The notes beneath the pieces are model-generated. The model was given only the letters and a program-made list of their open reading frames with translations, did no database searches and was not told the origin of the DNA. This document shows, one piece after another, positions 1-64,000 of a stretch of 64,000 nt of DNA (position 1 is its first letter; the number at the start of each line of letters is the position of its first letter). The stretch comes from Naegleria gruberi (taxonomy: Eukaryota). The translations under genes were made by a program, and so were the position numbers. The DNA is taken from NCBI GenBank assembly GCA_000004985.1, contig GG738853.1, one strand, 5' to 3'.

Positions 1-404
1 TAACCCAAACCCAAACCCAAACCCAAACCCAAACCCAAACCCAAACCCAAACCCAAACCCAAACCCAAACCCAAACCCAAACCCAAACCCAAACCCAAAC
101 CCAAACCCAAACCCAAACCCAAACCCAAACCCAAACCCAAACCCAAACCCAAACCCAAACCCAAACCCAAACCCAAACCCAACCCAAACCCAAACCCAAA
201 CCCAAACCCAAACCCAAACCCAAACCCAAACCCAAACCCAAACCCAAACCCAAACCCAAACCCAAACCCAAACCCAAACCAAAACCCAAACCCAAACCCA
301 AACCCAAACCCAAACCCAAACCCAAACCCAAACCCAAACCCAAACCCAAACCCAAACCCAAACCCAAACCCAAACCAAACCCCCAAACCCCAAACCACCT
401 AACC
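1..404. repeat. Terminal telomere tract, (CCCAAA)n on the + strand = (TTTGGG)n G-strand. About 65 near-perfect hexamers, degenerating at 370-404 (CCAAAC, CCCCAAA, CCACCTAACC variants).
   Basis: Direct reading of the sequence. The unit AAACCC repeats without interruption from position 1. The C-rich strand reads 5'->3' into the sequence, which is the orientation expected for a left chromosome end. Confidence 0.9.
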
Positions 405-486
405 TTTTTATTTATATTTGAATGACATATATGAAATTCAGATACTCAATATTGGCCGTTCGTTAGTCGTCGATGGGTTTTCGTCT

Positions 487-509
487 AACCCAAACCCAAA
501 CCCAACCCA
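487..509. repeat. Interstitial telomere-like block (AACCCAAACCCAAACCCAACCCA) at a subtelomeric unit boundary.
   Basis: It is preceded by a conserved junction motif TATTGGCCGTTCGTT...GGTTTTCG. The same motif recurs at 2216-2255. Confidence 0.8.
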
Positions 510-962
510 TTCAAATATCATAATATTTTATATCATTCGATTGGAAATGATGAGTAGAACAACGTAGTATATTTAGTTTTTCAATTTATAAAATATTAAC
601 TTTGTAAATAATGTCAGATTAAAATTTCATAAATGAAACCATATGAAGAATGATAATTTAAAAATCCTTTAATGAGATTATATAGTATATATCATCGTTA
701 ACAACATTCATAATCACTTTCATATAAAATTTCAAAAGTTCATCTCTGTAGGTATAAAAGTATAGAGGGAAAAGGGAAGTTGTGAGGTAAAATAGGTCAA
801 CTATAACTTTTGAGTTTCTCATCAAAACATATTGAAACCTGATATGAAAATGTTCCATTTGATGAGTAAACATCGAATATCAAATTTATTTTAACTTTCA
901 TATTTAAAGATTTCTTCCCTCAACCATCATGGTCAACTAGGGATGAAAAGGATGAAATCTTG

Positions 963-2156
963 AAAAAGGACCNNNNNNNNNNNNNNNNNNNNNNNNNNNN
1001 NNNNNNNNNNNNNNNNNNNNNNNNNNNNNNNNNNNNNNNNNNNNNNNNNNNNNNNNNNNNNNNNNNNNNNNNNNNNNNNNNNNNNNNNNNNNNNNNNNNN
1101 NNNNNNNNNNNNNNNNNNNNNNNNNNNNNNNNNNNNNNNNNNNNNNNNNNNNNNNNNNNNNNNNNNNNNNNNNNNNNNNNNNNNNNNNNNNNNNNNNNNN
1201 NNNNNNNNNNNNNNNNNNNNNNNNNNNNNNNNNNNNNNNNNNNNNNNNNNNNNNNNNNNNNNNNNNNNNNNNNNNNNNNNNNNNNNNNNNNNNNNNNNNN
1301 NNNNNNNNNNNNNNNNNNNNNNNNNNNNNNNNNNNNNNNNNNNNNNNNNNNNNNNNNNNNNNNNNNNNNNNNNNNNNNNNNNNNNNNNNNNNNNNNNNNN
1401 NNNNNNNNNNNNNNNNNNNNNNNNNNNNNNNNNNNNNNNNNNNNNNNNNNNNNNNNNNNNNNNNNNNNNNNNNNNNNNNNNNNNNNNNNNNNNNNNNNNN
1501 NNNNNNNNNNNNNNNNNNNNNNNNNNNNNNNNNNNNNNNNNNNNNNNNNNNNNNNNNNNNNNNNNNNNNNNNNNNNNNNNNNNNNNNNNNNNNNNNNNNN
1601 NNNNNNNNNNNNNNNNNNNNNNNNNNNNNNNNNNNNNNNNNNNNNNNNNNNNNNNNNNNNNNNNNNNNNNNNNNNNNNNNNNNNNNNNNNNNNNNNNNNN
1701 NNNNNNNNNNNNNNNNNNNNNNNNNNNNNNNNNNNNNNNNNNNNNNNNNNNNNNNNNNNNNNNNNNNNNNNNNNNNNNNNNNNNNNNNNNNNNNNNNNNN
1801 NNNNNNNNNNNNNNNNNNNNNNNNNNNNNNNNNNNNNNNNNNNNNNNNNNNNNNNNNNNNNNNNNNNNNNNNNNNNNNNNNNNNNNNNNNNNNNNNNNNN
1901 NNNNNNNNNNNNNNNNNNNNNNNNNNNNNNNNNNNNNNNNNNNNNNNNNNNNNNNNNNNNNNNNNNNNNNNNNNNNNNNNNNNNNNNNNNNNNNNNNNNN
2001 NNNNNNNNNNNNNNNNNNNNNNNNNNNNNNNNNNNNNNNNNNNNNNNNNNNNNNNNNNNNNNNNNNNNNNNNNNNNNNNNNNNNNNNNNNNNNNNNNNNN
2101 NNNNNNNNNNNNNNNNNNNNNNNNNNNNNNNNNNNNNNNNNNNNNNNNNNNNNNNN
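963..2156. other. Assembly/scaffold gap (1,194 N).
   Basis: Uninterrupted run of n. The ORF-track entry 960..2240 is an artefact of translating N. Confidence 0.99.
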
Positions 2157-2255
2157 GTATTACAGAATAGATATATTAATGTATTTAATAATACATATAT
2201 AAGAACTGGATATCCAATATTAGCCGTTCGTTTTATGTGATTAGGTTTTCGCCAT

Positions 2256-2281
2256 ACCCAAACCCAAACCCAAACTCAACC
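2256..2281. repeat. Interstitial telomere-like block (ACCCAAACCCAAACCCAAACTCAACC) at a subtelomeric unit boundary.
   Basis: Same context as 487-509 (TATTAGCCGTTCGTT...GGTTTTCGCCAT). Confidence 0.8.
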
Positions 2282-5200
2282 ACAAGAATTTTTCTAAACC
2301 CAACCTTCAAACCCTAGCCCAAAATTATAAACTTATTCAAATATCATAAAATTTTATATCATTCGATTGTAAATGATGAGTAGAACAACGTAGTATATTT
2401 AGTTTTTCAATTTATAAAATATTAACTTTGTAAATAATGTCAGATTAAAATTTGTAAAATGATACCATAGGAAGAAAGTTAATTTCAAAATCCTTTAATG
2501 AGATTATATAGTCAATATCATCATTAACAACATTCATAATCACTCTCATATCTAATTTCAAAAGTTCAAGTTTGTAGACACAAGAGTATGAAGTGAAAAG
2601 GGAAGTTGTGAGGTAAAAGAGGTCAACTATAACTTTTGAGTTTCTCATCAAAACATATTGAATCCTAATATGAAAATGTTCCATTTGATGAGTAAACATC
2701 GAATATCAAATTTATTTTAACTTTCATATTTAAAGATTTCTTCCCTCAATCACACATGGTCTACTATGATGAAAAGGATGAAATCTTGAAAAAGGACCAC
2801 CTATTGAAACTTTACCAAAATGATGTACATGATCTATAATGATATAGAATTCAATTTCATGTCCTAATAATCAGAAATGGTATCATGGGAAGGTATATGT
2901 TGATATTTTTTGGTTGACTTTAGAGAAAGACAAGTCAGACCAACTCTATCAAATACATAACCAACAATATATACATAAAAATGCTCCATTCGATGAGTAC
3001 AGATAGAATATAAAGTTTATTTTCACTTTTATATTCAGGATTTCAACTCTAACATGCCATCTGATAAACAATGAACACGGATGAATTTCTGGAAAATGAC
3101 CACTTTATGAAACTTTACCATCATGTTATACATCTCTACTAATGTATATGGTTCAATTTTCAGACAGTTTGGTGAACATTCTATCTTTCAATAAGGCAAA
3201 GGGTGAAATTTCAAGGTTGTCTTGGAAGATCAGGAGGAAATCTTGAATATAGAGAACCACATCCTCAATCTACTAAATACATATCAATCGATTGGAAATC
3301 GATAGTACATCTCGAAAATATCATTTATTTTATGTTTTGAAATCTCTCCTTTACCTCTTTTGGTCAATTAAGACAATTAAGGATGAGACTATAGGAAAAG
3401 TTACCAATCTCAAAATAAATGATAATATCGTGTTCCACATCTCAAATAAAGTGGACTTTCTTCAAATTATATATTTTCATTTCAAGAAATGTATCCAGTA
3501 GATAGTACATGGTGATTTGTCAGGTGGATTGATAGAATCTGAAAGGTACAGAAACAACTCCATTTTCAATGAAATTGATACCATGACATGTAGACACACT
3601 AATTAGCATATTATATCAATTTCATAAATATTGGTTCAGTAGATGTCGAGTTGTCAACTCTATCATTTTACTATAGAACTTTGACATCAAATTAAAGCTT
3701 ATGCTCCAACTCGCTCATTATACATACAATCAATCTAGAATTGATATCACATAAATTATACATCAATTATATATACTGTATATAGTTTGGAAACAATTAG
3801 TATTACTTTCAATTAGTGAGTCAGTAAATGTTCAATGTCAATAGTGATTATATCCAAGTGTACACTCTATCTCAATGAATGTACATCCTATCATCGTGTA
3901 ACTTTACCATGGACGTTTAAACACACTGTTATACATATGGTATCAATTTTAGTCTGTTAGAATTGAATTAAGTATGATAATAATAACAGTCTATCACATT
4001 GTCATAATTCAACATATAGAATATACTCCATCTCAGTCAATTTACAAAATATCATACTTGTATCAAATATGAATACACTCCGCTTGATGAGGAGAACAAT
4101 CTGAGAAAGTTTCATATTCATGGCTCAATATCTTTAACTCAACTAAGGTAATCAATTAGGAAGAATCTTAATTCCAAAATTAAATTTTACCATCATATCA
4201 CAATTACTGAATAATGAAATACTTATACAAGAATCATATGATCAATTGTAATGTTCATGTCAATAATCAGTGAAGGTACCATTTCATCAGCCTTAGTGTT
4301 CACATCTCAATATCTAGACAGTCAATGTGACTGAAACTTGATATACAACCTATTTAGATGATATAATGATGACTCTCCATTGTAACATGCATGTGTAATT
4401 GAATGTTGACACTTTTCATATTGTTATATTTATAGAGATGGTATCCAACAGAGTCAGTTCACAATGTTAAATATTGAAACTCATTCTGTATGGTATATTT
4501 GGTGTATAGAGTGGTTTTTTTATTGATTGTAATCAGTTTGAAATAATTTGATGAAATTGACACTGTCTAGTCACCATTACATAACAAATAGACCATAGTT
4601 TACATTCCATCTCAGTCATTTCGACGAGTTATTGATTAATTCCACCACCATTATGTTTCTCATACATTGTAGTACAGTTTATATTTCAAGAGTGATTTCT
4701 GTGTAGATTATTATAATCGAAATACCTTGCAATACCAATAAAACTCAATAGAAGAGTTAATTCATCTCATTTTCAAATAGATTATTCAATATAGAACACA
4801 TCTAGATAGTTTCCAGATCATAAAAGTCAAGATACTATATATGGTCTTTGATTAAATTTAAAAATAGACTGCCGTTAATTACTGGAATATTAATTCAAAG
4901 CTTGATGATAAAGCTGTTGATTGAAATCAAACCGATTATTGAATATTGATCATTGAATTGGTGAATAATCACTCTTGATAATGTTACTTATTCAGATTGC
5001 ATGCAAATCAACCTGATTCAATCTACAAAGGTTGGTAGTTGCACCACTACGTGGCGAAACTACCCATCCACGATCAATCAACATAAGAATCACTTCCATT
5101 CAACTCAATTTGACCGTTATAATCAATAAATCAATGAAATGTTCCTTTATTAGCAATACCTATTCAATCTAACGAGTAGATTCACGTCCCAAACATTTGA

Positions 5201-5376
5201 CTTCTAAAAGTCCATAATTCACAAGTTAGTACTGACCTGACCTTTAAATATCTATCAATACAAGAAATGAAACCATCAAATTTACATCATTAATAGATGA
5301 TAAGAAATATAATCAATGATATGAATCTTCACTAAGTAATCTCTTAAATAACCCAAATAAATCAACTCTGAATCCT

Positions 5377-5393
5377 AACCAAACCCAACCCAC
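5377..5393. repeat. Degenerate interstitial telomere-like block (TAACCAAACCCAACCCAC) at the third unit boundary.
   Basis: It sits where the second unit ends and the third begins (the 5395 sequence matches 2405 and 600). Confidence 0.6.
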
Positions 5394-8300
5394 TTTGTAA
5401 ATAATGTCAGATTAAAATTTCTAAAATGAAACCATAGGAAGAATGATAATTTCAAAATCCTTTAATGAGATTATATAGTATATATCATCATTAACAACAT
5501 TTATAATCACTTTCATATAAAATTTCAAAAGTTCAAGTCTGTAGATATAAAAGTATAGAGGGAAAAGGGAAGTTGTGAGGTACAAGAGGTCAACTATAAC
5601 TTTTGAGTTTCTCATCAAAACATATTGAATCCTAATATGAAAATGTTCCATTTGATGAGTATACGTCGAATATCAAATTTATTTTAACTTTCATATTTAC
5701 AGATTTCTTCCCTCAACCATCATACGGTCAACTATGATGAACAGGATGAAATCTTGAAAAAGGACCACCTATTGAAACTTTACCAAAATGATGTACATGA
5801 TCTATAATGATATAGAATTCAATTTCATGTCCTAATAATCAGAAATGGTATCATGGGAAGGTAAATGTTGATATTTTTTGGTTGACTTTAGAGAAAGACA
5901 AGTCAGACCAACTCTATCAAATACATCACTTCAACCAACAATATATACATGAAAATGCTCCATTCGATGAGTAGAGATAGAATATCAAGTTTATTTTAAC
6001 TTTTATATTCACGATTTCAACTCTAACATGCCATCTGATAAACTATGGACACGGATGAATTTCTGGAAAATGACCACTTTATGAAACTTTACCATCATGT
6101 TATACATCTCTACTAATGTATATGGTTCAATTTTCAGACAGTTTGGTGAACATTCTATCTTTCAATAAGGCAAAGGGTGAAATTTCAAGGTTGTCTTTGG
6201 AAGATCAGGAGGAAATCTTGAATATAGAGAACCAAATCCTCAATCTACAAAATACATATCAATCGATTGGAAATCAATAGTACATCTCGAAAATATCATT
6301 TATTTTATGTTTTGAAATCTCTCCTTGACCTCTTTTAGTCAATTAAGACAATTAAGGATGAGACTATAGGAAAAGTTACCAATCTCAAAATAAATGATAA
6401 TATCGTGTTCCACATCTCAAATAAAGTGGACTTTCTTCAAATTATATATTTTCATTTCAATAAATGCATCCGTTAGATAGTACATGGTGATATTTCAATG
6501 GAATGGATGGAAATCTGAAAGGTACAGAAACAACTCCATTTTCACTTAAATCAATATCATTACATGTAGACGCTCTAATTAGAATATGATATCAATTTCA
6601 TGAATATTGGTTCAGTAGATGTCGACATGTCAACTCTATCAATTTACTATAGACATTTGACATGATATCATAGATTATGCTCCAACTCACTCATTTTACA
6701 TATAATCAGTCTAGAATTAATACCACATAGCCTATACATCAATTAAATACATCTACAATAGTTTAGAAACATTTCAAACTACTTTCATAAAATTAATCAG
6801 TAAATGTTCAATCTCAACACTTTATATATCCTAGTGAACACTCCATATCAGTGAAAGTACATCCAATCATCCTGTAACTTTACCATATACCTTTAATCAC
6901 TCTATTATACATCTGGTATCAATTTCATACAGTTAGAATTGAATTCAGTATGATAATAATAACAATCTTTCAAAATGACACATTTCAATAAAAAGATTAC
7001 ACTCCATCTCAGTCAGTTTACAAAATATCATACTAGTATCAAATATGAATAGACTCCTCTTGATGAGGAGAACAATTTGAGAAAGTTTCATATTCATGGC
7101 TCAGTATCTTCAAGTAAACTAAGTAACCTTAGAATAGACAAGTCAATTAAGTACATCAATTCAACAATTGAAAATTGAAATATAGTATATTTATTACAAA
7201 TTAATAGGACTCTTCTAAATAACTATATCGTTTAAATTAATATTTGTAAAGTTGTCAACACATCATGTCACAGATCATACTCTTTCTCAATGAATAGTTG
7301 ACTAAATCAATTTAAAATGACATACAGTTGTTTATACATAGTATTGTATATGTGGTATCAATATCTTTTAAAATTGTCAAGTATTAAGGAAGATCTAAAA
7401 AAATAAGGTGGTAAAATTGAATAAGTTAGTAAAATGACCTTGAATCGATCACTCGTCACTTAATTGACACTCCAACATACAACCACTGAACCAACAGTGC
7501 TAAAGCTTTAATTTCTAGAAATGATTCGTATGAATAACCAAGGGGTTGTATGACTATTAAGGGAAAATTGTCGGTTTCTATTAAGAACAACAATTAACAA
7601 CAAATAACAACAAGAATTGTATCATTATATGATAATAACAATAATTTATTAAACGATATGGAAGGGAGAAGTTGCTCCCTCACCAAATGATGAGGGGAAG
7701 ATTCAACTTGATGATCAAGAGATGGTACCTCCACCAATCTACTTAAATTATAATATCATTGAAGATTATCCTGATGATCTTGTTGATAAATAGATTCATA
7801 CATCGGAATAGTTTTGGAAGCAGAGTTATTTAGCGTTGTATTTTGATAATCGTAATATTTTAAAGGGTTAAAAATGGAGTTGATTAATGCGATTATCAAA
7901 ATAATGGCTTCAAATCCATGGCTATTAGCATTGCCAACAAGCAAATAACTTGTGGAGTGAGAAACATTACCACTACCTTCTAAATAATATTAATAAATAT
8001 TATTTACTTGTTCCTTAATGATCTTAATGATATCGGAATAAGTGCGCACCGCAATTAAAGGTAGTTTCACACTTGTTCAACACAGCTATTAAGCAATAGA
8101 AAATTAACAAGTTTAACACCAATTCAAATACAAAATGCTCAACAATTACTGAATTAAATGCAAATATCCCAACGTCATTTTGTAGAGAATTAAGTTGAAC
8201 CTATGCGATTTTTCACCGTTTGCCAAATGGTTGCGTATATAGCAAGCCCCCCCAAGAGAACAAAAAACACAGAAATATCGAGGTAAAACGAGTTGATTAT

Positions 8301-8836
8301 CTCCATTATTTGATAGCAACCAATATTAAAATTATATATCAGCATGTAGCCGTGAACATTTCCTATCTAATGATATATATCGATGTATATGAAGTCTTAT
8401 AAATAATGATGTTTTAAGAGCGCAGATTAATATCCAAACCCTTTAACAGATATTAAAAAGACACACATTCCTGGAAGTTATGAAGGTTCAACTGAAGATT
8501 TCCCATCAGAGGAAAGTACAAAATTCAAACCAATTAACAGTTTACGTGAATCCTCTTTAAATGCATCAACTGGATCATCTAGTTATTCAGATCCAATTCA
8601 AAATTATGAAATTCAAGAAAGAATTGGTCAAGGTGCATTCGGAAGTGTGTGCAAAGCAAAAGATTTGAAATCTGGAATAACAAGAGCAGTTAAAGCACTT
8701 AAATATTCCAACAATGAAGATTTGAATTTAATGATGAAAGAAGGAATGCAACTGATGAACATTTCACACTCAAATATTTTAAGAGTGAATGATTTATTTG
8801 TTGGAAATAATCAATTATTATATATTGATATGGATT

Positions 8837-8844
8837 ATTATGAA
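8837..8844. repeat. Left copy of the target-site duplication ATTATGAA.
   Basis: It is identical to the 8-mer at 9547-9554, immediately outside the TIRs. Confidence 0.75.
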
Positions 8845-9546
8845 TAGACGGTGGGCAGTACCCTGTATTCGTTGTTCCAACCAAATTTTTTAGAGTCGAG
8901 CCAATTTTATAAATATTTTAATATTATTTATTCTTCTGATGATATTTCGTCGCCACTTTATTCATCACTTCCACTTTGTGGATTCTGATGCATCATCTTC
9001 CTCATATTCTGATCCGCTGGTAGTATCGTCTTGGTAAATTCTTGGAAAGCTTTTGGAGTTTATGGTTTGATGGTTGGTATTTCATCATCAACAGGATTTC
9101 CTCTTTTTGTTGCCAATTTCTTGGTTTCTTTGTTGTTGGAGATTTAGATGTAAGAAGAAGATTCCAGTCAAAGAAATTTCCTGATGATGGGTTGTTGTAT
9201 ATATATTCTAGCCAACTGCCATGTTGTTCAGTTGCTTCCAAATACCAGCTTGTGATTGGACATTGTGGCCAGTAGACAAAATCTCTTAATTTTTTTAAAT
9301 TTTAATTTAACGGTTTTTACAACCAAATGTCAAAGCAACGGATCTTCTGTGGCTCGACTTTGAAATTTTTTTGTCTGACCCGGCTCGACTTGTAAAAATT
9401 TTTGTCTGACCCGGCTTGACTTGTAAATTTTTTAGCCTGACCCGGCTCGACTTGGAAATTTCGCAAGTTCTACATAAAATGCCTCTGGCTCGACTTTGAA
9501 ATTTTTACTCCCTGACCCGGCATTTTACATCACTGACCACCGTCTA
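8845..9546. mobile_element. Non-autonomous DNA transposon (MITE-like, hAT-like by its TSD length). It is 702 bp, with perfect 10-bp terminal inverted repeats TAGACGGTGG...CCACCGTCTA (the imperfect match extends to ~14 bp) and a flanking 8-bp direct duplication ATTATGAA.
   Basis: I read the TIRs and the TSD directly from the sequence. Removing 8845-9546 plus one TSD copy joins ...GATTATTATGAA|AATGGAGATTTA..., which encodes DYYENGDL. That is exactly the expected kinase subdomain V sequence, so the insertion site is in a coding exon. The element has no long ORF; ORF 9002..9241 is low-complexity. An internal minisatellite lies at 9351-9521. Confidence 0.75.
9351..9521. repeat. Minisatellite with a ~31-bp unit (GGCTCGACTTGTAAAAATTTTTGTCTGACCC) in about 5 copies, relatively GC-rich, inside the TIR element.
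   Basis: Direct repeats seen at 9351, 9382, 9413, 9444 (diverged) and 9487. Confidence 0.8.
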
Positions 9547-9554
9547 ATTATGAA
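9547..9554. repeat. Right copy of the target-site duplication ATTATGAA.
   Basis: See 8837-8844. Confidence 0.75.
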
Positions 9555-10604
9555 AATGGAGATTTATGTAAACTCATTTACAAACAAACTTCTAATGTTG
9601 CAGAAAAGGTTATTTTCCAAATATTGGAACAATCTTGTAAGGCATTAGATTATGTTCACTCTGAATTGAAAATTATTCACAGAGATGTAAAACCAAGTAA
9701 TATTTATTTTCATCAAATCATATGAGGTTAATGAAAATATTCATGTAATTTTAGCAGATTTTGGTCTTGCCAAACAAACTCAAGGATCAATCAATAACTC
9801 ATACGCTGGCACTCCTCTTTATATGAGTCCTGAATGGACTGGTTTAGGTGCTAAATATTCTTACAATACTGATATTTATTCATTAGGTGTTACAATTTAT
9901 CAAATAATGACTAAGGATTCACAAACTTCCATAAGTCATCTTTATTTAACAATGGATTCTGCAGAAGTGAAAGAGTATTTGAAGAACATGATGAATGAAC
10001 CGGCTGTTTATTCTTCAAAATTGATTGAAATTGTGTTATCAATGTTAGAAAAAGACACTAACAAGAGACCAGCAGCAAAAGACATTCTAAAAACAATAAA
10101 TTAATGAGATAGTTTAATTCTTGTTATGTTTCTATTTATTAGTTATCCTTGATTTTTCATACAACATGAGTCCACAAGTTATTGAATACACCACAAGTTT
10201 GATTAGAAATATAAGGTTGACATCCACTACACACAAATATTTCAGTAACATCATGATATTCAATTCTCCAATTTCCTCCAAAAGTTGCTTGAAACATAAT
10301 TCCCATATTAAACATTTTACCATGTGGAATAAATGATCATGATGACGATTATTCTTGCAACTCATGTGCAATCTTGAACTGCCATCAGTCCCATGTAATT
10401 CCAATAGATCCTTCACCTAGTCCAATAATTGCTCGATTTATGTTTCGTCCATAACCTACGAAAGGTTGAGGTTTGGTAATTTCCTCATTTCTCATAGGTT
10501 CCAATTGATTAATCATGTCTTTGAGAATGTATCTTCCAAATTAATCTGTAAACTTTCACTGCTTATTCCAAGTCCGAGTATTAATGAAGTATGTTCCAAT
10601 GCAA

Positions 10605-11677
10605 TCAAGATAATAAACATCCACCATCAGATTGGAATACTTTGGTATCTTTTTTGACTACCTTTTCTAATAATTCTCTCCTTTTGGTATATTCAGATCC
10701 ATTGAAAAAGTATCCTTTCTCGATAGTTCTATCGACTACAGTTTCAATATTAATATTTTCCTTACTGCTTGTTTCAAATATTTCATAATCCGAACAATCA
10801 TAACTTGTCAAAATTTCAATAACTTTTCCCTTGACTTGTTGCATATTTAGTGTAGAATCAGATTTCAAACGATCGATCTGACTGATGCAAACAGTTATTG
10901 GAACGGATTCATCATCATTAATATTAACTATTGATCTGATTACTCTATCAAAAACATCGAAATATGTTGTATGGCTATTCACAGCAAACAAAACAATGTA
11001 TCCTCTTGCTCCTTTAAGTTTTGCTAATTAATCCGAAATCAAATCGAAACCAAAGGTCAATTAAATAAATATTTACGCCCTACTAACTAACCTTGATCAT
11101 ATAAATAATAATCATGCCTAAAACCACTATCCCAAATTTCCAATTTCAACTGTCTTTGATTGAAATGAATATTCCTACGAAATGTTTCATCAATTGGATG
11201 ATCATATTCAGCAATAAATCGATCGTACAAGTATCTATAGATGAAGCAATGAATTCCAGAACCACCAGGACCAGTAATGCAAAGCTTGAACTTATTTTCA
11301 TTGGCTTTATGATGTGGCTCCTTTTCTTTCCTTCTCCTTTCAGCTTCATGCAAAATAGCAAACATTCTCTTGTAGGACTTTTTGGATAATTTCTTTATAG
11401 TTTCTTCCTTTTTATGCCAGTGATTCCACTGACAAACTGGACTGACTATTTCCTTTCCATCCTTTATTTCGGAACGTACGTGAATATATGAATACAAGAT
11501 AATTGACCAATACTTTTCCAAAAAAGAACGAAGCATGAATTGTTTGGAAATTAATTCTAAATTACACAAGTTTTTAATGTTGGCTTCCAGTCTCACAGAA
11601 GGTTGTGCAGTATTGATGATGTACTCAACAATGTGATGAAGCAACTCGGGAGGAAGATTGGCAAAGTGTGATGACAT
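10605..11677 (-). CDS. F-box-like N-terminus (LPPELLHHIVEYI...) fused to a Ras-superfamily small GTPase (G1 GPGGSG, G3 WDSG, G5 ETSSK) that ends in a CaaX prenylation box (CLLS). It has two exons with an intron at ~11024-11090 (GTTAGT...TAATTAG).
   Basis: ORFs 11087..11677 and 10605..10991 are in the same orientation, separated by a GT-AG intron that restores the frame. The Ras-like motifs and the terminal C-L-L-S were read from the translation. Confidence 0.7.
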
Positions 11678-11705
11678 TTTTTAAAATGTGATGAATTCAT
11701 CAAAT

Positions 11706-13541
11706 TCACTGTTCCTCCTGTTCTTGCATTGTTCTTTTCCAGTTGCTGATGGTTTCTTGAATAGACTTGTTACTAATTTTCAAACGTTCCACTACATCAA
11801 TCATATTTTGCATGCATTGGAATTTAATTTCATCAAAGAGAGTGTTGGGAATAAGGGAAGGATCGTTAGATTGATTCAATACAAGTTCAATAGATTCATA
11901 ACGTTGTCTAATGTTAGAGATGTTCAATTCGAGTGAGCTTCCTGTTTTGAGATAGGTATTTAGTATTCTAGAGGCAACCTTCGTTTTGTGACGTTTTGGC
12001 ATTATTTTGAATTTTTCAATATCTCTGAATGCAAGAATGTCCTCAGTGCAATAACTTCTTCTTGCAAAATCAAGTATAATAACGAACGTCTTTCTATTCT
12101 TGAGCAGCATTTCAATTTCTGTTTCTGCGTATGAGTGTTGATGTTGCCAATCGTGGTAAATTGAGTATAGAACAGCCATATCTACTGATATGAATATTTC
12201 AATTAAAGAATAAATCAATAAAGTAAAACCGAACGGAATGAAGTAGTCAGTTAAGAATCTCACAATTTCAATTTGTCCACTCACTAGATAAGCTATGGCT
12301 TGGATGATTTGAATGATAATTAGAAGGATTGTTTCTCTCTTAATCAACCAAGTATCTCTATCAGCAAAAAATAGCAAAATAGCAAATGCAATTTCAATAA
12401 TAATGTAAAAAGCAGCCTCTCCAGCAAGTATGAAAATAGTATTACTCGTAGTGACGCATCCTGAATCAAAAGCAAACATGCTTACATTCCAAATGAACAT
12501 TCTCTTTCCACTTGAAGAAAATGATGCTTCATCTGCTCCTCCAAGTATTGCCCAAATAGCAAGATGAATGAAAAACGCAATAATATAAACTATTCCAATA
12601 AACTTGTAGCTCACTAGAAAGGAAAATATTTTGAATTTTCTTTCATCTAGAATTGAGTCTGTGAAATCGTCCTCAGCCGAGGTAATCCAAGTTTGAGAAT
12701 CGTTTTCAGAATCATCTCTTCTCATGTCCTTAATTTCAGCTATAATTGAAGAGTCTTCAGGAGGTGTCAATTCCAAGTTGATAGCTGTTGTATTTTGTTC
12801 GTCCGTAGTTCCTGAGCTTTTTTCATCAAATGAAACTGCTTTCTTATCCACCAAAGAGAGAGAGGAGCCAACAGTTGGTATTGTTGATGTAGATGAGAAT
12901 TTGTGTTTGGGGTCATTAATCTTACTCGATTTTTTAGACTTGTCTCTTGTTGAAGAGTTTGCTTTTTGGTCAAAGACCTTAGACTTTTCCAAATTGAGCT
13001 TGTACATAAAATAAATTCTAATGCACCTAAACACTGTCGGTAGGCAAATTGCAGGTGCAATTACAAAAAAAGAGATGGTATACAAAAAACATGGCATGAG
13101 CTTTCTTCCAATAGCGTATCTCAAACATGTGGTCATTACAAAGAATAAACTTGCAATGATCGTTAGAATCAAGTAAAGGGGATTTCTTGCCTTCACATAG
13201 CTTGAATTTCTCTTCCAAATAACACCAATAATCCCAAAACCAACAAATAGGAGATAGACAAATATGAAAATACCAGAAAATATTGGTGTGAAAATACTAT
13301 CTGGACAAATATTGTTCACCACAGTTGCGTTATATCCCTCTCTACTCAAATCTCCCAATTTAAACAATCTAGGATCGCATATTGAAGAATAACTACTATT
13401 CGTTGAAGAGTTGGTTTCCATAACATCAAGAAACAATAGCAATGAGTCAGAATCATTCTGCAGTGGAAAAGTTACAATGTTGCTCGGTATTAACCTATCA
13501 AAAATCAAAGGGAGTAAAATCTCAATTACTTCCACTAACAT
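11706..13541 (-). CDS. Seven-transmembrane protein with a C-terminal RGS (regulator of G-protein signalling) domain. This GPCR-RGS fusion architecture is as in plant RGS1.
   Basis: The 611-aa ORF has about 7 hydrophobic helices in two clusters. Its C-terminal ~130 aa match the RGS fold pattern (FARRSYCTEDILAFRDIEKFK ... ILNTYLKTGSSLELNISN ... LFDEIKFQCMQNMIDVVERL). The central loop is Ser/Asp-rich. Confidence 0.65.
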   Translation of the reverse strand: MLVEVIEILLPLIFDRLIPSNIVTFPLQNDSDSLLLFLDVMETNSSTNSSYSSICDPRLFKLGDLSREGYNATVVNNICPDSIFTPIFSGIFIFVYLLFVGFGIIGVIWKRNSSYVKARNPLYLILTIIASLFFVMTTCLRYAIGRKLMPCFLYTISFFVIAPAICLPTVFRCIRIYFMYKLNLEKSKVFDQKANSSTRDKSKKSSKINDPKHKFSSTSTIPTVGSSLSLVDKKAVSFDEKSSGTTDEQNTTAINLELTPPEDSSIIAEIKDMRRDDSENDSQTWITSAEDDFTDSILDERKFKIFSFLVSYKFIGIVYIIAFFIHLAIWAILGGADEASFSSSGKRMFIWNVSMFAFDSGCVTTSNTIFILAGEAAFYIIIEIAFAILLFFADRDTWLIKRETILLIIIQIIQAIAYLVSGQIEIVRFLTDYFIPFGFTLLIYSLIEIFISVDMAVLYSIYHDWQHQHSYAETEIEMLLKNRKTFVIILDFARRSYCTEDILAFRDIEKFKIMPKRHKTKVASRILNTYLKTGSSLELNISNIRQRYESIELVLNQSNDPSLIPNTLFDEIKFQCMQNMIDVVERLKISNKSIQETISNWKRTMQEQEEQ

Positions 13542-13835
13542 TTCAGAAGAAAGTGCTGTTGTTGAAGTTGCTTTGTTTTTTAGGAGGTGTTTGGAGGAGT
13601 GGATAAATTAAACAGTCTATTTTATGTTCCTGCTTAGGCCTTAGCTGTTAGGTAGAAAAAAGAAATTGCCTCCAAATCCATCATTTACAAGGACACAAGA
13701 AACAACCAATTTAATCTATTAAAATCATAATTCTTTCCTCTGATGATGTTGCGTCTTCCCGTATTGTTGTAATTTTTTTGCATGAAAATCTACAGTACTC
13801 AAGCAACAGTTATTCAATAAACCAATTATTAAAAA

Positions 13836-16786
13836 ATGAAAAGTTCAACAACAACGAATAAGGCACCAATATCTTCCACAGCATCAAATAGTATTACCAA
13901 GCAATCAACAACTTCTTCCTCAAAGGTTTCATCCGTGGCACACCCCTTAAAGAAAAATTCATCAACTTCATCAACAATAGCAACAAAACCATCATCCACA
14001 ACAACAACATCAGTAAAGAAGCCAATATCATCAACAAAGTATTCCGGAGTTATATCAACAAGTAGTACAACCTCTCAAAAGACGAGAAATATATCACCAA
14101 CAAAAAGAACGACATCAACAAGTTCTGTTTCAAGCAAATTGGGAGCTAAAAAACCAACAGTGGCTGGTAAAACAACAACTGAAAAACAACCATCCACTAC
14201 AGCTAAAATACCACAATTTGAATTAACTGCAGATTGGTTACATTCCCTATTGATGGATATTAATTTGGATCACTCTATTCCATTTACAAATATTAAACAT
14301 CCCAATCATCAATTTCTTAAAAGCAAAGATGAAACATTTATAAAGGACATGGATGACTGTCTTCCATATTCTATTGATGATGGAGAGAGAAAGATGGCTC
14401 CTTGTGACAAGAGTGGAATTCAATTAGATGGCCATTATACTACAGGACATAATGTTCATTTTGTGATGCAATCGGAAAAGTTTAGCTTCTTCTCCTGGAC
14501 ATTAATAATGAGAGCTTATGTTGATGAAAAATCATCTTGTTTGTTTTCATTTGGGCCGTGGTACAGGTAAGTGAAATTACATTGAATCTTTCATTATCCA
14601 ACCCTCACAGATGGTTTGTCCTTAGCCCTACCTACGTTCAACTCAATCAAGGTGACACCTTTTTAGGTAAACTTAATGGTATCAAACTTAACCAATGGAA
14701 TGAAATTTCAATCTCCTTCAATTTCGATCAGGAAAAACAATCATTTGATAACTGTCAAATTGATAAAATCATTAAGGGAAAGAAAGAAATTTTGATGCTG
14801 GTAAATGGTGTGGAAAACATATTTGGACTTCCTTCAGGAGCAACACTTAAAGGGCCTGAAGATGAATTTGGAATGAAACACGAAAAATGCATTGGATTCT
14901 TGAACATGAGTAATGGTGGTTCTTTGAGAGGAACTGTTTCATCAATTATATTACTCAACAGACCATGCTCAACACTTAATGAGCTAAAGGGAATAAGTTC
15001 AACCCTAACGCATCTCCACAACAAGCCAAATGGTCCTCCAATTCTAATGGATCAAATCCCAATGCCAAAAACATTACCAAAAGATTGCATTCAAATTTTG
15101 AAAGGAAATGCTCACTTTCAGTCGATTATTGAAAAGAACCATATGATTATCTTCTTCTTTTTTGAGAGTTTTTCAATGTATCAACGACGTCAATTTGTTT
15201 TTCCTTTCATTAATCATTTTGTGGAGTTTTTTACTCGAGTTGGAAGTGACAGCCCAATCAAGTGTGGGAGGATTGATGTTGGCAATGGAAACTATGATCT
15301 CAGAAACACTTTTAAATTCAAAACTGAAGGCTTTATATTCTACAAGAATGGACACATATTTGGACGTATTGATGTTGATGAAACAACCAAGCTTGATGTT
15401 TTGAAAAAAAAGTTAGACGAATTTGAAAAGTTGGTTGGTGTTGATGAACCTCCAACAAGAGAGAATGTAGAGAGTGATAATAATGAATTTGAAACAAAGC
15501 TAATCAAAAAGGAAGATAACCCTATTAAGAAGATTATTACATCCACAAATCCAATTCCAATCGCAAACAAGACCTCTGATATCATCCTTGAAAAGCCATC
15601 TGAATGGCTTGAGAGCGTTTCAGCTGATATAAATATTAACTATGATATGAGAATTGCAAATCCATCCCATCCAAATCATTCACTCTACACAAAGCATAAT
15701 GTGTTGAGCACTATTGTCGAACAATGCAGGTCAAGTATTGACAAGAATAGATATAAGGAGAAGGCAATTTGTGATCAATGGGGTATTCAATTTGATGGTG
15801 ATCATGAGGGAGGAGATGTGATTGTAGAAATGAAGAGTGCCTACTTTAGCAAAACTGTCTGGAGTCTCTTTATCAGAGTTTATGTGGCGTCTAGTTCAAA
15901 TGTAATATTTGCATTTGGACCATCCTATAGGTATGTAGCTATTCAATAATATATTATATATTATTATTCTCTAAATTTCAAACTCAATAGATGGTTTGTT
16001 CTCACACCAAGCAGTCTTGGTCTCTCAAATCAACAAAATCATTACTCTGTCGAAGGAATCAAATTCGACGATTGGAATGACATTTTCGTTTCATTAAATT
16101 TGGACGTGCCTAAATCTCCAAATGATATCTGTAAACTTAACAATGTCATTAAGAATAAGATGGAAGTTCTTCTTATAATTAATGATAAAAAGAATAGCAT
16201 TCCACTAACTGGTTTCAAATTCTCTGATAGAATTGAACCATTTGATGATAACTCTCTTGGATTCATGAACATGGCAAGTGGTTCCTGTTTACGAGGTGTA
16301 GTTTCATCGCTAGTGATATTGAATAAGCCATGCAAAAACTTGGATGAATTGGAAAAGGTTGGATCGTTCTTCCTGCAAAATCACATGAAATACATGAACG
16401 ATCCAGTCATTGTAGACTATAGGAAAGTGTTTGAGGATAACCCAAAGAAATCAGAGGATCATGGAAACACAATAGACCTCAGCAAGGAAAGTCAATTCGA
16501 TCAAATAATTGCCAAAAATCCTATTGTTGTTGTAGATTACTATGCAACATGGTGTGGGCCTTGTATGATGCTTGCTCCAGCAATGGCTCAATTGTCAATG
16601 GATTACCCTACTGTAAAGATTGTAAAGATTGATGTAGATAAATTTCCAACTTTGGCCCAAAGAGGTAAAGTGAGAGCAATGCCAACAATTGTCTATTACT
16701 ACAAGCAGAAAGAAGTTAAACGACATGAAGGAGGATCAAAAGGAAGTATTGATGCAAGCATTGCTACTCTCTTAGCAAAGAAGTGA
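13836..16786 (+). CDS. Three-exon gene: join(13836..14566, 14611..15930, 15991..16786). It has an S/T-rich N-terminus, two tandem ~400-aa lectin/pentraxin-like repeats (each ending ...FGPxYR|WFVL(S/T)P...) and a C-terminal thioredoxin domain (WCGPC active site).
   Basis: Introns at 14567-14610 (44 nt, GTAAGT...CACAG) and 15931-15990 (60 nt, GTATGT...CAATAG) join ORFs 13836..14570, 14537..15949 and 16100..16786 in frame. Both introns sit at the same position in the duplicated module. The thioredoxin motif reads VVDYYATWCGPCMMLAP. Confidence 0.7.
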
Positions 16787-16860
16787 TGATAGCTTCATGT
16801 TGGATTTTTTATTAGAATGAAAAAATAAAATATTTTCACAAAATTTCACATGTCATCCAA

Positions 16861-19800
16861 TCAAAAAAATAAACTCGTCATCACAACAACCAATGCCAAT
16901 AACAAGAAATTCACAGCAAACAACCTATTGCCACCACCAATTAAACTTGTGTGCTTCTTTGGAGATGTACTCACTGGTGGATTAGTACTTGATTGTGGAG
17001 TTGTCTCTGCAGTCAAATCAACAGCAAATTTAGTTGTATGATCACAGGCACACGTAACAACAGAATTGTCATAATCGATACTTGCTAGTTTACATCCTGA
17101 TGAACTCCACATCAATTTTTGTTCATCATAATATTTACATACAAGTTGTTTTTGCATGGCTGATTTACTAACCAAAACCTTCAATGTGAATTTTAGTTGA
17201 ATTGGTTTTGTAAGATTGGTTAATGCTAGAGCTTGTCCAGAACTGTAAAACTTGAGGTCCACCTGGTCAGAAACAAGATTTGTCATAGCTCTACGTCTTG
17301 ATGATGTCTTGTAGGAATATTTAACAAGACTGATGGCTGCCATTGATGAAGAATCCTTATAAATGGAAGAAATGTCAGTGGAAATGTCATCATAGACAAA
17401 GGTTGTTCCTCCTGATGATTTTAACACACTTGATATGTTAAATGATGAAACAGAAATGTTAAAAGATGAAGATTGAATATGGAGACTTGTCAAAGCTGAT
17501 GTGTTGGTTTCCACTGGATTGATGCTCATTACAAGGACAGAAGCAATGTTAGAAATTAAACTTTCGGCCTTACTTTCTGAACCATATTCATAAATATTAG
17601 AAATGATACTGACAGTAGATTGTGTTTCTTCAGTGGAAAGTTTGACTTGGGTTGAACCATTTTGTAACTTTTGGGACATGTCTGTGAGGAATGAGTCAAG
17701 CTTGGTAGAGACACTTTCCAGAGCTGTCTTGTCAACAGTTGGTGATGAAGTAACAGTTTCAAATATCTTTAAAACTTGTTGAGAATTATTGGTGTCAATG
17801 GAAAGAGTATTCACTAATTGTGTACTAACAAGTGATGAACTTGATTCATCGTAGAAGGCAACAATCTTTTCTTCACTTGACAATGAGCTGATTCTTGTAG
17901 AAAGCTCTTGACTTGTACCAGAGAATGCACTAATAATAACACTTCCACCTCTCAGCGTGTTGACATTTCCAGTGGAATCTTTTACAAACATCACTAATGG
18001 AATTGAGGATTGCTTGGTGAAGGGCAGTATTGTAGTGGCGTTTGGATACTGAGAATATTTTGTCAAGACAATATTTTCGTCCTTACTATTCACAAATCCG
18101 AATGCATATTGAAGTGGTGATATCTTTGAAGAGGCCAACCATGGTTTAGAGGAGAGTGTAAATGTTTGTGTGAGAGCAAAGCCGCTTGTTGGACTAATTG
18201 TGAAATTATTCTCAGATGCGTACGCTTTCGTCTGACCTTCCAGATAGAAACTACAATCCTCATTTGTATAACCACTATCACATTGACAATTGTTTTGATT
18301 TACACAAATTCCATTACCTGAACAAGATTTCGTCGAGTTGTACACAATTCCAAAACAAGAATGATCAGTGACTCTAGTTATTGGTCCTCTGGTTTCTACA
18401 ATAAGTTCTTGAATAGCTCTAAAACGATGTGCTTCAGAAACATCTTGATATTGATATTCCAACAAATGCCAAGAACCATATTTTGAAGGGAAGCCAACAT
18501 TTGCATAGTGACAATTTTCAACCAAGCTCAAATTAGCATACATTCTGTAGTACTTTTTGTAAATATCATACATTTTGATATCTCTATTCATGGCAATATA
18601 CTTATCTGTGGCTCCTGAGGTTTCATATCCACTGGCAATGGCCGAATATTCAGCTACAGAACTACCACTTTCATACATTCCTAGTGTAATATTATAGGAT
18701 TTTGCAACTTGAAGCTGCTGTTCAAGCATTGATTTAGTGGAAGCAAATTCATCATCACACTTTTTGAAAAGTGTATTCAAATCGGAAATGGCAACCAAAG
18801 TTCCTGAAGATTCCAAGCCACATCCGAAATAACCTGTCACTGTTAGCATAATATTGGAATGAGATTTGTAAAGATCTTGATAAGATAATATTCTAGTAGA
18901 AGTTATCGGCATAAGAGTAAAGGAAGCTGCAACAAGAGTCAATCTATTGCTTTCACTACCGAATACACTCTTCCAAATAGTAATAATTTCTTTAGAACGT
19001 TTTGAATAGAACAAGTTTCTTGCTGCCAAGGAGTCTTTAGATAATCCCAATAATTTTCCTTGCTCTTCACAATATTTACCACTATCAAAGAGTGTATTCC
19101 ATGCTTCGTTGGTGTATTCAAGATAAATTTGTACATCATTTCTCAGAGTTTGTTTAGCTAGGAGGGCAAATTGTCTGATATATTCATCGTTGGCACCATA
19201 AGGAATTGTAAACCACGGATTAGCTTTGAGAATATTACATAATTGAATCATGTATTCGTGAGCAACACCTCTTCCCATTGGTAAAGTAGATGGTGTAATT
19301 CTATCTTCCCATGTAATAATTCCTTTTTCCATAGTCCATGGCATGAATCTAATGGTCTTGAAATTTTCCAATCTCTTTAAAAAGAGTGGATGGAATGGAT
19401 TATCTTGATAGGTATTTTCAAAACCATCCATTACAATTCTTATATTTCTGATAGGATTATTTGGATTGGTTTCTTTAATTTTCATAAAGACACCATTGTC
19501 ACGAACAAGGGAAAGTGTGACTTTAATTTTCATATATCCTTTCTGGTTATTCTCAATAATTGTAGAATCGAATCCAAAGTCTAATTGACCATTTCCTTCA
19601 TAGAAAACATGGTAGATTCCTCCTGGCCATTTCTGTTGGATATCTCTCAACATTAGAGTTACTAATTGCTTTCCTTGTGCAATACTAGCTGGATAGCCAT
19701 CTGATCTTAGTTTGATTTCATTATTATAACTCCAAATATATATGCTATTCATTCCTTCCAAATCTTGGAGAATCCAAGCCCTGGCTTGTTTCATCAAATC

Positions 19801-22800
19801 AACAAAGGTCCATTGAGGAGAATAATCTACAACGCTATTCACATTCACACCAAGTTTTGATCCATCATTTGGTGAATTTGCCTTGATGGTACAGCTACTT
19901 CGTGAGTCCATTCTATATCCACTATGACATGCACAAGTACTGTTAAGGCAAATACCATTTGCACATCCCAGAGAAGGACACTTCAAACAGGCTCTACTTG
20001 TTGGATATTTCTTACAATCGATTTCACATTTTCCATTCACAAATGAGTAGCCGTAATCACAGACACAGTTTGTGGAATTGGTAGCACAATAACCAACTCC
20101 ATTACAATTACAATCAATGGAACAATCACTTCCTGTAAAACCTCTATAACAACTACACTTGTTATAATCAATACAGTTTCCATTATAGTTACATTTTGAA
20201 TCACAAGTAAATAAGGTGCATCCATAGCCGTAATATCCAGTTTGGCAGTGACATGTATAGACTGCATAAAATCCTTCTGTATGATTGAAAAGACAATTAC
20301 CTTTTCCTCCACATTGATATGTGCATCTGTAACTGTTAATATAATTGATTATCTCACAATTGGTTCCATTGTAGCCAAAGAAACAGTGGCAAGAGTCTCT
20401 GGAATCTGACAAGGCATTTGCAGCACAAACACCATGATTATTGCAGTTATCTTTACAAGTGGATGGCTTTTCATTCCAATTACAAACACTCATTGAATCT
20501 ATATAGTTTTGATAGGCAACATATTTTGGAGAAGATGAGGATGATAAGTCAGAATCTGATGATTCAATCAATCCCCAACATCCGTACTTGGAAAAGACAG
20601 ATGTGGATGTAAAATGATTGTAGGCACTTAGTTTAACTCCTGGTGCAATATTAGTTATGTTGGAGAGGTAGTATGTAAGGGCTTGTTTCATTCTTGGGTC
20701 TCTGTGAATGGTCATTGATAAATCTGTCAATTCTGTATTACCAGTATCAGTCAAAGATGAAAAATCTGGTCCACCTTCATAGAAAGCAAGTTCCATTCCA
20801 GGAGAGGATTGATTTACAATCTTGTATGTGCTTAAAAGAGCATTTCTGGAACTTGCAATGGCTGTATGAATAATAGATCCATAGAATTCCTCAAGACTGA
20901 CCAGGGAATTATCTGCCTTCTTCAAACTATCGCTCATATATGGAGCAATGGCCACAACATTGAAAGATTGATAGTAATTTCCTTCGCACAAGTAGAAAAT
21001 CTCCAAAGGGCCAGTCCAAGCTGCTTGAGCAGCAAATACCAATTTGATTCTCCTGTGATGTGATGCTCCAAACACTCCTCTGATAATATCTGCATATCTC
21101 TTGGCAGTCTTGATGTGATAACAGATTCTAGCAACTTCATAAGAACTGTAATAGTTTTGAAGTTTGGTCAATTTCATTCCTTCAATAACTCCCATTTGTT
21201 GAGCGTAACTTCCACAAGCACCTGAGGCCCAACATTCATTGCCAATTTCAATGTAGGCAGTAACATCTGGTCTGAGATAATCTCTCACATAGGTTGCCCA
21301 ATTTTCAATATATCTATCAGTGGCTCTGTGAGGTAAATTGAACCATGGATTATTTCCAAGCATATTACACAAGAGCACTTGCATTTCCATACTTACTCCT
21401 GTTTTTAGTCTGAAGGTGTAATAGGAATTGAGAGTTCTATTCTCCCAATCATAGTCTTTATCGACACCAATATTAGACCAAGGCATAAATCTAATAATTT
21501 GGTACTTTTTCAATTGTTCCAAAAAGAGAGGATGGAATGGGAAATCTTCATAGGTTTGCTCATATTTAGCCTCAAATATTCTCACATTTCTGATGGGATT
21601 CAATGGATTGGTTCTCAAAATCTTGTAAAAGACACCATTATTCATTTCAGTCTTGTGATTGTATTGGAGTTCAATTCTACCTGCATCTCTTCTCAATATT
21701 TTCTGATCTTCAAACTGGAATTCTAAAACGCCATCACCATCATAGAGGCAAATATACTTTCCATTTGGGAAGTGAGCTGCCACATCACGAACTGCAAAAG
21801 TTGCTACATTTTTAGTTATCTCCAAATATTGAGGATATCCATTTTCATCCAGTGGTACACTTTCTTGGTCATCCTCTGCCCATCCAGTACCATAGACAAA
21901 TTTCTGGACAATCCACTTTCTGGCTCTTCTTTGAATATCTATGAAAGTTACTTCTCGAGACCAATCTGCCAAACCATCAATATTGACGCCAAATTTGGTT
22001 GTATTGGAGGCACAATCTTGATATTTTGGAACTGTTATGTTACAATTTGCTCCAGAAAAACCATCAAAGCAGTGGCATGATCCATTATGGCAAACACCAT
22101 ACTTACAATCAGTACATGGTAAACGAATAGGTTTTGGAATATCGTCTGATGTGAATGGAAGACTACCATTTCCTCCTTCCAACCAAGTAAGCACAGCTCG
22201 GTATTTTGGTACAGTTTGTGGATCCTGTAGAAGACTTTCCATCACTGCTTGATAGCCACATCTACCACCTCCTCCCAAGCATCTATCTATCTTTTCCACA
22301 ATATTATTCAGAATCATTAATCCACCTCCCATTCTATGCCAACGTTTCATTACATCAACAACCATATCCTCAACAATTGGTTGTCTGAGAGCCTCAATGG
22401 AAATATCCTCTAGTCTTTGTTCCAATGGTGCTAGATCTGTCTTTTTCCATCTATTTGCCCAACCAGGTGCATGAATTCTCAAGCCTGCATCGTATAGTAT
22501 TAATGGAATTTTCAATTTGAAAGCAACTCTATTTAACAAATAGATCCAATCTATTTCGTCCTTGTAAATTTCTTGTCTGAGTAAATTGAGAACATCATCT
22601 ACTGTGTAATTGACTGAAAGGTTGACATCATAACCATTTCCATAATACTCTATACCAGTACCAACATTTCCACTCACTGCAAAAGCATCAAATAAGCTCA
22701 AGTCATCACTTGAATAGAGTGATAATACACTGTCGTAATAGGCAGGTATCATTGTAGAGAGGATATACTTGCATCGAGTATCATTCAGACCGAATACTGC

Positions 22801-23829
22801 TTTGAACGTATTGATTAATTGAATGTTCAAGTTTCTATTATTTCCACCCCAGCCCTTATCAGCTGATTGTTCAACATGTATTGTGAGAGAGGTATTTAAA
22901 TTATCTCTCACATAGGAAGCAATATGCATAATATGATCACTACTGCATGCATTTGGTATTGAAATCCAAATATCCTTAGCCAAATAATTTCCTAATTCTA
23001 CAATATATTCAATAGAAACCATTGCTTGTCCGTGTTGAGTGTAAAAAGTAGCAGGTCTTTTATCGGCCCATTCCTTATCACAATTTGTGATGGAATTTCC
23101 ATAACTCCTTCCAATCATCCATGAGGAGAATCTCAATACTGAAAATGGTTCAATAGCTCTGAGAAAGTCTGTGGAAAATGTTGAGGTTACATTCTCCTCC
23201 CTTGCCTCCTTCAAAATAACATTGTAAACATTAGGCTCTGTTACAATTAGTACTATACCCTTAGTAGAGGTATTCTGTACTGAAAATTCAAATCTATGAC
23301 TATTGACTTGTCTAACATTGGTTGCATCTCCTAAAATTGAAAAGTTTCCACTTCCTTCAAAAGTCAAAATATAATCACCTGTTGGATACTTTCCCAAAGT
23401 ACCCAATTCTGTTTGATAGCCATAACGTCTCTTATTGTATTTATTTTGAAATCCGAGAGGATAACCATCTTGTGACCAATTTGTTGTGATGGTTCCTTCA
23501 AAGTAATACGTTTTCCATTCATCAAGTGATCCAACAGGTCTCCACTCTCTTGCATGTTTAAATCTATTGGTAAATACCCACTGAATCATTTCATAATCGA
23601 TTGGTCCTAAATTAATTCCCAACATGTGTCTTGCTTCATCTCCTCGGAAGAGTAAATTTGGAGCACTTGCAAGTACTGAATGATGATGATGTAGTGTTAT
23701 TGTTGTTGTTAGTATTGTTATTATTAAGGAGAAGAGAAGACAATTAATAATTTTAGAAAATACTCGTACTGATGATGATGAATCAAGAGGAGAATACCTT
23801 CCCGATGATTCGAGGACAAAGACTTTCAT
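16861..23829 (-). CDS. A 2,322-aa secreted or type-I membrane protein. It has an N-terminal signal anchor, three copies of a ~450-aa domain (GVN(V/I)..xDxxxW.F.DxxxxARxW ... NP.NPIRN(I/V)RI ... FHPLFL..L....IRFMPW ... NE(A/C)W), clusters of EGF-like or tenascin-type Cys-rich repeats, an S/T-rich mucin-like stalk, a GPS/GAIN autoproteolysis motif (CACDHTTKFAV) and one C-terminal TM helix.
   Basis: This is a single uninterrupted ORF with an ATG at 23827-23829. I read the domain repeats and motifs from the translation. The NE(A/C)W motif is reminiscent of the NEP motif of clan GH-A glycosidases, but that is speculation. Confidence 0.75.
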   Translation of the reverse strand: MKVFVLESSGRYSPLDSSSSVRVFSKIINCLLFSLIITILTTTITLHHHHSVLASAPNLLFRGDEARHMLGINLGPIDYEMIQWVFTNRFKHAREWRPVGSLDEWKTYYFEGTITTNWSQDGYPLGFQNKYNKRRYGYQTELGTLGKYPTGDYILTFEGSGNFSILGDATNVRQVNSHRFEFSVQNTSTKGIVLIVTEPNVYNVILKEAREENVTSTFSTDFLRAIEPFSVLRFSSWMIGRSYGNSITNCDKEWADKRPATFYTQHGQAMVSIEYIVELGNYLAKDIWISIPNACSSDHIMHIASYVRDNLNTSLTIHVEQSADKGWGGNNRNLNIQLINTFKAVFGLNDTRCKYILSTMIPAYYDSVLSLYSSDDLSLFDAFAVSGNVGTGIEYYGNGYDVNLSVNYTVDDVLNLLRQEIYKDEIDWIYLLNRVAFKLKIPLILYDAGLRIHAPGWANRWKKTDLAPLEQRLEDISIEALRQPIVEDMVVDVMKRWHRMGGGLMILNNIVEKIDRCLGGGGRCGYQAVMESLLQDPQTVPKYRAVLTWLEGGNGSLPFTSDDIPKPIRLPCTDCKYGVCHNGSCHCFDGFSGANCNITVPKYQDCASNTTKFGVNIDGLADWSREVTFIDIQRRARKWIVQKFVYGTGWAEDDQESVPLDENGYPQYLEITKNVATFAVRDVAAHFPNGKYICLYDGDGVLEFQFEDQKILRRDAGRIELQYNHKTEMNNGVFYKILRTNPLNPIRNVRIFEAKYEQTYEDFPFHPLFLEQLKKYQIIRFMPWSNIGVDKDYDWENRTLNSYYTFRLKTGVSMEMQVLLCNMLGNNPWFNLPHRATDRYIENWATYVRDYLRPDVTAYIEIGNECWASGACGSYAQQMGVIEGMKLTKLQNYYSSYEVARICYHIKTAKRYADIIRGVFGASHHRRIKLVFAAQAAWTGPLEIFYLCEGNYYQSFNVVAIAPYMSDSLKKADNSLVSLEEFYGSIIHTAIASSRNALLSTYKIVNQSSPGMELAFYEGGPDFSSLTDTGNTELTDLSMTIHRDPRMKQALTYYLSNITNIAPGVKLSAYNHFTSTSVFSKYGCWGLIESSDSDLSSSSSPKYVAYQNYIDSMSVCNWNEKPSTCKDNCNNHGVCAANALSDSRDSCHCFFGYNGTNCEIINYINSYRCTYQCGGKGNCLFNHTEGFYAVYTCHCQTGYYGYGCTLFTCDSKCNYNGNCIDYNKCSCYRGFTGSDCSIDCNCNGVGYCATNSTNCVCDYGYSFVNGKCEIDCKKYPTSRACLKCPSLGCANGICLNSTCACHSGYRMDSRSSCTIKANSPNDGSKLGVNVNSVVDYSPQWTFVDLMKQARAWILQDLEGMNSIYIWSYNNEIKLRSDGYPASIAQGKQLVTLMLRDIQQKWPGGIYHVFYEGNGQLDFGFDSTIIENNQKGYMKIKVTLSLVRDNGVFMKIKETNPNNPIRNIRIVMDGFENTYQDNPFHPLFLKRLENFKTIRFMPWTMEKGIITWEDRITPSTLPMGRGVAHEYMIQLCNILKANPWFTIPYGANDEYIRQFALLAKQTLRNDVQIYLEYTNEAWNTLFDSGKYCEEQGKLLGLSKDSLAARNLFYSKRSKEIITIWKSVFGSESNRLTLVAASFTLMPITSTRILSYQDLYKSHSNIMLTVTGYFGCGLESSGTLVAISDLNTLFKKCDDEFASTKSMLEQQLQVAKSYNITLGMYESGSSVAEYSAIASGYETSGATDKYIAMNRDIKMYDIYKKYYRMYANLSLVENCHYANVGFPSKYGSWHLLEYQYQDVSEAHRFRAIQELIVETRGPITRVTDHSCFGIVYNSTKSCSGNGICVNQNNCQCDSGYTNEDCSFYLEGQTKAYASENNFTISPTSGFALTQTFTLSSKPWLASSKISPLQYAFGFVNSKDENIVLTKYSQYPNATTILPFTKQSSIPLVMFVKDSTGNVNTLRGGSVIISAFSGTSQELSTRISSLSSEEKIVAFYDESSSSLVSTQLVNTLSIDTNNSQQVLKIFETVTSSPTVDKTALESVSTKLDSFLTDMSQKLQNGSTQVKLSTEETQSTVSIISNIYEYGSESKAESLISNIASVLVMSINPVETNTSALTSLHIQSSSFNISVSSFNISSVLKSSGGTTFVYDDISTDISSIYKDSSSMAAISLVKYSYKTSSRRRAMTNLVSDQVDLKFYSSGQALALTNLTKPIQLKFTLKVLVSKSAMQKQLVCKYYDEQKLMWSSSGCKLASIDYDNSVVTCACDHTTKFAVDLTAETTPQSSTNPPVSTSPKKHTSLIGGGNRLFAVNFLLLALVVVMTSLFF

Positions 23830-24395
23830 GGAGTCTTTTTTTCAATAATACTGTAAATAATTGCCACTTCGACCAACACGCTGACAAGCGCGCTCCACAA
23901 TACAACTCTATGAAAGCAATTGAATTCTCTCAGCAGGCTATAAGACTCTTGCTAGTAATTATTTCAACACCAACAACCTCCTTTGTATTCCTGACAGTAT
24001 ACAAATTTAAGGGCCGATTCATGCAAAGTATACACTATTGTACAAATTTAAGGGCACCTTGTGCCGATTCATGATGCAAAACTTTACAGTTTAAGGGTGG
24101 TGGTTTGAATGTGGTTATCGTTTCGAGAACAGTTGCAAGCTTTGGTGCCCCAGGATCCTGTTCCAAACAAATGTTCACTGAAGCAGTAACAATTAAGAGT
24201 GCCTTAATAGTAGATTTCGCTTCTTTTTTACTTCTACGAATACAACGCTTATTTACGTCTCCTTGTTGTAGATGGGCTTGTTTCAGTTCTGTTGGCATGT
24301 TGTGGAAGCACCACAAACCAGAGTACAGTTGCTCTTGAAGTTGTTGAGAGAATCATCTGTTATTCCACTCGATTAAACAAAAAGCACTTTACATC

Positions 24396-27086
24396 ATGAC
24401 TAGAATAACACCTCACAGCGATCCATTGGTATGTATTGGTGTCCGTAGTAGTAATACTCATCTCATTTCACACACACTGTATCACCTTTTTGATGTTCGC
24501 CTCATTCTCTCTCTCTTGAAACAATAGGAACTTTATCACCAAACAGCTTGTTCAATTCACTCTGGAGAAGTGCAACAAGAACATATTGACTCTCCAAAAA
24601 TTAAACAACGAAAGGAAAGAATATGTTCTGGGTTGTTTTCAATGAAGATTTCCATCACGCTCATAATTTGCCTCTTGGTTATTTGTACTTCAATTTTCAC
24701 ATGGCTTTCATCGTATGTGGGCTCTTTGAATGCCCTGGATGCTCTCTCGATGGATGTCATTGAGAAGGTTGGTGAGAAGGTTAAGGTTTTCCTGAATGGT
24801 GAAATTAGTCCAGCTGCTTCACTTGCCAAGGTTATGGCTTCAGATTACAATAATGGATTAGTAGATAATGTTCCTCCATTGTCTTATTTATTCGATAAGA
24901 ATAATATCTATTACCCATCAGCAATTGGATTGTTTTTTCCGGATCAAATTACAACCTATTTCAATTTGACAATCTTTCCAGGAGGAGTTCCAACACAGAG
25001 CTTCTCAATTTACATCAAACCAAAGGGATATATTGGTGTAGAACATTGGTATGCAAATGAAACAGATGGTTCCTTAATTGGCATGATTCAAAATCAGACA
25101 GTTCCCTTTGTCATTCCATCACTTGCCTACTGGGTCACAAGTTTCAAGTATTTCGACTTGTACAAAACCGATGCTGTGTATGGTGACCCCTATGTTGTGG
25201 TAAATTCTACTGCATGTATTTATTATTCTGTTAAATTGTACAATAGAACCTTATTAGCAAAGGGAGTGAAAAAGACAGTTGGCATTTCAAAGGTGAATGT
25301 TTCACTATTGAATATTGAAAAATATTTAAAGAAAGTAACAGTATTGGGAAGAGGTTATGTGTTAGTGTCAGAGACTACGGATTTTGTTATTGGTGGTTCA
25401 ATTAATACCACAGCAGCTGATAGCAAATCTCGTGTGAAAATGTTCGAGCTGACTGAGAGAAATTCTGGCAAGCTGATGAAAGAATTGGCAGGCAAATATG
25501 GTACAATTTCAAATACACCAACAACTACTGAAATCAACAGCATGGGAATTGATTATATTGTGAAGAGAATGGACTTTGTTTTGGAAAATATGAAATGGAA
25601 TTTATTTTTGGTTATTTATAAGGAAGATTTAACTAAGGTAACTAATATCAATACTGCTATTTCAGCAGGTGTTGCTGTTGCTATTCTGCTTATTGGTATC
25701 ATTTTGAGTATGATTGTTGGTTATGTCATTACTCGTCCTTTGACATATTTGAAAAAGCAATTTGCCTTAATTAAGAAATTTGATTTGGAATTGGTCCAAT
25801 TCAATTCCAGTTCATTCAAGGAAGTGAATAGTATTTACAAGGATCTTTTCAATATGGTGAGTTGGCTGAACGATTTCAAGTCCTTCCTTCCAGAATCCAT
25901 CTTTCTTCAACTTTCTAATATTGAGGAAGAAGGAAAGCCAAAACCATCTGTTCAGGAAACCTCACATGATATGAAAAAACACGATCCACATCATAATATA
26001 CATGCTACTTACAGTTCTCACTCAATAGACCATACAGCAACAGATAATTCTTCCAGTAATTCAATGAGATCACTGATTGCAAGTAAATTAGGCAAAACAG
26101 GACTATTTAAACTTGGTTTACAAATGAAGAATGTGAGTGTCATTTCAATAATGATCAATCCTGAAGGATTGGGGAATAATCCAGATACCATCACCAAAAT
26201 CTTTTCCAGAATTGCCTCTGGATTATCAGCCCTCTCAAAAACATTGAAAGCAGATCTTCAAATCACCTCCATTCATGAATATCAATTATCATTTGTCGAT
26301 TCTTTTTCCAAGAAGAAACCTAATCTCGTTGCTGTCGAATGTGCTATCAAGGTTTCCAAAGTACTTGATAATGTTTTGACTTGTTATTCAGAACTTGATC
26401 TTTCCCAAGGAAACCCAATATTCTCAATTGGTATCAGTTCTGGTAAGGCAAATGTTGGTAATTTGGGAACAAGTAATTTGAGATACTATTCGATTGTGGG
26501 TCCATGTTGTACAAATGCTAAAACTCTTGCTACCATTGGCTCTATTTATCATGCCAAGATTCTTGCAGATGGAAATACCATCACAGATGAAGCCAAACCA
26601 TTCTTTGTGAGTAGACCAATAGATAGATTATTACTCGGGCCAAGCAGAAGTTCAGAAAAAGACATTTCGACTGTCTATGAAGTGTTTAAGGAAAATAATT
26701 ATGAAAATGATGAATGGCTCTATGAATTAGAACAACAAAAGAAGAATTTAAAGTACAAGGATTTCGAAAGAGCTTTCCAAATTTTTGACTTGGTGAAGGA
26801 AAATAAGATTGAACCATCAGAAGTGATGCAAAAGTTATACGAATCGATAGATATTCTTAATGGCCATTTATTGACCAATCCAGAAGACTCTGTTGTTACT
26901 AGTCATTTGGTTAAAGTATTTGAGTATTTCACTAGAGAAGGTGTATCATCTTTTGGAGCATTACAAATGATTCTCAATTATCATACACAAGTGAACCAAA
27001 ATATGAAATCTTATTCTACAAGTGGAGTGAGTGCTCAAAAGGCTAGTGACTTTGAAATAACCAATTACACCTTTAACAGCTATTAA
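24396..27086 (+). CDS. Single-pass receptor-like protein with an extracellular sensor domain, one TM helix (~aa 390-415) and an intracellular class-III nucleotidyl-cyclase homology domain whose catalytic residues are degenerate. The architecture resembles Dictyostelium ACG. Model: join(24396..24428, 24528..27086).
   Basis: ORF 24570..27086 has an internal ATG at 24642, preceded by a short exon MTRITPHSDPL (24396-24428) and a 99-nt GTATGT...AATAG intron. The cyclase-like region reads IGISSGKANVGNLGTSNLRYYSIVGPCCTNAKT. The metal-binding Asp positions are replaced (ISIMINPEG for FSDIVGFT; SIHEY for IGDAY). Confidence 0.6.
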
Positions 27087-27206
27087 ATTAAATGTTCCAG
27101 CCAAAAACTGCGTTTGTTTTGTAAATAGGAAGAACTTACACAAAAAAAATAAAACCGAGCACTAACACCTTAACAACTACATATCCTTAATAATAGATAA
27201 TGTGTC

Positions 27207-27279
27207 GGGGTCTTGGCGCAGTCGGTAGCGCGTAGGTCTCATAATCCTAAGGTCGTGAGTTCGATCCTCACAGACCCCA
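27207..27279 (+). tRNA. tRNA-Met(CAU): Elongator tRNA-Met (anticodon CAT), 73 nt, followed by a TTTT Pol III terminator at 27283-27286.
   Basis: I folded the cloverleaf by hand: acceptor GGGGTCT/AGACCCC, D arm GCGC-AGTCGGTA-GCGC, anticodon loop CTCATAA, T arm GTGAG-TTCGATC-CTCAC. It is highly similar to the eukaryotic elongator tRNA-Met consensus. Confidence 0.9.
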
Positions 27280-27460
27280 GCTTTTGCTATTTTGCTTCTA
27301 ATACTGTATCTGGCACAGTGTTTGAACTAGATTGTATAGCAGAATGTAAGCTAGGATACCAATAGCTTAAACGTCTTTCTATTTTTCAGATTATAATTCA
27401 GAGTTATTGAGTTTGATATTAAGAAATGATGTATTTCAAAAAAGGAAAATTGTATTAAAA

Positions 27461-29162
27461 TTACATGTTGAAGGATAATTGTTCCCAAGGACCAACAGCA
27501 GTTCTATTGACAACAATTTGTCCACTTGGTTCAACACAGACATAGGTATTGTGATTTGACTTCAAAGCAATTTTACCATTTCCGTGCAATTCAACAGTGA
27601 ATTGTTCCCAAGGTCCAACAGCATCTCTGTTTGCAACCAACAAACCACTTGGTTCAGCACACAATAACTTACGATGAGCAGATCTGAAAACATTCTTTCC
27701 ACTATGACTCTCAACAGTAAATTTTTCCCAAGGACCAATGGCATCTCTATTGGCAACCATTGAGTGATTGGATTCAGCACACAATAATTTACCATGATTA
27801 TGTCTGAATGAGATGGATTGATTTGGAGCAAGGGTGAATTGGAATTGTTCCCAAGGTCCCAAAGCATCTCTATTAGCAACAACCAAACCACTTGGTTCAG
27901 CACATAAGAATTTACCATGAGCAGACTTGAAAGCAACATTGCTACCAGATTGAGCAAGTGTAAATTGTTCCCAAGGACCCAAAGCATCACGATTAGCAAT
28001 AACTTGACCAGAAGGTTCAGCACAGACATACTTGCCATGAGCAGACTTGAAAGCATATTGAGAACCAGAAACGTGAATCAAAGTCAATGCTTCCCATGGT
28101 CCATTGGCATCTCTGTTGGCAACAACTTGTCCAGATGGTTCACAACAGAGGAATTTGAAATGAGCTGAACGAAGATTGGCCATCAATGTACGACCACCAG
28201 TTGTAGAACTCACTTGTGGTTGATAAGAAGTTGGTTGAGTATAAGTACTTGATGGAACAGAAGGATAAGTGGAAACATTCATAGTTGGCATGGTTGAAGT
28301 TGGAACAGTTGGATAAGTAGAAACATTCATATTTGGATATGAGTTACTAGTAACTGTGAAATTGGCATTTGGATATGTTGACACATTCATTGAACCAGTA
28401 CTGTTTGGATATGAAATATTCATAGAAATTCCACCAGTTGATGATGGTACATAAGATGGATAATTTGGAGTGATGGTATTTTGTGGATATGAAGTTGTTG
28501 ATGAATAAACATTTGGAGTGATGGTATTTGGTGGATATGAAGTTGGAGTTGTGGTTGAATAAACAGTTGTGGTTGTGGTAGTATTCGATGGAACTGAAGG
28601 ATAACCATAACCAGTGGTGGTTGGATAAGTGGAAACGTGCATCATATTGTTATTTCCATAACTTCCATATGGTCCAGTATAGCCAGTTCCTTGATAACGC
28701 ATTCCTCCACCAATAACGAAAAGATAGGCATTGATGAATTCAAACATGTTAACCTTCTTGTTATGATCACGGTCAACCATTTTGAACAAGTGTCTAATAG
28801 TTTCATTTACGAAATTAAATTATTAGAATTACTATCATCATCCATTATAACTAATAAAACTTACTTGGATTCTTCTTTTGTCAATCCAAGATTACGAACT
28901 GCCTTCTTAAATTCCTTCTTATTCAAAGTTCCGCTGTGATCCTTATCATATTGATAGTAAATCATTTGTGCTTGAGAAACAAGTTGTTGTTGTTGTCCAA
29001 CAAGATGTGGAGGCTATTCATCATCAATTCATTAAATTAATTTCGATATCATCATCACGAAGAAAATAAATTTACAATTTGCGCGCCAAAAAAAACTTAC
29101 GATTTGAAAACCAGCTGGAATCCAAGTTGGTTGTGTTCCGTTGACCCAAATATTCATCATCA
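27461..29162 (-). CDS. Three-exon gene: complement(join(27461..28802, 28874..29013, 29100..29162)). It has two N-terminal EF-hands (DKDHSGTLNKKEF; DRDHNKKVNMFEF), a Tyr/Thr/Ser/Pro/Asn-rich linker and about six fascin-like (beta-trefoil) repeats with the recurring motif (F/L)xCAEPSGxVVANRDAxGPWEQF.
   Basis: ORF 27461..28789 is extended by two GTAAGT...AG introns (71 nt and 86 nt) to the ATG at 29160-29162. I checked the frames manually. ORF 27562..28056 is an antisense artefact. Confidence 0.7.
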
Positions 29163-29516
29163 TTTTTGTGTGTGGATTTTAAAAAGATATCGAAGAAGAG
29201 GTTGGAGTTTAACAAAATTTTTTTTTGAAATTTAGATTTTTTTATTTTTTTTATGGGAATTTATTTTTGGAATTTGGGTGACTTAGATGTTTGGACGAAA
29301 GTAAGTGAAACACGTGTTGAAAAGGAAGTGAGTTAAAATAAAGTATTGGAAGCAGAGGAAGTGTAAAATGTTATCCAACACCTTATTGAATTTTGTTTCT
29401 AATAGAAAATTAATAAGTTTTCAATATTGTCTAATTTTTTAAATGCATCGAATCATTTTTCGATTTCTTGAAAGTTTACAACAACTTGTTGTAATCGTTT
29501 TAACAATTTAAAAAAA

Positions 29517-30620
29517 ATGTTTCAACACTTAAAGGCAAACTTTCTCCATAACAAAACTTCAAAAACCGTCGGCAACAAACAATCATCCTCCCATCCATTA
29601 AATCTTCCCCGAGAATTGCTAATTGAATGTTTTTCCTATTTGGATTATTTTCATCAATTAATAATTGCAAGAGTTTGTTCCGAGTGGAGGAATATTCATC
29701 ATCATGATGAGAAATTGATGAAAAAACCTGTGATCTGTGTTGATGGAAAGGATAGGGTGCTGAATTATGAATATTTGGATAAGAGAAAACATATTGGAAT
29801 GATTGTTAGGAATTTATTTAGGAAATGGTTGATTGAGTGGATTGAAAATTCGAATTCTTATTGGAATGTTGGGAAAGTAGCTGAGAAATCGACATTGATT
29901 CAAACTCTGGATGTGAATGAGGGAAAATATGAAGAATTATTGCAATTTTCGAGGATTTTTGGTGATGTAAGAAAGATGCTAAATGTCAATAATCAAAATG
30001 AATCTCAGACAAGTTCAATATGGAATTTCTTTAATCAACTTGTAGGTTATTCGAAACATAACGCAGAGGAAGTGATTAATCAAGAGGAAAAACAAGTAGA
30101 CGATATCAAAATTGCCATGTTTGGATCAGAAATTTCACAACTTTACCACCATATGAAAAATTCCCCAAACAAACACAAATATTTGGTTGGATGTGATTTA
30201 TCCATCATTGAGTACCATTCATTGAGATCACTAACACGTTATCGATATCAAGTATTTGCAAATGCTGGATCTGACAAGTATATTGGTGTCACAAAATCCT
30301 ATTTTAAGGGTTCACATTTCATAGTTTTACTTTTTGATTCAAAATCTTCGATGGAATATTTAAAAAATCTTGATTCTTTTATCACAATGTACATGGAATT
30401 GATATTTATTCAATTGAAAAGTTCCCATTCCAATCATGTTCAAAAACATGAGGCAGAACAATTTATTTATTCCAATTTTGGAGAAGCAGTTTATTTGGAA
30501 ATTGATATTGAAAATAATCCTAAAAGTGTTGATGCCATTCTATCGTACACGGCATTGTTGAGTGATATTTTGATGGGTTGTAACTTGAATGGCAGTTGGA
30601 AGTATAAGAAAGGTCAATAA
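29517..30620 (+). CDS. F-box protein (LPRELLIECFSYLDYFHQLIIARVCSEWRN) of 367 aa.
   Basis: Single ORF with an ATG. The F-box consensus sits near the N-terminus. Confidence 0.6.
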   Translation: MFQHLKANFLHNKTSKTVGNKQSSSHPLNLPRELLIECFSYLDYFHQLIIARVCSEWRNIHHHDEKLMKKPVICVDGKDRVLNYEYLDKRKHIGMIVRNLFRKWLIEWIENSNSYWNVGKVAEKSTLIQTLDVNEGKYEELLQFSRIFGDVRKMLNVNNQNESQTSSIWNFFNQLVGYSKHNAEEVINQEEKQVDDIKIAMFGSEISQLYHHMKNSPNKHKYLVGCDLSIIEYHSLRSLTRYRYQVFANAGSDKYIGVTKSYFKGSHFIVLLFDSKSSMEYLKNLDSFITMYMELIFIQLKSSHSNHVQKHEAEQFIYSNFGEAVYLEIDIENNPKSVDAILSYTALLSDILMGCNLNGSWKYKKGQ

Positions 30621-31309
30621 CTTTTTATTCCCAAAGAAAACTTTCCAACTCTATAATTTTAAGATTGACTAGCCATATTTACATTGAATAGTAACTAACA
30701 AAAACAAGCGACCCTGTCAACACATGCCAAATATCAAAATCAAAGAAAAACTTATACAAACGGATAAAGTTTGGTAGAATCCACTTTCGAATTCTCCAAA
30801 AAAACATCACCAACAAAATTCCACAAGAAATACTTTACCAAATTCCTCAACAACAAACCTCAATATTGATACCACGGCTCGCTTCCAAACGCGTTTCCTT
30901 ATTACCCCTGTTTAGAACCTCCTCTCCTAATTTGTGAGCAATTCCCGAATTGTAATTGGCTGACCTTCAATAGCAAAAACTTTACGAATTGATTTACAAT
31001 GTCGGTACATGACTTTCCATTCATGGAGAGGCTCTTCGTTGTTTGCATTATCTAACTGGGCTTTGTTTCTCAACCTGTTTCATGGATGAAGTATTCGAAA
31101 GCAAAGAAAAAGAATCTAAAGAAACTGGCAGTGCCGGTGCATTCGTTATAATACTGGCCAATTCAAAACAAATTATCAAAACAACCAGATTCCTTTGAAT
31201 CATTTCTCCAACAAGAGAATTAAAAGTTTACGAAACTAAATTAAACTCTCGTAAATATTTTCCTACAACAACTGAAATCAAATTAAATCATTAAACAACA
31301 ACTACAAAT

Positions 31310-33991
31310 ATGATTCGAAGAACAAGCGACAGTACTTCTTCTTCCAACAATAATCAAAGAACAAGTCAGTCATCATCCAATAATATCCTAAACACTCCAC
31401 CATCTCCAATGCTTGCCAATTCATCTTCTCTCACCAACACCAACTTTCTATCTTCTCCAAATTCAAATTCTTCCAATAATTTAATGTTGACACTCAATTC
31501 GAATACAGTTTCGAATAGCACAATGATGGCAACAAATAGTTTCAATAATAAGAGATGGGGATTGTCTCCTTCGGCTTCTTCGTTACTTTCGTTAGATTTA
31601 CAAACGATGAGTCATCAGACGCCAATTCTTCATTCCTTGTTGGCCTCTCCGAATTCGAATAGTTTAAATCAGAATCATCATCAACAATACGAAACTAACT
31701 CTTCAGCTACTATTCTGCTATTGGATGAAGTTTTACTGGAAGATCATCACGAGAATGAAGATGACCAAGTTGTAAATAAGAATAACATGCGCAGTTGTAC
31801 GTGTTGTGAAATGCCAATTGACCAAACAATTATAGAAAGACATGCAAAGGAAAACGACTTTTTATGTAAATACTTTTTCAAAGTGTTGCCAACTCATAAA
31901 GTTAGAATACTTACTAAACAACAAAAGGATCTCATTATGGAAGATCAATTATTAGATGATGTGTTGACTTCTGAAGAGGAAGATGACGAAAATGATTTGA
32001 ATAATGAACCTAATAGTTTAGATGCTCATTATTTGAATTTGATTTCGAGTGCTATTCAGAAAGAAGTTAGTGCTCTGGAAAGACCATTAATTTTCAATCA
32101 TGTGGTTACTGAACCATTTTGGAGATTATTGGAAAGTTCAATTATTTATTCACCAGATAATTGCCAAAATTCAACAGTGAATGATAATTTGGCATTATCC
32201 ACGAGTCCTAACTGTCCTACTTCACCTGGTACTCTCATGATGAAGATTTATTCGAGTTCTACAACTAGTAATTATGCCAATAATTCATCACTGGTTCACA
32301 TTGCTGCCAAACATAATCGAGTTGAGATTTTGGAATGGTTAAAATCATGTTGTTGTGATCAGGAGTGCAATATTGAGAATGATTCACATTCTACAATGTG
32401 TATTTCCAGACAAATCACATTGTGGAATTTGAAAGATTACAATGGGTCAACTCCACTTTTTTGTGCATGTCAAGGTTGTCCAACTTCAACAGCCAATGAA
32501 GCTGGTGTTTTCCTAATGAGCCAAATGCAAACACTCGATCCACTCTCCAAGTACATTCACCAAACTGACAATTATGGAAACTCTCCACTCTCCCTCTGCA
32601 TGAGAAAGAGAGATTGGAAAATGTGTGACTTGCTCATTCTCTTTGGAGCCAGTATCGATGGAAACACTGGTGCATTTGGAGAGAGTTTACTCCACACTTC
32701 AATGAGAGATTTGGACATGTTGAGAGTTGAATTCATTGCCAAGAGAGCTCCAAAGGCCCTCCTGAAAAAGAATCAAAAAGAAGAGAATGCTCTCTTTTCA
32801 TTGGTGAAAGATTTCAGATGTAATGTGAATGCAGGAAGATCATTCATATTGGGAAGTAGTGATTTCTCAACCATGTCAACGAATATAGCACAAACAAATT
32901 GTACGAGTCCAGAGAGTCCCTCCCCAACTTCACCTTACAGTGAAACTAAATCAGCATTGAGAAGTGCTGTGAATAGAGCTTTCCCTAAGGAACAGAGAAT
33001 TAATTTTATTCGAATGATTCTTGAGAGTGGATCGTCAGTATTTGGTAGGGAAGTCTTTGAAAAGGCATTGAGCTTGAAGAATCAACATGGACGAAACTTT
33101 TTATTAGAATCAGTGGCTTGTGGCGACCATATTGCCACAAAAGAAATTGTAAATAGTCTTTCAATACTTTCACTAGTAGCAGAGGAATGCTGTAGTGATC
33201 CTAGAAAACTAATGGAATCAATAGTTTTCACAAATGATAGAAATTCAAAGAATATTCTTCATCTTTCGATTGAATTCGCCACGAAACGAATGAATCAACA
33301 TAATAGAGAGGATTACCAAACGTGGTTGGATAGTTTCTACTTTCTCCTGTCATGGTTAGATGAGAATCTTGCATATGGTGCCTTATTTAATAGAGAATGC
33401 ACTGGATTATTAAGTGGAAAGGATTCGAATGGTTTATTTCCACACCAATATCTTGAAAAGGAAGTTTCAAATAATCAGAGTGATATTAGATGGAAGAATG
33501 TTTTGGAAATTATGAAATCTTATGAATCCAAGTGGACTTTCAATTCGAAAGGTGCCCTTCCATCAAATGGACTTTCGAATAACTCAAAGAGAGGTTCAAC
33601 AAGTAAGAAACAATCAATTTTCTCATTTCTTACTTCTCATCAACCCTCTGAAGAAATCATGACACCAAAGAAGATTAGGCAACTTTCCAGAAAATCAGGA
33701 AACTTCACACCAAAGAAACTTGTCACTTCTGAAGCCTTTTCGAAAGATTCGGCTTTGTTATCCGAATCTAAGGATAAGTTGGCAGCGCCACTGAAACCAC
33801 ATAAGGAAAGTTTCCTTACTGATCACTCTACTTTATATTCGAATAGTTCACAAAGTATAGTTTCGACTGTTAGCAATTTGAGCAGTCATTCGAATGCAAC
33901 AAATTATTCTGAGCCTTCAAATAGAACTCAGAAACTCTTTTCTGGAATTATGAAAAAGTTAACAGGAAAGAATAAATCCTATCTCTATTAG
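31310..33991 (+). CDS. An 893-aa low-complexity (Ser/Asn-rich) protein with ankyrin repeats (LVHIAAKHNRVEILEWL; GSTPLFCACQG; GNSPLSLCMRKRDWKMCDLLILFGASID).
   Basis: Single ORF. The ankyrin consensus was read from the translation. Confidence 0.6.
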   Translation: MIRRTSDSTSSSNNNQRTSQSSSNNILNTPPSPMLANSSSLTNTNFLSSPNSNSSNNLMLTLNSNTVSNSTMMATNSFNNKRWGLSPSASSLLSLDLQTMSHQTPILHSLLASPNSNSLNQNHHQQYETNSSATILLLDEVLLEDHHENEDDQVVNKNNMRSCTCCEMPIDQTIIERHAKENDFLCKYFFKVLPTHKVRILTKQQKDLIMEDQLLDDVLTSEEEDDENDLNNEPNSLDAHYLNLISSAIQKEVSALERPLIFNHVVTEPFWRLLESSIIYSPDNCQNSTVNDNLALSTSPNCPTSPGTLMMKIYSSSTTSNYANNSSLVHIAAKHNRVEILEWLKSCCCDQECNIENDSHSTMCISRQITLWNLKDYNGSTPLFCACQGCPTSTANEAGVFLMSQMQTLDPLSKYIHQTDNYGNSPLSLCMRKRDWKMCDLLILFGASIDGNTGAFGESLLHTSMRDLDMLRVEFIAKRAPKALLKKNQKEENALFSLVKDFRCNVNAGRSFILGSSDFSTMSTNIAQTNCTSPESPSPTSPYSETKSALRSAVNRAFPKEQRINFIRMILESGSSVFGREVFEKALSLKNQHGRNFLLESVACGDHIATKEIVNSLSILSLVAEECCSDPRKLMESIVFTNDRNSKNILHLSIEFATKRMNQHNREDYQTWLDSFYFLLSWLDENLAYGALFNRECTGLLSGKDSNGLFPHQYLEKEVSNNQSDIRWKNVLEIMKSYESKWTFNSKGALPSNGLSNNSKRGSTSKKQSIFSFLTSHQPSEEIMTPKKIRQLSRKSGNFTPKKLVTSEAFSKDSALLSESKDKLAAPLKPHKESFLTDHSTLYSNSSQSIVSTVSNLSSHSNATNYSEPSNRTQKLFSGIMKKLTGKNKSYLY

Positions 33992-34175
33992 AAAGTTTAA
34001 ATTTTATCTTGCAATAGAGTTTCGAATAAATTTATTAGAATAGTTTAATAATTTACAATGAACTGTGAAAATAACGAGAGATATTTATGGAAATAATTGA
34101 CCAATCATAAATGTACAAGGCTTGTTTCGTCATTTTCATCACCTGTCCTTTAGAATAACAAGTTTCAAATAAAAA

Positions 34176-34763
34176 ATGGCTCAATCTCTACTTTCGAATG
34201 GTATCTTGCTTGGTTTCGTATTGAACACCATTCTTCTTTCTATTAGAATGTTTATTTGTTCAATATTAGCTGCTATCTTTCGAGTCCGAGAGAAGAATCA
34301 TAAAACATTATCCGAAAGTGGACGAAACATAACACTGCTCGATTCAGAGCAAAGAGCTCAAGCTAGACTTTCGTCCTCTCCTTCCATGTCATCTCTAGAT
34401 GATGTTTCCAACAACAGACCAACACCATCCTCATCATCAATTCCTAAATTAGAAGATTTACTTTCGTATAGAACTGAACAAGTTTTACGAAACGATTTGG
34501 AAAACATTTGTCCTTTCTTTCTAGTAAACGTAGCTTTCGTCATTATCTGCCAACAATTAGAACAACCAATTTGGCATTCAATTATTGCAAATTCACTCAT
34601 GGGATTATTTACAACATCGAGAATTATTTATTTATTTGCCTATTTGAGGAATTTATTAATTTTGAGGAATGTGAGTTGGTTATTGGGATTTGTATTGACT
34701 ATTTCATTGGCTGGTTATTCAATTTTTTGCATTATCTTTTTGGAAGATAATTTCCAAAATTAG
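34176..34763 (+). CDS. MAPEG-family (microsomal glutathione S-transferase-like) membrane protein with an inserted Ser-rich loop.
   Basis: The motif VLRNDLENICPFFLV matches the MAPEG RxxxNDLENIxPF signature, and there are four hydrophobic helices. Confidence 0.55.
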   Translation: MAQSLLSNGILLGFVLNTILLSIRMFICSILAAIFRVREKNHKTLSESGRNITLLDSEQRAQARLSSSPSMSSLDDVSNNRPTPSSSSIPKLEDLLSYRTEQVLRNDLENICPFFLVNVAFVIICQQLEQPIWHSIIANSLMGLFTTSRIIYLFAYLRNLLILRNVSWLLGFVLTISLAGYSIFCIIFLEDNFQN

Positions 34764-34793
34764 TAATTTTTATAAATATTAAATTTGTAATTC

Positions 34794-35390
34794 TTAATAT
34801 TTAATAATATAATTAAGAACCAATGATGGTTGCATATTTTCATGAGCTGAATTTCCACCAACTTCATTGGTTGTGAAATTGTGAGTATGATTGGCTCCTG
34901 TAAAATTATCGTCATCCTTATGAGTAGCTGGACCTCCACACCATCCTGGAGTATGGAAAACATCAGAAATTGGTCCAGATTGATGAACTATAATGTAAGG
35001 TTGTTTGTTGGCTTTTCCAGTGGTTCCTGAGTGTGAATGACTTGGTAGTTCACTAATTTGCAATTGGTGAGATTCTTCTCCAACTTTTTGAGCTAGAGTT
35101 CTATTGGAAAGTCCAGCTCCGTGACCAATTCCAACAACTGCTCTTCCCCTGAGGTCGGGAACATTGAATGAGTGAGGTCCTCCTGTACTTCCATATGCAT
35201 TTCCAATAGTTTGAAACAATCGAATATAATCTGGATGACTATTCGGATAGGTGGCTCCATCACACAATAACCAACCTGCTGGTATAGTTGTTCCAGCAAA
35301 TGCATTCACAATACCAACAGGAATTATAATTTGAGATTCTAAACGTGCAATTCTTTGTAATAAATCATTCAAGTTTAGTTCGTTTGTCAA
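34794..35390 (-). CDS. Protein with a bacterial/phage tail-collar (tail-fibre) domain. It has a short N-terminal coiled coil, then the motifs IPAGWLLCDGATYP...YIRLF..IGNAYG...FNVPDLRGRAVVGIGHGAGLSNRTLAQKVGEESHQL..SELPSHSH ... NMQPSLVLNYIIKY.
   Basis: The 198-aa ORF matches the phage tail-collar / microcystin-dependent-protein family pattern essentially motif for motif. Its codon usage resembles the neighbouring genes. There is no in-frame ATG: the frame opens at 35396 and the ORF track uses TTG at 35388-35390, so the true start or an upstream exon is unresolved. Confidence 0.6.
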   Translation of the reverse strand: MTNELNLNDLLQRIARLESQIIIPVGIVNAFAGTTIPAGWLLCDGATYPNSHPDYIRLFQTIGNAYGSTGGPHSFNVPDLRGRAVVGIGHGAGLSNRTLAQKVGEESHQLQISELPSHSHSGTTGKANKQPYIIVHQSGPISDVFHTPGWCGGPATHKDDDNFTGANHTHNFTTNEVGGNSAHENMQPSLVLNYIIKY

Positions 35391-36169
35391 ATCAAATTAC
35401 CAACACAACGAGCTTTTAATTGTTGCTCGAATATCACATCACTTTTTGAAATCACGATCAGAACGAAAAAGGACTTGGAGGAACAACAAAGGATTAGAAA
35501 TGGGAACGTTGTAATTAAATTGTTACTAGAATTCTCTCAGAAGAAAGTTGATTAGAAGTAAAAGTTCCTTTCAGAGCTACAAGAAAATTACCAATCAAGC
35601 TGATATTCAATATTTATAATGACTCACCAGTCAATTGAAAAGCAAATCCAAGCTCCATTTCTTGCTGTAAATTCTCTTCTTGGTTTCTTCATGGTATTAA
35701 TTAACCGTAGAAGAATTGCCAATTTGAGCTATTGTACAAGATGTGAGTGTTAACAACTTGGTAGCTTTTCAACATTGCACAACAAATTTTTGTACGGTGC
35801 GAATCGAATAGATGGATAATTAAATAGTACCTCAAAGTTTTTGTGAATTATATAATTCTAGCAAAGCACGACTAGATTGGAACTTTGAAAGTGATTTCAT
35901 GTCAATGGTCTCTTCCCATAAAATACAACTAACAATCTAATTGGGTGAAAAATTGGTTGACTTTGTAATCTGCAAACTTTGAAGAACTTTATTTTCAATT
36001 TTGATTGGCTAGTTCCTTTGTAAAACATGAATGAACACTCAATCTCAAAATAAGCTTCCACTTTTTATTCGAAATAGTGATGTTTATGGTAATTTCACAC
36101 TAATCTCACTAATGGCCTTTTAAGCGCGCCATTCACACACTTTCGTCCAGAATATTCGAAACAAAAAAA

Positions 36170-39094
36170 ATGTTGAACAAGCTATCTATTTTTCAATATT
36201 TACTATTGTCAATTGTGTTTTTCACAACTAGTTACATGTGTCTTTCAACACATGCCAGTTCAGTTGCACCTTTCGTTGGTGTTTCCTCATTTGCTGGCAG
36301 TTTCTCTATTGGTGATGGTTTACCAGCTGCTGAAACTAAAGTTGAAAATGTTTATGCCTTGACAATCAATTCCAAAACTGGTGATCTTTACTTGACTGAT
36401 AACAATAGAGTTCGTAAAGTTTCGTCCACTAACAATATCATGTCCACATTCGCTGGAACAAACAACCAAGTTAATCCTGAAGATGGTCAACCAGCTGTTA
36501 ATACACCACTTGCAGAACCAAGAGGATTAGAAATTAGCTCAAATGGTGAGGTTTACATTGCAGATTATTCCACATGCAAGATTAAAAAAGTTTCCTCTCA
36601 AGGAATTATGACAACCATTGCAGGAACAGGTCCAGGACAAAACAATGATAGAAGATTAGTTTCAGTTTATACTGGAGATGGAGCTTTTGCTAATGAAACT
36701 CAATTGTCATTCCCTCAAGCAATTGCTTTCCATCCAATTACTGGTGAATTACACATAGCCGAAACTCAAAGTTACAAAATTAGAAAGATTACTTTAGAGG
36801 GTAGAATTGCAACAGTTGTTGGAAGTGGACAAAAAGGTCAAGAATCACCAGATGGTGTTTTGGCTGTCAATGCAATTATTGGAGCTCCAGGAAATATCAT
36901 CTTTGATTCGATTGGAAATATGTATCTATCCGATAGATCATTTCACAAAGTTAGAAAGGTCCTTACCAATGGTACCATTGTTACAATTGCTGGAAATGGT
37001 ATGAGTGCCTATAATGGTGATGGTATCTTGGCTGTTTCTGCTTCACTTTTCAGACCAAGTGGATTGGCCCTTAGCTCCACAGGTGAGCTCTATATTGCCG
37101 AAAGTTATGGTCATAGAATTCGTAAAGTCTTGACAAATGGTACAATTATTACTATTGCTGGAACTGGAGTTGCTGGTTATGAAGGAGATGGAGGTTTAGC
37201 TGTAAATGCTCTCTTGGATGCACCAGAATCAATCTTTTTGAGTTCTGATAATTATCTCTTGATTTCTGATTTTGGAAATAAGAGAATTCGTAAAATTTCT
37301 CTATTGGATGGAACTATTTCAACTATTGCAGGAGATGGTTTGGGAGATGGAAAAGCTGCCTCAGTTTATGGTATTTTGAGATATCCAATTGATGTTAAAA
37401 AGGGACCAAATGGAATTCTGATTGCAGATTCTGGTAATGCGAGAGTGAGAAGTGTTTCTAATGGTGGAATTATTTCAACCATTGCAGGTTCAGGTACAAA
37501 TGGTAACCCACAACTTAGAGCCCTCAGAGAGCTTGCTACAAAGGCAAAGTTCGGTACTACTTATGCAATTACAACAAGATCAGATAATGGTGATGTCTAT
37601 GTGATAGATGATACCAATAACAAAATTTTCAAAATTTCTAACCAAGATGGTTCAATTACAGCAATTATTGGTGATGGCAATTATGGATTTACAGAGGATG
37701 GAAGTATTGCAGAGGGTTCATCAGTTGGAGGTTTAAGTGGTGTTGCACTCAATTCATTGGGTGAGGTCATCTTTACAGAGTCCAATAGAATTCGTAAAAT
37801 TTTGACAAATGGTACACTTGTTACCATTTCAGGATATGGAAATCTTCAAGATTCAGGTCAAGGATTTAGTGGAGATGGAGATTTGGCTCAATATGCTTCC
37901 CTTTCTTCTCCAGGTCGTTTATTCATCCACTCAGATGACATTTACTTTGCCGATCAAGACAATTACAGATTCCGTAAGATCTTTGCTAATGGTACAATCA
38001 CAACTATTGCAGGAACAGGATATGGAGATTATGGAGCTGATGATATTTTGGCCACAGAAACATATCTTGCAAGACCAACAGATATTGCCATGAATTCGAA
38101 AGGAGAATTAATCATTTCTGACGCTAAAAGAATTAGAAAAATTGACTTGAATGGAATAATTGTTACTCTGGCTGGAAGTAACGTTGCTGGTTTTTCAGGA
38201 GATGGTGGTCCAGCTGCTGATGCAACCTTTGGAACTTTGGGAGGAATCTATCTTGATTCGAATGATGATATTTATGTTAGTGATCCTGATAATCATAGAA
38301 TTAGAAAGATTTCCCTCATGTGCCCAACCGATTATGCATTGAATGGTAGTGAGTGTATTCCAGTATGTTTTGGAGTTGTTAGCAATGATCCATCAGTTTG
38401 TTCTGGTAAGGGTTCATGTACTCAAAACAATACTTGTCAATGCTCACCTTCCTATTATGGAGCCAATTGTGATTCCTTCAATTGTTCTGGAATTTCCTCC
38501 AATTCAACACTTGTTTGTTCTTCCCATGGTGTTTGCTCTTCTCCAGATACTTGCAATTGTGAAAATGGATATTATGGAAAGAATTGTGAATCATTTAATT
38601 GTTTTGGTGTCAATTCTCAAAATTCCACTAACGTTTGCTCAGCACAAGGAAATTGCACATCTCCAGATAAGTGTAATTGTAAGACTGGATATTTGGGAAG
38701 TAATTGTGAAATGTTCAATTGTTTTGGTGTCAATTCTCAAAATTCCTCCAATGTTTGTTCATCACAAGGAAATTGCACATCTCCAGATAAGTGTAATTGT
38801 AAGACTGGATATTTTGGAAGTAATTGCGAATCATTTAATTGTAAGGGTATTAAGAATAGTGATTCGAGTGTTTGTTCATCTAGAGGTCAATGTATTTCAC
38901 CAGATAATTGTAAATGTACTACAGTTAATAGTTATGGAGTGAATTGTGAATTCATTGTCGAAGGAAAGATTTCAAATATCACAGCTACAAAATCCAATGC
39001 TAGATTGAATGATGGTTCTTCAATTAAGACTCCTTATATGTTGTTGGTTACAACTTTGTCAATTATCATCATGTCAATTTTCTTGATTCTTTAA
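36170..39094 (+). CDS. A 974-aa surface protein. It has a signal peptide, about 13 NHL repeats (probably two beta-propellers; recurring ...IRK(V/I)...NGTIxTIAG.G), five tenascin-type EGF modules (C.G.G.C...C.C..GY.G.NC..FNC) and a C-terminal hydrophobic tail (GPI anchor or TM).
   Basis: Single ORF. The repeats were read from the translation. ORFs 38343..38942 and 37809..38093 are overlapping-frame artefacts. Confidence 0.75.
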   Translation: MLNKLSIFQYLLLSIVFFTTSYMCLSTHASSVAPFVGVSSFAGSFSIGDGLPAAETKVENVYALTINSKTGDLYLTDNNRVRKVSSTNNIMSTFAGTNNQVNPEDGQPAVNTPLAEPRGLEISSNGEVYIADYSTCKIKKVSSQGIMTTIAGTGPGQNNDRRLVSVYTGDGAFANETQLSFPQAIAFHPITGELHIAETQSYKIRKITLEGRIATVVGSGQKGQESPDGVLAVNAIIGAPGNIIFDSIGNMYLSDRSFHKVRKVLTNGTIVTIAGNGMSAYNGDGILAVSASLFRPSGLALSSTGELYIAESYGHRIRKVLTNGTIITIAGTGVAGYEGDGGLAVNALLDAPESIFLSSDNYLLISDFGNKRIRKISLLDGTISTIAGDGLGDGKAASVYGILRYPIDVKKGPNGILIADSGNARVRSVSNGGIISTIAGSGTNGNPQLRALRELATKAKFGTTYAITTRSDNGDVYVIDDTNNKIFKISNQDGSITAIIGDGNYGFTEDGSIAEGSSVGGLSGVALNSLGEVIFTESNRIRKILTNGTLVTISGYGNLQDSGQGFSGDGDLAQYASLSSPGRLFIHSDDIYFADQDNYRFRKIFANGTITTIAGTGYGDYGADDILATETYLARPTDIAMNSKGELIISDAKRIRKIDLNGIIVTLAGSNVAGFSGDGGPAADATFGTLGGIYLDSNDDIYVSDPDNHRIRKISLMCPTDYALNGSECIPVCFGVVSNDPSVCSGKGSCTQNNTCQCSPSYYGANCDSFNCSGISSNSTLVCSSHGVCSSPDTCNCENGYYGKNCESFNCFGVNSQNSTNVCSAQGNCTSPDKCNCKTGYLGSNCEMFNCFGVNSQNSSNVCSSQGNCTSPDKCNCKTGYFGSNCESFNCKGIKNSDSSVCSSRGQCISPDNCKCTTVNSYGVNCEFIVEGKISNITATKSNARLNDGSSIKTPYMLLVTTLSIIIMSIFLIL

Positions 39095-39211
39095 TTCATA
39101 TTCTAAACAAGATTGTAATAAACTTGAAATTAGTAAAATACTTGCAAGTCTCAACTTGGCAACAAATTAGTTAATCCAAAACCCTTTAGAGAAATATAAA
39201 TGATTGTTTAT

Positions 39212-40598
39212 TTACATTGAAATATCTCTAGTCTTATCTTCATCCTTGGTTCCACTTTGATCCTTAACTGGAATTCCTAAAAATCTTCTCACTCCAGGCA
39301 ATCTCAATGTATAAATTTGAAGCATTGAGAAAATATTCGAAGTGATCCAATAAACAAACACTCCACTTGGTAAGGCACCAGTAATTGGCACCATGACAGC
39401 TGCAACAAATCTCATAACACTTCTTACTTGTCTCATTGTCTCAGTTCTGCATTATTTCACATGAACATTTCACAATATTCCAATTATTTCAAATATAGAA
39501 TACATTAGCTTCCATATTGTAATGATAAAAACTCACCTTGGCTCAGCAGCTCCCATTTCCACACTAATCAACCAAGTGACTGCACTAATCACTGGCAAGG
39601 TAGCTGTAGGATCAACACTCGACAAGTCATCAAACCACCACAAACCACCTGTTCCTCTACATTCTGGATCGTGAAGGCAAATTCTTTCAACACTGACGAA
39701 AACTGATAAAAACATTGGAGCCATGATGAGTGGTGAGATAATGTTGAGGAGAGGATGGCATTTGTTTTCTTTCATGGTTTCTTGGAATTCAACAGCAGCT
39801 TGTACCTTTTCTTCTTCAGATGCAGTTTTACTTGCCATAATTTCTGACTTTTCGAATAGAATTGGACGAACTTGATCAAGACGAGCACTATTTCTCGTAA
39901 GACCAATGTTAAGAGGAAGAACCAGACAACGGAATAGAATGGTTGTTGCCATAATAGCTCCATACCATGGTAATCCTGCAATAAAAGTTCAATATTTTTG
40001 TAAACTATTAAATGAATTGCTTACCGATCATATCATGCAAATATTGAAGCAAATCCTGAATAGCATTAATATGAGGCATAGTATGTGGCAAATGTCCTCC
40101 CACAAATAATTCATGTTCCTCACCAAAAGTCAATGGTGGATGATATTCATGTTGAGGAGTTTCATGAATTAATTGTAATCCTCTAAACAGATCGTCATCA
40201 GTTTCCATAACAGGAGCTCCTGTATTATTATCTATTGCAGTAGAACCAGTAGGTGGTGTTGTTAAAGATGGATCAACAACCATGGATGGTAGGATGTTTG
40301 TAGAATTGGTTGTGGTAGACTCGACGGATGAGGTGGATCCACCTTTCAATCCCTTGAACCAATTCAACAAGGTTGAATAATTTCTGTGCTGAGTTGCATT
40401 CATTCCTCCCCCAGAGAAACCATTCTTCATCATCATGCTACTACTCATCAAATGATTATTACCATTCTTGGAAAATTGCATTGCCAATGATGATGATGAA
40501 ACAGTAGCCTTGCATTGAACATTTCGCATCAATCCACCCTCTCTACCAATACCCCCATTCAAATGACTCATACACTTCTTGATAACACGTCTCGACAT
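39212..40598 (-). CDS. OXA1/YidC/Alb3-family membrane insertase (mitochondrial OXA1-like), three exons: complement(join(39212..39446, 39537..39975, 40025..40598)).
   Basis: The conserved motifs LPWYGAIMATTILFR, GGLWWFDDLSSVDPT and PSGVFVYWITSNIFSMLQ are present. The introns (49 nt GTAAGC...TTGCAG; 90 nt GTGAGT...ATGCAG) restore the frame between ORFs 40008..40598, 39533..39952 and 39212..39436. The N-terminus is basic and Ser-rich, consistent with a presequence. Confidence 0.8.
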
Positions 40599-42227
40599 TT
40601 TTTTGTAAATTGTTGCTCCAAGTTAAGGTAATTTGTTGGAATGATTTTCTATTGGGTGATGATAAAGGTCGCGAAACAAAGGAATCCAATATCCAGAGGA
40701 TAATAATCTTACCTTGTTCCATCATCATGCAACAAACTTTGTGGCACAACACTCGATGAAAAACAGTACAAAATTGCAGCTAAATCTCTTCTACTGCATA
40801 GATTCTCGGGATGATGGGTTCGATATCGATAGTGAATGTGACTAAATAATACATGTTATCGGGCAGTGAATCTATCATTGTCTCTTTGCTTGTTTCTTTT
40901 TTGGAGATTTGGTCAAAAAGTTCTCAAAAGTTGGAATGGCGTTAGTTTAGACATGAAAGGAAATTATTACGCAAACAAAATGTCAGTTGCGGCACAACAA
41001 TTGATGGAATGTTGTGCAAGGGATGCATTGCCACATCATTATTTGGATCACATTGTGGACGACGCAACAATTTTTCATATGGATAATGATGATGAGAAAC
41101 AGTTGATGATGAATTTTCATATTAATATGGAAGAAGCAGAATTGAAATTAATATTGAATAGAAATTAATTTATTGAATATTTATTTGGAAAGTGTTGATG
41201 TTGATGATTGGGATTTGAGATTTTGTGCTGCATTTCTCTTTAGTATTTGGCGTGCTCGCCACGAAGCCTTGATCTTACTCCAATGATTCACTTTGAATGA
41301 GAAAAAGATGAATAAATTGGAAGTTACTGGTGAAGTCAAGTGCATAATAACCTATTTATTCATCATCAGTTAGGATTTTTCAATATATTGCTACTAAACT
41401 TACTTGAATGAATGGATGAGTGAAAGGACTGGTCATTGTATGTGGAGGCAATTTTTAAAAAATTTTGAAATGATAATGCCGATTTTGGCGCCAAATTTGG
41501 AAATGGTCGACGTATCCCAACATTTGAGAGATCTAAGAATAAAAAATCAATTAAAAATATTTTTACATGCTGCATGAGATTAAAAACGGGTTGAAACATG
41601 CATGTTGGGCTTTGATGACTTTAGGAGAACTGTTTTACCTTAATGATGAGCACCAACTGGATGATGTTTAAATGATTTGAATTTTAAATAAAAAAAATGG
41701 AATTAAAATTATTAAAAAAAAATGGTGATGATTGCTGCCAGTTTTATTGGACCAAATCTTTCGAATGATGAAGAGAATGATTCTGTTGGAAAGTAAACTT
41801 TTTTTTCCGCAGTGTCTTGAGCATTTCAACCCGATGAACAACTAAATTCATGATCTTCGGTGAATACCTACAGAGATATTCGTCATATTATTACACTCAA
41901 TGGACACATTCAAATCATTTACATTTGCAATGATCGTTTAGACCATTGAATATTTGCTTGATTGATGTTATTTTTCAAGGAGTATCAACACAAACCTTAT
42001 ATTAATTAATATCTGTATTGTGGTCATGTTGTTTTGTTGTTTTGGTTGACTTGCAAAAAATTCCATTTCAAGTTCAAGGACTCAAATTTGTTCTAGCCAC
42101 TTTCCAAATTTTTTCACAGTATCTGATAATGTAGAGCTCCTTTGTAAGGGTCTTGCCAGCTATAATTGGAAATTATTAAAGCGAGAGGTGAAAGCATGGT
42201 TGGTTCGCAACAGATTAACACGCAGGG

Positions 42228-42380
42228 TTTGCCTTAAAAACGCCCTATTAAGGAAAGCCACCTTTTGTGAAGCTTGTCTCTATACTGAAATTCTTCTTTT
42301 TTGTCATTGCGTTTTAGGAACACTTGCTGGGAACTTTTTCTCTACTGGTTTAGCGCCACCTTCCAACGTTATAAGCCTTA
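42228..42380 (+). ncRNA. Candidate structured RNA (speculative). It has U12-snRNA-like 5' motifs (TGCCTTAAAAAC ... TTAAGGAAAG), a second GCCTTAA at 42373 and an Sm-site-like AACTTTTTCT at ~42341.
   Basis: This is a locally GC-enriched non-coding stretch upstream of the cyclase gene. The spacing of GCCUUAAA(AA)C and UAAGGAAA mimics the U12 5' end and branch-site-pairing box. Stem potential was checked by eye. It could equally be a 5'UTR or promoter. Confidence 0.15.
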
Positions 42381-42513
42381 ATTCAAACCAAAAAAAAACA
42401 GCCAACATCAACGCTTACCATCTATTAATGGTTATTTTTTCACGATAAGCGATAAAAACAACAACAATAATAAACCAAAAATTATAGCAGCAATCAATAC
42501 ATCATCATCTCAG

Positions 42514-45500
42514 ATGACCACTCATTCCTTGGGAAGTAATGGAAGCTATGCTGTTGAGGTTGATGATCACACACCGAATATATCGGCCTCAATAGGGTTG
42601 GCCGGTATGCCAAGAGGATCAGCCTCAGTACTTTCAGCAGATAATCAAACTTCACTCACAGCTGGAGCAGCAGCTTCACTGTTAAACGACGGCGCCTCTA
42701 TGTGGAATTCATTCGAGGAGAGTGCCACTAACTTTATGTTAAATATTTACGAGAAGACAAAAATTCACCAAACAAATTGGTATAACTTTACCTATAACCT
42801 AGTATTGTACATTTATCTCCTTTGGACAATGATGTTTCTTCCCGGATTGGCAGACGAAGAATATAATTGGGGAGAATATTCGCATTGGATCTTTAAGGCA
42901 GCAAATTATCCAGTTTCTCTATCCCTAAACTTGGTTTCGTATGAAGTCATTATTGTGATATTTTGCTGTTTTGTCCTTCTAATATGTGTCTACTTTATTC
43001 TGTTTTTTGTTGGCTATAGGGCAAGCTTACTAGCAAACAAGCACTGGAAAAAGATCAAGCTTGCCATAAGAATCATTCATGGATTTCTCACACTTACTTC
43101 CTTAATTTATACCTATGTGTTTGGTGCCTTTATAGATTGCAATTATGGAACCTCTGTAAATTTAGATGGTTATGATAGACCTGTTGAAGTATTGAGGAGG
43201 CACCCAACCATTGCCTGCAGTGGTGCAGTTAATTCAACTCTCATTTCTGTCGGTTCTATATTCTTCATGTTACTACTTGTTATTCAGTTGATCTCTGTTT
43301 TAACAATGTCGGAGGATAATCCGAGTGGCAAGAATGCCTTTGCAACAGACAAGGTCTACTACTTGTTTCCATTCATTGCAACACAATGCATTTACATTAT
43401 ACTAGTTTGTGCAATACCTCCAACCTATAACTATGTCAAGCCGGTTATTTACCTTGCCTTATGTATTCTACATGTGCCCTACCATTTGTGGTTGTTACCT
43501 TATTTTAAAAGAGTGGAGAATACTCTCTTCTTTGGCTTTGTTGGTGCCAGATTGGGAGGAGCTGTTGGTTTTCTGGTCTCTAGCTTGGTCTCTACTGATG
43601 ATTCAAATTGGACTCTTGGTTTGGGCATGATGGGTCTCACGATTGGCCTTATGCTTGTATGCTTTGTAGTTTTTGTTGTTGCAGCAGAGATTTATATTGG
43701 TATTCTATACAGTTCTATCAGAAGAGGTGTTATTCAAACTATTAAGGTTTCGGTTGATTTTAGTCAAGCCCAAACAGTCAGATCCTCCATCGAAAGAGAA
43801 GCATCTGGTCTCTATCAAAAATTTGAAAAGGATGGTAAACTGAGAGCCTTCAACCTCTTCTTGAAATTCTCAATGAGATCAGGTAGAAAGGCTTTTGGAG
43901 ATTTTCAACTTTCTGATGTTGAAATTGCTCTTGCTTTGATTAAGGGTGTTTCATCTCAAAAGTGTGCCAATAATGTTGATATTCTGATTACCTCAGCGTT
44001 GGTTGTAGCTTACTTTTTACCAAACTTCACCAGTGTCATACTGGCAGGTGGTATTGTCAGAAAGGTTGCCAAGCTCAAGTCCAATCCATTGAAAAAGTAC
44101 ATTATTACCCAAAGAACAAAGGAAATTGAATTCCTCAGTGGAGAAGACTTGTCTGGTAAGAACATTATGGAAATTAAGAATATTATTGGAAGACTGGAAA
44201 AGAAGCAAGAATTGGTTCTCCTTCTTCACAAATCATTCTGGAAGGAAATGATCAATGAATCTTTAGAAATTACCAAGATTGAAACAATCAACAGAAAGAT
44301 TGCTGAATTGGTGCACTCTTGTCAAAGCTCTTATGATATTCTCATATCCAATTACAACAATGAAAAGTCAGTGATTAGATCATATGCCAGATTTGTTGAA
44401 GACTACAAGTTTGATCCAGAAAAAGCTCAAGAAATGTACCACGAAGCAAACATTATTGAAGAGGAAGAAGCTGTCAATAGAAGACATCAATTATCAAAAA
44501 CCTTAAAGAACAAGTATACATCCAATCGTGTAGTGCCACTTCCAAATCAATTCTCTGTAGCCTCTAATATTAGGGGAGGTGGTGGTGGTTTTGAAAGTGA
44601 AGATGAAGATAAGGGATACTTTGAAAAGATCGACATGAACAAGCAAGGCCACTCTTCTGACTCTAGATTAGATGACATGGACTTTGAAAATGAAAAGTTT
44701 GAAGGTGTAGAGGAAAACGCAGCCACAGCACAACAAAAGAAGGAATTTCTCTTTAGAACTGCACTTTCATCTTCCATGTATAATAAGCCTCAATTTATTA
44801 CCTTTGTTGTTTTTGCTTCAGTTTCATTGATCATACTAACAATTGGTCTTATCCTTGGATTGGTGTTCTCTACTGGTGTAACATCTGATATTGCTCTTTC
44901 AAATGATGTGTGTATTCCTGCTTCTGTTCCTCTCTCAGTTCTTATGTACATTAGAAAAAAGCAATTGCACGATAATATTAAGGAATACTCAATGTCATGG
45001 AATACAGAAAACACAGCCAGAGTAGATAAGCAATGTAACAAGCTCTCAAATCTGTATTCTATTGGTATGAATACTTTCTCTGAATCAGTCCGATCTGACT
45101 ATACTAGAGGCACCAGATTACTCAAACAACCTGTGTTGATTTATTCCTCAACAAATACTTCAGAATACACTGGTTACTCTACATCCAGAAATTCGACTAT
45201 TGCAGAAATTACAAAAGCATTGGTAAAAATGTGTAGTGCCTATGATAACTACTCAGAGGAAAGATATAAGCAAACAGTATCTGATTACAATTTTATGTTC
45301 CTTTATCAAAACAGAATAAGTTTTTCCTCATCTTATGAAAGCTTTTGCTCTGAATATCTGGACAGAAATGGAGAAAAATCCTCAACATACAGAACTATCT
45401 TTTTAATCTATTACATTTCCACAACAGCTTTATATATTCTTAGTGCCTTCTCAGTGATTGCATTCACTAGATACCACCTTACCTCACTGAATGATTCTAT

Positions 45501-47844
45501 CAAGTTGATAGGAAGTTCAATTTCAAAAGATAAGGTTGGTAAAATCTATCACAAGTTGGAAGGTAAAGTTGAGGAAGATCTACAAATAGGTTCAGATGGA
45601 TTCTTTTCCATGTTTGTTAAACCAAATAACTCTATTTCTATAATGGTTATTTTTATGATTTGTATTACAGCCATTTGCGTCACCTTGTTCTTTATTGAAA
45701 CGATCATTAATTCAAACAATTCCTCCATGGCCATTCAAAATATTCAATTCAGTGTAAATATTATGATGACTGCCCACAGAGTTGGTCTCAGATTGGGAGA
45801 ACTTTTCATTTTCAAATCTAAATTCCCTTCGACTCCTATGAATGATAGGCATTTAACTACAGATGATGAATTAGCACAATTCCACAAAGACAATAAGAAC
45901 CTAGCAAGCTTGATGCAGAGCTCGTGGTACTCTTTACTTTTTGGTACATCAGATAATGATAACGATAAGTTATTTGGAAAATATCCAGATATTGATCAAC
46001 TTATTCAAGGAACCTGCAAGAGTACATCAAACACAACATCCAATAGTACAACGTGTGTTGGTTTGGATGATTTGGTTTCATATTTGACAAGTTCTTCAGC
46101 CCTCTTTAATGAGGATGTCTTCTATGCCAGTTCTACCTTTAACCAATCAGATTTATTCACACGTATGGAATCCATCTATTCTGATGTAGATTTACTTGCC
46201 CAAAAGCTCGAAAGTTTGATTCAAATTTATTCCAAGTACAATTCTGTTCCTTCAATCACTATCACAATTGTTTTTGGAATATTGGGATATGCTTCATTGG
46301 TAACCGCTATTTGGTTCACTTCAAGATCTATGACATCTTTCTGGAGAGAATATCAACAATTAAGAATGATGTTGAGCTACTTTACACCTGAAGTATTGGA
46401 AGAGAATGAACAACTCAAGAACTTTGTTCTCTTCAAGTCATTGCCAGGTAGATTATCTGAACTATTCAAGAGTAAGAAATCATCAGGTGACACCTCCAAC
46501 AATGAAGACTCACATGTTAAAAGTATTCTTGAAGCTGCTGTAGATGGAGCTGTATTGTGTAATTCTCAATGTGAAGTTACCATTTTCAATCCTTCTGCTG
46601 AAAGATCATTTGGTTTCAAGAAGAGTGATATTATGGGTTTACCTATATACACACTCTTTGATGAATCAAGCCACACCAAGATGAGAAAGATCATATCTGG
46701 TATGTTAGCAAAGAGTGGTAATGATGGTGAGTCTATTGAGGTTGAATGTGTTCGTAAGAATCAAACAAAATTCCCAGCCAAGATTAATATCTTTTCAAGT
46801 AAGATTGGTTCTGACACTGTAATTGTCTCCTTTATTAAGGATATTACTCCTGAAAAGAAGCAAAATATGCTGTTGGAAGAAGAAAAGAAGAAATCAGATT
46901 CACTCTTGTTGAACATTTTACCAGAAGCTGTAGGTGTTCGTCTTAAGAGTGGTGAAACTTTTATTGCCGAAAAGTTCAATGATGTCACTTGTTTCTTCAG
47001 TGATATGGTTGGTTTTACAAGTATTTCATCCAATATGAGTCCAACTGATCTAGTTAAAATGTTAAATACTATTGTCAATGGATTCGACTCACTTACAGAC
47101 ACTTTCCATTTGGAAAAGATTAAGACAATTGGTGATGCCTATTTTTGTGTAGGTGGTATTCACGGTTCTGCAACTTCGGATCACCCTGAAAGAGTTCTTC
47201 GTTTTGCCATGGCCACATTCGCTGTAGTTCATGACTACAACCTTGAAAATTTGGCCAATAAGGAAAATTCAAATCCAAGTCTCCTTAATATACGCATAGG
47301 AATTAATACTGGTAGTGTTGTCGGTGGTGTTATTGGTACAAAGAAGTTTGCCTATGATATGTGGGGTGATACTATCAATGTTGCAAGTAGAATGGAATCC
47401 ACATCCTTGCCAGGAAGAATTCAAGTTTCCAGATCTACCTATGAAAGAGTATATGATATGGGTTATGAATTTGAGGAACGTAGAATTGAAGTTAAGGGTA
47501 AAGGAAGCACTCAAACCTACATGCTCAACAATATGTATCACAAGAATCCATTGGATGCAAATGGTTTCTCTAATGTTAATAATGTTGTTGTTACTGCTTC
47601 TGCTGCTGTTTCATTACCACCACAACCTTCCCAAGGCAATAACAGTACAAACAATCTTAACAATAATAGCATGGCCTACAATAACCAAACAAGTAATAAT
47701 GGAAGTGGAGATCATTTGGAAGAATCAGATGATGATGACGATTTGAGAAGATCATCCAATAATGTAGTTGTTCTTGGCCGCAATAGGAATCCACCAAGTC
47801 ATACAAGCCACACAAGTAGTGTAGATGATATCTTGATGGAATAA
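42514..47844 (+). CDS. A 1,776-aa polytopic membrane protein. It has about 9 TM segments in the N-terminal block and about 4 more in the middle, followed by a PAS domain (~aa 1330-1440) and a single class-III nucleotidyl cyclase catalytic domain. All catalytic residues are present and the specificity residues (Lys/Asp) are adenylyl-cyclase-type.
   Basis: The cyclase motifs are FSDMVGFTSIS, KIKTIGDAYFCVGG, IRIGINTGSVVGGVIG and YDMWGDTINVASRMES. The PAS-like block reads ILEAAVDGAVLCNSQCEVTIFNPSAERSFGF...IVSFIKDIT. This is an uninterrupted ORF. ORFs 43409, 44017 etc. are antisense or overlap artefacts. Confidence 0.8.
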   Translation: MTTHSLGSNGSYAVEVDDHTPNISASIGLAGMPRGSASVLSADNQTSLTAGAAASLLNDGASMWNSFEESATNFMLNIYEKTKIHQTNWYNFTYNLVLYIYLLWTMMFLPGLADEEYNWGEYSHWIFKAANYPVSLSLNLVSYEVIIVIFCCFVLLICVYFILFFVGYRASLLANKHWKKIKLAIRIIHGFLTLTSLIYTYVFGAFIDCNYGTSVNLDGYDRPVEVLRRHPTIACSGAVNSTLISVGSIFFMLLLVIQLISVLTMSEDNPSGKNAFATDKVYYLFPFIATQCIYIILVCAIPPTYNYVKPVIYLALCILHVPYHLWLLPYFKRVENTLFFGFVGARLGGAVGFLVSSLVSTDDSNWTLGLGMMGLTIGLMLVCFVVFVVAAEIYIGILYSSIRRGVIQTIKVSVDFSQAQTVRSSIEREASGLYQKFEKDGKLRAFNLFLKFSMRSGRKAFGDFQLSDVEIALALIKGVSSQKCANNVDILITSALVVAYFLPNFTSVILAGGIVRKVAKLKSNPLKKYIITQRTKEIEFLSGEDLSGKNIMEIKNIIGRLEKKQELVLLLHKSFWKEMINESLEITKIETINRKIAELVHSCQSSYDILISNYNNEKSVIRSYARFVEDYKFDPEKAQEMYHEANIIEEEEAVNRRHQLSKTLKNKYTSNRVVPLPNQFSVASNIRGGGGGFESEDEDKGYFEKIDMNKQGHSSDSRLDDMDFENEKFEGVEENAATAQQKKEFLFRTALSSSMYNKPQFITFVVFASVSLIILTIGLILGLVFSTGVTSDIALSNDVCIPASVPLSVLMYIRKKQLHDNIKEYSMSWNTENTARVDKQCNKLSNLYSIGMNTFSESVRSDYTRGTRLLKQPVLIYSSTNTSEYTGYSTSRNSTIAEITKALVKMCSAYDNYSEERYKQTVSDYNFMFLYQNRISFSSSYESFCSEYLDRNGEKSSTYRTIFLIYYISTTALYILSAFSVIAFTRYHLTSLNDSIKLIGSSISKDKVGKIYHKLEGKVEEDLQIGSDGFFSMFVKPNNSISIMVIFMICITAICVTLFFIETIINSNNSSMAIQNIQFSVNIMMTAHRVGLRLGELFIFKSKFPSTPMNDRHLTTDDELAQFHKDNKNLASLMQSSWYSLLFGTSDNDNDKLFGKYPDIDQLIQGTCKSTSNTTSNSTTCVGLDDLVSYLTSSSALFNEDVFYASSTFNQSDLFTRMESIYSDVDLLAQKLESLIQIYSKYNSVPSITITIVFGILGYASLVTAIWFTSRSMTSFWREYQQLRMMLSYFTPEVLEENEQLKNFVLFKSLPGRLSELFKSKKSSGDTSNNEDSHVKSILEAAVDGAVLCNSQCEVTIFNPSAERSFGFKKSDIMGLPIYTLFDESSHTKMRKIISGMLAKSGNDGESIEVECVRKNQTKFPAKINIFSSKIGSDTVIVSFIKDITPEKKQNMLLEEEKKKSDSLLLNILPEAVGVRLKSGETFIAEKFNDVTCFFSDMVGFTSISSNMSPTDLVKMLNTIVNGFDSLTDTFHLEKIKTIGDAYFCVGGIHGSATSDHPERVLRFAMATFAVVHDYNLENLANKENSNPSLLNIRIGINTGSVVGGVIGTKKFAYDMWGDTINVASRMESTSLPGRIQVSRSTYERVYDMGYEFEERRIEVKGKGSTQTYMLNNMYHKNPLDANGFSNVNNVVVTASAAVSLPPQPSQGNNSTNNLNNNSMAYNNQTSNNGSGDHLEESDDDDDLRRSSNNVVVLGRNRNPPSHTSHTSSVDDILME

Positions 47845-47897
47845 ACTTTAAGAACAGACGTCTCCTTAATGTGTGAAAATTAAAAACACAAATAAAA

Positions 47898-49252
47898 ATG
47901 TCTCAATATGAACTAGAGAAACAACTCGTCGATTCTTGTTCGGAAGGTAATGAACAGAAAGTAAGAGAATTACTTCAGAAGGGTGTTAATCCTAATTGTG
48001 TGGAAGAGGTTTGTGTTTTTCATCATTCTCATCAGCAAACACAATAATATTTATTATTTAAATAATTCCAAAACATCATCACAAAACACAATAGTATGGC
48101 TATTCTCCGTTATATTGTTGTTCATACAAGGGTCATACCTCACTCATCAAATTACTAATCGATTGTGGAGCTAAAATTAATTATGCCAATGGTCCAACAA
48201 AGTGGACAGCCCTCTTTGCCTCTGTCTTTTCCAAACAAAAGTCAAGTGTAGAAATTCTACTCAAATTGGGTGCCAATCCAAACATTCCAAGTGATGTATG
48301 TATTATTATATCATCCTCTTTCTCATCATCAAATATTAATATTATTTAAATTTTAATATTATAATAATATTAAACAACAACATAGAAAGGAGAAACACCA
48401 CTTCAATTTGCCAGAAAGCAAAAATTGGATGATCTTGCCGAATTACTCTCCAAGAATACATCTTCATCAGCAATACTTATTGATGATGATAATACAACAT
48501 TATCAAATCCTAGCCTTCCTCCATCCAATTCTAATTCTACAAACATTTCCGTAGTCTCTAATTCTTCTTCTTTATCATCAGCACAACATGTAAACAATAA
48601 TAATAACAATAATATTAGTAATAGTACTTCTATGATTACTAACAACAATAACAGCAATCATAATAATAGTAGTGTTGTTTCTAGTAATACTGTTCAACAT
48701 GCAGAAGAAGAAGGAAAACAAAATAATGATGAAGAGAATATTTGGGATATCATCAATGAAGGAATTAAACTTTCTGAAGATTTGGATGAGAAATTGAATG
48801 GACTTTCACTTTCGGATAAGAAGAGTAGAGTGGAAGAAGAGGAATTGCTCTTGTCTCCACTTGTATTCGAAAGTGAAAGTTTACAAGTGATTTCGTTTAG
48901 ATATCCTGATCATTTCACACATAAATTTGGTGATTTGGATTACACAACTAGAATGCTAACCATTCACTTTGTGTTGGAATCAACTTTATTGACAGAACAT
49001 TTAATTTCAAAATTACAAGGAAAGTTTAATGTTGGAAATGAATTTAAACTTGTGGAAAATCAAGTTCCAACAAGAAAGATTTCAATTAAATATCAAGTTT
49101 CAAAGGAGGTTGATTTGAATACTTTGAAAACCTCTATTACTGATATACATTCCAAAATTGGGAATGATATCAAGCCATTGAGATATTTACTCTTGATATT
49201 TTCAAAGAATAAGAAAGTGGTCAATCTGGAAGAGACAACCATCGATCTGTAA
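47898..49252 (+). CDS. Ankyrin-repeat protein, three exons: join(47898..48008, 48131..48295, 48386..49252). The C-terminal half is Asn-rich and of unknown function.
   Basis: Exon 1 encodes MSQYELEKQLVDSCSEGNEQKVRELLQKGVNPNCVEE. Introns of 122 nt and 90 nt (GTTTGT...ACAAG; GTATGT...CATAG) join to GHTSLIKLLIDCGAKINYANGPTKWTALFASVF... and KGETPLQFARKQKLDDLAELL (ORF 48425..49252). Confidence 0.65.
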
Positions 49253-49791
49253 AACTATTTACAACCCCTTGGAGAGAAAGAACAACGGTGAGAAACGGAG
49301 GAATAATGTGCGCCTGGTTTTGAAGGATTTTTAACAAACGAAGGAACAACAGGCAAAAAGAGCAACAGAGAAGAACAACACAAAAACAATCAAGCATGTA
49401 CAAGAAATTTTACCAAGTCAAGAACAAGACAAATATTAACAATAAAGTTCAATTATTAAAATTTATAATAATTCATTATTAACATGAATTGATTCAAATA
49501 TATTTTTGATTCAATGTTTACAACTTGGCAACGGCCATGAATTTCTGAAATTGGAAGTGAGAGACTACGGCTGGTATGAAGTTTGGCATTTTTGGTTTTG
49601 GGTTGGAAAAGATTATGTGTCATGTCTTACCAGCATCCAGTGAAGAAACTTATAAATTATTGCATTTCTCAATAAATACTTGACAATTTCAGAATCTGAC
49701 TTCAAAAATCAAAAACTTTTCACACGATTACAATTCCACAATTGGCAAGTAGAATTGCAAATCTGTTTAATAGGTTTCCACAATAGAAAAA

Positions 49792-51237
49792 ATGCGCAAA
49801 ATCATTCTTGTGATCTGTGCAGTCCTCTTGCTGTGCAATATTTCTTCAGCACTTGCCATTGATCATCAACACGAGTTGGAAGCCATGTTAAATGTCGATT
49901 CATCAGCAACTCTCCCACTTCGTAATGAAATTCTCTCACGTTTTCAACGTTACTTACAATTACCTACTCAACAACCTTTTCCACAATACGAGCTTGCTAT
50001 TGATCATTTAGTTTCTTGGAGTAGAGAAATATTTCCATCACTCAACTCTGCCGAATGGGAAGAATTATCATCAGGAGTTAAGAAAATGGAAAGTTACAAT
50101 GCAGCAATTACTGTTTTTCGTTGCGAATCAACAAAACCAAATCTAATCTTGACATGGAAAGGTAAAAAGCCAGAGTTGGGATCAATTCTAATCAATTCAC
50201 ATATGGATGTTGTTCCTGTTGATGAATCACAGTGGACTTATCCTCCATTCGAAGCCAAATTAGAAACCATAACAGAAAGTGATGGAAAGACCAAGAGAAG
50301 AGTTTATGCCAGAGGTGCACAAGATATGAAAAATGTTGGAGCAGCTTACATGGAAGTTTTAAAGTTGTTGGTCAATTCGGAATATAAACCAGAGAGAACT
50401 TTACATGTTATATTTGTTGCTGATGAAGAAATTGGTGGACAAGATGGATGGGGTTGTTTGATTGGTGAAAGTCAAGCAGAATTGTGGAAATCTTTGAATG
50501 TAAGATTTGGATTAGATGAGGGATTATCCAGTGGATTGAACTCTGATGTCATTCCAATTTTCTATGGTGAAAAGGCCACATGGTTCTTTGAAATTACAGC
50601 CACTGGAAATGTTGGACATGGCTCTCAATTTATTCAAGATACAGCCACTGAAAAGATTTACAGATTACTGAGAGATAAGGTATTCCCATTCAGAGAACAA
50701 CAACAAGTTCAAATGAGATTACAAACAGAAAATGAGAAGAAAAAGTCATCTGCTAGCCACGTCATTTCTATCAATTTGACTGGTTTGAAAGCTGGACATA
50801 CCAATAAGGAGACTGGTGAATTTTCAAGCCCAAACGTAATTCCAAGAACTGCCACAGCTGTTTTTGATATGCGTGTTGCAACTCACTTGGATTTACATGA
50901 AGTTGATGCTATGCTTCATCAATGGGCTGAAAGTGTGAATGGCACTCTCAAATACTTGAAAAGATCAATGGAAAATGGATTGACTGATTTGGAAGATGAA
51001 ATGGTTAAAAGATTCCTCAAAGTTGTCAATTCCAAAATGACCACTAATTTAATGATTGTACCAGCAGGAACAGATGCCCGATTTCAAAGAAGTAAGGGTG
51101 TGAACGCACTTGGATATAGTTTCATGCCTTTCACCCAAAGTTTATTCCATAATAATGATGAATATCTTGATGAGGACATTTACATTCAATCTATCATTCA
51201 CTATGTTGATATTTTGAAAGAAATGTTATTGGAATAA
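49792..51237 (+). CDS. Secreted M20-family metallopeptidase (aminoacylase-1 / peptidase M20A-like) with a signal peptide.
   Basis: M20 motifs are present: NSHMDVVPV, YARGAQDMK and VADEEIGG. The N-terminus is hydrophobic (MRKIILVICAVLLLCNISSALA). Confidence 0.75.
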   Translation: MRKIILVICAVLLLCNISSALAIDHQHELEAMLNVDSSATLPLRNEILSRFQRYLQLPTQQPFPQYELAIDHLVSWSREIFPSLNSAEWEELSSGVKKMESYNAAITVFRCESTKPNLILTWKGKKPELGSILINSHMDVVPVDESQWTYPPFEAKLETITESDGKTKRRVYARGAQDMKNVGAAYMEVLKLLVNSEYKPERTLHVIFVADEEIGGQDGWGCLIGESQAELWKSLNVRFGLDEGLSSGLNSDVIPIFYGEKATWFFEITATGNVGHGSQFIQDTATEKIYRLLRDKVFPFREQQQVQMRLQTENEKKKSSASHVISINLTGLKAGHTNKETGEFSSPNVIPRTATAVFDMRVATHLDLHEVDAMLHQWAESVNGTLKYLKRSMENGLTDLEDEMVKRFLKVVNSKMTTNLMIVPAGTDARFQRSKGVNALGYSFMPFTQSLFHNNDEYLDEDIYIQSIIHYVDILKEMLLE

Positions 51238-51920
51238 ACCTCTCTATTAGTTGTTGGTCTTGTGAATCTTGGTATTACTTGACAAACTTTCAGCCAATAA
51301 TTCATAATCCATGAAAGGAATACTGCTCTGTGTTGTTTGTGTGAGAATTCTTGTTTCTGATTGGTCTAATTGACCATCCGTGTTCTTAATTATTCTTCCA
51401 TATCGATCTCTCAGTACAGGAGTTAGCCAACCTGAGTCCGAAAAAAGGTTCTGGTGAGTAGATGGATTGATAAGGTTTAGAATAGAAATTGTCATATTAT
51501 TCATTCAATGGTGAAATTGTAATATCTGGCATCAAAAGTGGAATTCCAATTTGAATCGGTGGAAAGTGCTTGTTTCAAATTCAAATACGAAACTCCTTTA
51601 GGTACCAATTTCACAAGTGTAAAAAATCAAAATTGGGAACTGTCTTATTGGTAGCAAGGACTTTCCACTAATACAATCAAAACAAATTCCATTAGTTTCG
51701 CATAACGATGGTGATTCGCTCAATGGTCCAAGATGATCTTTTTCATACTTTCCCTCTTCGAAAGTGGACCCATTTCTCCCTTCTGACTGTTTATCGTTTC
51801 AAAATTGAAAACCCTCCTGAAAAACATAAAATTCGTGGCTTTGATAATGAACTATTAGTTCTCGTATAATTAACAATGTTTTGAATGAAGAAGCTTTATT
51901 AAAAATAAACAAGAATTAAT

Positions 51921-54900
51921 TTAAAATTGAGCTCCCCAACCAATATAAGTTCTACCTAAAATCTTAACATCGGTTGCCATGTCGATTAAGCATTCAACTT
52001 GTTCCTTGATGGATGAACAAGTTTCTCCAACCTTGGCTCTCTTGTTGGTTTTTGGATCACCTTCAATGGCTCTGTCCACATATTTCAATCCCTTTTTCAA
52101 GTGTAAATTGGCTTGAGCATCACTCTTGAAAATAACTTTAGGATTAGCCAATTCAAGTTTCATCTTGGCAAGTTCGACTTTTCTTTGAGGATACCACTTC
52201 ATTAAGGACTGATCACCATCTTGAGAAGCCTCAGAAGATGATGAGCTAGAGGCAGAATTTGGTAAATTCTCAGCAGACATTTGATAGAATTGTGGATTCT
52301 TCTTGGCATTCTTCAACCAATCTACTAATGGTTCCTTGATAAATACATCCATAGTATTCAATAAAATATGTCGATTATTATGTAAAGCTCTCATGCAATG
52401 TACCATACTTTCAAATAGTAAACCAGTACCAACATTTTCGTTGGCAAAGTCGTCCAAAGTAGTAGAAATTGGTGAAAAGATAGCCAACATTTGACGAGTC
52501 AATCTGAAAGGCATTAATTCAGGAACAGGTAAAATTTCAGTAGCACTACCAAAAGCATGACCAAAATCGATACCAATCAAGGATCCTTCTGAGAAATCAA
52601 CAAGGAAGTTTTCCAAGTGACGATCTCCAATACCCAAAACATAGGAACTAATCGAGAAGGTAGCAAGGGATTTAGCAAATCTATTTCTAATGGTAAAGTA
52701 TGCTTCGTTGGACATTGCCAATGATCTCAAGCCATTTCTCAACAAGTCTGGATCAATAAGTTTGTACTGTTCATCCATTGTTTGTTCCAACATGTCTTGG
52801 TCTGCATTTGAGTAAGTGACCAAATACTTTTGATAGAGAGTGTATTCAGCACCTTTAGATCCTGATACCTTCTCCAACATTTTAAGATGGATAGATGCAG
52901 ATGGATGTTTCAATACTTCTTGGTCATGAGTTCCAGTTTGCTTATTCAATTGTTCTTCAATAATTGCTTTGAGTGGCATGGTATTGTCAACCCATTCAAT
53001 AATACCAACTTCAGAACTCATTGGAACAACCTTGTACATTCTAATGTTCAAATCTCTTTGTTTACAGTTGGTATCTTTGTCGAGAATATTGTTCATGACA
53101 TGGAACAATTGTTGAATTCTTTGATCTTGACGTAAATCTTCACCACCCTTAACAAGGAAAGCATAGTCCTTCTCATCTGAACCGTGAATCTTCAACCTCT
53201 TTGGCTTTCTCATAGAAGACATGGTTAACAAGTTTGGATCAAAGCTGATAATTCTCACATGCTCATCAATACTTGGAGCTTGCATATTGTTTTGCTTACT
53301 TGACATTCCAACACTGCCCAACATGAGTGCAGCTGCTGCCTTGCCAACGTTATTAATATACTGACCAGGAACTTCAATATAAAAGTTTCCTCCATTCTCA
53401 ACAACATCACTAGAGGATGAGATGGTTTCATTACTACCTCTTGTGGAAGATTGATGGAAGTCAAACATCCACTTGGAGAAGTATTCCAACTTGGTCTTAC
53501 CAGGTATCATAGCACCCTTGGTTTCCTTCATCTTTTTAAATTTGACAGCATAAAGTTGCTCGAATGTCTTGTCTGTCATTTCCATCACTTTGGCACCATC
53601 TCTACCACCAAAATCTTTCTTAATTTGTGGAACCCAGTTCTTGGCAAATCTGGTATTGTAGACACCAACATTTGGTGCATTTGGATCGAACAAGTCATCG
53701 AATGCCTCTTCCCACTTGGATTTGATATCCCTCTTTCTTTCCTTTTCCGATTTGTAATTCTTTGATTTCATAATTTCTTTAATATCATCCATGTAAGCTT
53801 TGAATCTAAGTTCAGGATGGTTAAGTTTCTTCAGTGAGAAGATAAATGTTTCAATGAGAGGATTTCTAACCTTTTGTTTCATTAATTTGATACCTTCAAG
53901 AACTTTACGTGTTATACCTGTATTACCTCTTTCAAAGGAACCAATAATATCTTCAGAGCTGATATTGAGTGGATAGTAGAGAGATTGTGGATAATTCTCG
54001 GCAAGAGACAAGAGGATTGGAATTAAACATTCACCTTCTGGTCCAGTCAAATGGGCCAACATTTGTGAGATCCATGTAATAAACATCCAACTTGGAATTT
54101 GTAAAGAGGTTGATGTTGGAGCAAATTTGGCAAAGATCTTTCTGGTGGATGGGAATTTTTCAATCAATTCCAACAATCTAGGGAATCTATCTCTAGCTTC
54201 CTTATTGTAATACTTCATACTGTTCAACATATTTTCAACAATATGCTCAGCAAGAATATCATTGGATGGTAATTTTGAAGACCCTTCTCTGGTAATAACT
54301 AAATCTTCATCATCAGTATATTTTTGACCAAGACGTTCTTTCAAAATTTCATCACAAAAGATGGCAAACTTGAGATAAATCTTGGCAGATTGATATGGAG
54401 AAATAGTATTGTTTCCGTCTTCAATTTTGATAACGACATTGCTATCGTCATTAGTATTCTTATTAACTATTTCTACAGATTCCTTGTATCTATTGAGGGC
54501 TGTTTGCAAGTAATCTTCAGGATTGCCTCCAAGTTTGGTATTTTCTCTCAAAGTATTAGCAAATGAAGAATTGGCATCAGCATCCAAAAGCTTGTAAGTG
54601 AGTACATAACTTGTTGGTACTGTTTGACTGGCATCATTGACTTCCTTTCCATACTTAGTGGCGTTTTGTTTGATAAACTTGATGAGCTTGTCGAAAACAT
54701 CTTTGGTCTCACTGCTTGAACCTCTGCCAGATGTGAGAGCCTTGATCTTTAACAATTTAACAAGGGATTTGAAAAATTCAAAGTCGAATGAAAGAGCATC
54801 AGATGAATCGGCACTATTAGTTACTTCCAAGAGCTTTTTGCTTGCAGCTTGAGCAACTTTGAGATAGCTTTGAGCAACAGTATTGTTCTTTTGCTTTCTA

Positions 54901-57900
54901 GCTGCTTTGGTGACTGTCAAGAACATGACGGCCTTCTCTCTTGTAACTGTCTTTGACAAGGTATCCAAATCTAATGTGCCACTAGCAATATTTGAAAGAC
55001 CACCAGCAAGTGCTTGATAATCCTCTTGTTCTGAAAGACTGAGAGTAAGACTTGGTGACTCTCCAATCAAACTACTAGTGAGTGGACGAAGCTTTGGCCT
55101 AGAAGAAGGTAATAATACACTCGAAGAGGTATCCTTTTCAGTAAAGTTCTCCAAGTTTTGTGAAATCAAATCATACATAAAGTTTCTGTTGGAAATTACA
55201 TTGTCCCAAGTATTCATATCATCAATGTAGGAACTTGGATATCTTGATCTCCAATCCTTCAACATTCTAATAAGATTCTTTGATTTAGCATCTGATTGGT
55301 TTTGCCATAATTGAATAAATTCTTCCATTTCTACAAGAGGTTGAAGTCTTTGGAGATGAAGATGTCTTCCAGTCTTGGCAAGTGGTGATAAAGTACTCCA
55401 AGACATTAAGAATTCGGCATAACTATCTACAACATAGGACTTGGCCTTTTCATATTGATGTGTGAATAAGGACAAGTTTGCCAATTTGTTGCTATACTTG
55501 GTTTCTAAAATTTCTCTCTTTACATTTGATGACATGGATTCTTCAATAAATGTCTTGAGAGATGACCATTTGTCCTTTTGTTTGAGATTACTATCCAAAT
55601 ACAAGGAAAGTAAATTTTCGTTCAATTCTGATGCCTCCCAAATCTTTTGATTGAGAAGTTGTTCAGATTCAGACTTGGTTCTCTTTTGCACTTCGGAAAG
55701 AACTTCTTGCAAGACCAAGTCCCAAGAATTCATCTTCTTGAGACATTCCAATTTTTGTGTTCTCCAAAATTCAACTTCCTCTTCAATTGGAGGTGTGTCG
55801 TGAGTTTGCCAACCAGAATCCCATTGATCTACACCTTGACTGTATATCTTCAAAGCACTATTATATCTGCCATCGAGTTCATCTGAAAGTGCCTTTTTGG
55901 TATTTTCTTGTTGGGCTACATGGTATTCGAAAATGGAACGAATAACATCTTGTTCATCAATGGCCTTGTACAATTTACCAAGTTCTATCCAAGCATCTAT
56001 GTAAGGTCTCATATCATCTTGTCCAGCAATGTTCTCATCTTCCATGGCTGTAGTCTCAATAAGATTATTTTCAATGAGATGTTCCAACAATAAAATACCC
56101 AATTCAACATTGTGGCTCTGCATACTGACCGAGCGAATAAGTTTAGGAGTGAGAATATTGTTCTTAGGTTGTTGAAGATCTTCAGTATCCAAAATAACAG
56201 AAAGCAATGCAGAAACCAGAAGGGAACTATCTGGTGATTTCTTCAACATTTGTTGCAAGTTTGTGTGAATGCTATGCTTGAGTGGTTCTGATTGTTTTTC
56301 TGAGAGTTTTTCCATGTTAGGATAGAGTGAAGTAAATACTGACACAAACAAGTGTCTAGCCAATGATACATCATAAATACACAATGCTTGCAGAGGTGTA
56401 ATAATTTCCTTCAAAGAAATTTGAATGTCAGGCAATTCTCCTGTTCTGTACTTTCTGTACATGGTAATTCTATTCTTCTTGGCAATCTTTTGACGTGTTT
56501 CCCAAGCTTCTTTTTCCTTCTTGATACGTACAGCTCTTCTTGCTTGATATTGTGTCATGGTTGTTTCTTTCAGTTTCAAGAATCTTCTTCTGAGATATGG
56601 TGTTTGGAAATCGTCAGATGAAGAACCTTCTCCACCACTTGTAGATGAGGTACCTTGTTGTTCATTTCCACTACTAGTACTATTACTATTATTAGAAACT
56701 GTCTTGAAAGGAGTGAATAATAAAGAAGTTTGACTCAAACTTGGTGCAGACAAAATATCTTTCAATGTCTCAGAGTACATTGTTGGTGTGAATTGAGGAG
56801 TCTGAGTAGCTTTTACCATACCAAAGGCAGGAAGTTGTGGATTAGACCACCAGATTGAGATAAGCTCATAGTATTGTAAGGATCTTCAAGAGCTAAAGAT
56901 TCATATGGAAGTGAAGCATAGCTTTGCAATGAACTTGAACCTTTTCTGCCTCCTTGAGAGCTGAGAACAATCGAGGTGGCTGTGAGAGGTAAACTCTTGT
57001 GTTGCCAACTTGTATCAATCTTGTATTCCTTGAAAACACAATTAGACAAACTTTCAGAGAAAATGGCATTGGCATCAGAAAAGTCTGGAGAACGGTGCAA
57101 TAATTGTAGCAACAAGTAAGAACTGAATTGAAGCCACTTGTCTCCAAGATTATTAGAGTAAAGCAAGGAGAATGTTTGTTCCAAACGTTTCAAACTTTCA
57201 TTGGAAAGTCTAGATTCATGATCCCAAAAGTGGAGCATCTTCTTTCTAATATCCTCTGAAATGTCATTCATAGCCTTGATAAGCTCAGTTCTAATGACTT
57301 CTTCTCCTCTGAACTCTGTAGGTTTGTTATCGAAAAGCCAAATCAAAATATCATAGTACTTTTCACGACATGGTTCGGAGAAGGTACTAAACATTTGAAC
57401 ATCACTAGTATTGATGTATTGAGTCATAATTTCCATAAAGTGCATTATATCAGATTTGTTAATGGTCTTTAACAATTGATAAATGATTTGAAGAGTAAGC
57501 AATTGAGTTGGTTCGTCCTTGTGTTGAAGGTTTTGTCTCAAGAATGGTTTCAAAGAAGTGTACAAATCTGGAACAAATTCTGCTCTCCATGTAATAAGTT
57601 GGAGAGCAATCTTCTTATAAACACCATACAAGTTTGGTAAAATGTCCAATATCTTGGAAGGCAAGAAGTGATCAATGAATGCAGTATCATGGATACCAAT
57701 CTTGTAGAGACAATTCAAGAATCTGTCATATTGCATTTTTTGTAAGAATGAAGAACAAGTTGCAAGCAATAATCTTTCGAATGTGACAACACTTTCGTTG
57801 GTATTGGCAAGTTTTGAAAGACTCTTGAGAATCATACCACAAATTTCAGAAGCAGCCTCATAGACATCCTTGTTTTTGAATGATATATTTTCCAAAATCT

Positions 57901-60900
57901 TTTCATAGAACTTTTCCTCTGTGATAATGGTTGAGTCTGTTGTTGCATCAAAAACAGGAATATCATTAGCCAACAAGATACCCAAAAGTTGAAGACCAGT
58001 CGTTCTGGCAAGCTTGGCTGTAGACTTGTTTTCATCGTGACAAATCCAACCAAGAATGATTGACTTGTTAATAGTTAAACTATCCTTCCACTTTTCAACA
58101 ATAAGTTTGACAAGTTCCAAGTTGGATCTGAGTACTACCTTCTTTTGATGAGCACAATTCTTAAACATGAAAGCAAGTAGTCTAGAAACTAGTTCCTTTC
58201 CTTGAGTGGATTTACTTGGTGAAACATCCTTCCACTTTAAGAGTAAAATTATTAAATCTCTAATGAAATAGGTGATACCCTTAGAGGAAAGATCTTCATT
58301 CTTCTTTTGGTCATCCTCTTCCTTCATAATAAATTTAATAATTGGCTCGAAGAAATACTTGGAAAATGGTTCAAATATAGTTGGTCTATTTGTGATAATC
58401 TTGCAGAGGAAGAGCTTGATATTTCTGTGAGTTTCGTCATTATTTAACTTTTTGTGCATTTCAGCCATCCAGGAAGGCATTGCAGAGTTTGCTGCTGCCT
58501 TATCAGAACCAACAGGATATTTGAATATGGAAACCATATGGTCAACAGTTCTCAAAATTGAAGCCATACATGGATTAGTGTTCACTTCATCCATTTCTAG
58601 AGTAGAACTGTTATCAACATTTGGTGTCTTTTCACTTTCCTTAGATTCATCTTCAGATGATTTGGTTACTTCCTCAGAATATTTGGAACCAGGAATGAAA
58701 AAGCTTCCTGCAAATGGCATGCTTGAGGAGAGTGAACTATCCGATAAATATTGTGAAGAGAGATAGCCAATTCTCAATTCACCAGCTTTTCTTTTACCAT
58801 TATCAGAAGTTGGCTGATTAGAGTCAATTCTAAGTTCATCAACAGCTTTTCTATGGAAGGCAAAGTTCGTTTCAATTTCAAACTTATATTCACGATTGGT
58901 ATCGATAATATTTTCCCACAAATCTTCTTCTTTTTCTTTGAAAAGGAAACCAGTGTAGAACTTTTCTTGTGTTTGGGTACATTTTACACCACCAGCCAAT
59001 ACATTAAAGGCACTTGTTCTAAAGTCCAACAATAATTCATAACCCAAAACCTTGTACTCTTGGTCAGATGGTTTCCAGGAACGAGCAGCAAAGCTTGATC
59101 TCATAACCTTTTCTGTGAGTTCCTTGCCAGTTAATTGACCACTACCGGATGATTGCTTTTCACAATACTTGTTGTTAATATATTCCTTTACAGCAGAAGC
59201 AGGCAATAAACGATACATTGCTTCCAATAAATTATAACAACATGTTCTAGTTACAAATAGAGCACGAACAGAATCAGCTTCCAATTCTTCAATATTTGGA
59301 TTAGATATAGTTTCGCTGAGAGCAGTTGGTTTAGCAATAGACTTCATTAATTTCTGAATATTGTCTTCAAAGAATTGTACAAGACCTCTTTCAGGCATAT
59401 GAGTCAAACAAGTGAGACATACCCACTGTATGATTTGTCTTCTAATATCTATTGGCAAACTTTCCTTATAGAATGTTTCTAAACAAATATTGGCAGACTT
59501 TAACCGCTTTTCATCAGTGAATTTTCCAAACAACACCTTTAAGGCATTGGTCATCTTTTCTTGGAGTGGATGGTTCTTCCATCTGAAAAGAGGTAATACC
59601 TGTTCTAAAAAGTCAACACTATCAGAAGATTGAACAGCATAGAGCAAGTCTTCAAGCAAGGAAATGTGATCATCATATTCACTAGTCTCTGGCTCTATTT
59701 CTTCATAATTGAGTGGGAACTCATTAATAACAATAGACTTGACTTGTCTAAGGATCGAATTAAGTTCCTCAGGTAATTTTCCTTGTGTTTCAGGTTGAGC
59801 AGCTGAATGTTTAAATAAAATAGGTAAAATTCTAATAGCTCTCAACTTTAAGTCAAAGAGACCAAAGGTAGCTTCATCGTTATCATTTCTTGATGTAGCA
59901 TCATCTCTCTTGATTCTCAAACAAGCAAGTAAGAAGTCAATGATAGCATTTTGATAGACACCATGTTGGAGGATGCATGAAGACTCAATGTTGAACAATC
60001 TTTCAATTAGGGACATAGTTTTAAGTTTAAAGTCATCATCAATATTTCCTCCACATTTTTCCAATACTGGTTGTGAGCAATCCAATATTTGAATAACAAA
60101 CATTGTCTTTTTCTCCTTTTTAGATAGGGATAACCTCATAAACTTTAAGCTTACACTCAACAAGACGTCAAATAAAAAGTGATGGTTAAACTCGTTTTCT
60201 TGGTCACGTTTGTTGGAATTAGAAATGCTTGCTATTCTGCCTATAATCAACCTGGCAAATTGGTCCATATGTTCAGAAATATAGTTATCAATTTCTGACT
60301 GGAATGTTTTGTAGAAAAGGGCGCCTTTTGTACTTGGTTTTACTCTGTGAATTGCATTTCTTGATCTGTCTCCTTCATCACCTGCTACTTGATAAGAATT
60401 ATCAATTTGTGATAACTTCTTTGAAAGTACACTCTCACCTGATGAGGTAGGATCAGATGTAGTAACATAGTTCAAAATACTTTCGGCCCAATCCAAAATC
60501 AAAGCATAATTGCAACAACTCCTTTGATATAATGACATTGACTGGTCCCATAAGAGAATCGAAATTTTCAGTGAATAACTTATTTGAAATAACATTAGCA
60601 AATACTTTTCTAGAAGAATAATTTGGAAGGAATGAAGAGTCATCAATAAATTCCAATCTACTTAATAACCTAATACCTCTAAATAAGAAAGTATAGTCAT
60701 CCATGTTCATCCTGGAAGACTTCTTGAAATCCAATCCAGTAATATACCTCTGGACATACAATCCAAGAATTTCATTCAAAATTTTCCTAGTTCTGGTCAT
60801 AACAGTTTGTCCAATAGACTTGGATTGTTTGGCATAATTTGTAATACCTTCGAAAATCTTTCTAGTATATCTTGGAAGTATTGTTTGTACATCTTCATTG

Positions 60901-63900
60901 TTTGTATTGAAGCCTTGTTTTCCTGGAGCTAAAATGCACATTATGAGCAACTTGATAAACTTGTCAGTTTCCATAATGCTTTCATTTCCATTCACCTTTT
61001 GTCCAGTCAATGTACTTGGATACTTGTCGAGGATAAGACCAATAAAGTTAAGTAATCTGAAGGTTGTAGATGTCTTTCTGTTGACAAACTTTTCACTATC
61101 CAATGTATTAATAATCAGGAAACAATCACTTGGCTTCTTCAAAGCAAATTTCTCAATAAAGTGATAGATATGACTCATGATGGAACAAGAATAAGAGGAG
61201 ACATATTCCTCTTCTCCGTCATCTTTACCTTTCACATCTTCGTCCTCATCCAACATTGGATCAGAGGTACTCTCAACTTTTCTCTTCTTATAATTGGCAA
61301 GTCTACCACCAGAGGAACTTGATCTCTTGTTCTCGCTCTCAATTTCATCGTGTTCCTTTTCCAAGTTGAACAATTGGTGAGGGTAGAGGAATTTGTGATT
61401 GAAGAGCCAATACAAACAGTCAAATGATGCTTCTAGCTTTTGTAACCAAATCATAACTTGTTCAAAGTATGAAATATCTGTAGCAGTTGTCAAAGTATTC
61501 TTCACATTCTTCTTTTCCTCTTTCTCTGATTTGACCTTAATAGAAGATGAATAAGAAGGAATTAAAGAGGAAGGAACATCAACAACCTTAAGTACACTGG
61601 ACTCATCAGCCTTGAATTTAGCATGGATCCATCTTCTTGGACCATCATCTGAATCAAAACCAGGAAGGAGCATACATAATGTTGGGAATAGCTTCATACA
61701 TTGCTCACGACAAATTCGTTCTCCATTGCCACATTGCATAAATATCCAATCAACTGCATGTGCAAGTGTAACATGTATTCTTCTATCGTTTTCCTTGATT
61801 AATAAATGTGATTTGGCAACAATAATTCTTTCAATGTGATCTATGAGTTGAATAGTCTTTTCTACTAAACCTAGAGAATTTTCTGAACTTTTCTGGTCTA
61901 ATGAAGATGCCTCGTTATCTACAATCTTTAAACTCACAATAACATTGTGTAACCAATCTAAAACGTGTCTCTGGACAAGTGAATCCACTTCTCTGAAACT
62001 CTTGTACATACTATTGAAAGCCATAATGGCACCCAAACGTTTAAACAAATTAGGATGGTGAATGTTACTGTACAATCTTTGGAAAAGAGACTTGACATTA
62101 ATAAATTTGCCATCCTTATCATGTTTAACAGACCACTTGAGGAATTCATTCAAAAGTAATGAGCATTGATCTCTCAAGGCACCATCAGTAGTCTCTGACA
62201 TGGAGTCAATAATAGCATCGAGGAGAGCCATTGTTTCCTTATTTTCATATTGCATGTTTTGGGTAAGCCAATGGACTAATTGGAATATTAAAGGTTCGAA
62301 CAATTGTTTAGTCACTTGTTCAGTATCCACAGATAATCTTAAAAGAACAGGGAAGATCTTTTCGTAAATCTTAAAGTATGGTGTTGGATCAGTGGAAACA
62401 ACAATGGTAGTGGCATCTTCATCATTGGTATTATTATCTTGTTTTTTCCTCTTTTCGTCTTCTTCTGCCTGCTTTAATTGGATTTCTTGTGCTCTTTGTC
62501 TTGCTTGTGGACTGTAAGCATTCTTACCAACCATGTACAGGACAAGAGAGTGCAAGAACTCACAAGCCGCAATCTTTGTTTGACGATCACTAGACTTTTC
62601 AGCCAATTCAGTAATTCTTGGGAGAATGGAATCAAAGTACAGCTCTAATTTAACATCACGGAATGGCATTGAAAACTTAACCCTTTGCTCAGTGTCCCAT
62701 CTAATGATATTTTCATCAGCTTCTTTCTCAGAGGCAGAGTTCAAGATAAGAATATTATCACCACCAATTTTACCCAGTAATCTGATAACTCCCAATTGTA
62801 CTTTTCCAAGTGGAGTTTGATCAGAAGATGACTTGTTTTGTGATTTAGACTTGTCATCATTAATCTTTCTTATAGAGTTCTTTGTTTGTCCTTTTAATAA
62901 TTTCTTCACATCCACTACATCAGAATCAGCTCCAGAATTCTCCTCTCCAATACCAACAGAAGAGTTATGTTTAACCATAAGATATGGATTCAACTTTGGT
63001 AAGACCTTTGGTAAACATTTCTCTGTAATTTCCTTCTTTGGCAAAACTTTAATCCAATGCTCTAGTGCTTTTAGGCCAATATCAGCAAGAGGCAAATAGC
63101 TAAGACCTAGTTCGAATGAGAGCTGAAGTGGATGTACAAAGTATCTCAAATCAATGAAATTCCTTGGCATTGAAAGTACAAATTTGATACAACTGGTGAG
63201 TAAATCTCCTTTAAATTCATGAAGTCTCTGAATCACATTTTCTTTTACAAATTTGAGTAAGTATTGGAAACAAGTGACTCTAGTATTATAGTCTACTGTG
63301 AAGAGCTTTCTTATTAAAACTTCATCATCTCGACTTGCTCCTCTTCTATTGGAGTATCATCTAACATGGATTGTGATTCTTGTTTGATTATTCTATCCTT
63401 TGTGAAAATGCTCTTCTCGTTAATATCCTCAAAGTATTCATACCTGTCACTAATCCTCATAGCAACTGAGAGTAGTTTATAAAAACCACTAATATATGAA
63501 TATTGAGTAGACTTTTCAATTAAAAGTTTTGAAAATATATAGTTCCATCTAATAAAGTGTTTTGGTTTGCACTTTTTCATGAATAGCTTGGTGAATTCGA
63601 TCAAATTTAAGAAAAGTTCCATATCTTTAGCATTGGATGGTATGAGAGCATCTTGAATCATTTCAGCAGAAACCTCAACTGGAGTAGAACCAGCTTGGTT
63701 ACTAATATTATTAACATTTGTACATCTTAGATCAAATTTAGAAATCATTTGCATAATTACTTCTATAATCTTGTCATAAACAAGAGAATGTAAATGTTCA
63801 ATTACTTCCTCAGAAAAAGATAAATCAATCCAAGGATAGTTCCATTCTCCCAATTTGATAGTCTTTGGATTCAAAATATTATACCACAAGTCCAAATATT

Positions 63901-64000
63901 CTTCATAGAGAGAAACTGGTTGATCCATATCCAAATTCACATCATTAGTGGAAACCATACTATTTACAGAGGATATTGTCAAGGTCATACTTTGGAAAAT
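51921..64000 (-). CDS. dnapkcs: DNA-dependent protein kinase catalytic subunit (DNA-PKcs, PIKK family). The 3' end is at 51921. The gene runs off the window at 64000, with the N-terminal exon(s) beyond it. At least four coding segments (51921-56809, ~56851-60479, ~60520-63236(+), 63314-63988) are separated by short introns or frame breaks.
   Basis: About 4,060 aa of contiguous same-strand ORFs (1632 + 1277 + 927 + 224 aa). The C-terminal segment has the PI3K/PI4K kinase motifs (DLRQDQRIQQLFHVMN ... [29 protein letters not shown]) and a FATC tail ending ...LIDMATDVKILGRTYIGWGAQF, characteristic of DNA-PKcs. Candidate GT-AG introns of 41 nt (~56810-56850) and 40 nt (~60480-60519) restore the frame. 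The 63237-63313 junction is unresolved. Confidence 0.8.

What the first reader, a model, noticed from the sequence alone, without database searches (positions are those of the whole stretch)
42514..47844. Polytopic PAS-domain adenylyl cyclase with a single catalytic domain and an unusual ~13-TM scaffold.
The C-terminal cyclase domain retains both metal-binding Asp (FSDMVGFT, IGDAY), the transition-state Asn/Arg (TINVASRME) and AC-type specificity residues (Lys in KIKTIGD, Asp in YDMWG). It is therefore predicted to be an active homodimeric adenylyl cyclase. It is preceded by a PAS sensor and by two blocks of TM helices separated by a ~350-aa cytosolic region. This does not look like canonical 12-TM two-domain eukaryotic tmACs, nor ACG/ACR-type enzymes. 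It resembles bacterial PAS-cyclases grafted onto a eukaryotic multi-TM N-terminus.
Basis: partly seen in the sequence, partly recalled or inferred. Interest (0 to 1): 0.6.

Follow-up and report, generated by a model that had tools for sequence, protein, structure and literature searches.

The report
TmcB-scaffold receptor-type adenylyl cyclase (Naegleria)
This Naegleria gruberi gene encodes a predicted active adenylyl cyclase whose PAS-plus-catalytic cassette is attached to a 12-helix "TmcB-type" membrane scaffold with two large outside-facing helical domains; it is one of dozens of such uncharacterised putative receptor cyclases in heterolobosean amoebae.

Summary
Window 42514-47844 (+) is one uninterrupted 1776-aa ORF, identical to N. 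gruberi XP_002680403.1 ("predicted protein"). It has a single class III cyclase domain (aa 1485-1672, Pfam E 7e-54) carrying the full homodimer-type catalytic set with adenine-specifying Lys/Asp. A PAS domain and a cyclase-transducer helix precede it.

The membrane part is 12 TM, not ~13. An 8-TM block and a 4-TM block are separated by a 344-aa cytosolic helical region. That region contains Pfam TPR_TmcB, named after a Dictyostelium cAMP-pathway regulator.

The architecture is not a one-off. At least 35 cluster representatives from Naegleria (three species), Willaertia and Acrasis share it end to end. TmcB-like proteins found outside Heterolobosea lack a cyclase.

The catalytic domain is closest to filamentous cyanobacterial cyclases (53-58% identity) and far from mammalian AC9 (32-38%).

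Best reading: a ligand-regulated homodimeric receptor adenylyl cyclase. It is a new variant of a known kind, with function untested.

The parts
42514..47844 (+). Complete single-exon CDS, 1776 aa plus stop; N. gruberi NAEGRDRAFT_64095
   Evidence: ORF list; exact-sequence match to XP_002680403.1
42514..42777 (+). aa 1-88: low-complexity Ser/Asn/Ala-rich N-terminal tail, inferred cytosolic
   Evidence: Translation; topology parity argument
42778..43752 (+). aa 89-413: 8-TM block (TM1-8). It has a beta-hairpin outside loop (aa 209-227) closed by the conserved pair C209/C235, and the invariant cytosolic motif LP(329)YFKRVEN(336)
43753..44508 (+). aa 414-665: cytosolic all-helical domain; TPR_TmcB (PF25474) at aa 551-653 (nt 44164-44472)
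   Evidence: Pfam E 7.9e-18, 65 bits against a cutoff of 27; AF2 helices; most conserved part of the scaffold, 33% mean pairwise identity
44515..44718 (+). aa 668-735: disordered acidic/Gly-rich linker
   Evidence: pLDDT below 50 in the AF2 model
44785..45480 (+). aa 758-989: TM9, outside domain A (helical bundle with a beta-hairpin, 4 Cys, 3 N-x-S/T sequons), TM10
   Evidence: Hydropathy; AF2 secondary structure; sequon and Cys counts; most variable region, 19% identity
45622..46347 (+). aa 1037-1278: TM11, outside domain B (about four helices, 2 Cys, 5 sequons), TM12
46348..46512 (+). aa 1279-1333: juxtamembrane linker carrying the family-conserved LRxMLNY motif
   Evidence: Family consensus
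46513..46848 (+). aa 1334-1445: PAS domain, cofactor or ligand unknown
   Evidence: Pfam PAS_9 and PAS; nearest PDB sequences are the FixL/DosP heme-PAS domains at E about 1e-7, but the heme-ligand positions are not conserved
46849..46965 (+). aa 1446-1484: cyclase-transducer / signalling helix (EKKqn.Ll.eEKkkSe.LL.NILPe.VA.rLK)
   Evidence: Conserved across the family; aligns with the helix preceding AC9 C2 and with the equivalent helix of cyanobacterial cyclases; weak hits to the C-terminal end of HNOBA in paralogues
46966..47529 (+). aa 1485-1672: class III nucleotidyl cyclase catalytic domain with D1497, D1541, K1537, D1615, N1622, R1626 and K1661
   Evidence: Pfam E 7.3e-54; PDB alignments; residue mapping and conservation in 24-26 of 26 family domains
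47530..47841 (+). aa 1673-1776: low-complexity Asn/Ser/Asp-rich C-terminal tail
   Evidence: Translation

Best explanation
The gene encodes a receptor-type, homodimeric class III adenylyl cyclase. It belongs to a heterolobosean family in which a PAS / transducer-helix / cyclase output cassette is fused to the C-terminus of a TmcB-type polytopic membrane scaffold.

Proposed topology: N-terminus inside; 8 TM; a cytosolic TPR_TmcB helical domain; TM9, outside helical domain A, TM10; TM11, outside helical domain B, TM12; then cytosolic PAS, coiled-coil transducer and catalytic domain.

Proposed mechanism: two chains dimerise to form two symmetric ATP sites. Each chain supplies both metal Asp residues, the Lys/Asp adenine pair and the Asn/Arg transition-state pair. 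An unknown extracellular or membrane signal acts on the fast-evolving outside domains or the TM bundle. It is relayed through TM12, the conserved LRxMLNY juxtamembrane segment, the PAS domain and the transducer helix, and changes the geometry of the catalytic dimer and so the rate of cAMP synthesis.

Shown here: the ORF, the domains, the catalytic residues, the family and its distribution, the 8+4 TM layout, and the absence of any known membrane-fold match. Inferred: enzymatic activity, dimerisation, membrane orientation, ligand regulation and signal path.
For: The ORF is identical to the public protein. Pfam finds cyclase, PAS and TPR_TmcB. The catalytic residues D1497, D1541, K1537, D1615, N1622, R1626 and K1661 are present, aligned to AC9 C1/C2, and conserved in 24-26 of 26 family members. 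The transducer helix is conserved.

The end-to-end architecture recurs in at least 35 cluster representatives, named as Naegleria gruberi, N. fowleri, N. lovaniensis, Willaertia magna and Acrasis kona. A syntenic N. lovaniensis orthologue lies next to DNA-PKcs.

The divergence pattern is receptor-like. Catalytic domains are 64-81% identical to this protein's, whereas the outside domains average 19% and the TM blocks 16-23% pairwise identity.
Confidence: 0.6

Rival explanations
1. The PAS domain is the true sensor. It binds an intracellular small molecule or cofactor (redox, O2, metabolite) and gates the cyclase. The 12-TM TmcB scaffold serves only for membrane anchoring, localisation or protein scaffolding through its TPR-like domain.
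For: PAS sits immediately upstream of the transducer helix, as in soluble cyanobacterial PAS-cyclases that align over 83-93% of the cassette. The nearest PDB sequences are the heme-PAS oxygen sensors FixL and DosP. TPR-type domains usually mediate protein-protein contacts.
Against: The FixL proximal His and distal Arg positions hold Met and Ile here, and His1387 is not conserved in the family. No LOV-type Cys motif is visible (read by eye from the consensus). A mere anchor would not need about 1200 residues with two large, well-folded, rapidly diversifying outside domains.
Confidence: 0.25
2. The membrane part is a transporter or channel and the cyclase reports or couples to flux. This would resemble the ciliate and apicomplexan K+-channel-AC and P-type-ATPase-GC fusions (comparison from my own knowledge).
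For: The large polytopic domain (12 TM) is of transporter-like size. Polytopic module-cyclase fusions are known in protists.
Confidence: 0.08
3. The catalytic domain is a guanylyl cyclase, or a catalytically dead regulatory module.
For: Activity and specificity have not been measured. Pfam PF00211 does not distinguish AC from GC.
Against: The specificity positions hold Lys1537 and Asp1615 (ATP-type) rather than Glu and Cys (GTP-type). Both metal Asp residues and Asn/Arg/Lys are present and conserved across the family.
Confidence: 0.05
4. The long ORF is an assembly or annotation artefact that joins a TmcB-like gene to a separate PAS-cyclase gene.
For: Short PAS-cyclase-only entries exist in N. 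gruberi (P0184, 390 aa; P0185, 606 aa).
Against: The reading frame of 5331 nt is uninterrupted. The same end-to-end order occurs in at least 35 clusters from five species in three genera (Naegleria, Willaertia, Acrasis) and independent assemblies. Several of the roughly 900-aa entries whose names were looked up proved to be fragments of roughly 1700-aa proteins. P0184 groups tightly with the full-length P0169 in the tree.
Confidence: 0.02

Closest known systems
TmcB (tiny macrocysts B) family; Pfam PF25474 TPR_TmcB; Dictyostelium discoideum tmcB
   Same: The TPR_TmcB domain scores well above the Pfam threshold. The 8-TM block with its DC...C outside hairpin and PYYRRxEN motif is homologous to the N-terminal block of non-heterolobosean TmcB-like proteins. 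The overall 8 TM + TPR + 4 TM-with-long-loops layout, and the frequent PAS domains, are shared. Dictyostelium tmcB is cited as a regulator of the cAMP signalling pathway in sexual development (Muramoto et al. 2005, as cited in PMC12750705 and PMC8516963).
   Different: No cyclase domain was detected in the TmcB-like proteins examined from Gefionella, MMETSP and Ceratiomyxa. Homology of the second TM block and outside domains is not detectable by sequence. The D. discoideum protein itself could not be retrieved and compared here.
Class IIIa membrane adenylyl cyclases: mycobacterial Rv1625c/Cya and mammalian AC1-9
   Same: They share the catalytic fold, the residues and the transducer helix. The best PDB sequence hits are AC9, AC8, AC5 and the Rv1625c-type Cya. 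Like Rv1625c, this protein has a homodimer-type single domain. The question of whether AC membrane domains act as receptors is the same one (PMC4821796, PMC11606603, PMC12414865).
   Different: The membrane part has 12 TM per chain in an 8+4 arrangement, with a 344-aa cytosolic insert and two ~170-aa outside domains, rather than a compact 6-TM bundle. There is no C1/C2 pseudo-heterodimer. A PAS domain is inserted. The catalytic domain is only 32-38% identical to AC9.
Filamentous cyanobacterial PAS/GAF-cyclases and response-regulator-cyclases (Microcoleus, Okeania, Tychonema, Oscillatoria)
   Same: These are the nearest relatives outside Heterolobosea found for the output cassette. Identity is 53-58% over the catalytic domain and about 42% over PAS + helix + cyclase, with an identical Lys/Asp set.
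   Different: They are soluble, 350-700 aa, and have no TmcB scaffold. The PAS portion itself is only weakly similar.
Bacterial TM / four-helix-bundle / TM sensors (Tar/Tsr, NarX/NarQ, PilJ/McpN, TorS, NIT)
   Different: There is no sequence or Pfam match. The fold is generic, since designed bundles score the same. Here there are two such loops in tandem, embedded in a 12-TM protein, and domain A carries a beta-hairpin.
Other protist polytopic-module/cyclase fusions (K+-channel-AC of Paramecium/Plasmodium, P-type-ATPase-GC, rhodopsin-GC, Dictyostelium ACG, trypanosome receptor ACs); comparison from my own knowledge
   Same: The principle is the same: a class III cyclase is wired directly to a membrane sensor or transport module, bypassing G proteins.
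   Different: The membrane module here is unrelated to any of them, with no channel, ATPase, rhodopsin or periplasmic-binding-protein-like hits.

Membership tests
Class III nucleotidyl cyclase (PF00211) | Significant match to the catalytic-domain profile over its full length | tested here: met
   E 7.3e-54, 182.6 bits against a cutoff of 21.9, profile positions 3-182 of 183; 67 PDB cyclase sequences matched
Class III nucleotidyl cyclase (PF00211) | Two metal-binding Asp residues plus the transition-state Asn/Arg (and phosphate Lys) in one chain, the homodimer type | tested here: met
   D1497, D1541, N1622, R1626 and K1661
Adenylyl (not guanylyl) cyclase | Lys and Asp at the two base-specifying positions (Glu and Cys in GCs) | tested here: met
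   K1537 and D1615 align with the KIKTIG Lys and YDIWG Asp of AC9 C2. The product itself was not measured.
Adenylyl (not guanylyl) cyclase | Measured cAMP formation | not testable with these tools
   Needs an enzyme assay
Class IIIa/b cyclase with cyclase-transducer element | Conserved roughly 19-aa helix immediately N-terminal to the catalytic domain | tested here: met
   SDSLLLNILPEAVGVRLK aligns with ADWLLRNIIPYHVAEQLK of AC9 and with SLLLNILPEAIADRLK of Microcoleus. It is conserved in the family. Paralogues give weak hits to the C-terminal end of HNOBA.
Canonical eukaryotic tmAC (AC1-9 / Dictyostelium ACA type) | Two 6-TM cassettes, each followed by a catalytic domain (C1, C2) | tested here: not met
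   One catalytic domain only; 8+4 TM arrangement
TmcB family | TPR_TmcB (PF25474) domain above the gathering threshold | tested here: met
   65 bits against a cutoff of 27; also present in six paralogues
TmcB family | Homologous polytopic N-terminal block preceding the TPR domain | tested here: met
   Co-linear alignment with invariant Pro/Asn and conserved Cys pair; hhalign probability 84-97%, E 8e-6 to 4e-10, against Gefionella and MMETSP TmcB-like proteins
TmcB family | Homology of the second TM block and large loops | tested here: inconclusive
   The same 4-TM-with-long-loops hydropathy pattern is present, but hhalign probability is below 3%
TmcB family | Direct similarity to D. discoideum TmcB itself | not tested
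PAS domain | Match to PAS profiles | tested here: met
   PAS_9 E 4.9e-16; PAS E 6.9e-8
Heme-PAS O2 sensors (FixL/DosP type) | Proximal His ligand (BjFixL His200) and distal Arg220 | tested here: not met
   The aligned positions hold Met and Ile. The nearby His1387 is not conserved in 45 family PAS domains.
Bacterial 4HB-type extracytoplasmic sensor domains (4HB_MCP, PilJ, NIT, TarH, CHASE3) | Profile match to one of these families | tested here: not met
   No Pfam hit in the outside domains at E<=10, nor in six paralogues at E<=1
Bacterial 4HB-type extracytoplasmic sensor domains (4HB_MCP, PilJ, NIT, TarH, CHASE3) | Four-helix-bundle fold flanked by two TM helices | tested here: inconclusive
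Known channel / transporter / GPCR folds | Structural or profile match of the 8-TM block | tested here: not met

The most novel reading that the evidence does not exclude
The heterolobosean TmcB-cyclase fusion is a Rosetta-stone clue that the eukaryote-wide TmcB family are orphan polytopic receptors whose native output is control of cAMP synthesis. On this reading, stand-alone TmcB proteins, such as Dictyostelium tmcB (already linked genetically to cAMP signalling), would act by directly binding and regulating an adenylyl cyclase. The 8-TM block would then be a previously unrecognised membrane sensor fold.
Probability: 0.3. Interest if true: 0.75.

Novelty: new variant of a known kind. Interest (0 to 1): 0.55.

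Why it matters
What the membrane domains of adenylyl cyclases do is an acknowledged open question (PMC12414865, PMC4821796, PMC11606603). This family offers a natural experiment. A highly conserved homodimeric AC output (64-81% identity to this protein's catalytic domain) is wired to a large, rapidly diversifying 12-TM scaffold with two folded outside domains. Dozens of paralogues exist per genome, including in the human pathogen N. fowleri. That is the signature of a receptor repertoire signalling straight to cAMP without G proteins.

The fusion also physically links the otherwise mysterious TmcB family to cAMP synthesis, which gives a testable hypothesis for Dictyostelium tmcB. The 8-TM block has no solved structural relative, so it is a candidate new membrane fold.

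Tried and rejected
- **Word-indexed homologue searches.** Searching with the N-terminal 1300 aa and with a 9-sequence profile returned only 3 hits and 1 hit. The exhaustive HMMER search was needed.
- **AFDB fold search.** The library was unavailable, so AlphaFold models of Dictyostelium TmcB could not be compared.
- **Internal duplication of the two TM-loop-TM modules.** hhalign probability was 25%, which is not supported.
- **FixL-type heme or LOV-type PAS.** The ligand residues are absent or not conserved.
- **Homology of TM block 2 to non-heterolobosean TmcB-like proteins.** Not detectable.
- **Pfam, PDB sequence and Foldseek searches of each N-terminal piece.** Nothing beyond TPR_TmcB.
- **Locating the genomes that encode P0141 and P0145.** Not on record.
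- **Literature searches** for PF25474, TPR_TmcB or a TmcB-cyclase description found nothing. The Naegleria genome paper (Cell 2010) is not held.
Full report
**Source and gene model.** The window is from Naegleria gruberi. The ORF at 42514-47844 (+) is 1776 aa. It is identical, residue for residue, to EFC47659.1 / XP_002680403.1 / UniProt D2V5J0 (NAEGRDRAFT_64095, "predicted protein"), on a 695-kb scaffold. The window starts with (CCCAAA)n telomeric repeats, so the gene lies about 42 kb from a chromosome end. Its neighbours are ordinary eukaryotic genes: DNA-PKcs, teneurin-like EGF/NHL proteins, an RGS protein and an M20 peptidase. The N. lovaniensis orthologue P0003 (about 64% identity over the N-terminal 1200-1300 aa) also lies next to DNA-PKcs.

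**Checking the observation.** Pfam finds one Guanylate_cyc domain (aa 1485-1672, E 7.3e-54), PAS_9/PAS (aa 1334-1445) and, in the inter-block cytosolic region, TPR_TmcB (PF25474, aa 551-653, E 7.9e-18).
- The best PDB sequence matches are AC9, AC8 and AC5, and the mycobacterial Rv1625c-type Cya.
They map to D1497 and D1541 (metal), K1537 and D1615 (adenine specificity), N1622 and R1626 (transition state) and K1661 (phosphate).
- In the HMMER alignments these coincide with the corresponding C1 and C2 residues of AC9.
- Because one chain carries both the C1-type and the C2-type residues, the established rule for class III cyclases predicts a homodimer with two active sites, and Lys/Asp predicts ATP as substrate. 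Activity itself is inferred, not measured.
- The helix between PAS and the catalytic domain (…EEKKKSDSLLLNILPEAVGVRLK…) matches the cyclase-transducer element preceding AC9 C2 and cyanobacterial cyclases. It is conserved in the family.

**Topology.** Hydropathy was combined with a confident AlphaFold2 model of aa 80-1279, built from a 46-sequence family alignment (mean pLDDT 83.7, pTM 0.61).
- Together they give eight TM helices in aa 89-413 and a 344-aa cytosolic all-helical region (aa 414-757) that contains TPR_TmcB and a disordered acidic linker.
- After that come four more TM helices: TM9 from about aa 758, TM10 to about 989, TM11 from about 1037, and TM12 at 1249-1278.
- These four bracket two loops of about 170-180 aa.
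- With 8 + 4 helices, the TPR, PAS and cyclase domains all fall on one side, and the two big loops on the other.
- A nearly invariant Cys pair (C209/C235) closes a beta-hairpin in the TM3-TM4 loop. Cys residues and N-x-S/T sequons occur in both large loops. This is compatible with an extracellular location but does not prove it.

**The N-terminal 1300 aa.** An exhaustive HMMER search of aa 81-1280 against 1.84 billion representatives found only 154 proteins at E<=1e-3.
- Mapping the query's six segments onto them shows at least 35 representatives with the complete order: 8TM, TPR_TmcB, loop A, loop B, PAS, cyclase.
- Name look-ups place them in N. gruberi (at least five paralogues among the clusters checked), N. 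fowleri (at least eight), N. lovaniensis, Willaertia magna and Acrasis kona. Several hits of about 900 aa are fragments of proteins of about 1700 aa.
- Six paralogues scanned individually all show TPR_TmcB + PAS + Guanylate_cyc.
- So this is a conserved, expanded heterolobosean family, not a singular chimera or a mis-join.

**TmcB-like proteins outside Heterolobosea.** The hits from elsewhere are TmcB-like proteins without a cyclase: Gefionella (a malawimonad), MMETSP transcriptomes and the amoebozoan Ceratiomyxa. Many carry PAS domains.
- They have the same 8 TM / TPR / 4 TM-with-long-loops hydropathy layout.
- Their N-terminal block aligns co-linearly with the Naegleria family, with invariant P329/N336 in an LPYYRRxEN motif and the conserved Cys pair. 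hhalign probability is 84-97%.
- The second TM block is similar only in topology (hhalign probability below 3%).
- Pfam names the domain after Dictyostelium TmcB. Two papers cite that gene (Muramoto et al. [quoted passage not shown]
- I could not retrieve the Dictyostelium sequence, so direct comparison remains untested.

**Fold comparisons.** No Pfam family other than TPR_TmcB hits any N-terminal piece. PDB sequence and profile searches are empty. Foldseek of the 1200-residue model against the PDB gives nothing at E<=1e-3.
- Designed bundles, talin and vinculin score the same, and the tool does not say which part of the model aligned.
- Taken with the DSSP layout, in which long helices continue out of TM9 and TM11 and back into TM10 and TM12, I read the two loops as helical-bundle ectodomains in the TM-bundle-TM arrangement typical of chemoreceptors and sensor kinases. 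This is a structural analogy, not demonstrated homology.

**Origin of the output cassette.** Searching with aa 1290-1699 returns other heterolobosean PAS-cyclases first. Filamentous cyanobacterial PAS/GAF- and receiver-cyclases follow.
- Against Tychonema the catalytic domain is 53% identical. Against Microcoleus, PAS + helix + cyclase is 42% identical, with most of the identity in the helix and catalytic domain.
- In an NJ tree the TmcB-type catalytic domains form one clade (64-81% identity to this protein). Other heterolobosean cyclases come next (53-64%), then cyanobacteria (53-58%), with AC9 C2 and C1 at 38% and 32%.
However, the sampling is bacteria-heavy and the tree is crude, so gene transfer is only a hypothesis.
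- Cyclase-less TmcB-like proteins also carry PAS domains, in Gefionella at the same C-terminal position. The PAS domain may therefore pre-date the fusion.

**PAS domain.** The nearest solved relatives by sequence are the heme-PAS sensors FixL and DosP (E about 1e-7). The FixL proximal His and distal Arg positions hold Met and Ile, and the nearby His1387 is not conserved among 45 family PAS domains. The cofactor or ligand is unknown.

**Divergence pattern.** Among paralogues, mean pairwise identity within the scaffold is 19% for both ectodomains, 16-23% for the TM blocks and 33% for TPR_TmcB. Paralogue catalytic domains, in contrast, are 64-81% identical to this protein's. A conserved output joined to fast-diverging outside-facing modules is the pattern expected of a receptor repertoire.

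**Mechanism and likelihood.** I put the following at about 0.6.
- The protein is a homodimeric receptor adenylyl cyclase.
- A signal is perceived by the ectodomains and/or the TM bundle.
- It is transmitted through TM12, the conserved LRxMLNY juxtamembrane segment, the PAS domain and the transducer helix to the catalytic dimer.

The main rival (about 0.25) is that PAS is the true, intracellular sensor and the scaffold only anchors or organises complexes through its TPR domain. Transporter or channel coupling (0.08), GC or dead enzyme (0.05) and gene-model artefact (0.02) are poorly supported.

**Novelty.** The catalytic chemistry and the idea of receptor-type class III cyclases are known. Naegleria is known to encode many cyclases: "at least 81" in the pangenome paper, PMC9928731. 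The TPR_TmcB domain has a Pfam entry, and databases already hold the domain string. I found no description of the TmcB-scaffold cyclase architecture, its 8+4 TM/ectodomain organisation or its restriction to Heterolobosea in the searchable literature. I rate it a new variant of a known kind, of moderate interest (0.55). Its value is as a natural system for the open question of what AC membrane domains do, and as a Rosetta-stone link between the TmcB family and cAMP synthesis.

Noticed in passing
window 1-505: Telomeric repeat (CCCAAA)n, which reads TTTGGG on the other strand, runs from base 1 to about 400, with a short second patch at 487-505. The window therefore starts at a chromosome or scaffold end.
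   Followed up: partly
window 973 to about 2200: A run of Ns (assembly gap). It explains the GC of 0.179 and the extreme skew in the first composition bin, and the spurious 426-aa 'ORF' at 960-2240.
   Followed up: partly
window 51921-63236 (-): DNA-PKcs gene, split over three long ORFs (N-terminal, CC1-2, CC3, CC5, FAT, PI3/4-kinase, FATC), presumably separated by short introns or frameshifts. The N. lovaniensis orthologue of the cyclase also sits next to DNA-PKcs, so synteny is conserved.
   Followed up: partly
window 16861-23829 (-): A 2322-aa ORF with teneurin-type EGF domains and a GPS (GPCR proteolysis site) motif near its C-terminus. It may be an adhesion-GPCR-like protein in an excavate.
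   Followed up: no
window 36170-39094 (+): A 974-aa ORF with teneurin-like NHL repeats plus EGF domains.
   Followed up: no
window 11706-13541 (-): A 611-aa ORF with a C-terminal RGS domain. It may be one of the seven-transmembrane RGS proteins described for Naegleria (PMC9283941); its topology was not checked.
   Followed up: no
window 24570-27086 (+): An 838-aa ORF with no Pfam match at E<=1e-3.
   Followed up: no
related proteins P0132, P0139, P0140 (about 2350-2480 aa; MMETSP/unknown origin): Giant TmcB-like proteins in other eukaryotes carry the 8-TM block, TPR_TmcB and then up to four PAS domains before the second TM block. This is a different domain order from the Naegleria family, and no output domain is recognisable.
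   Followed up: partly
tool behaviour: The word-indexed homologue search failed to return the query protein itself or any full-length paralogue when the query was hydrophobic, or when cyclase words dominated the candidate list. Counts from that tool under-represent this family.
   Followed up: yes
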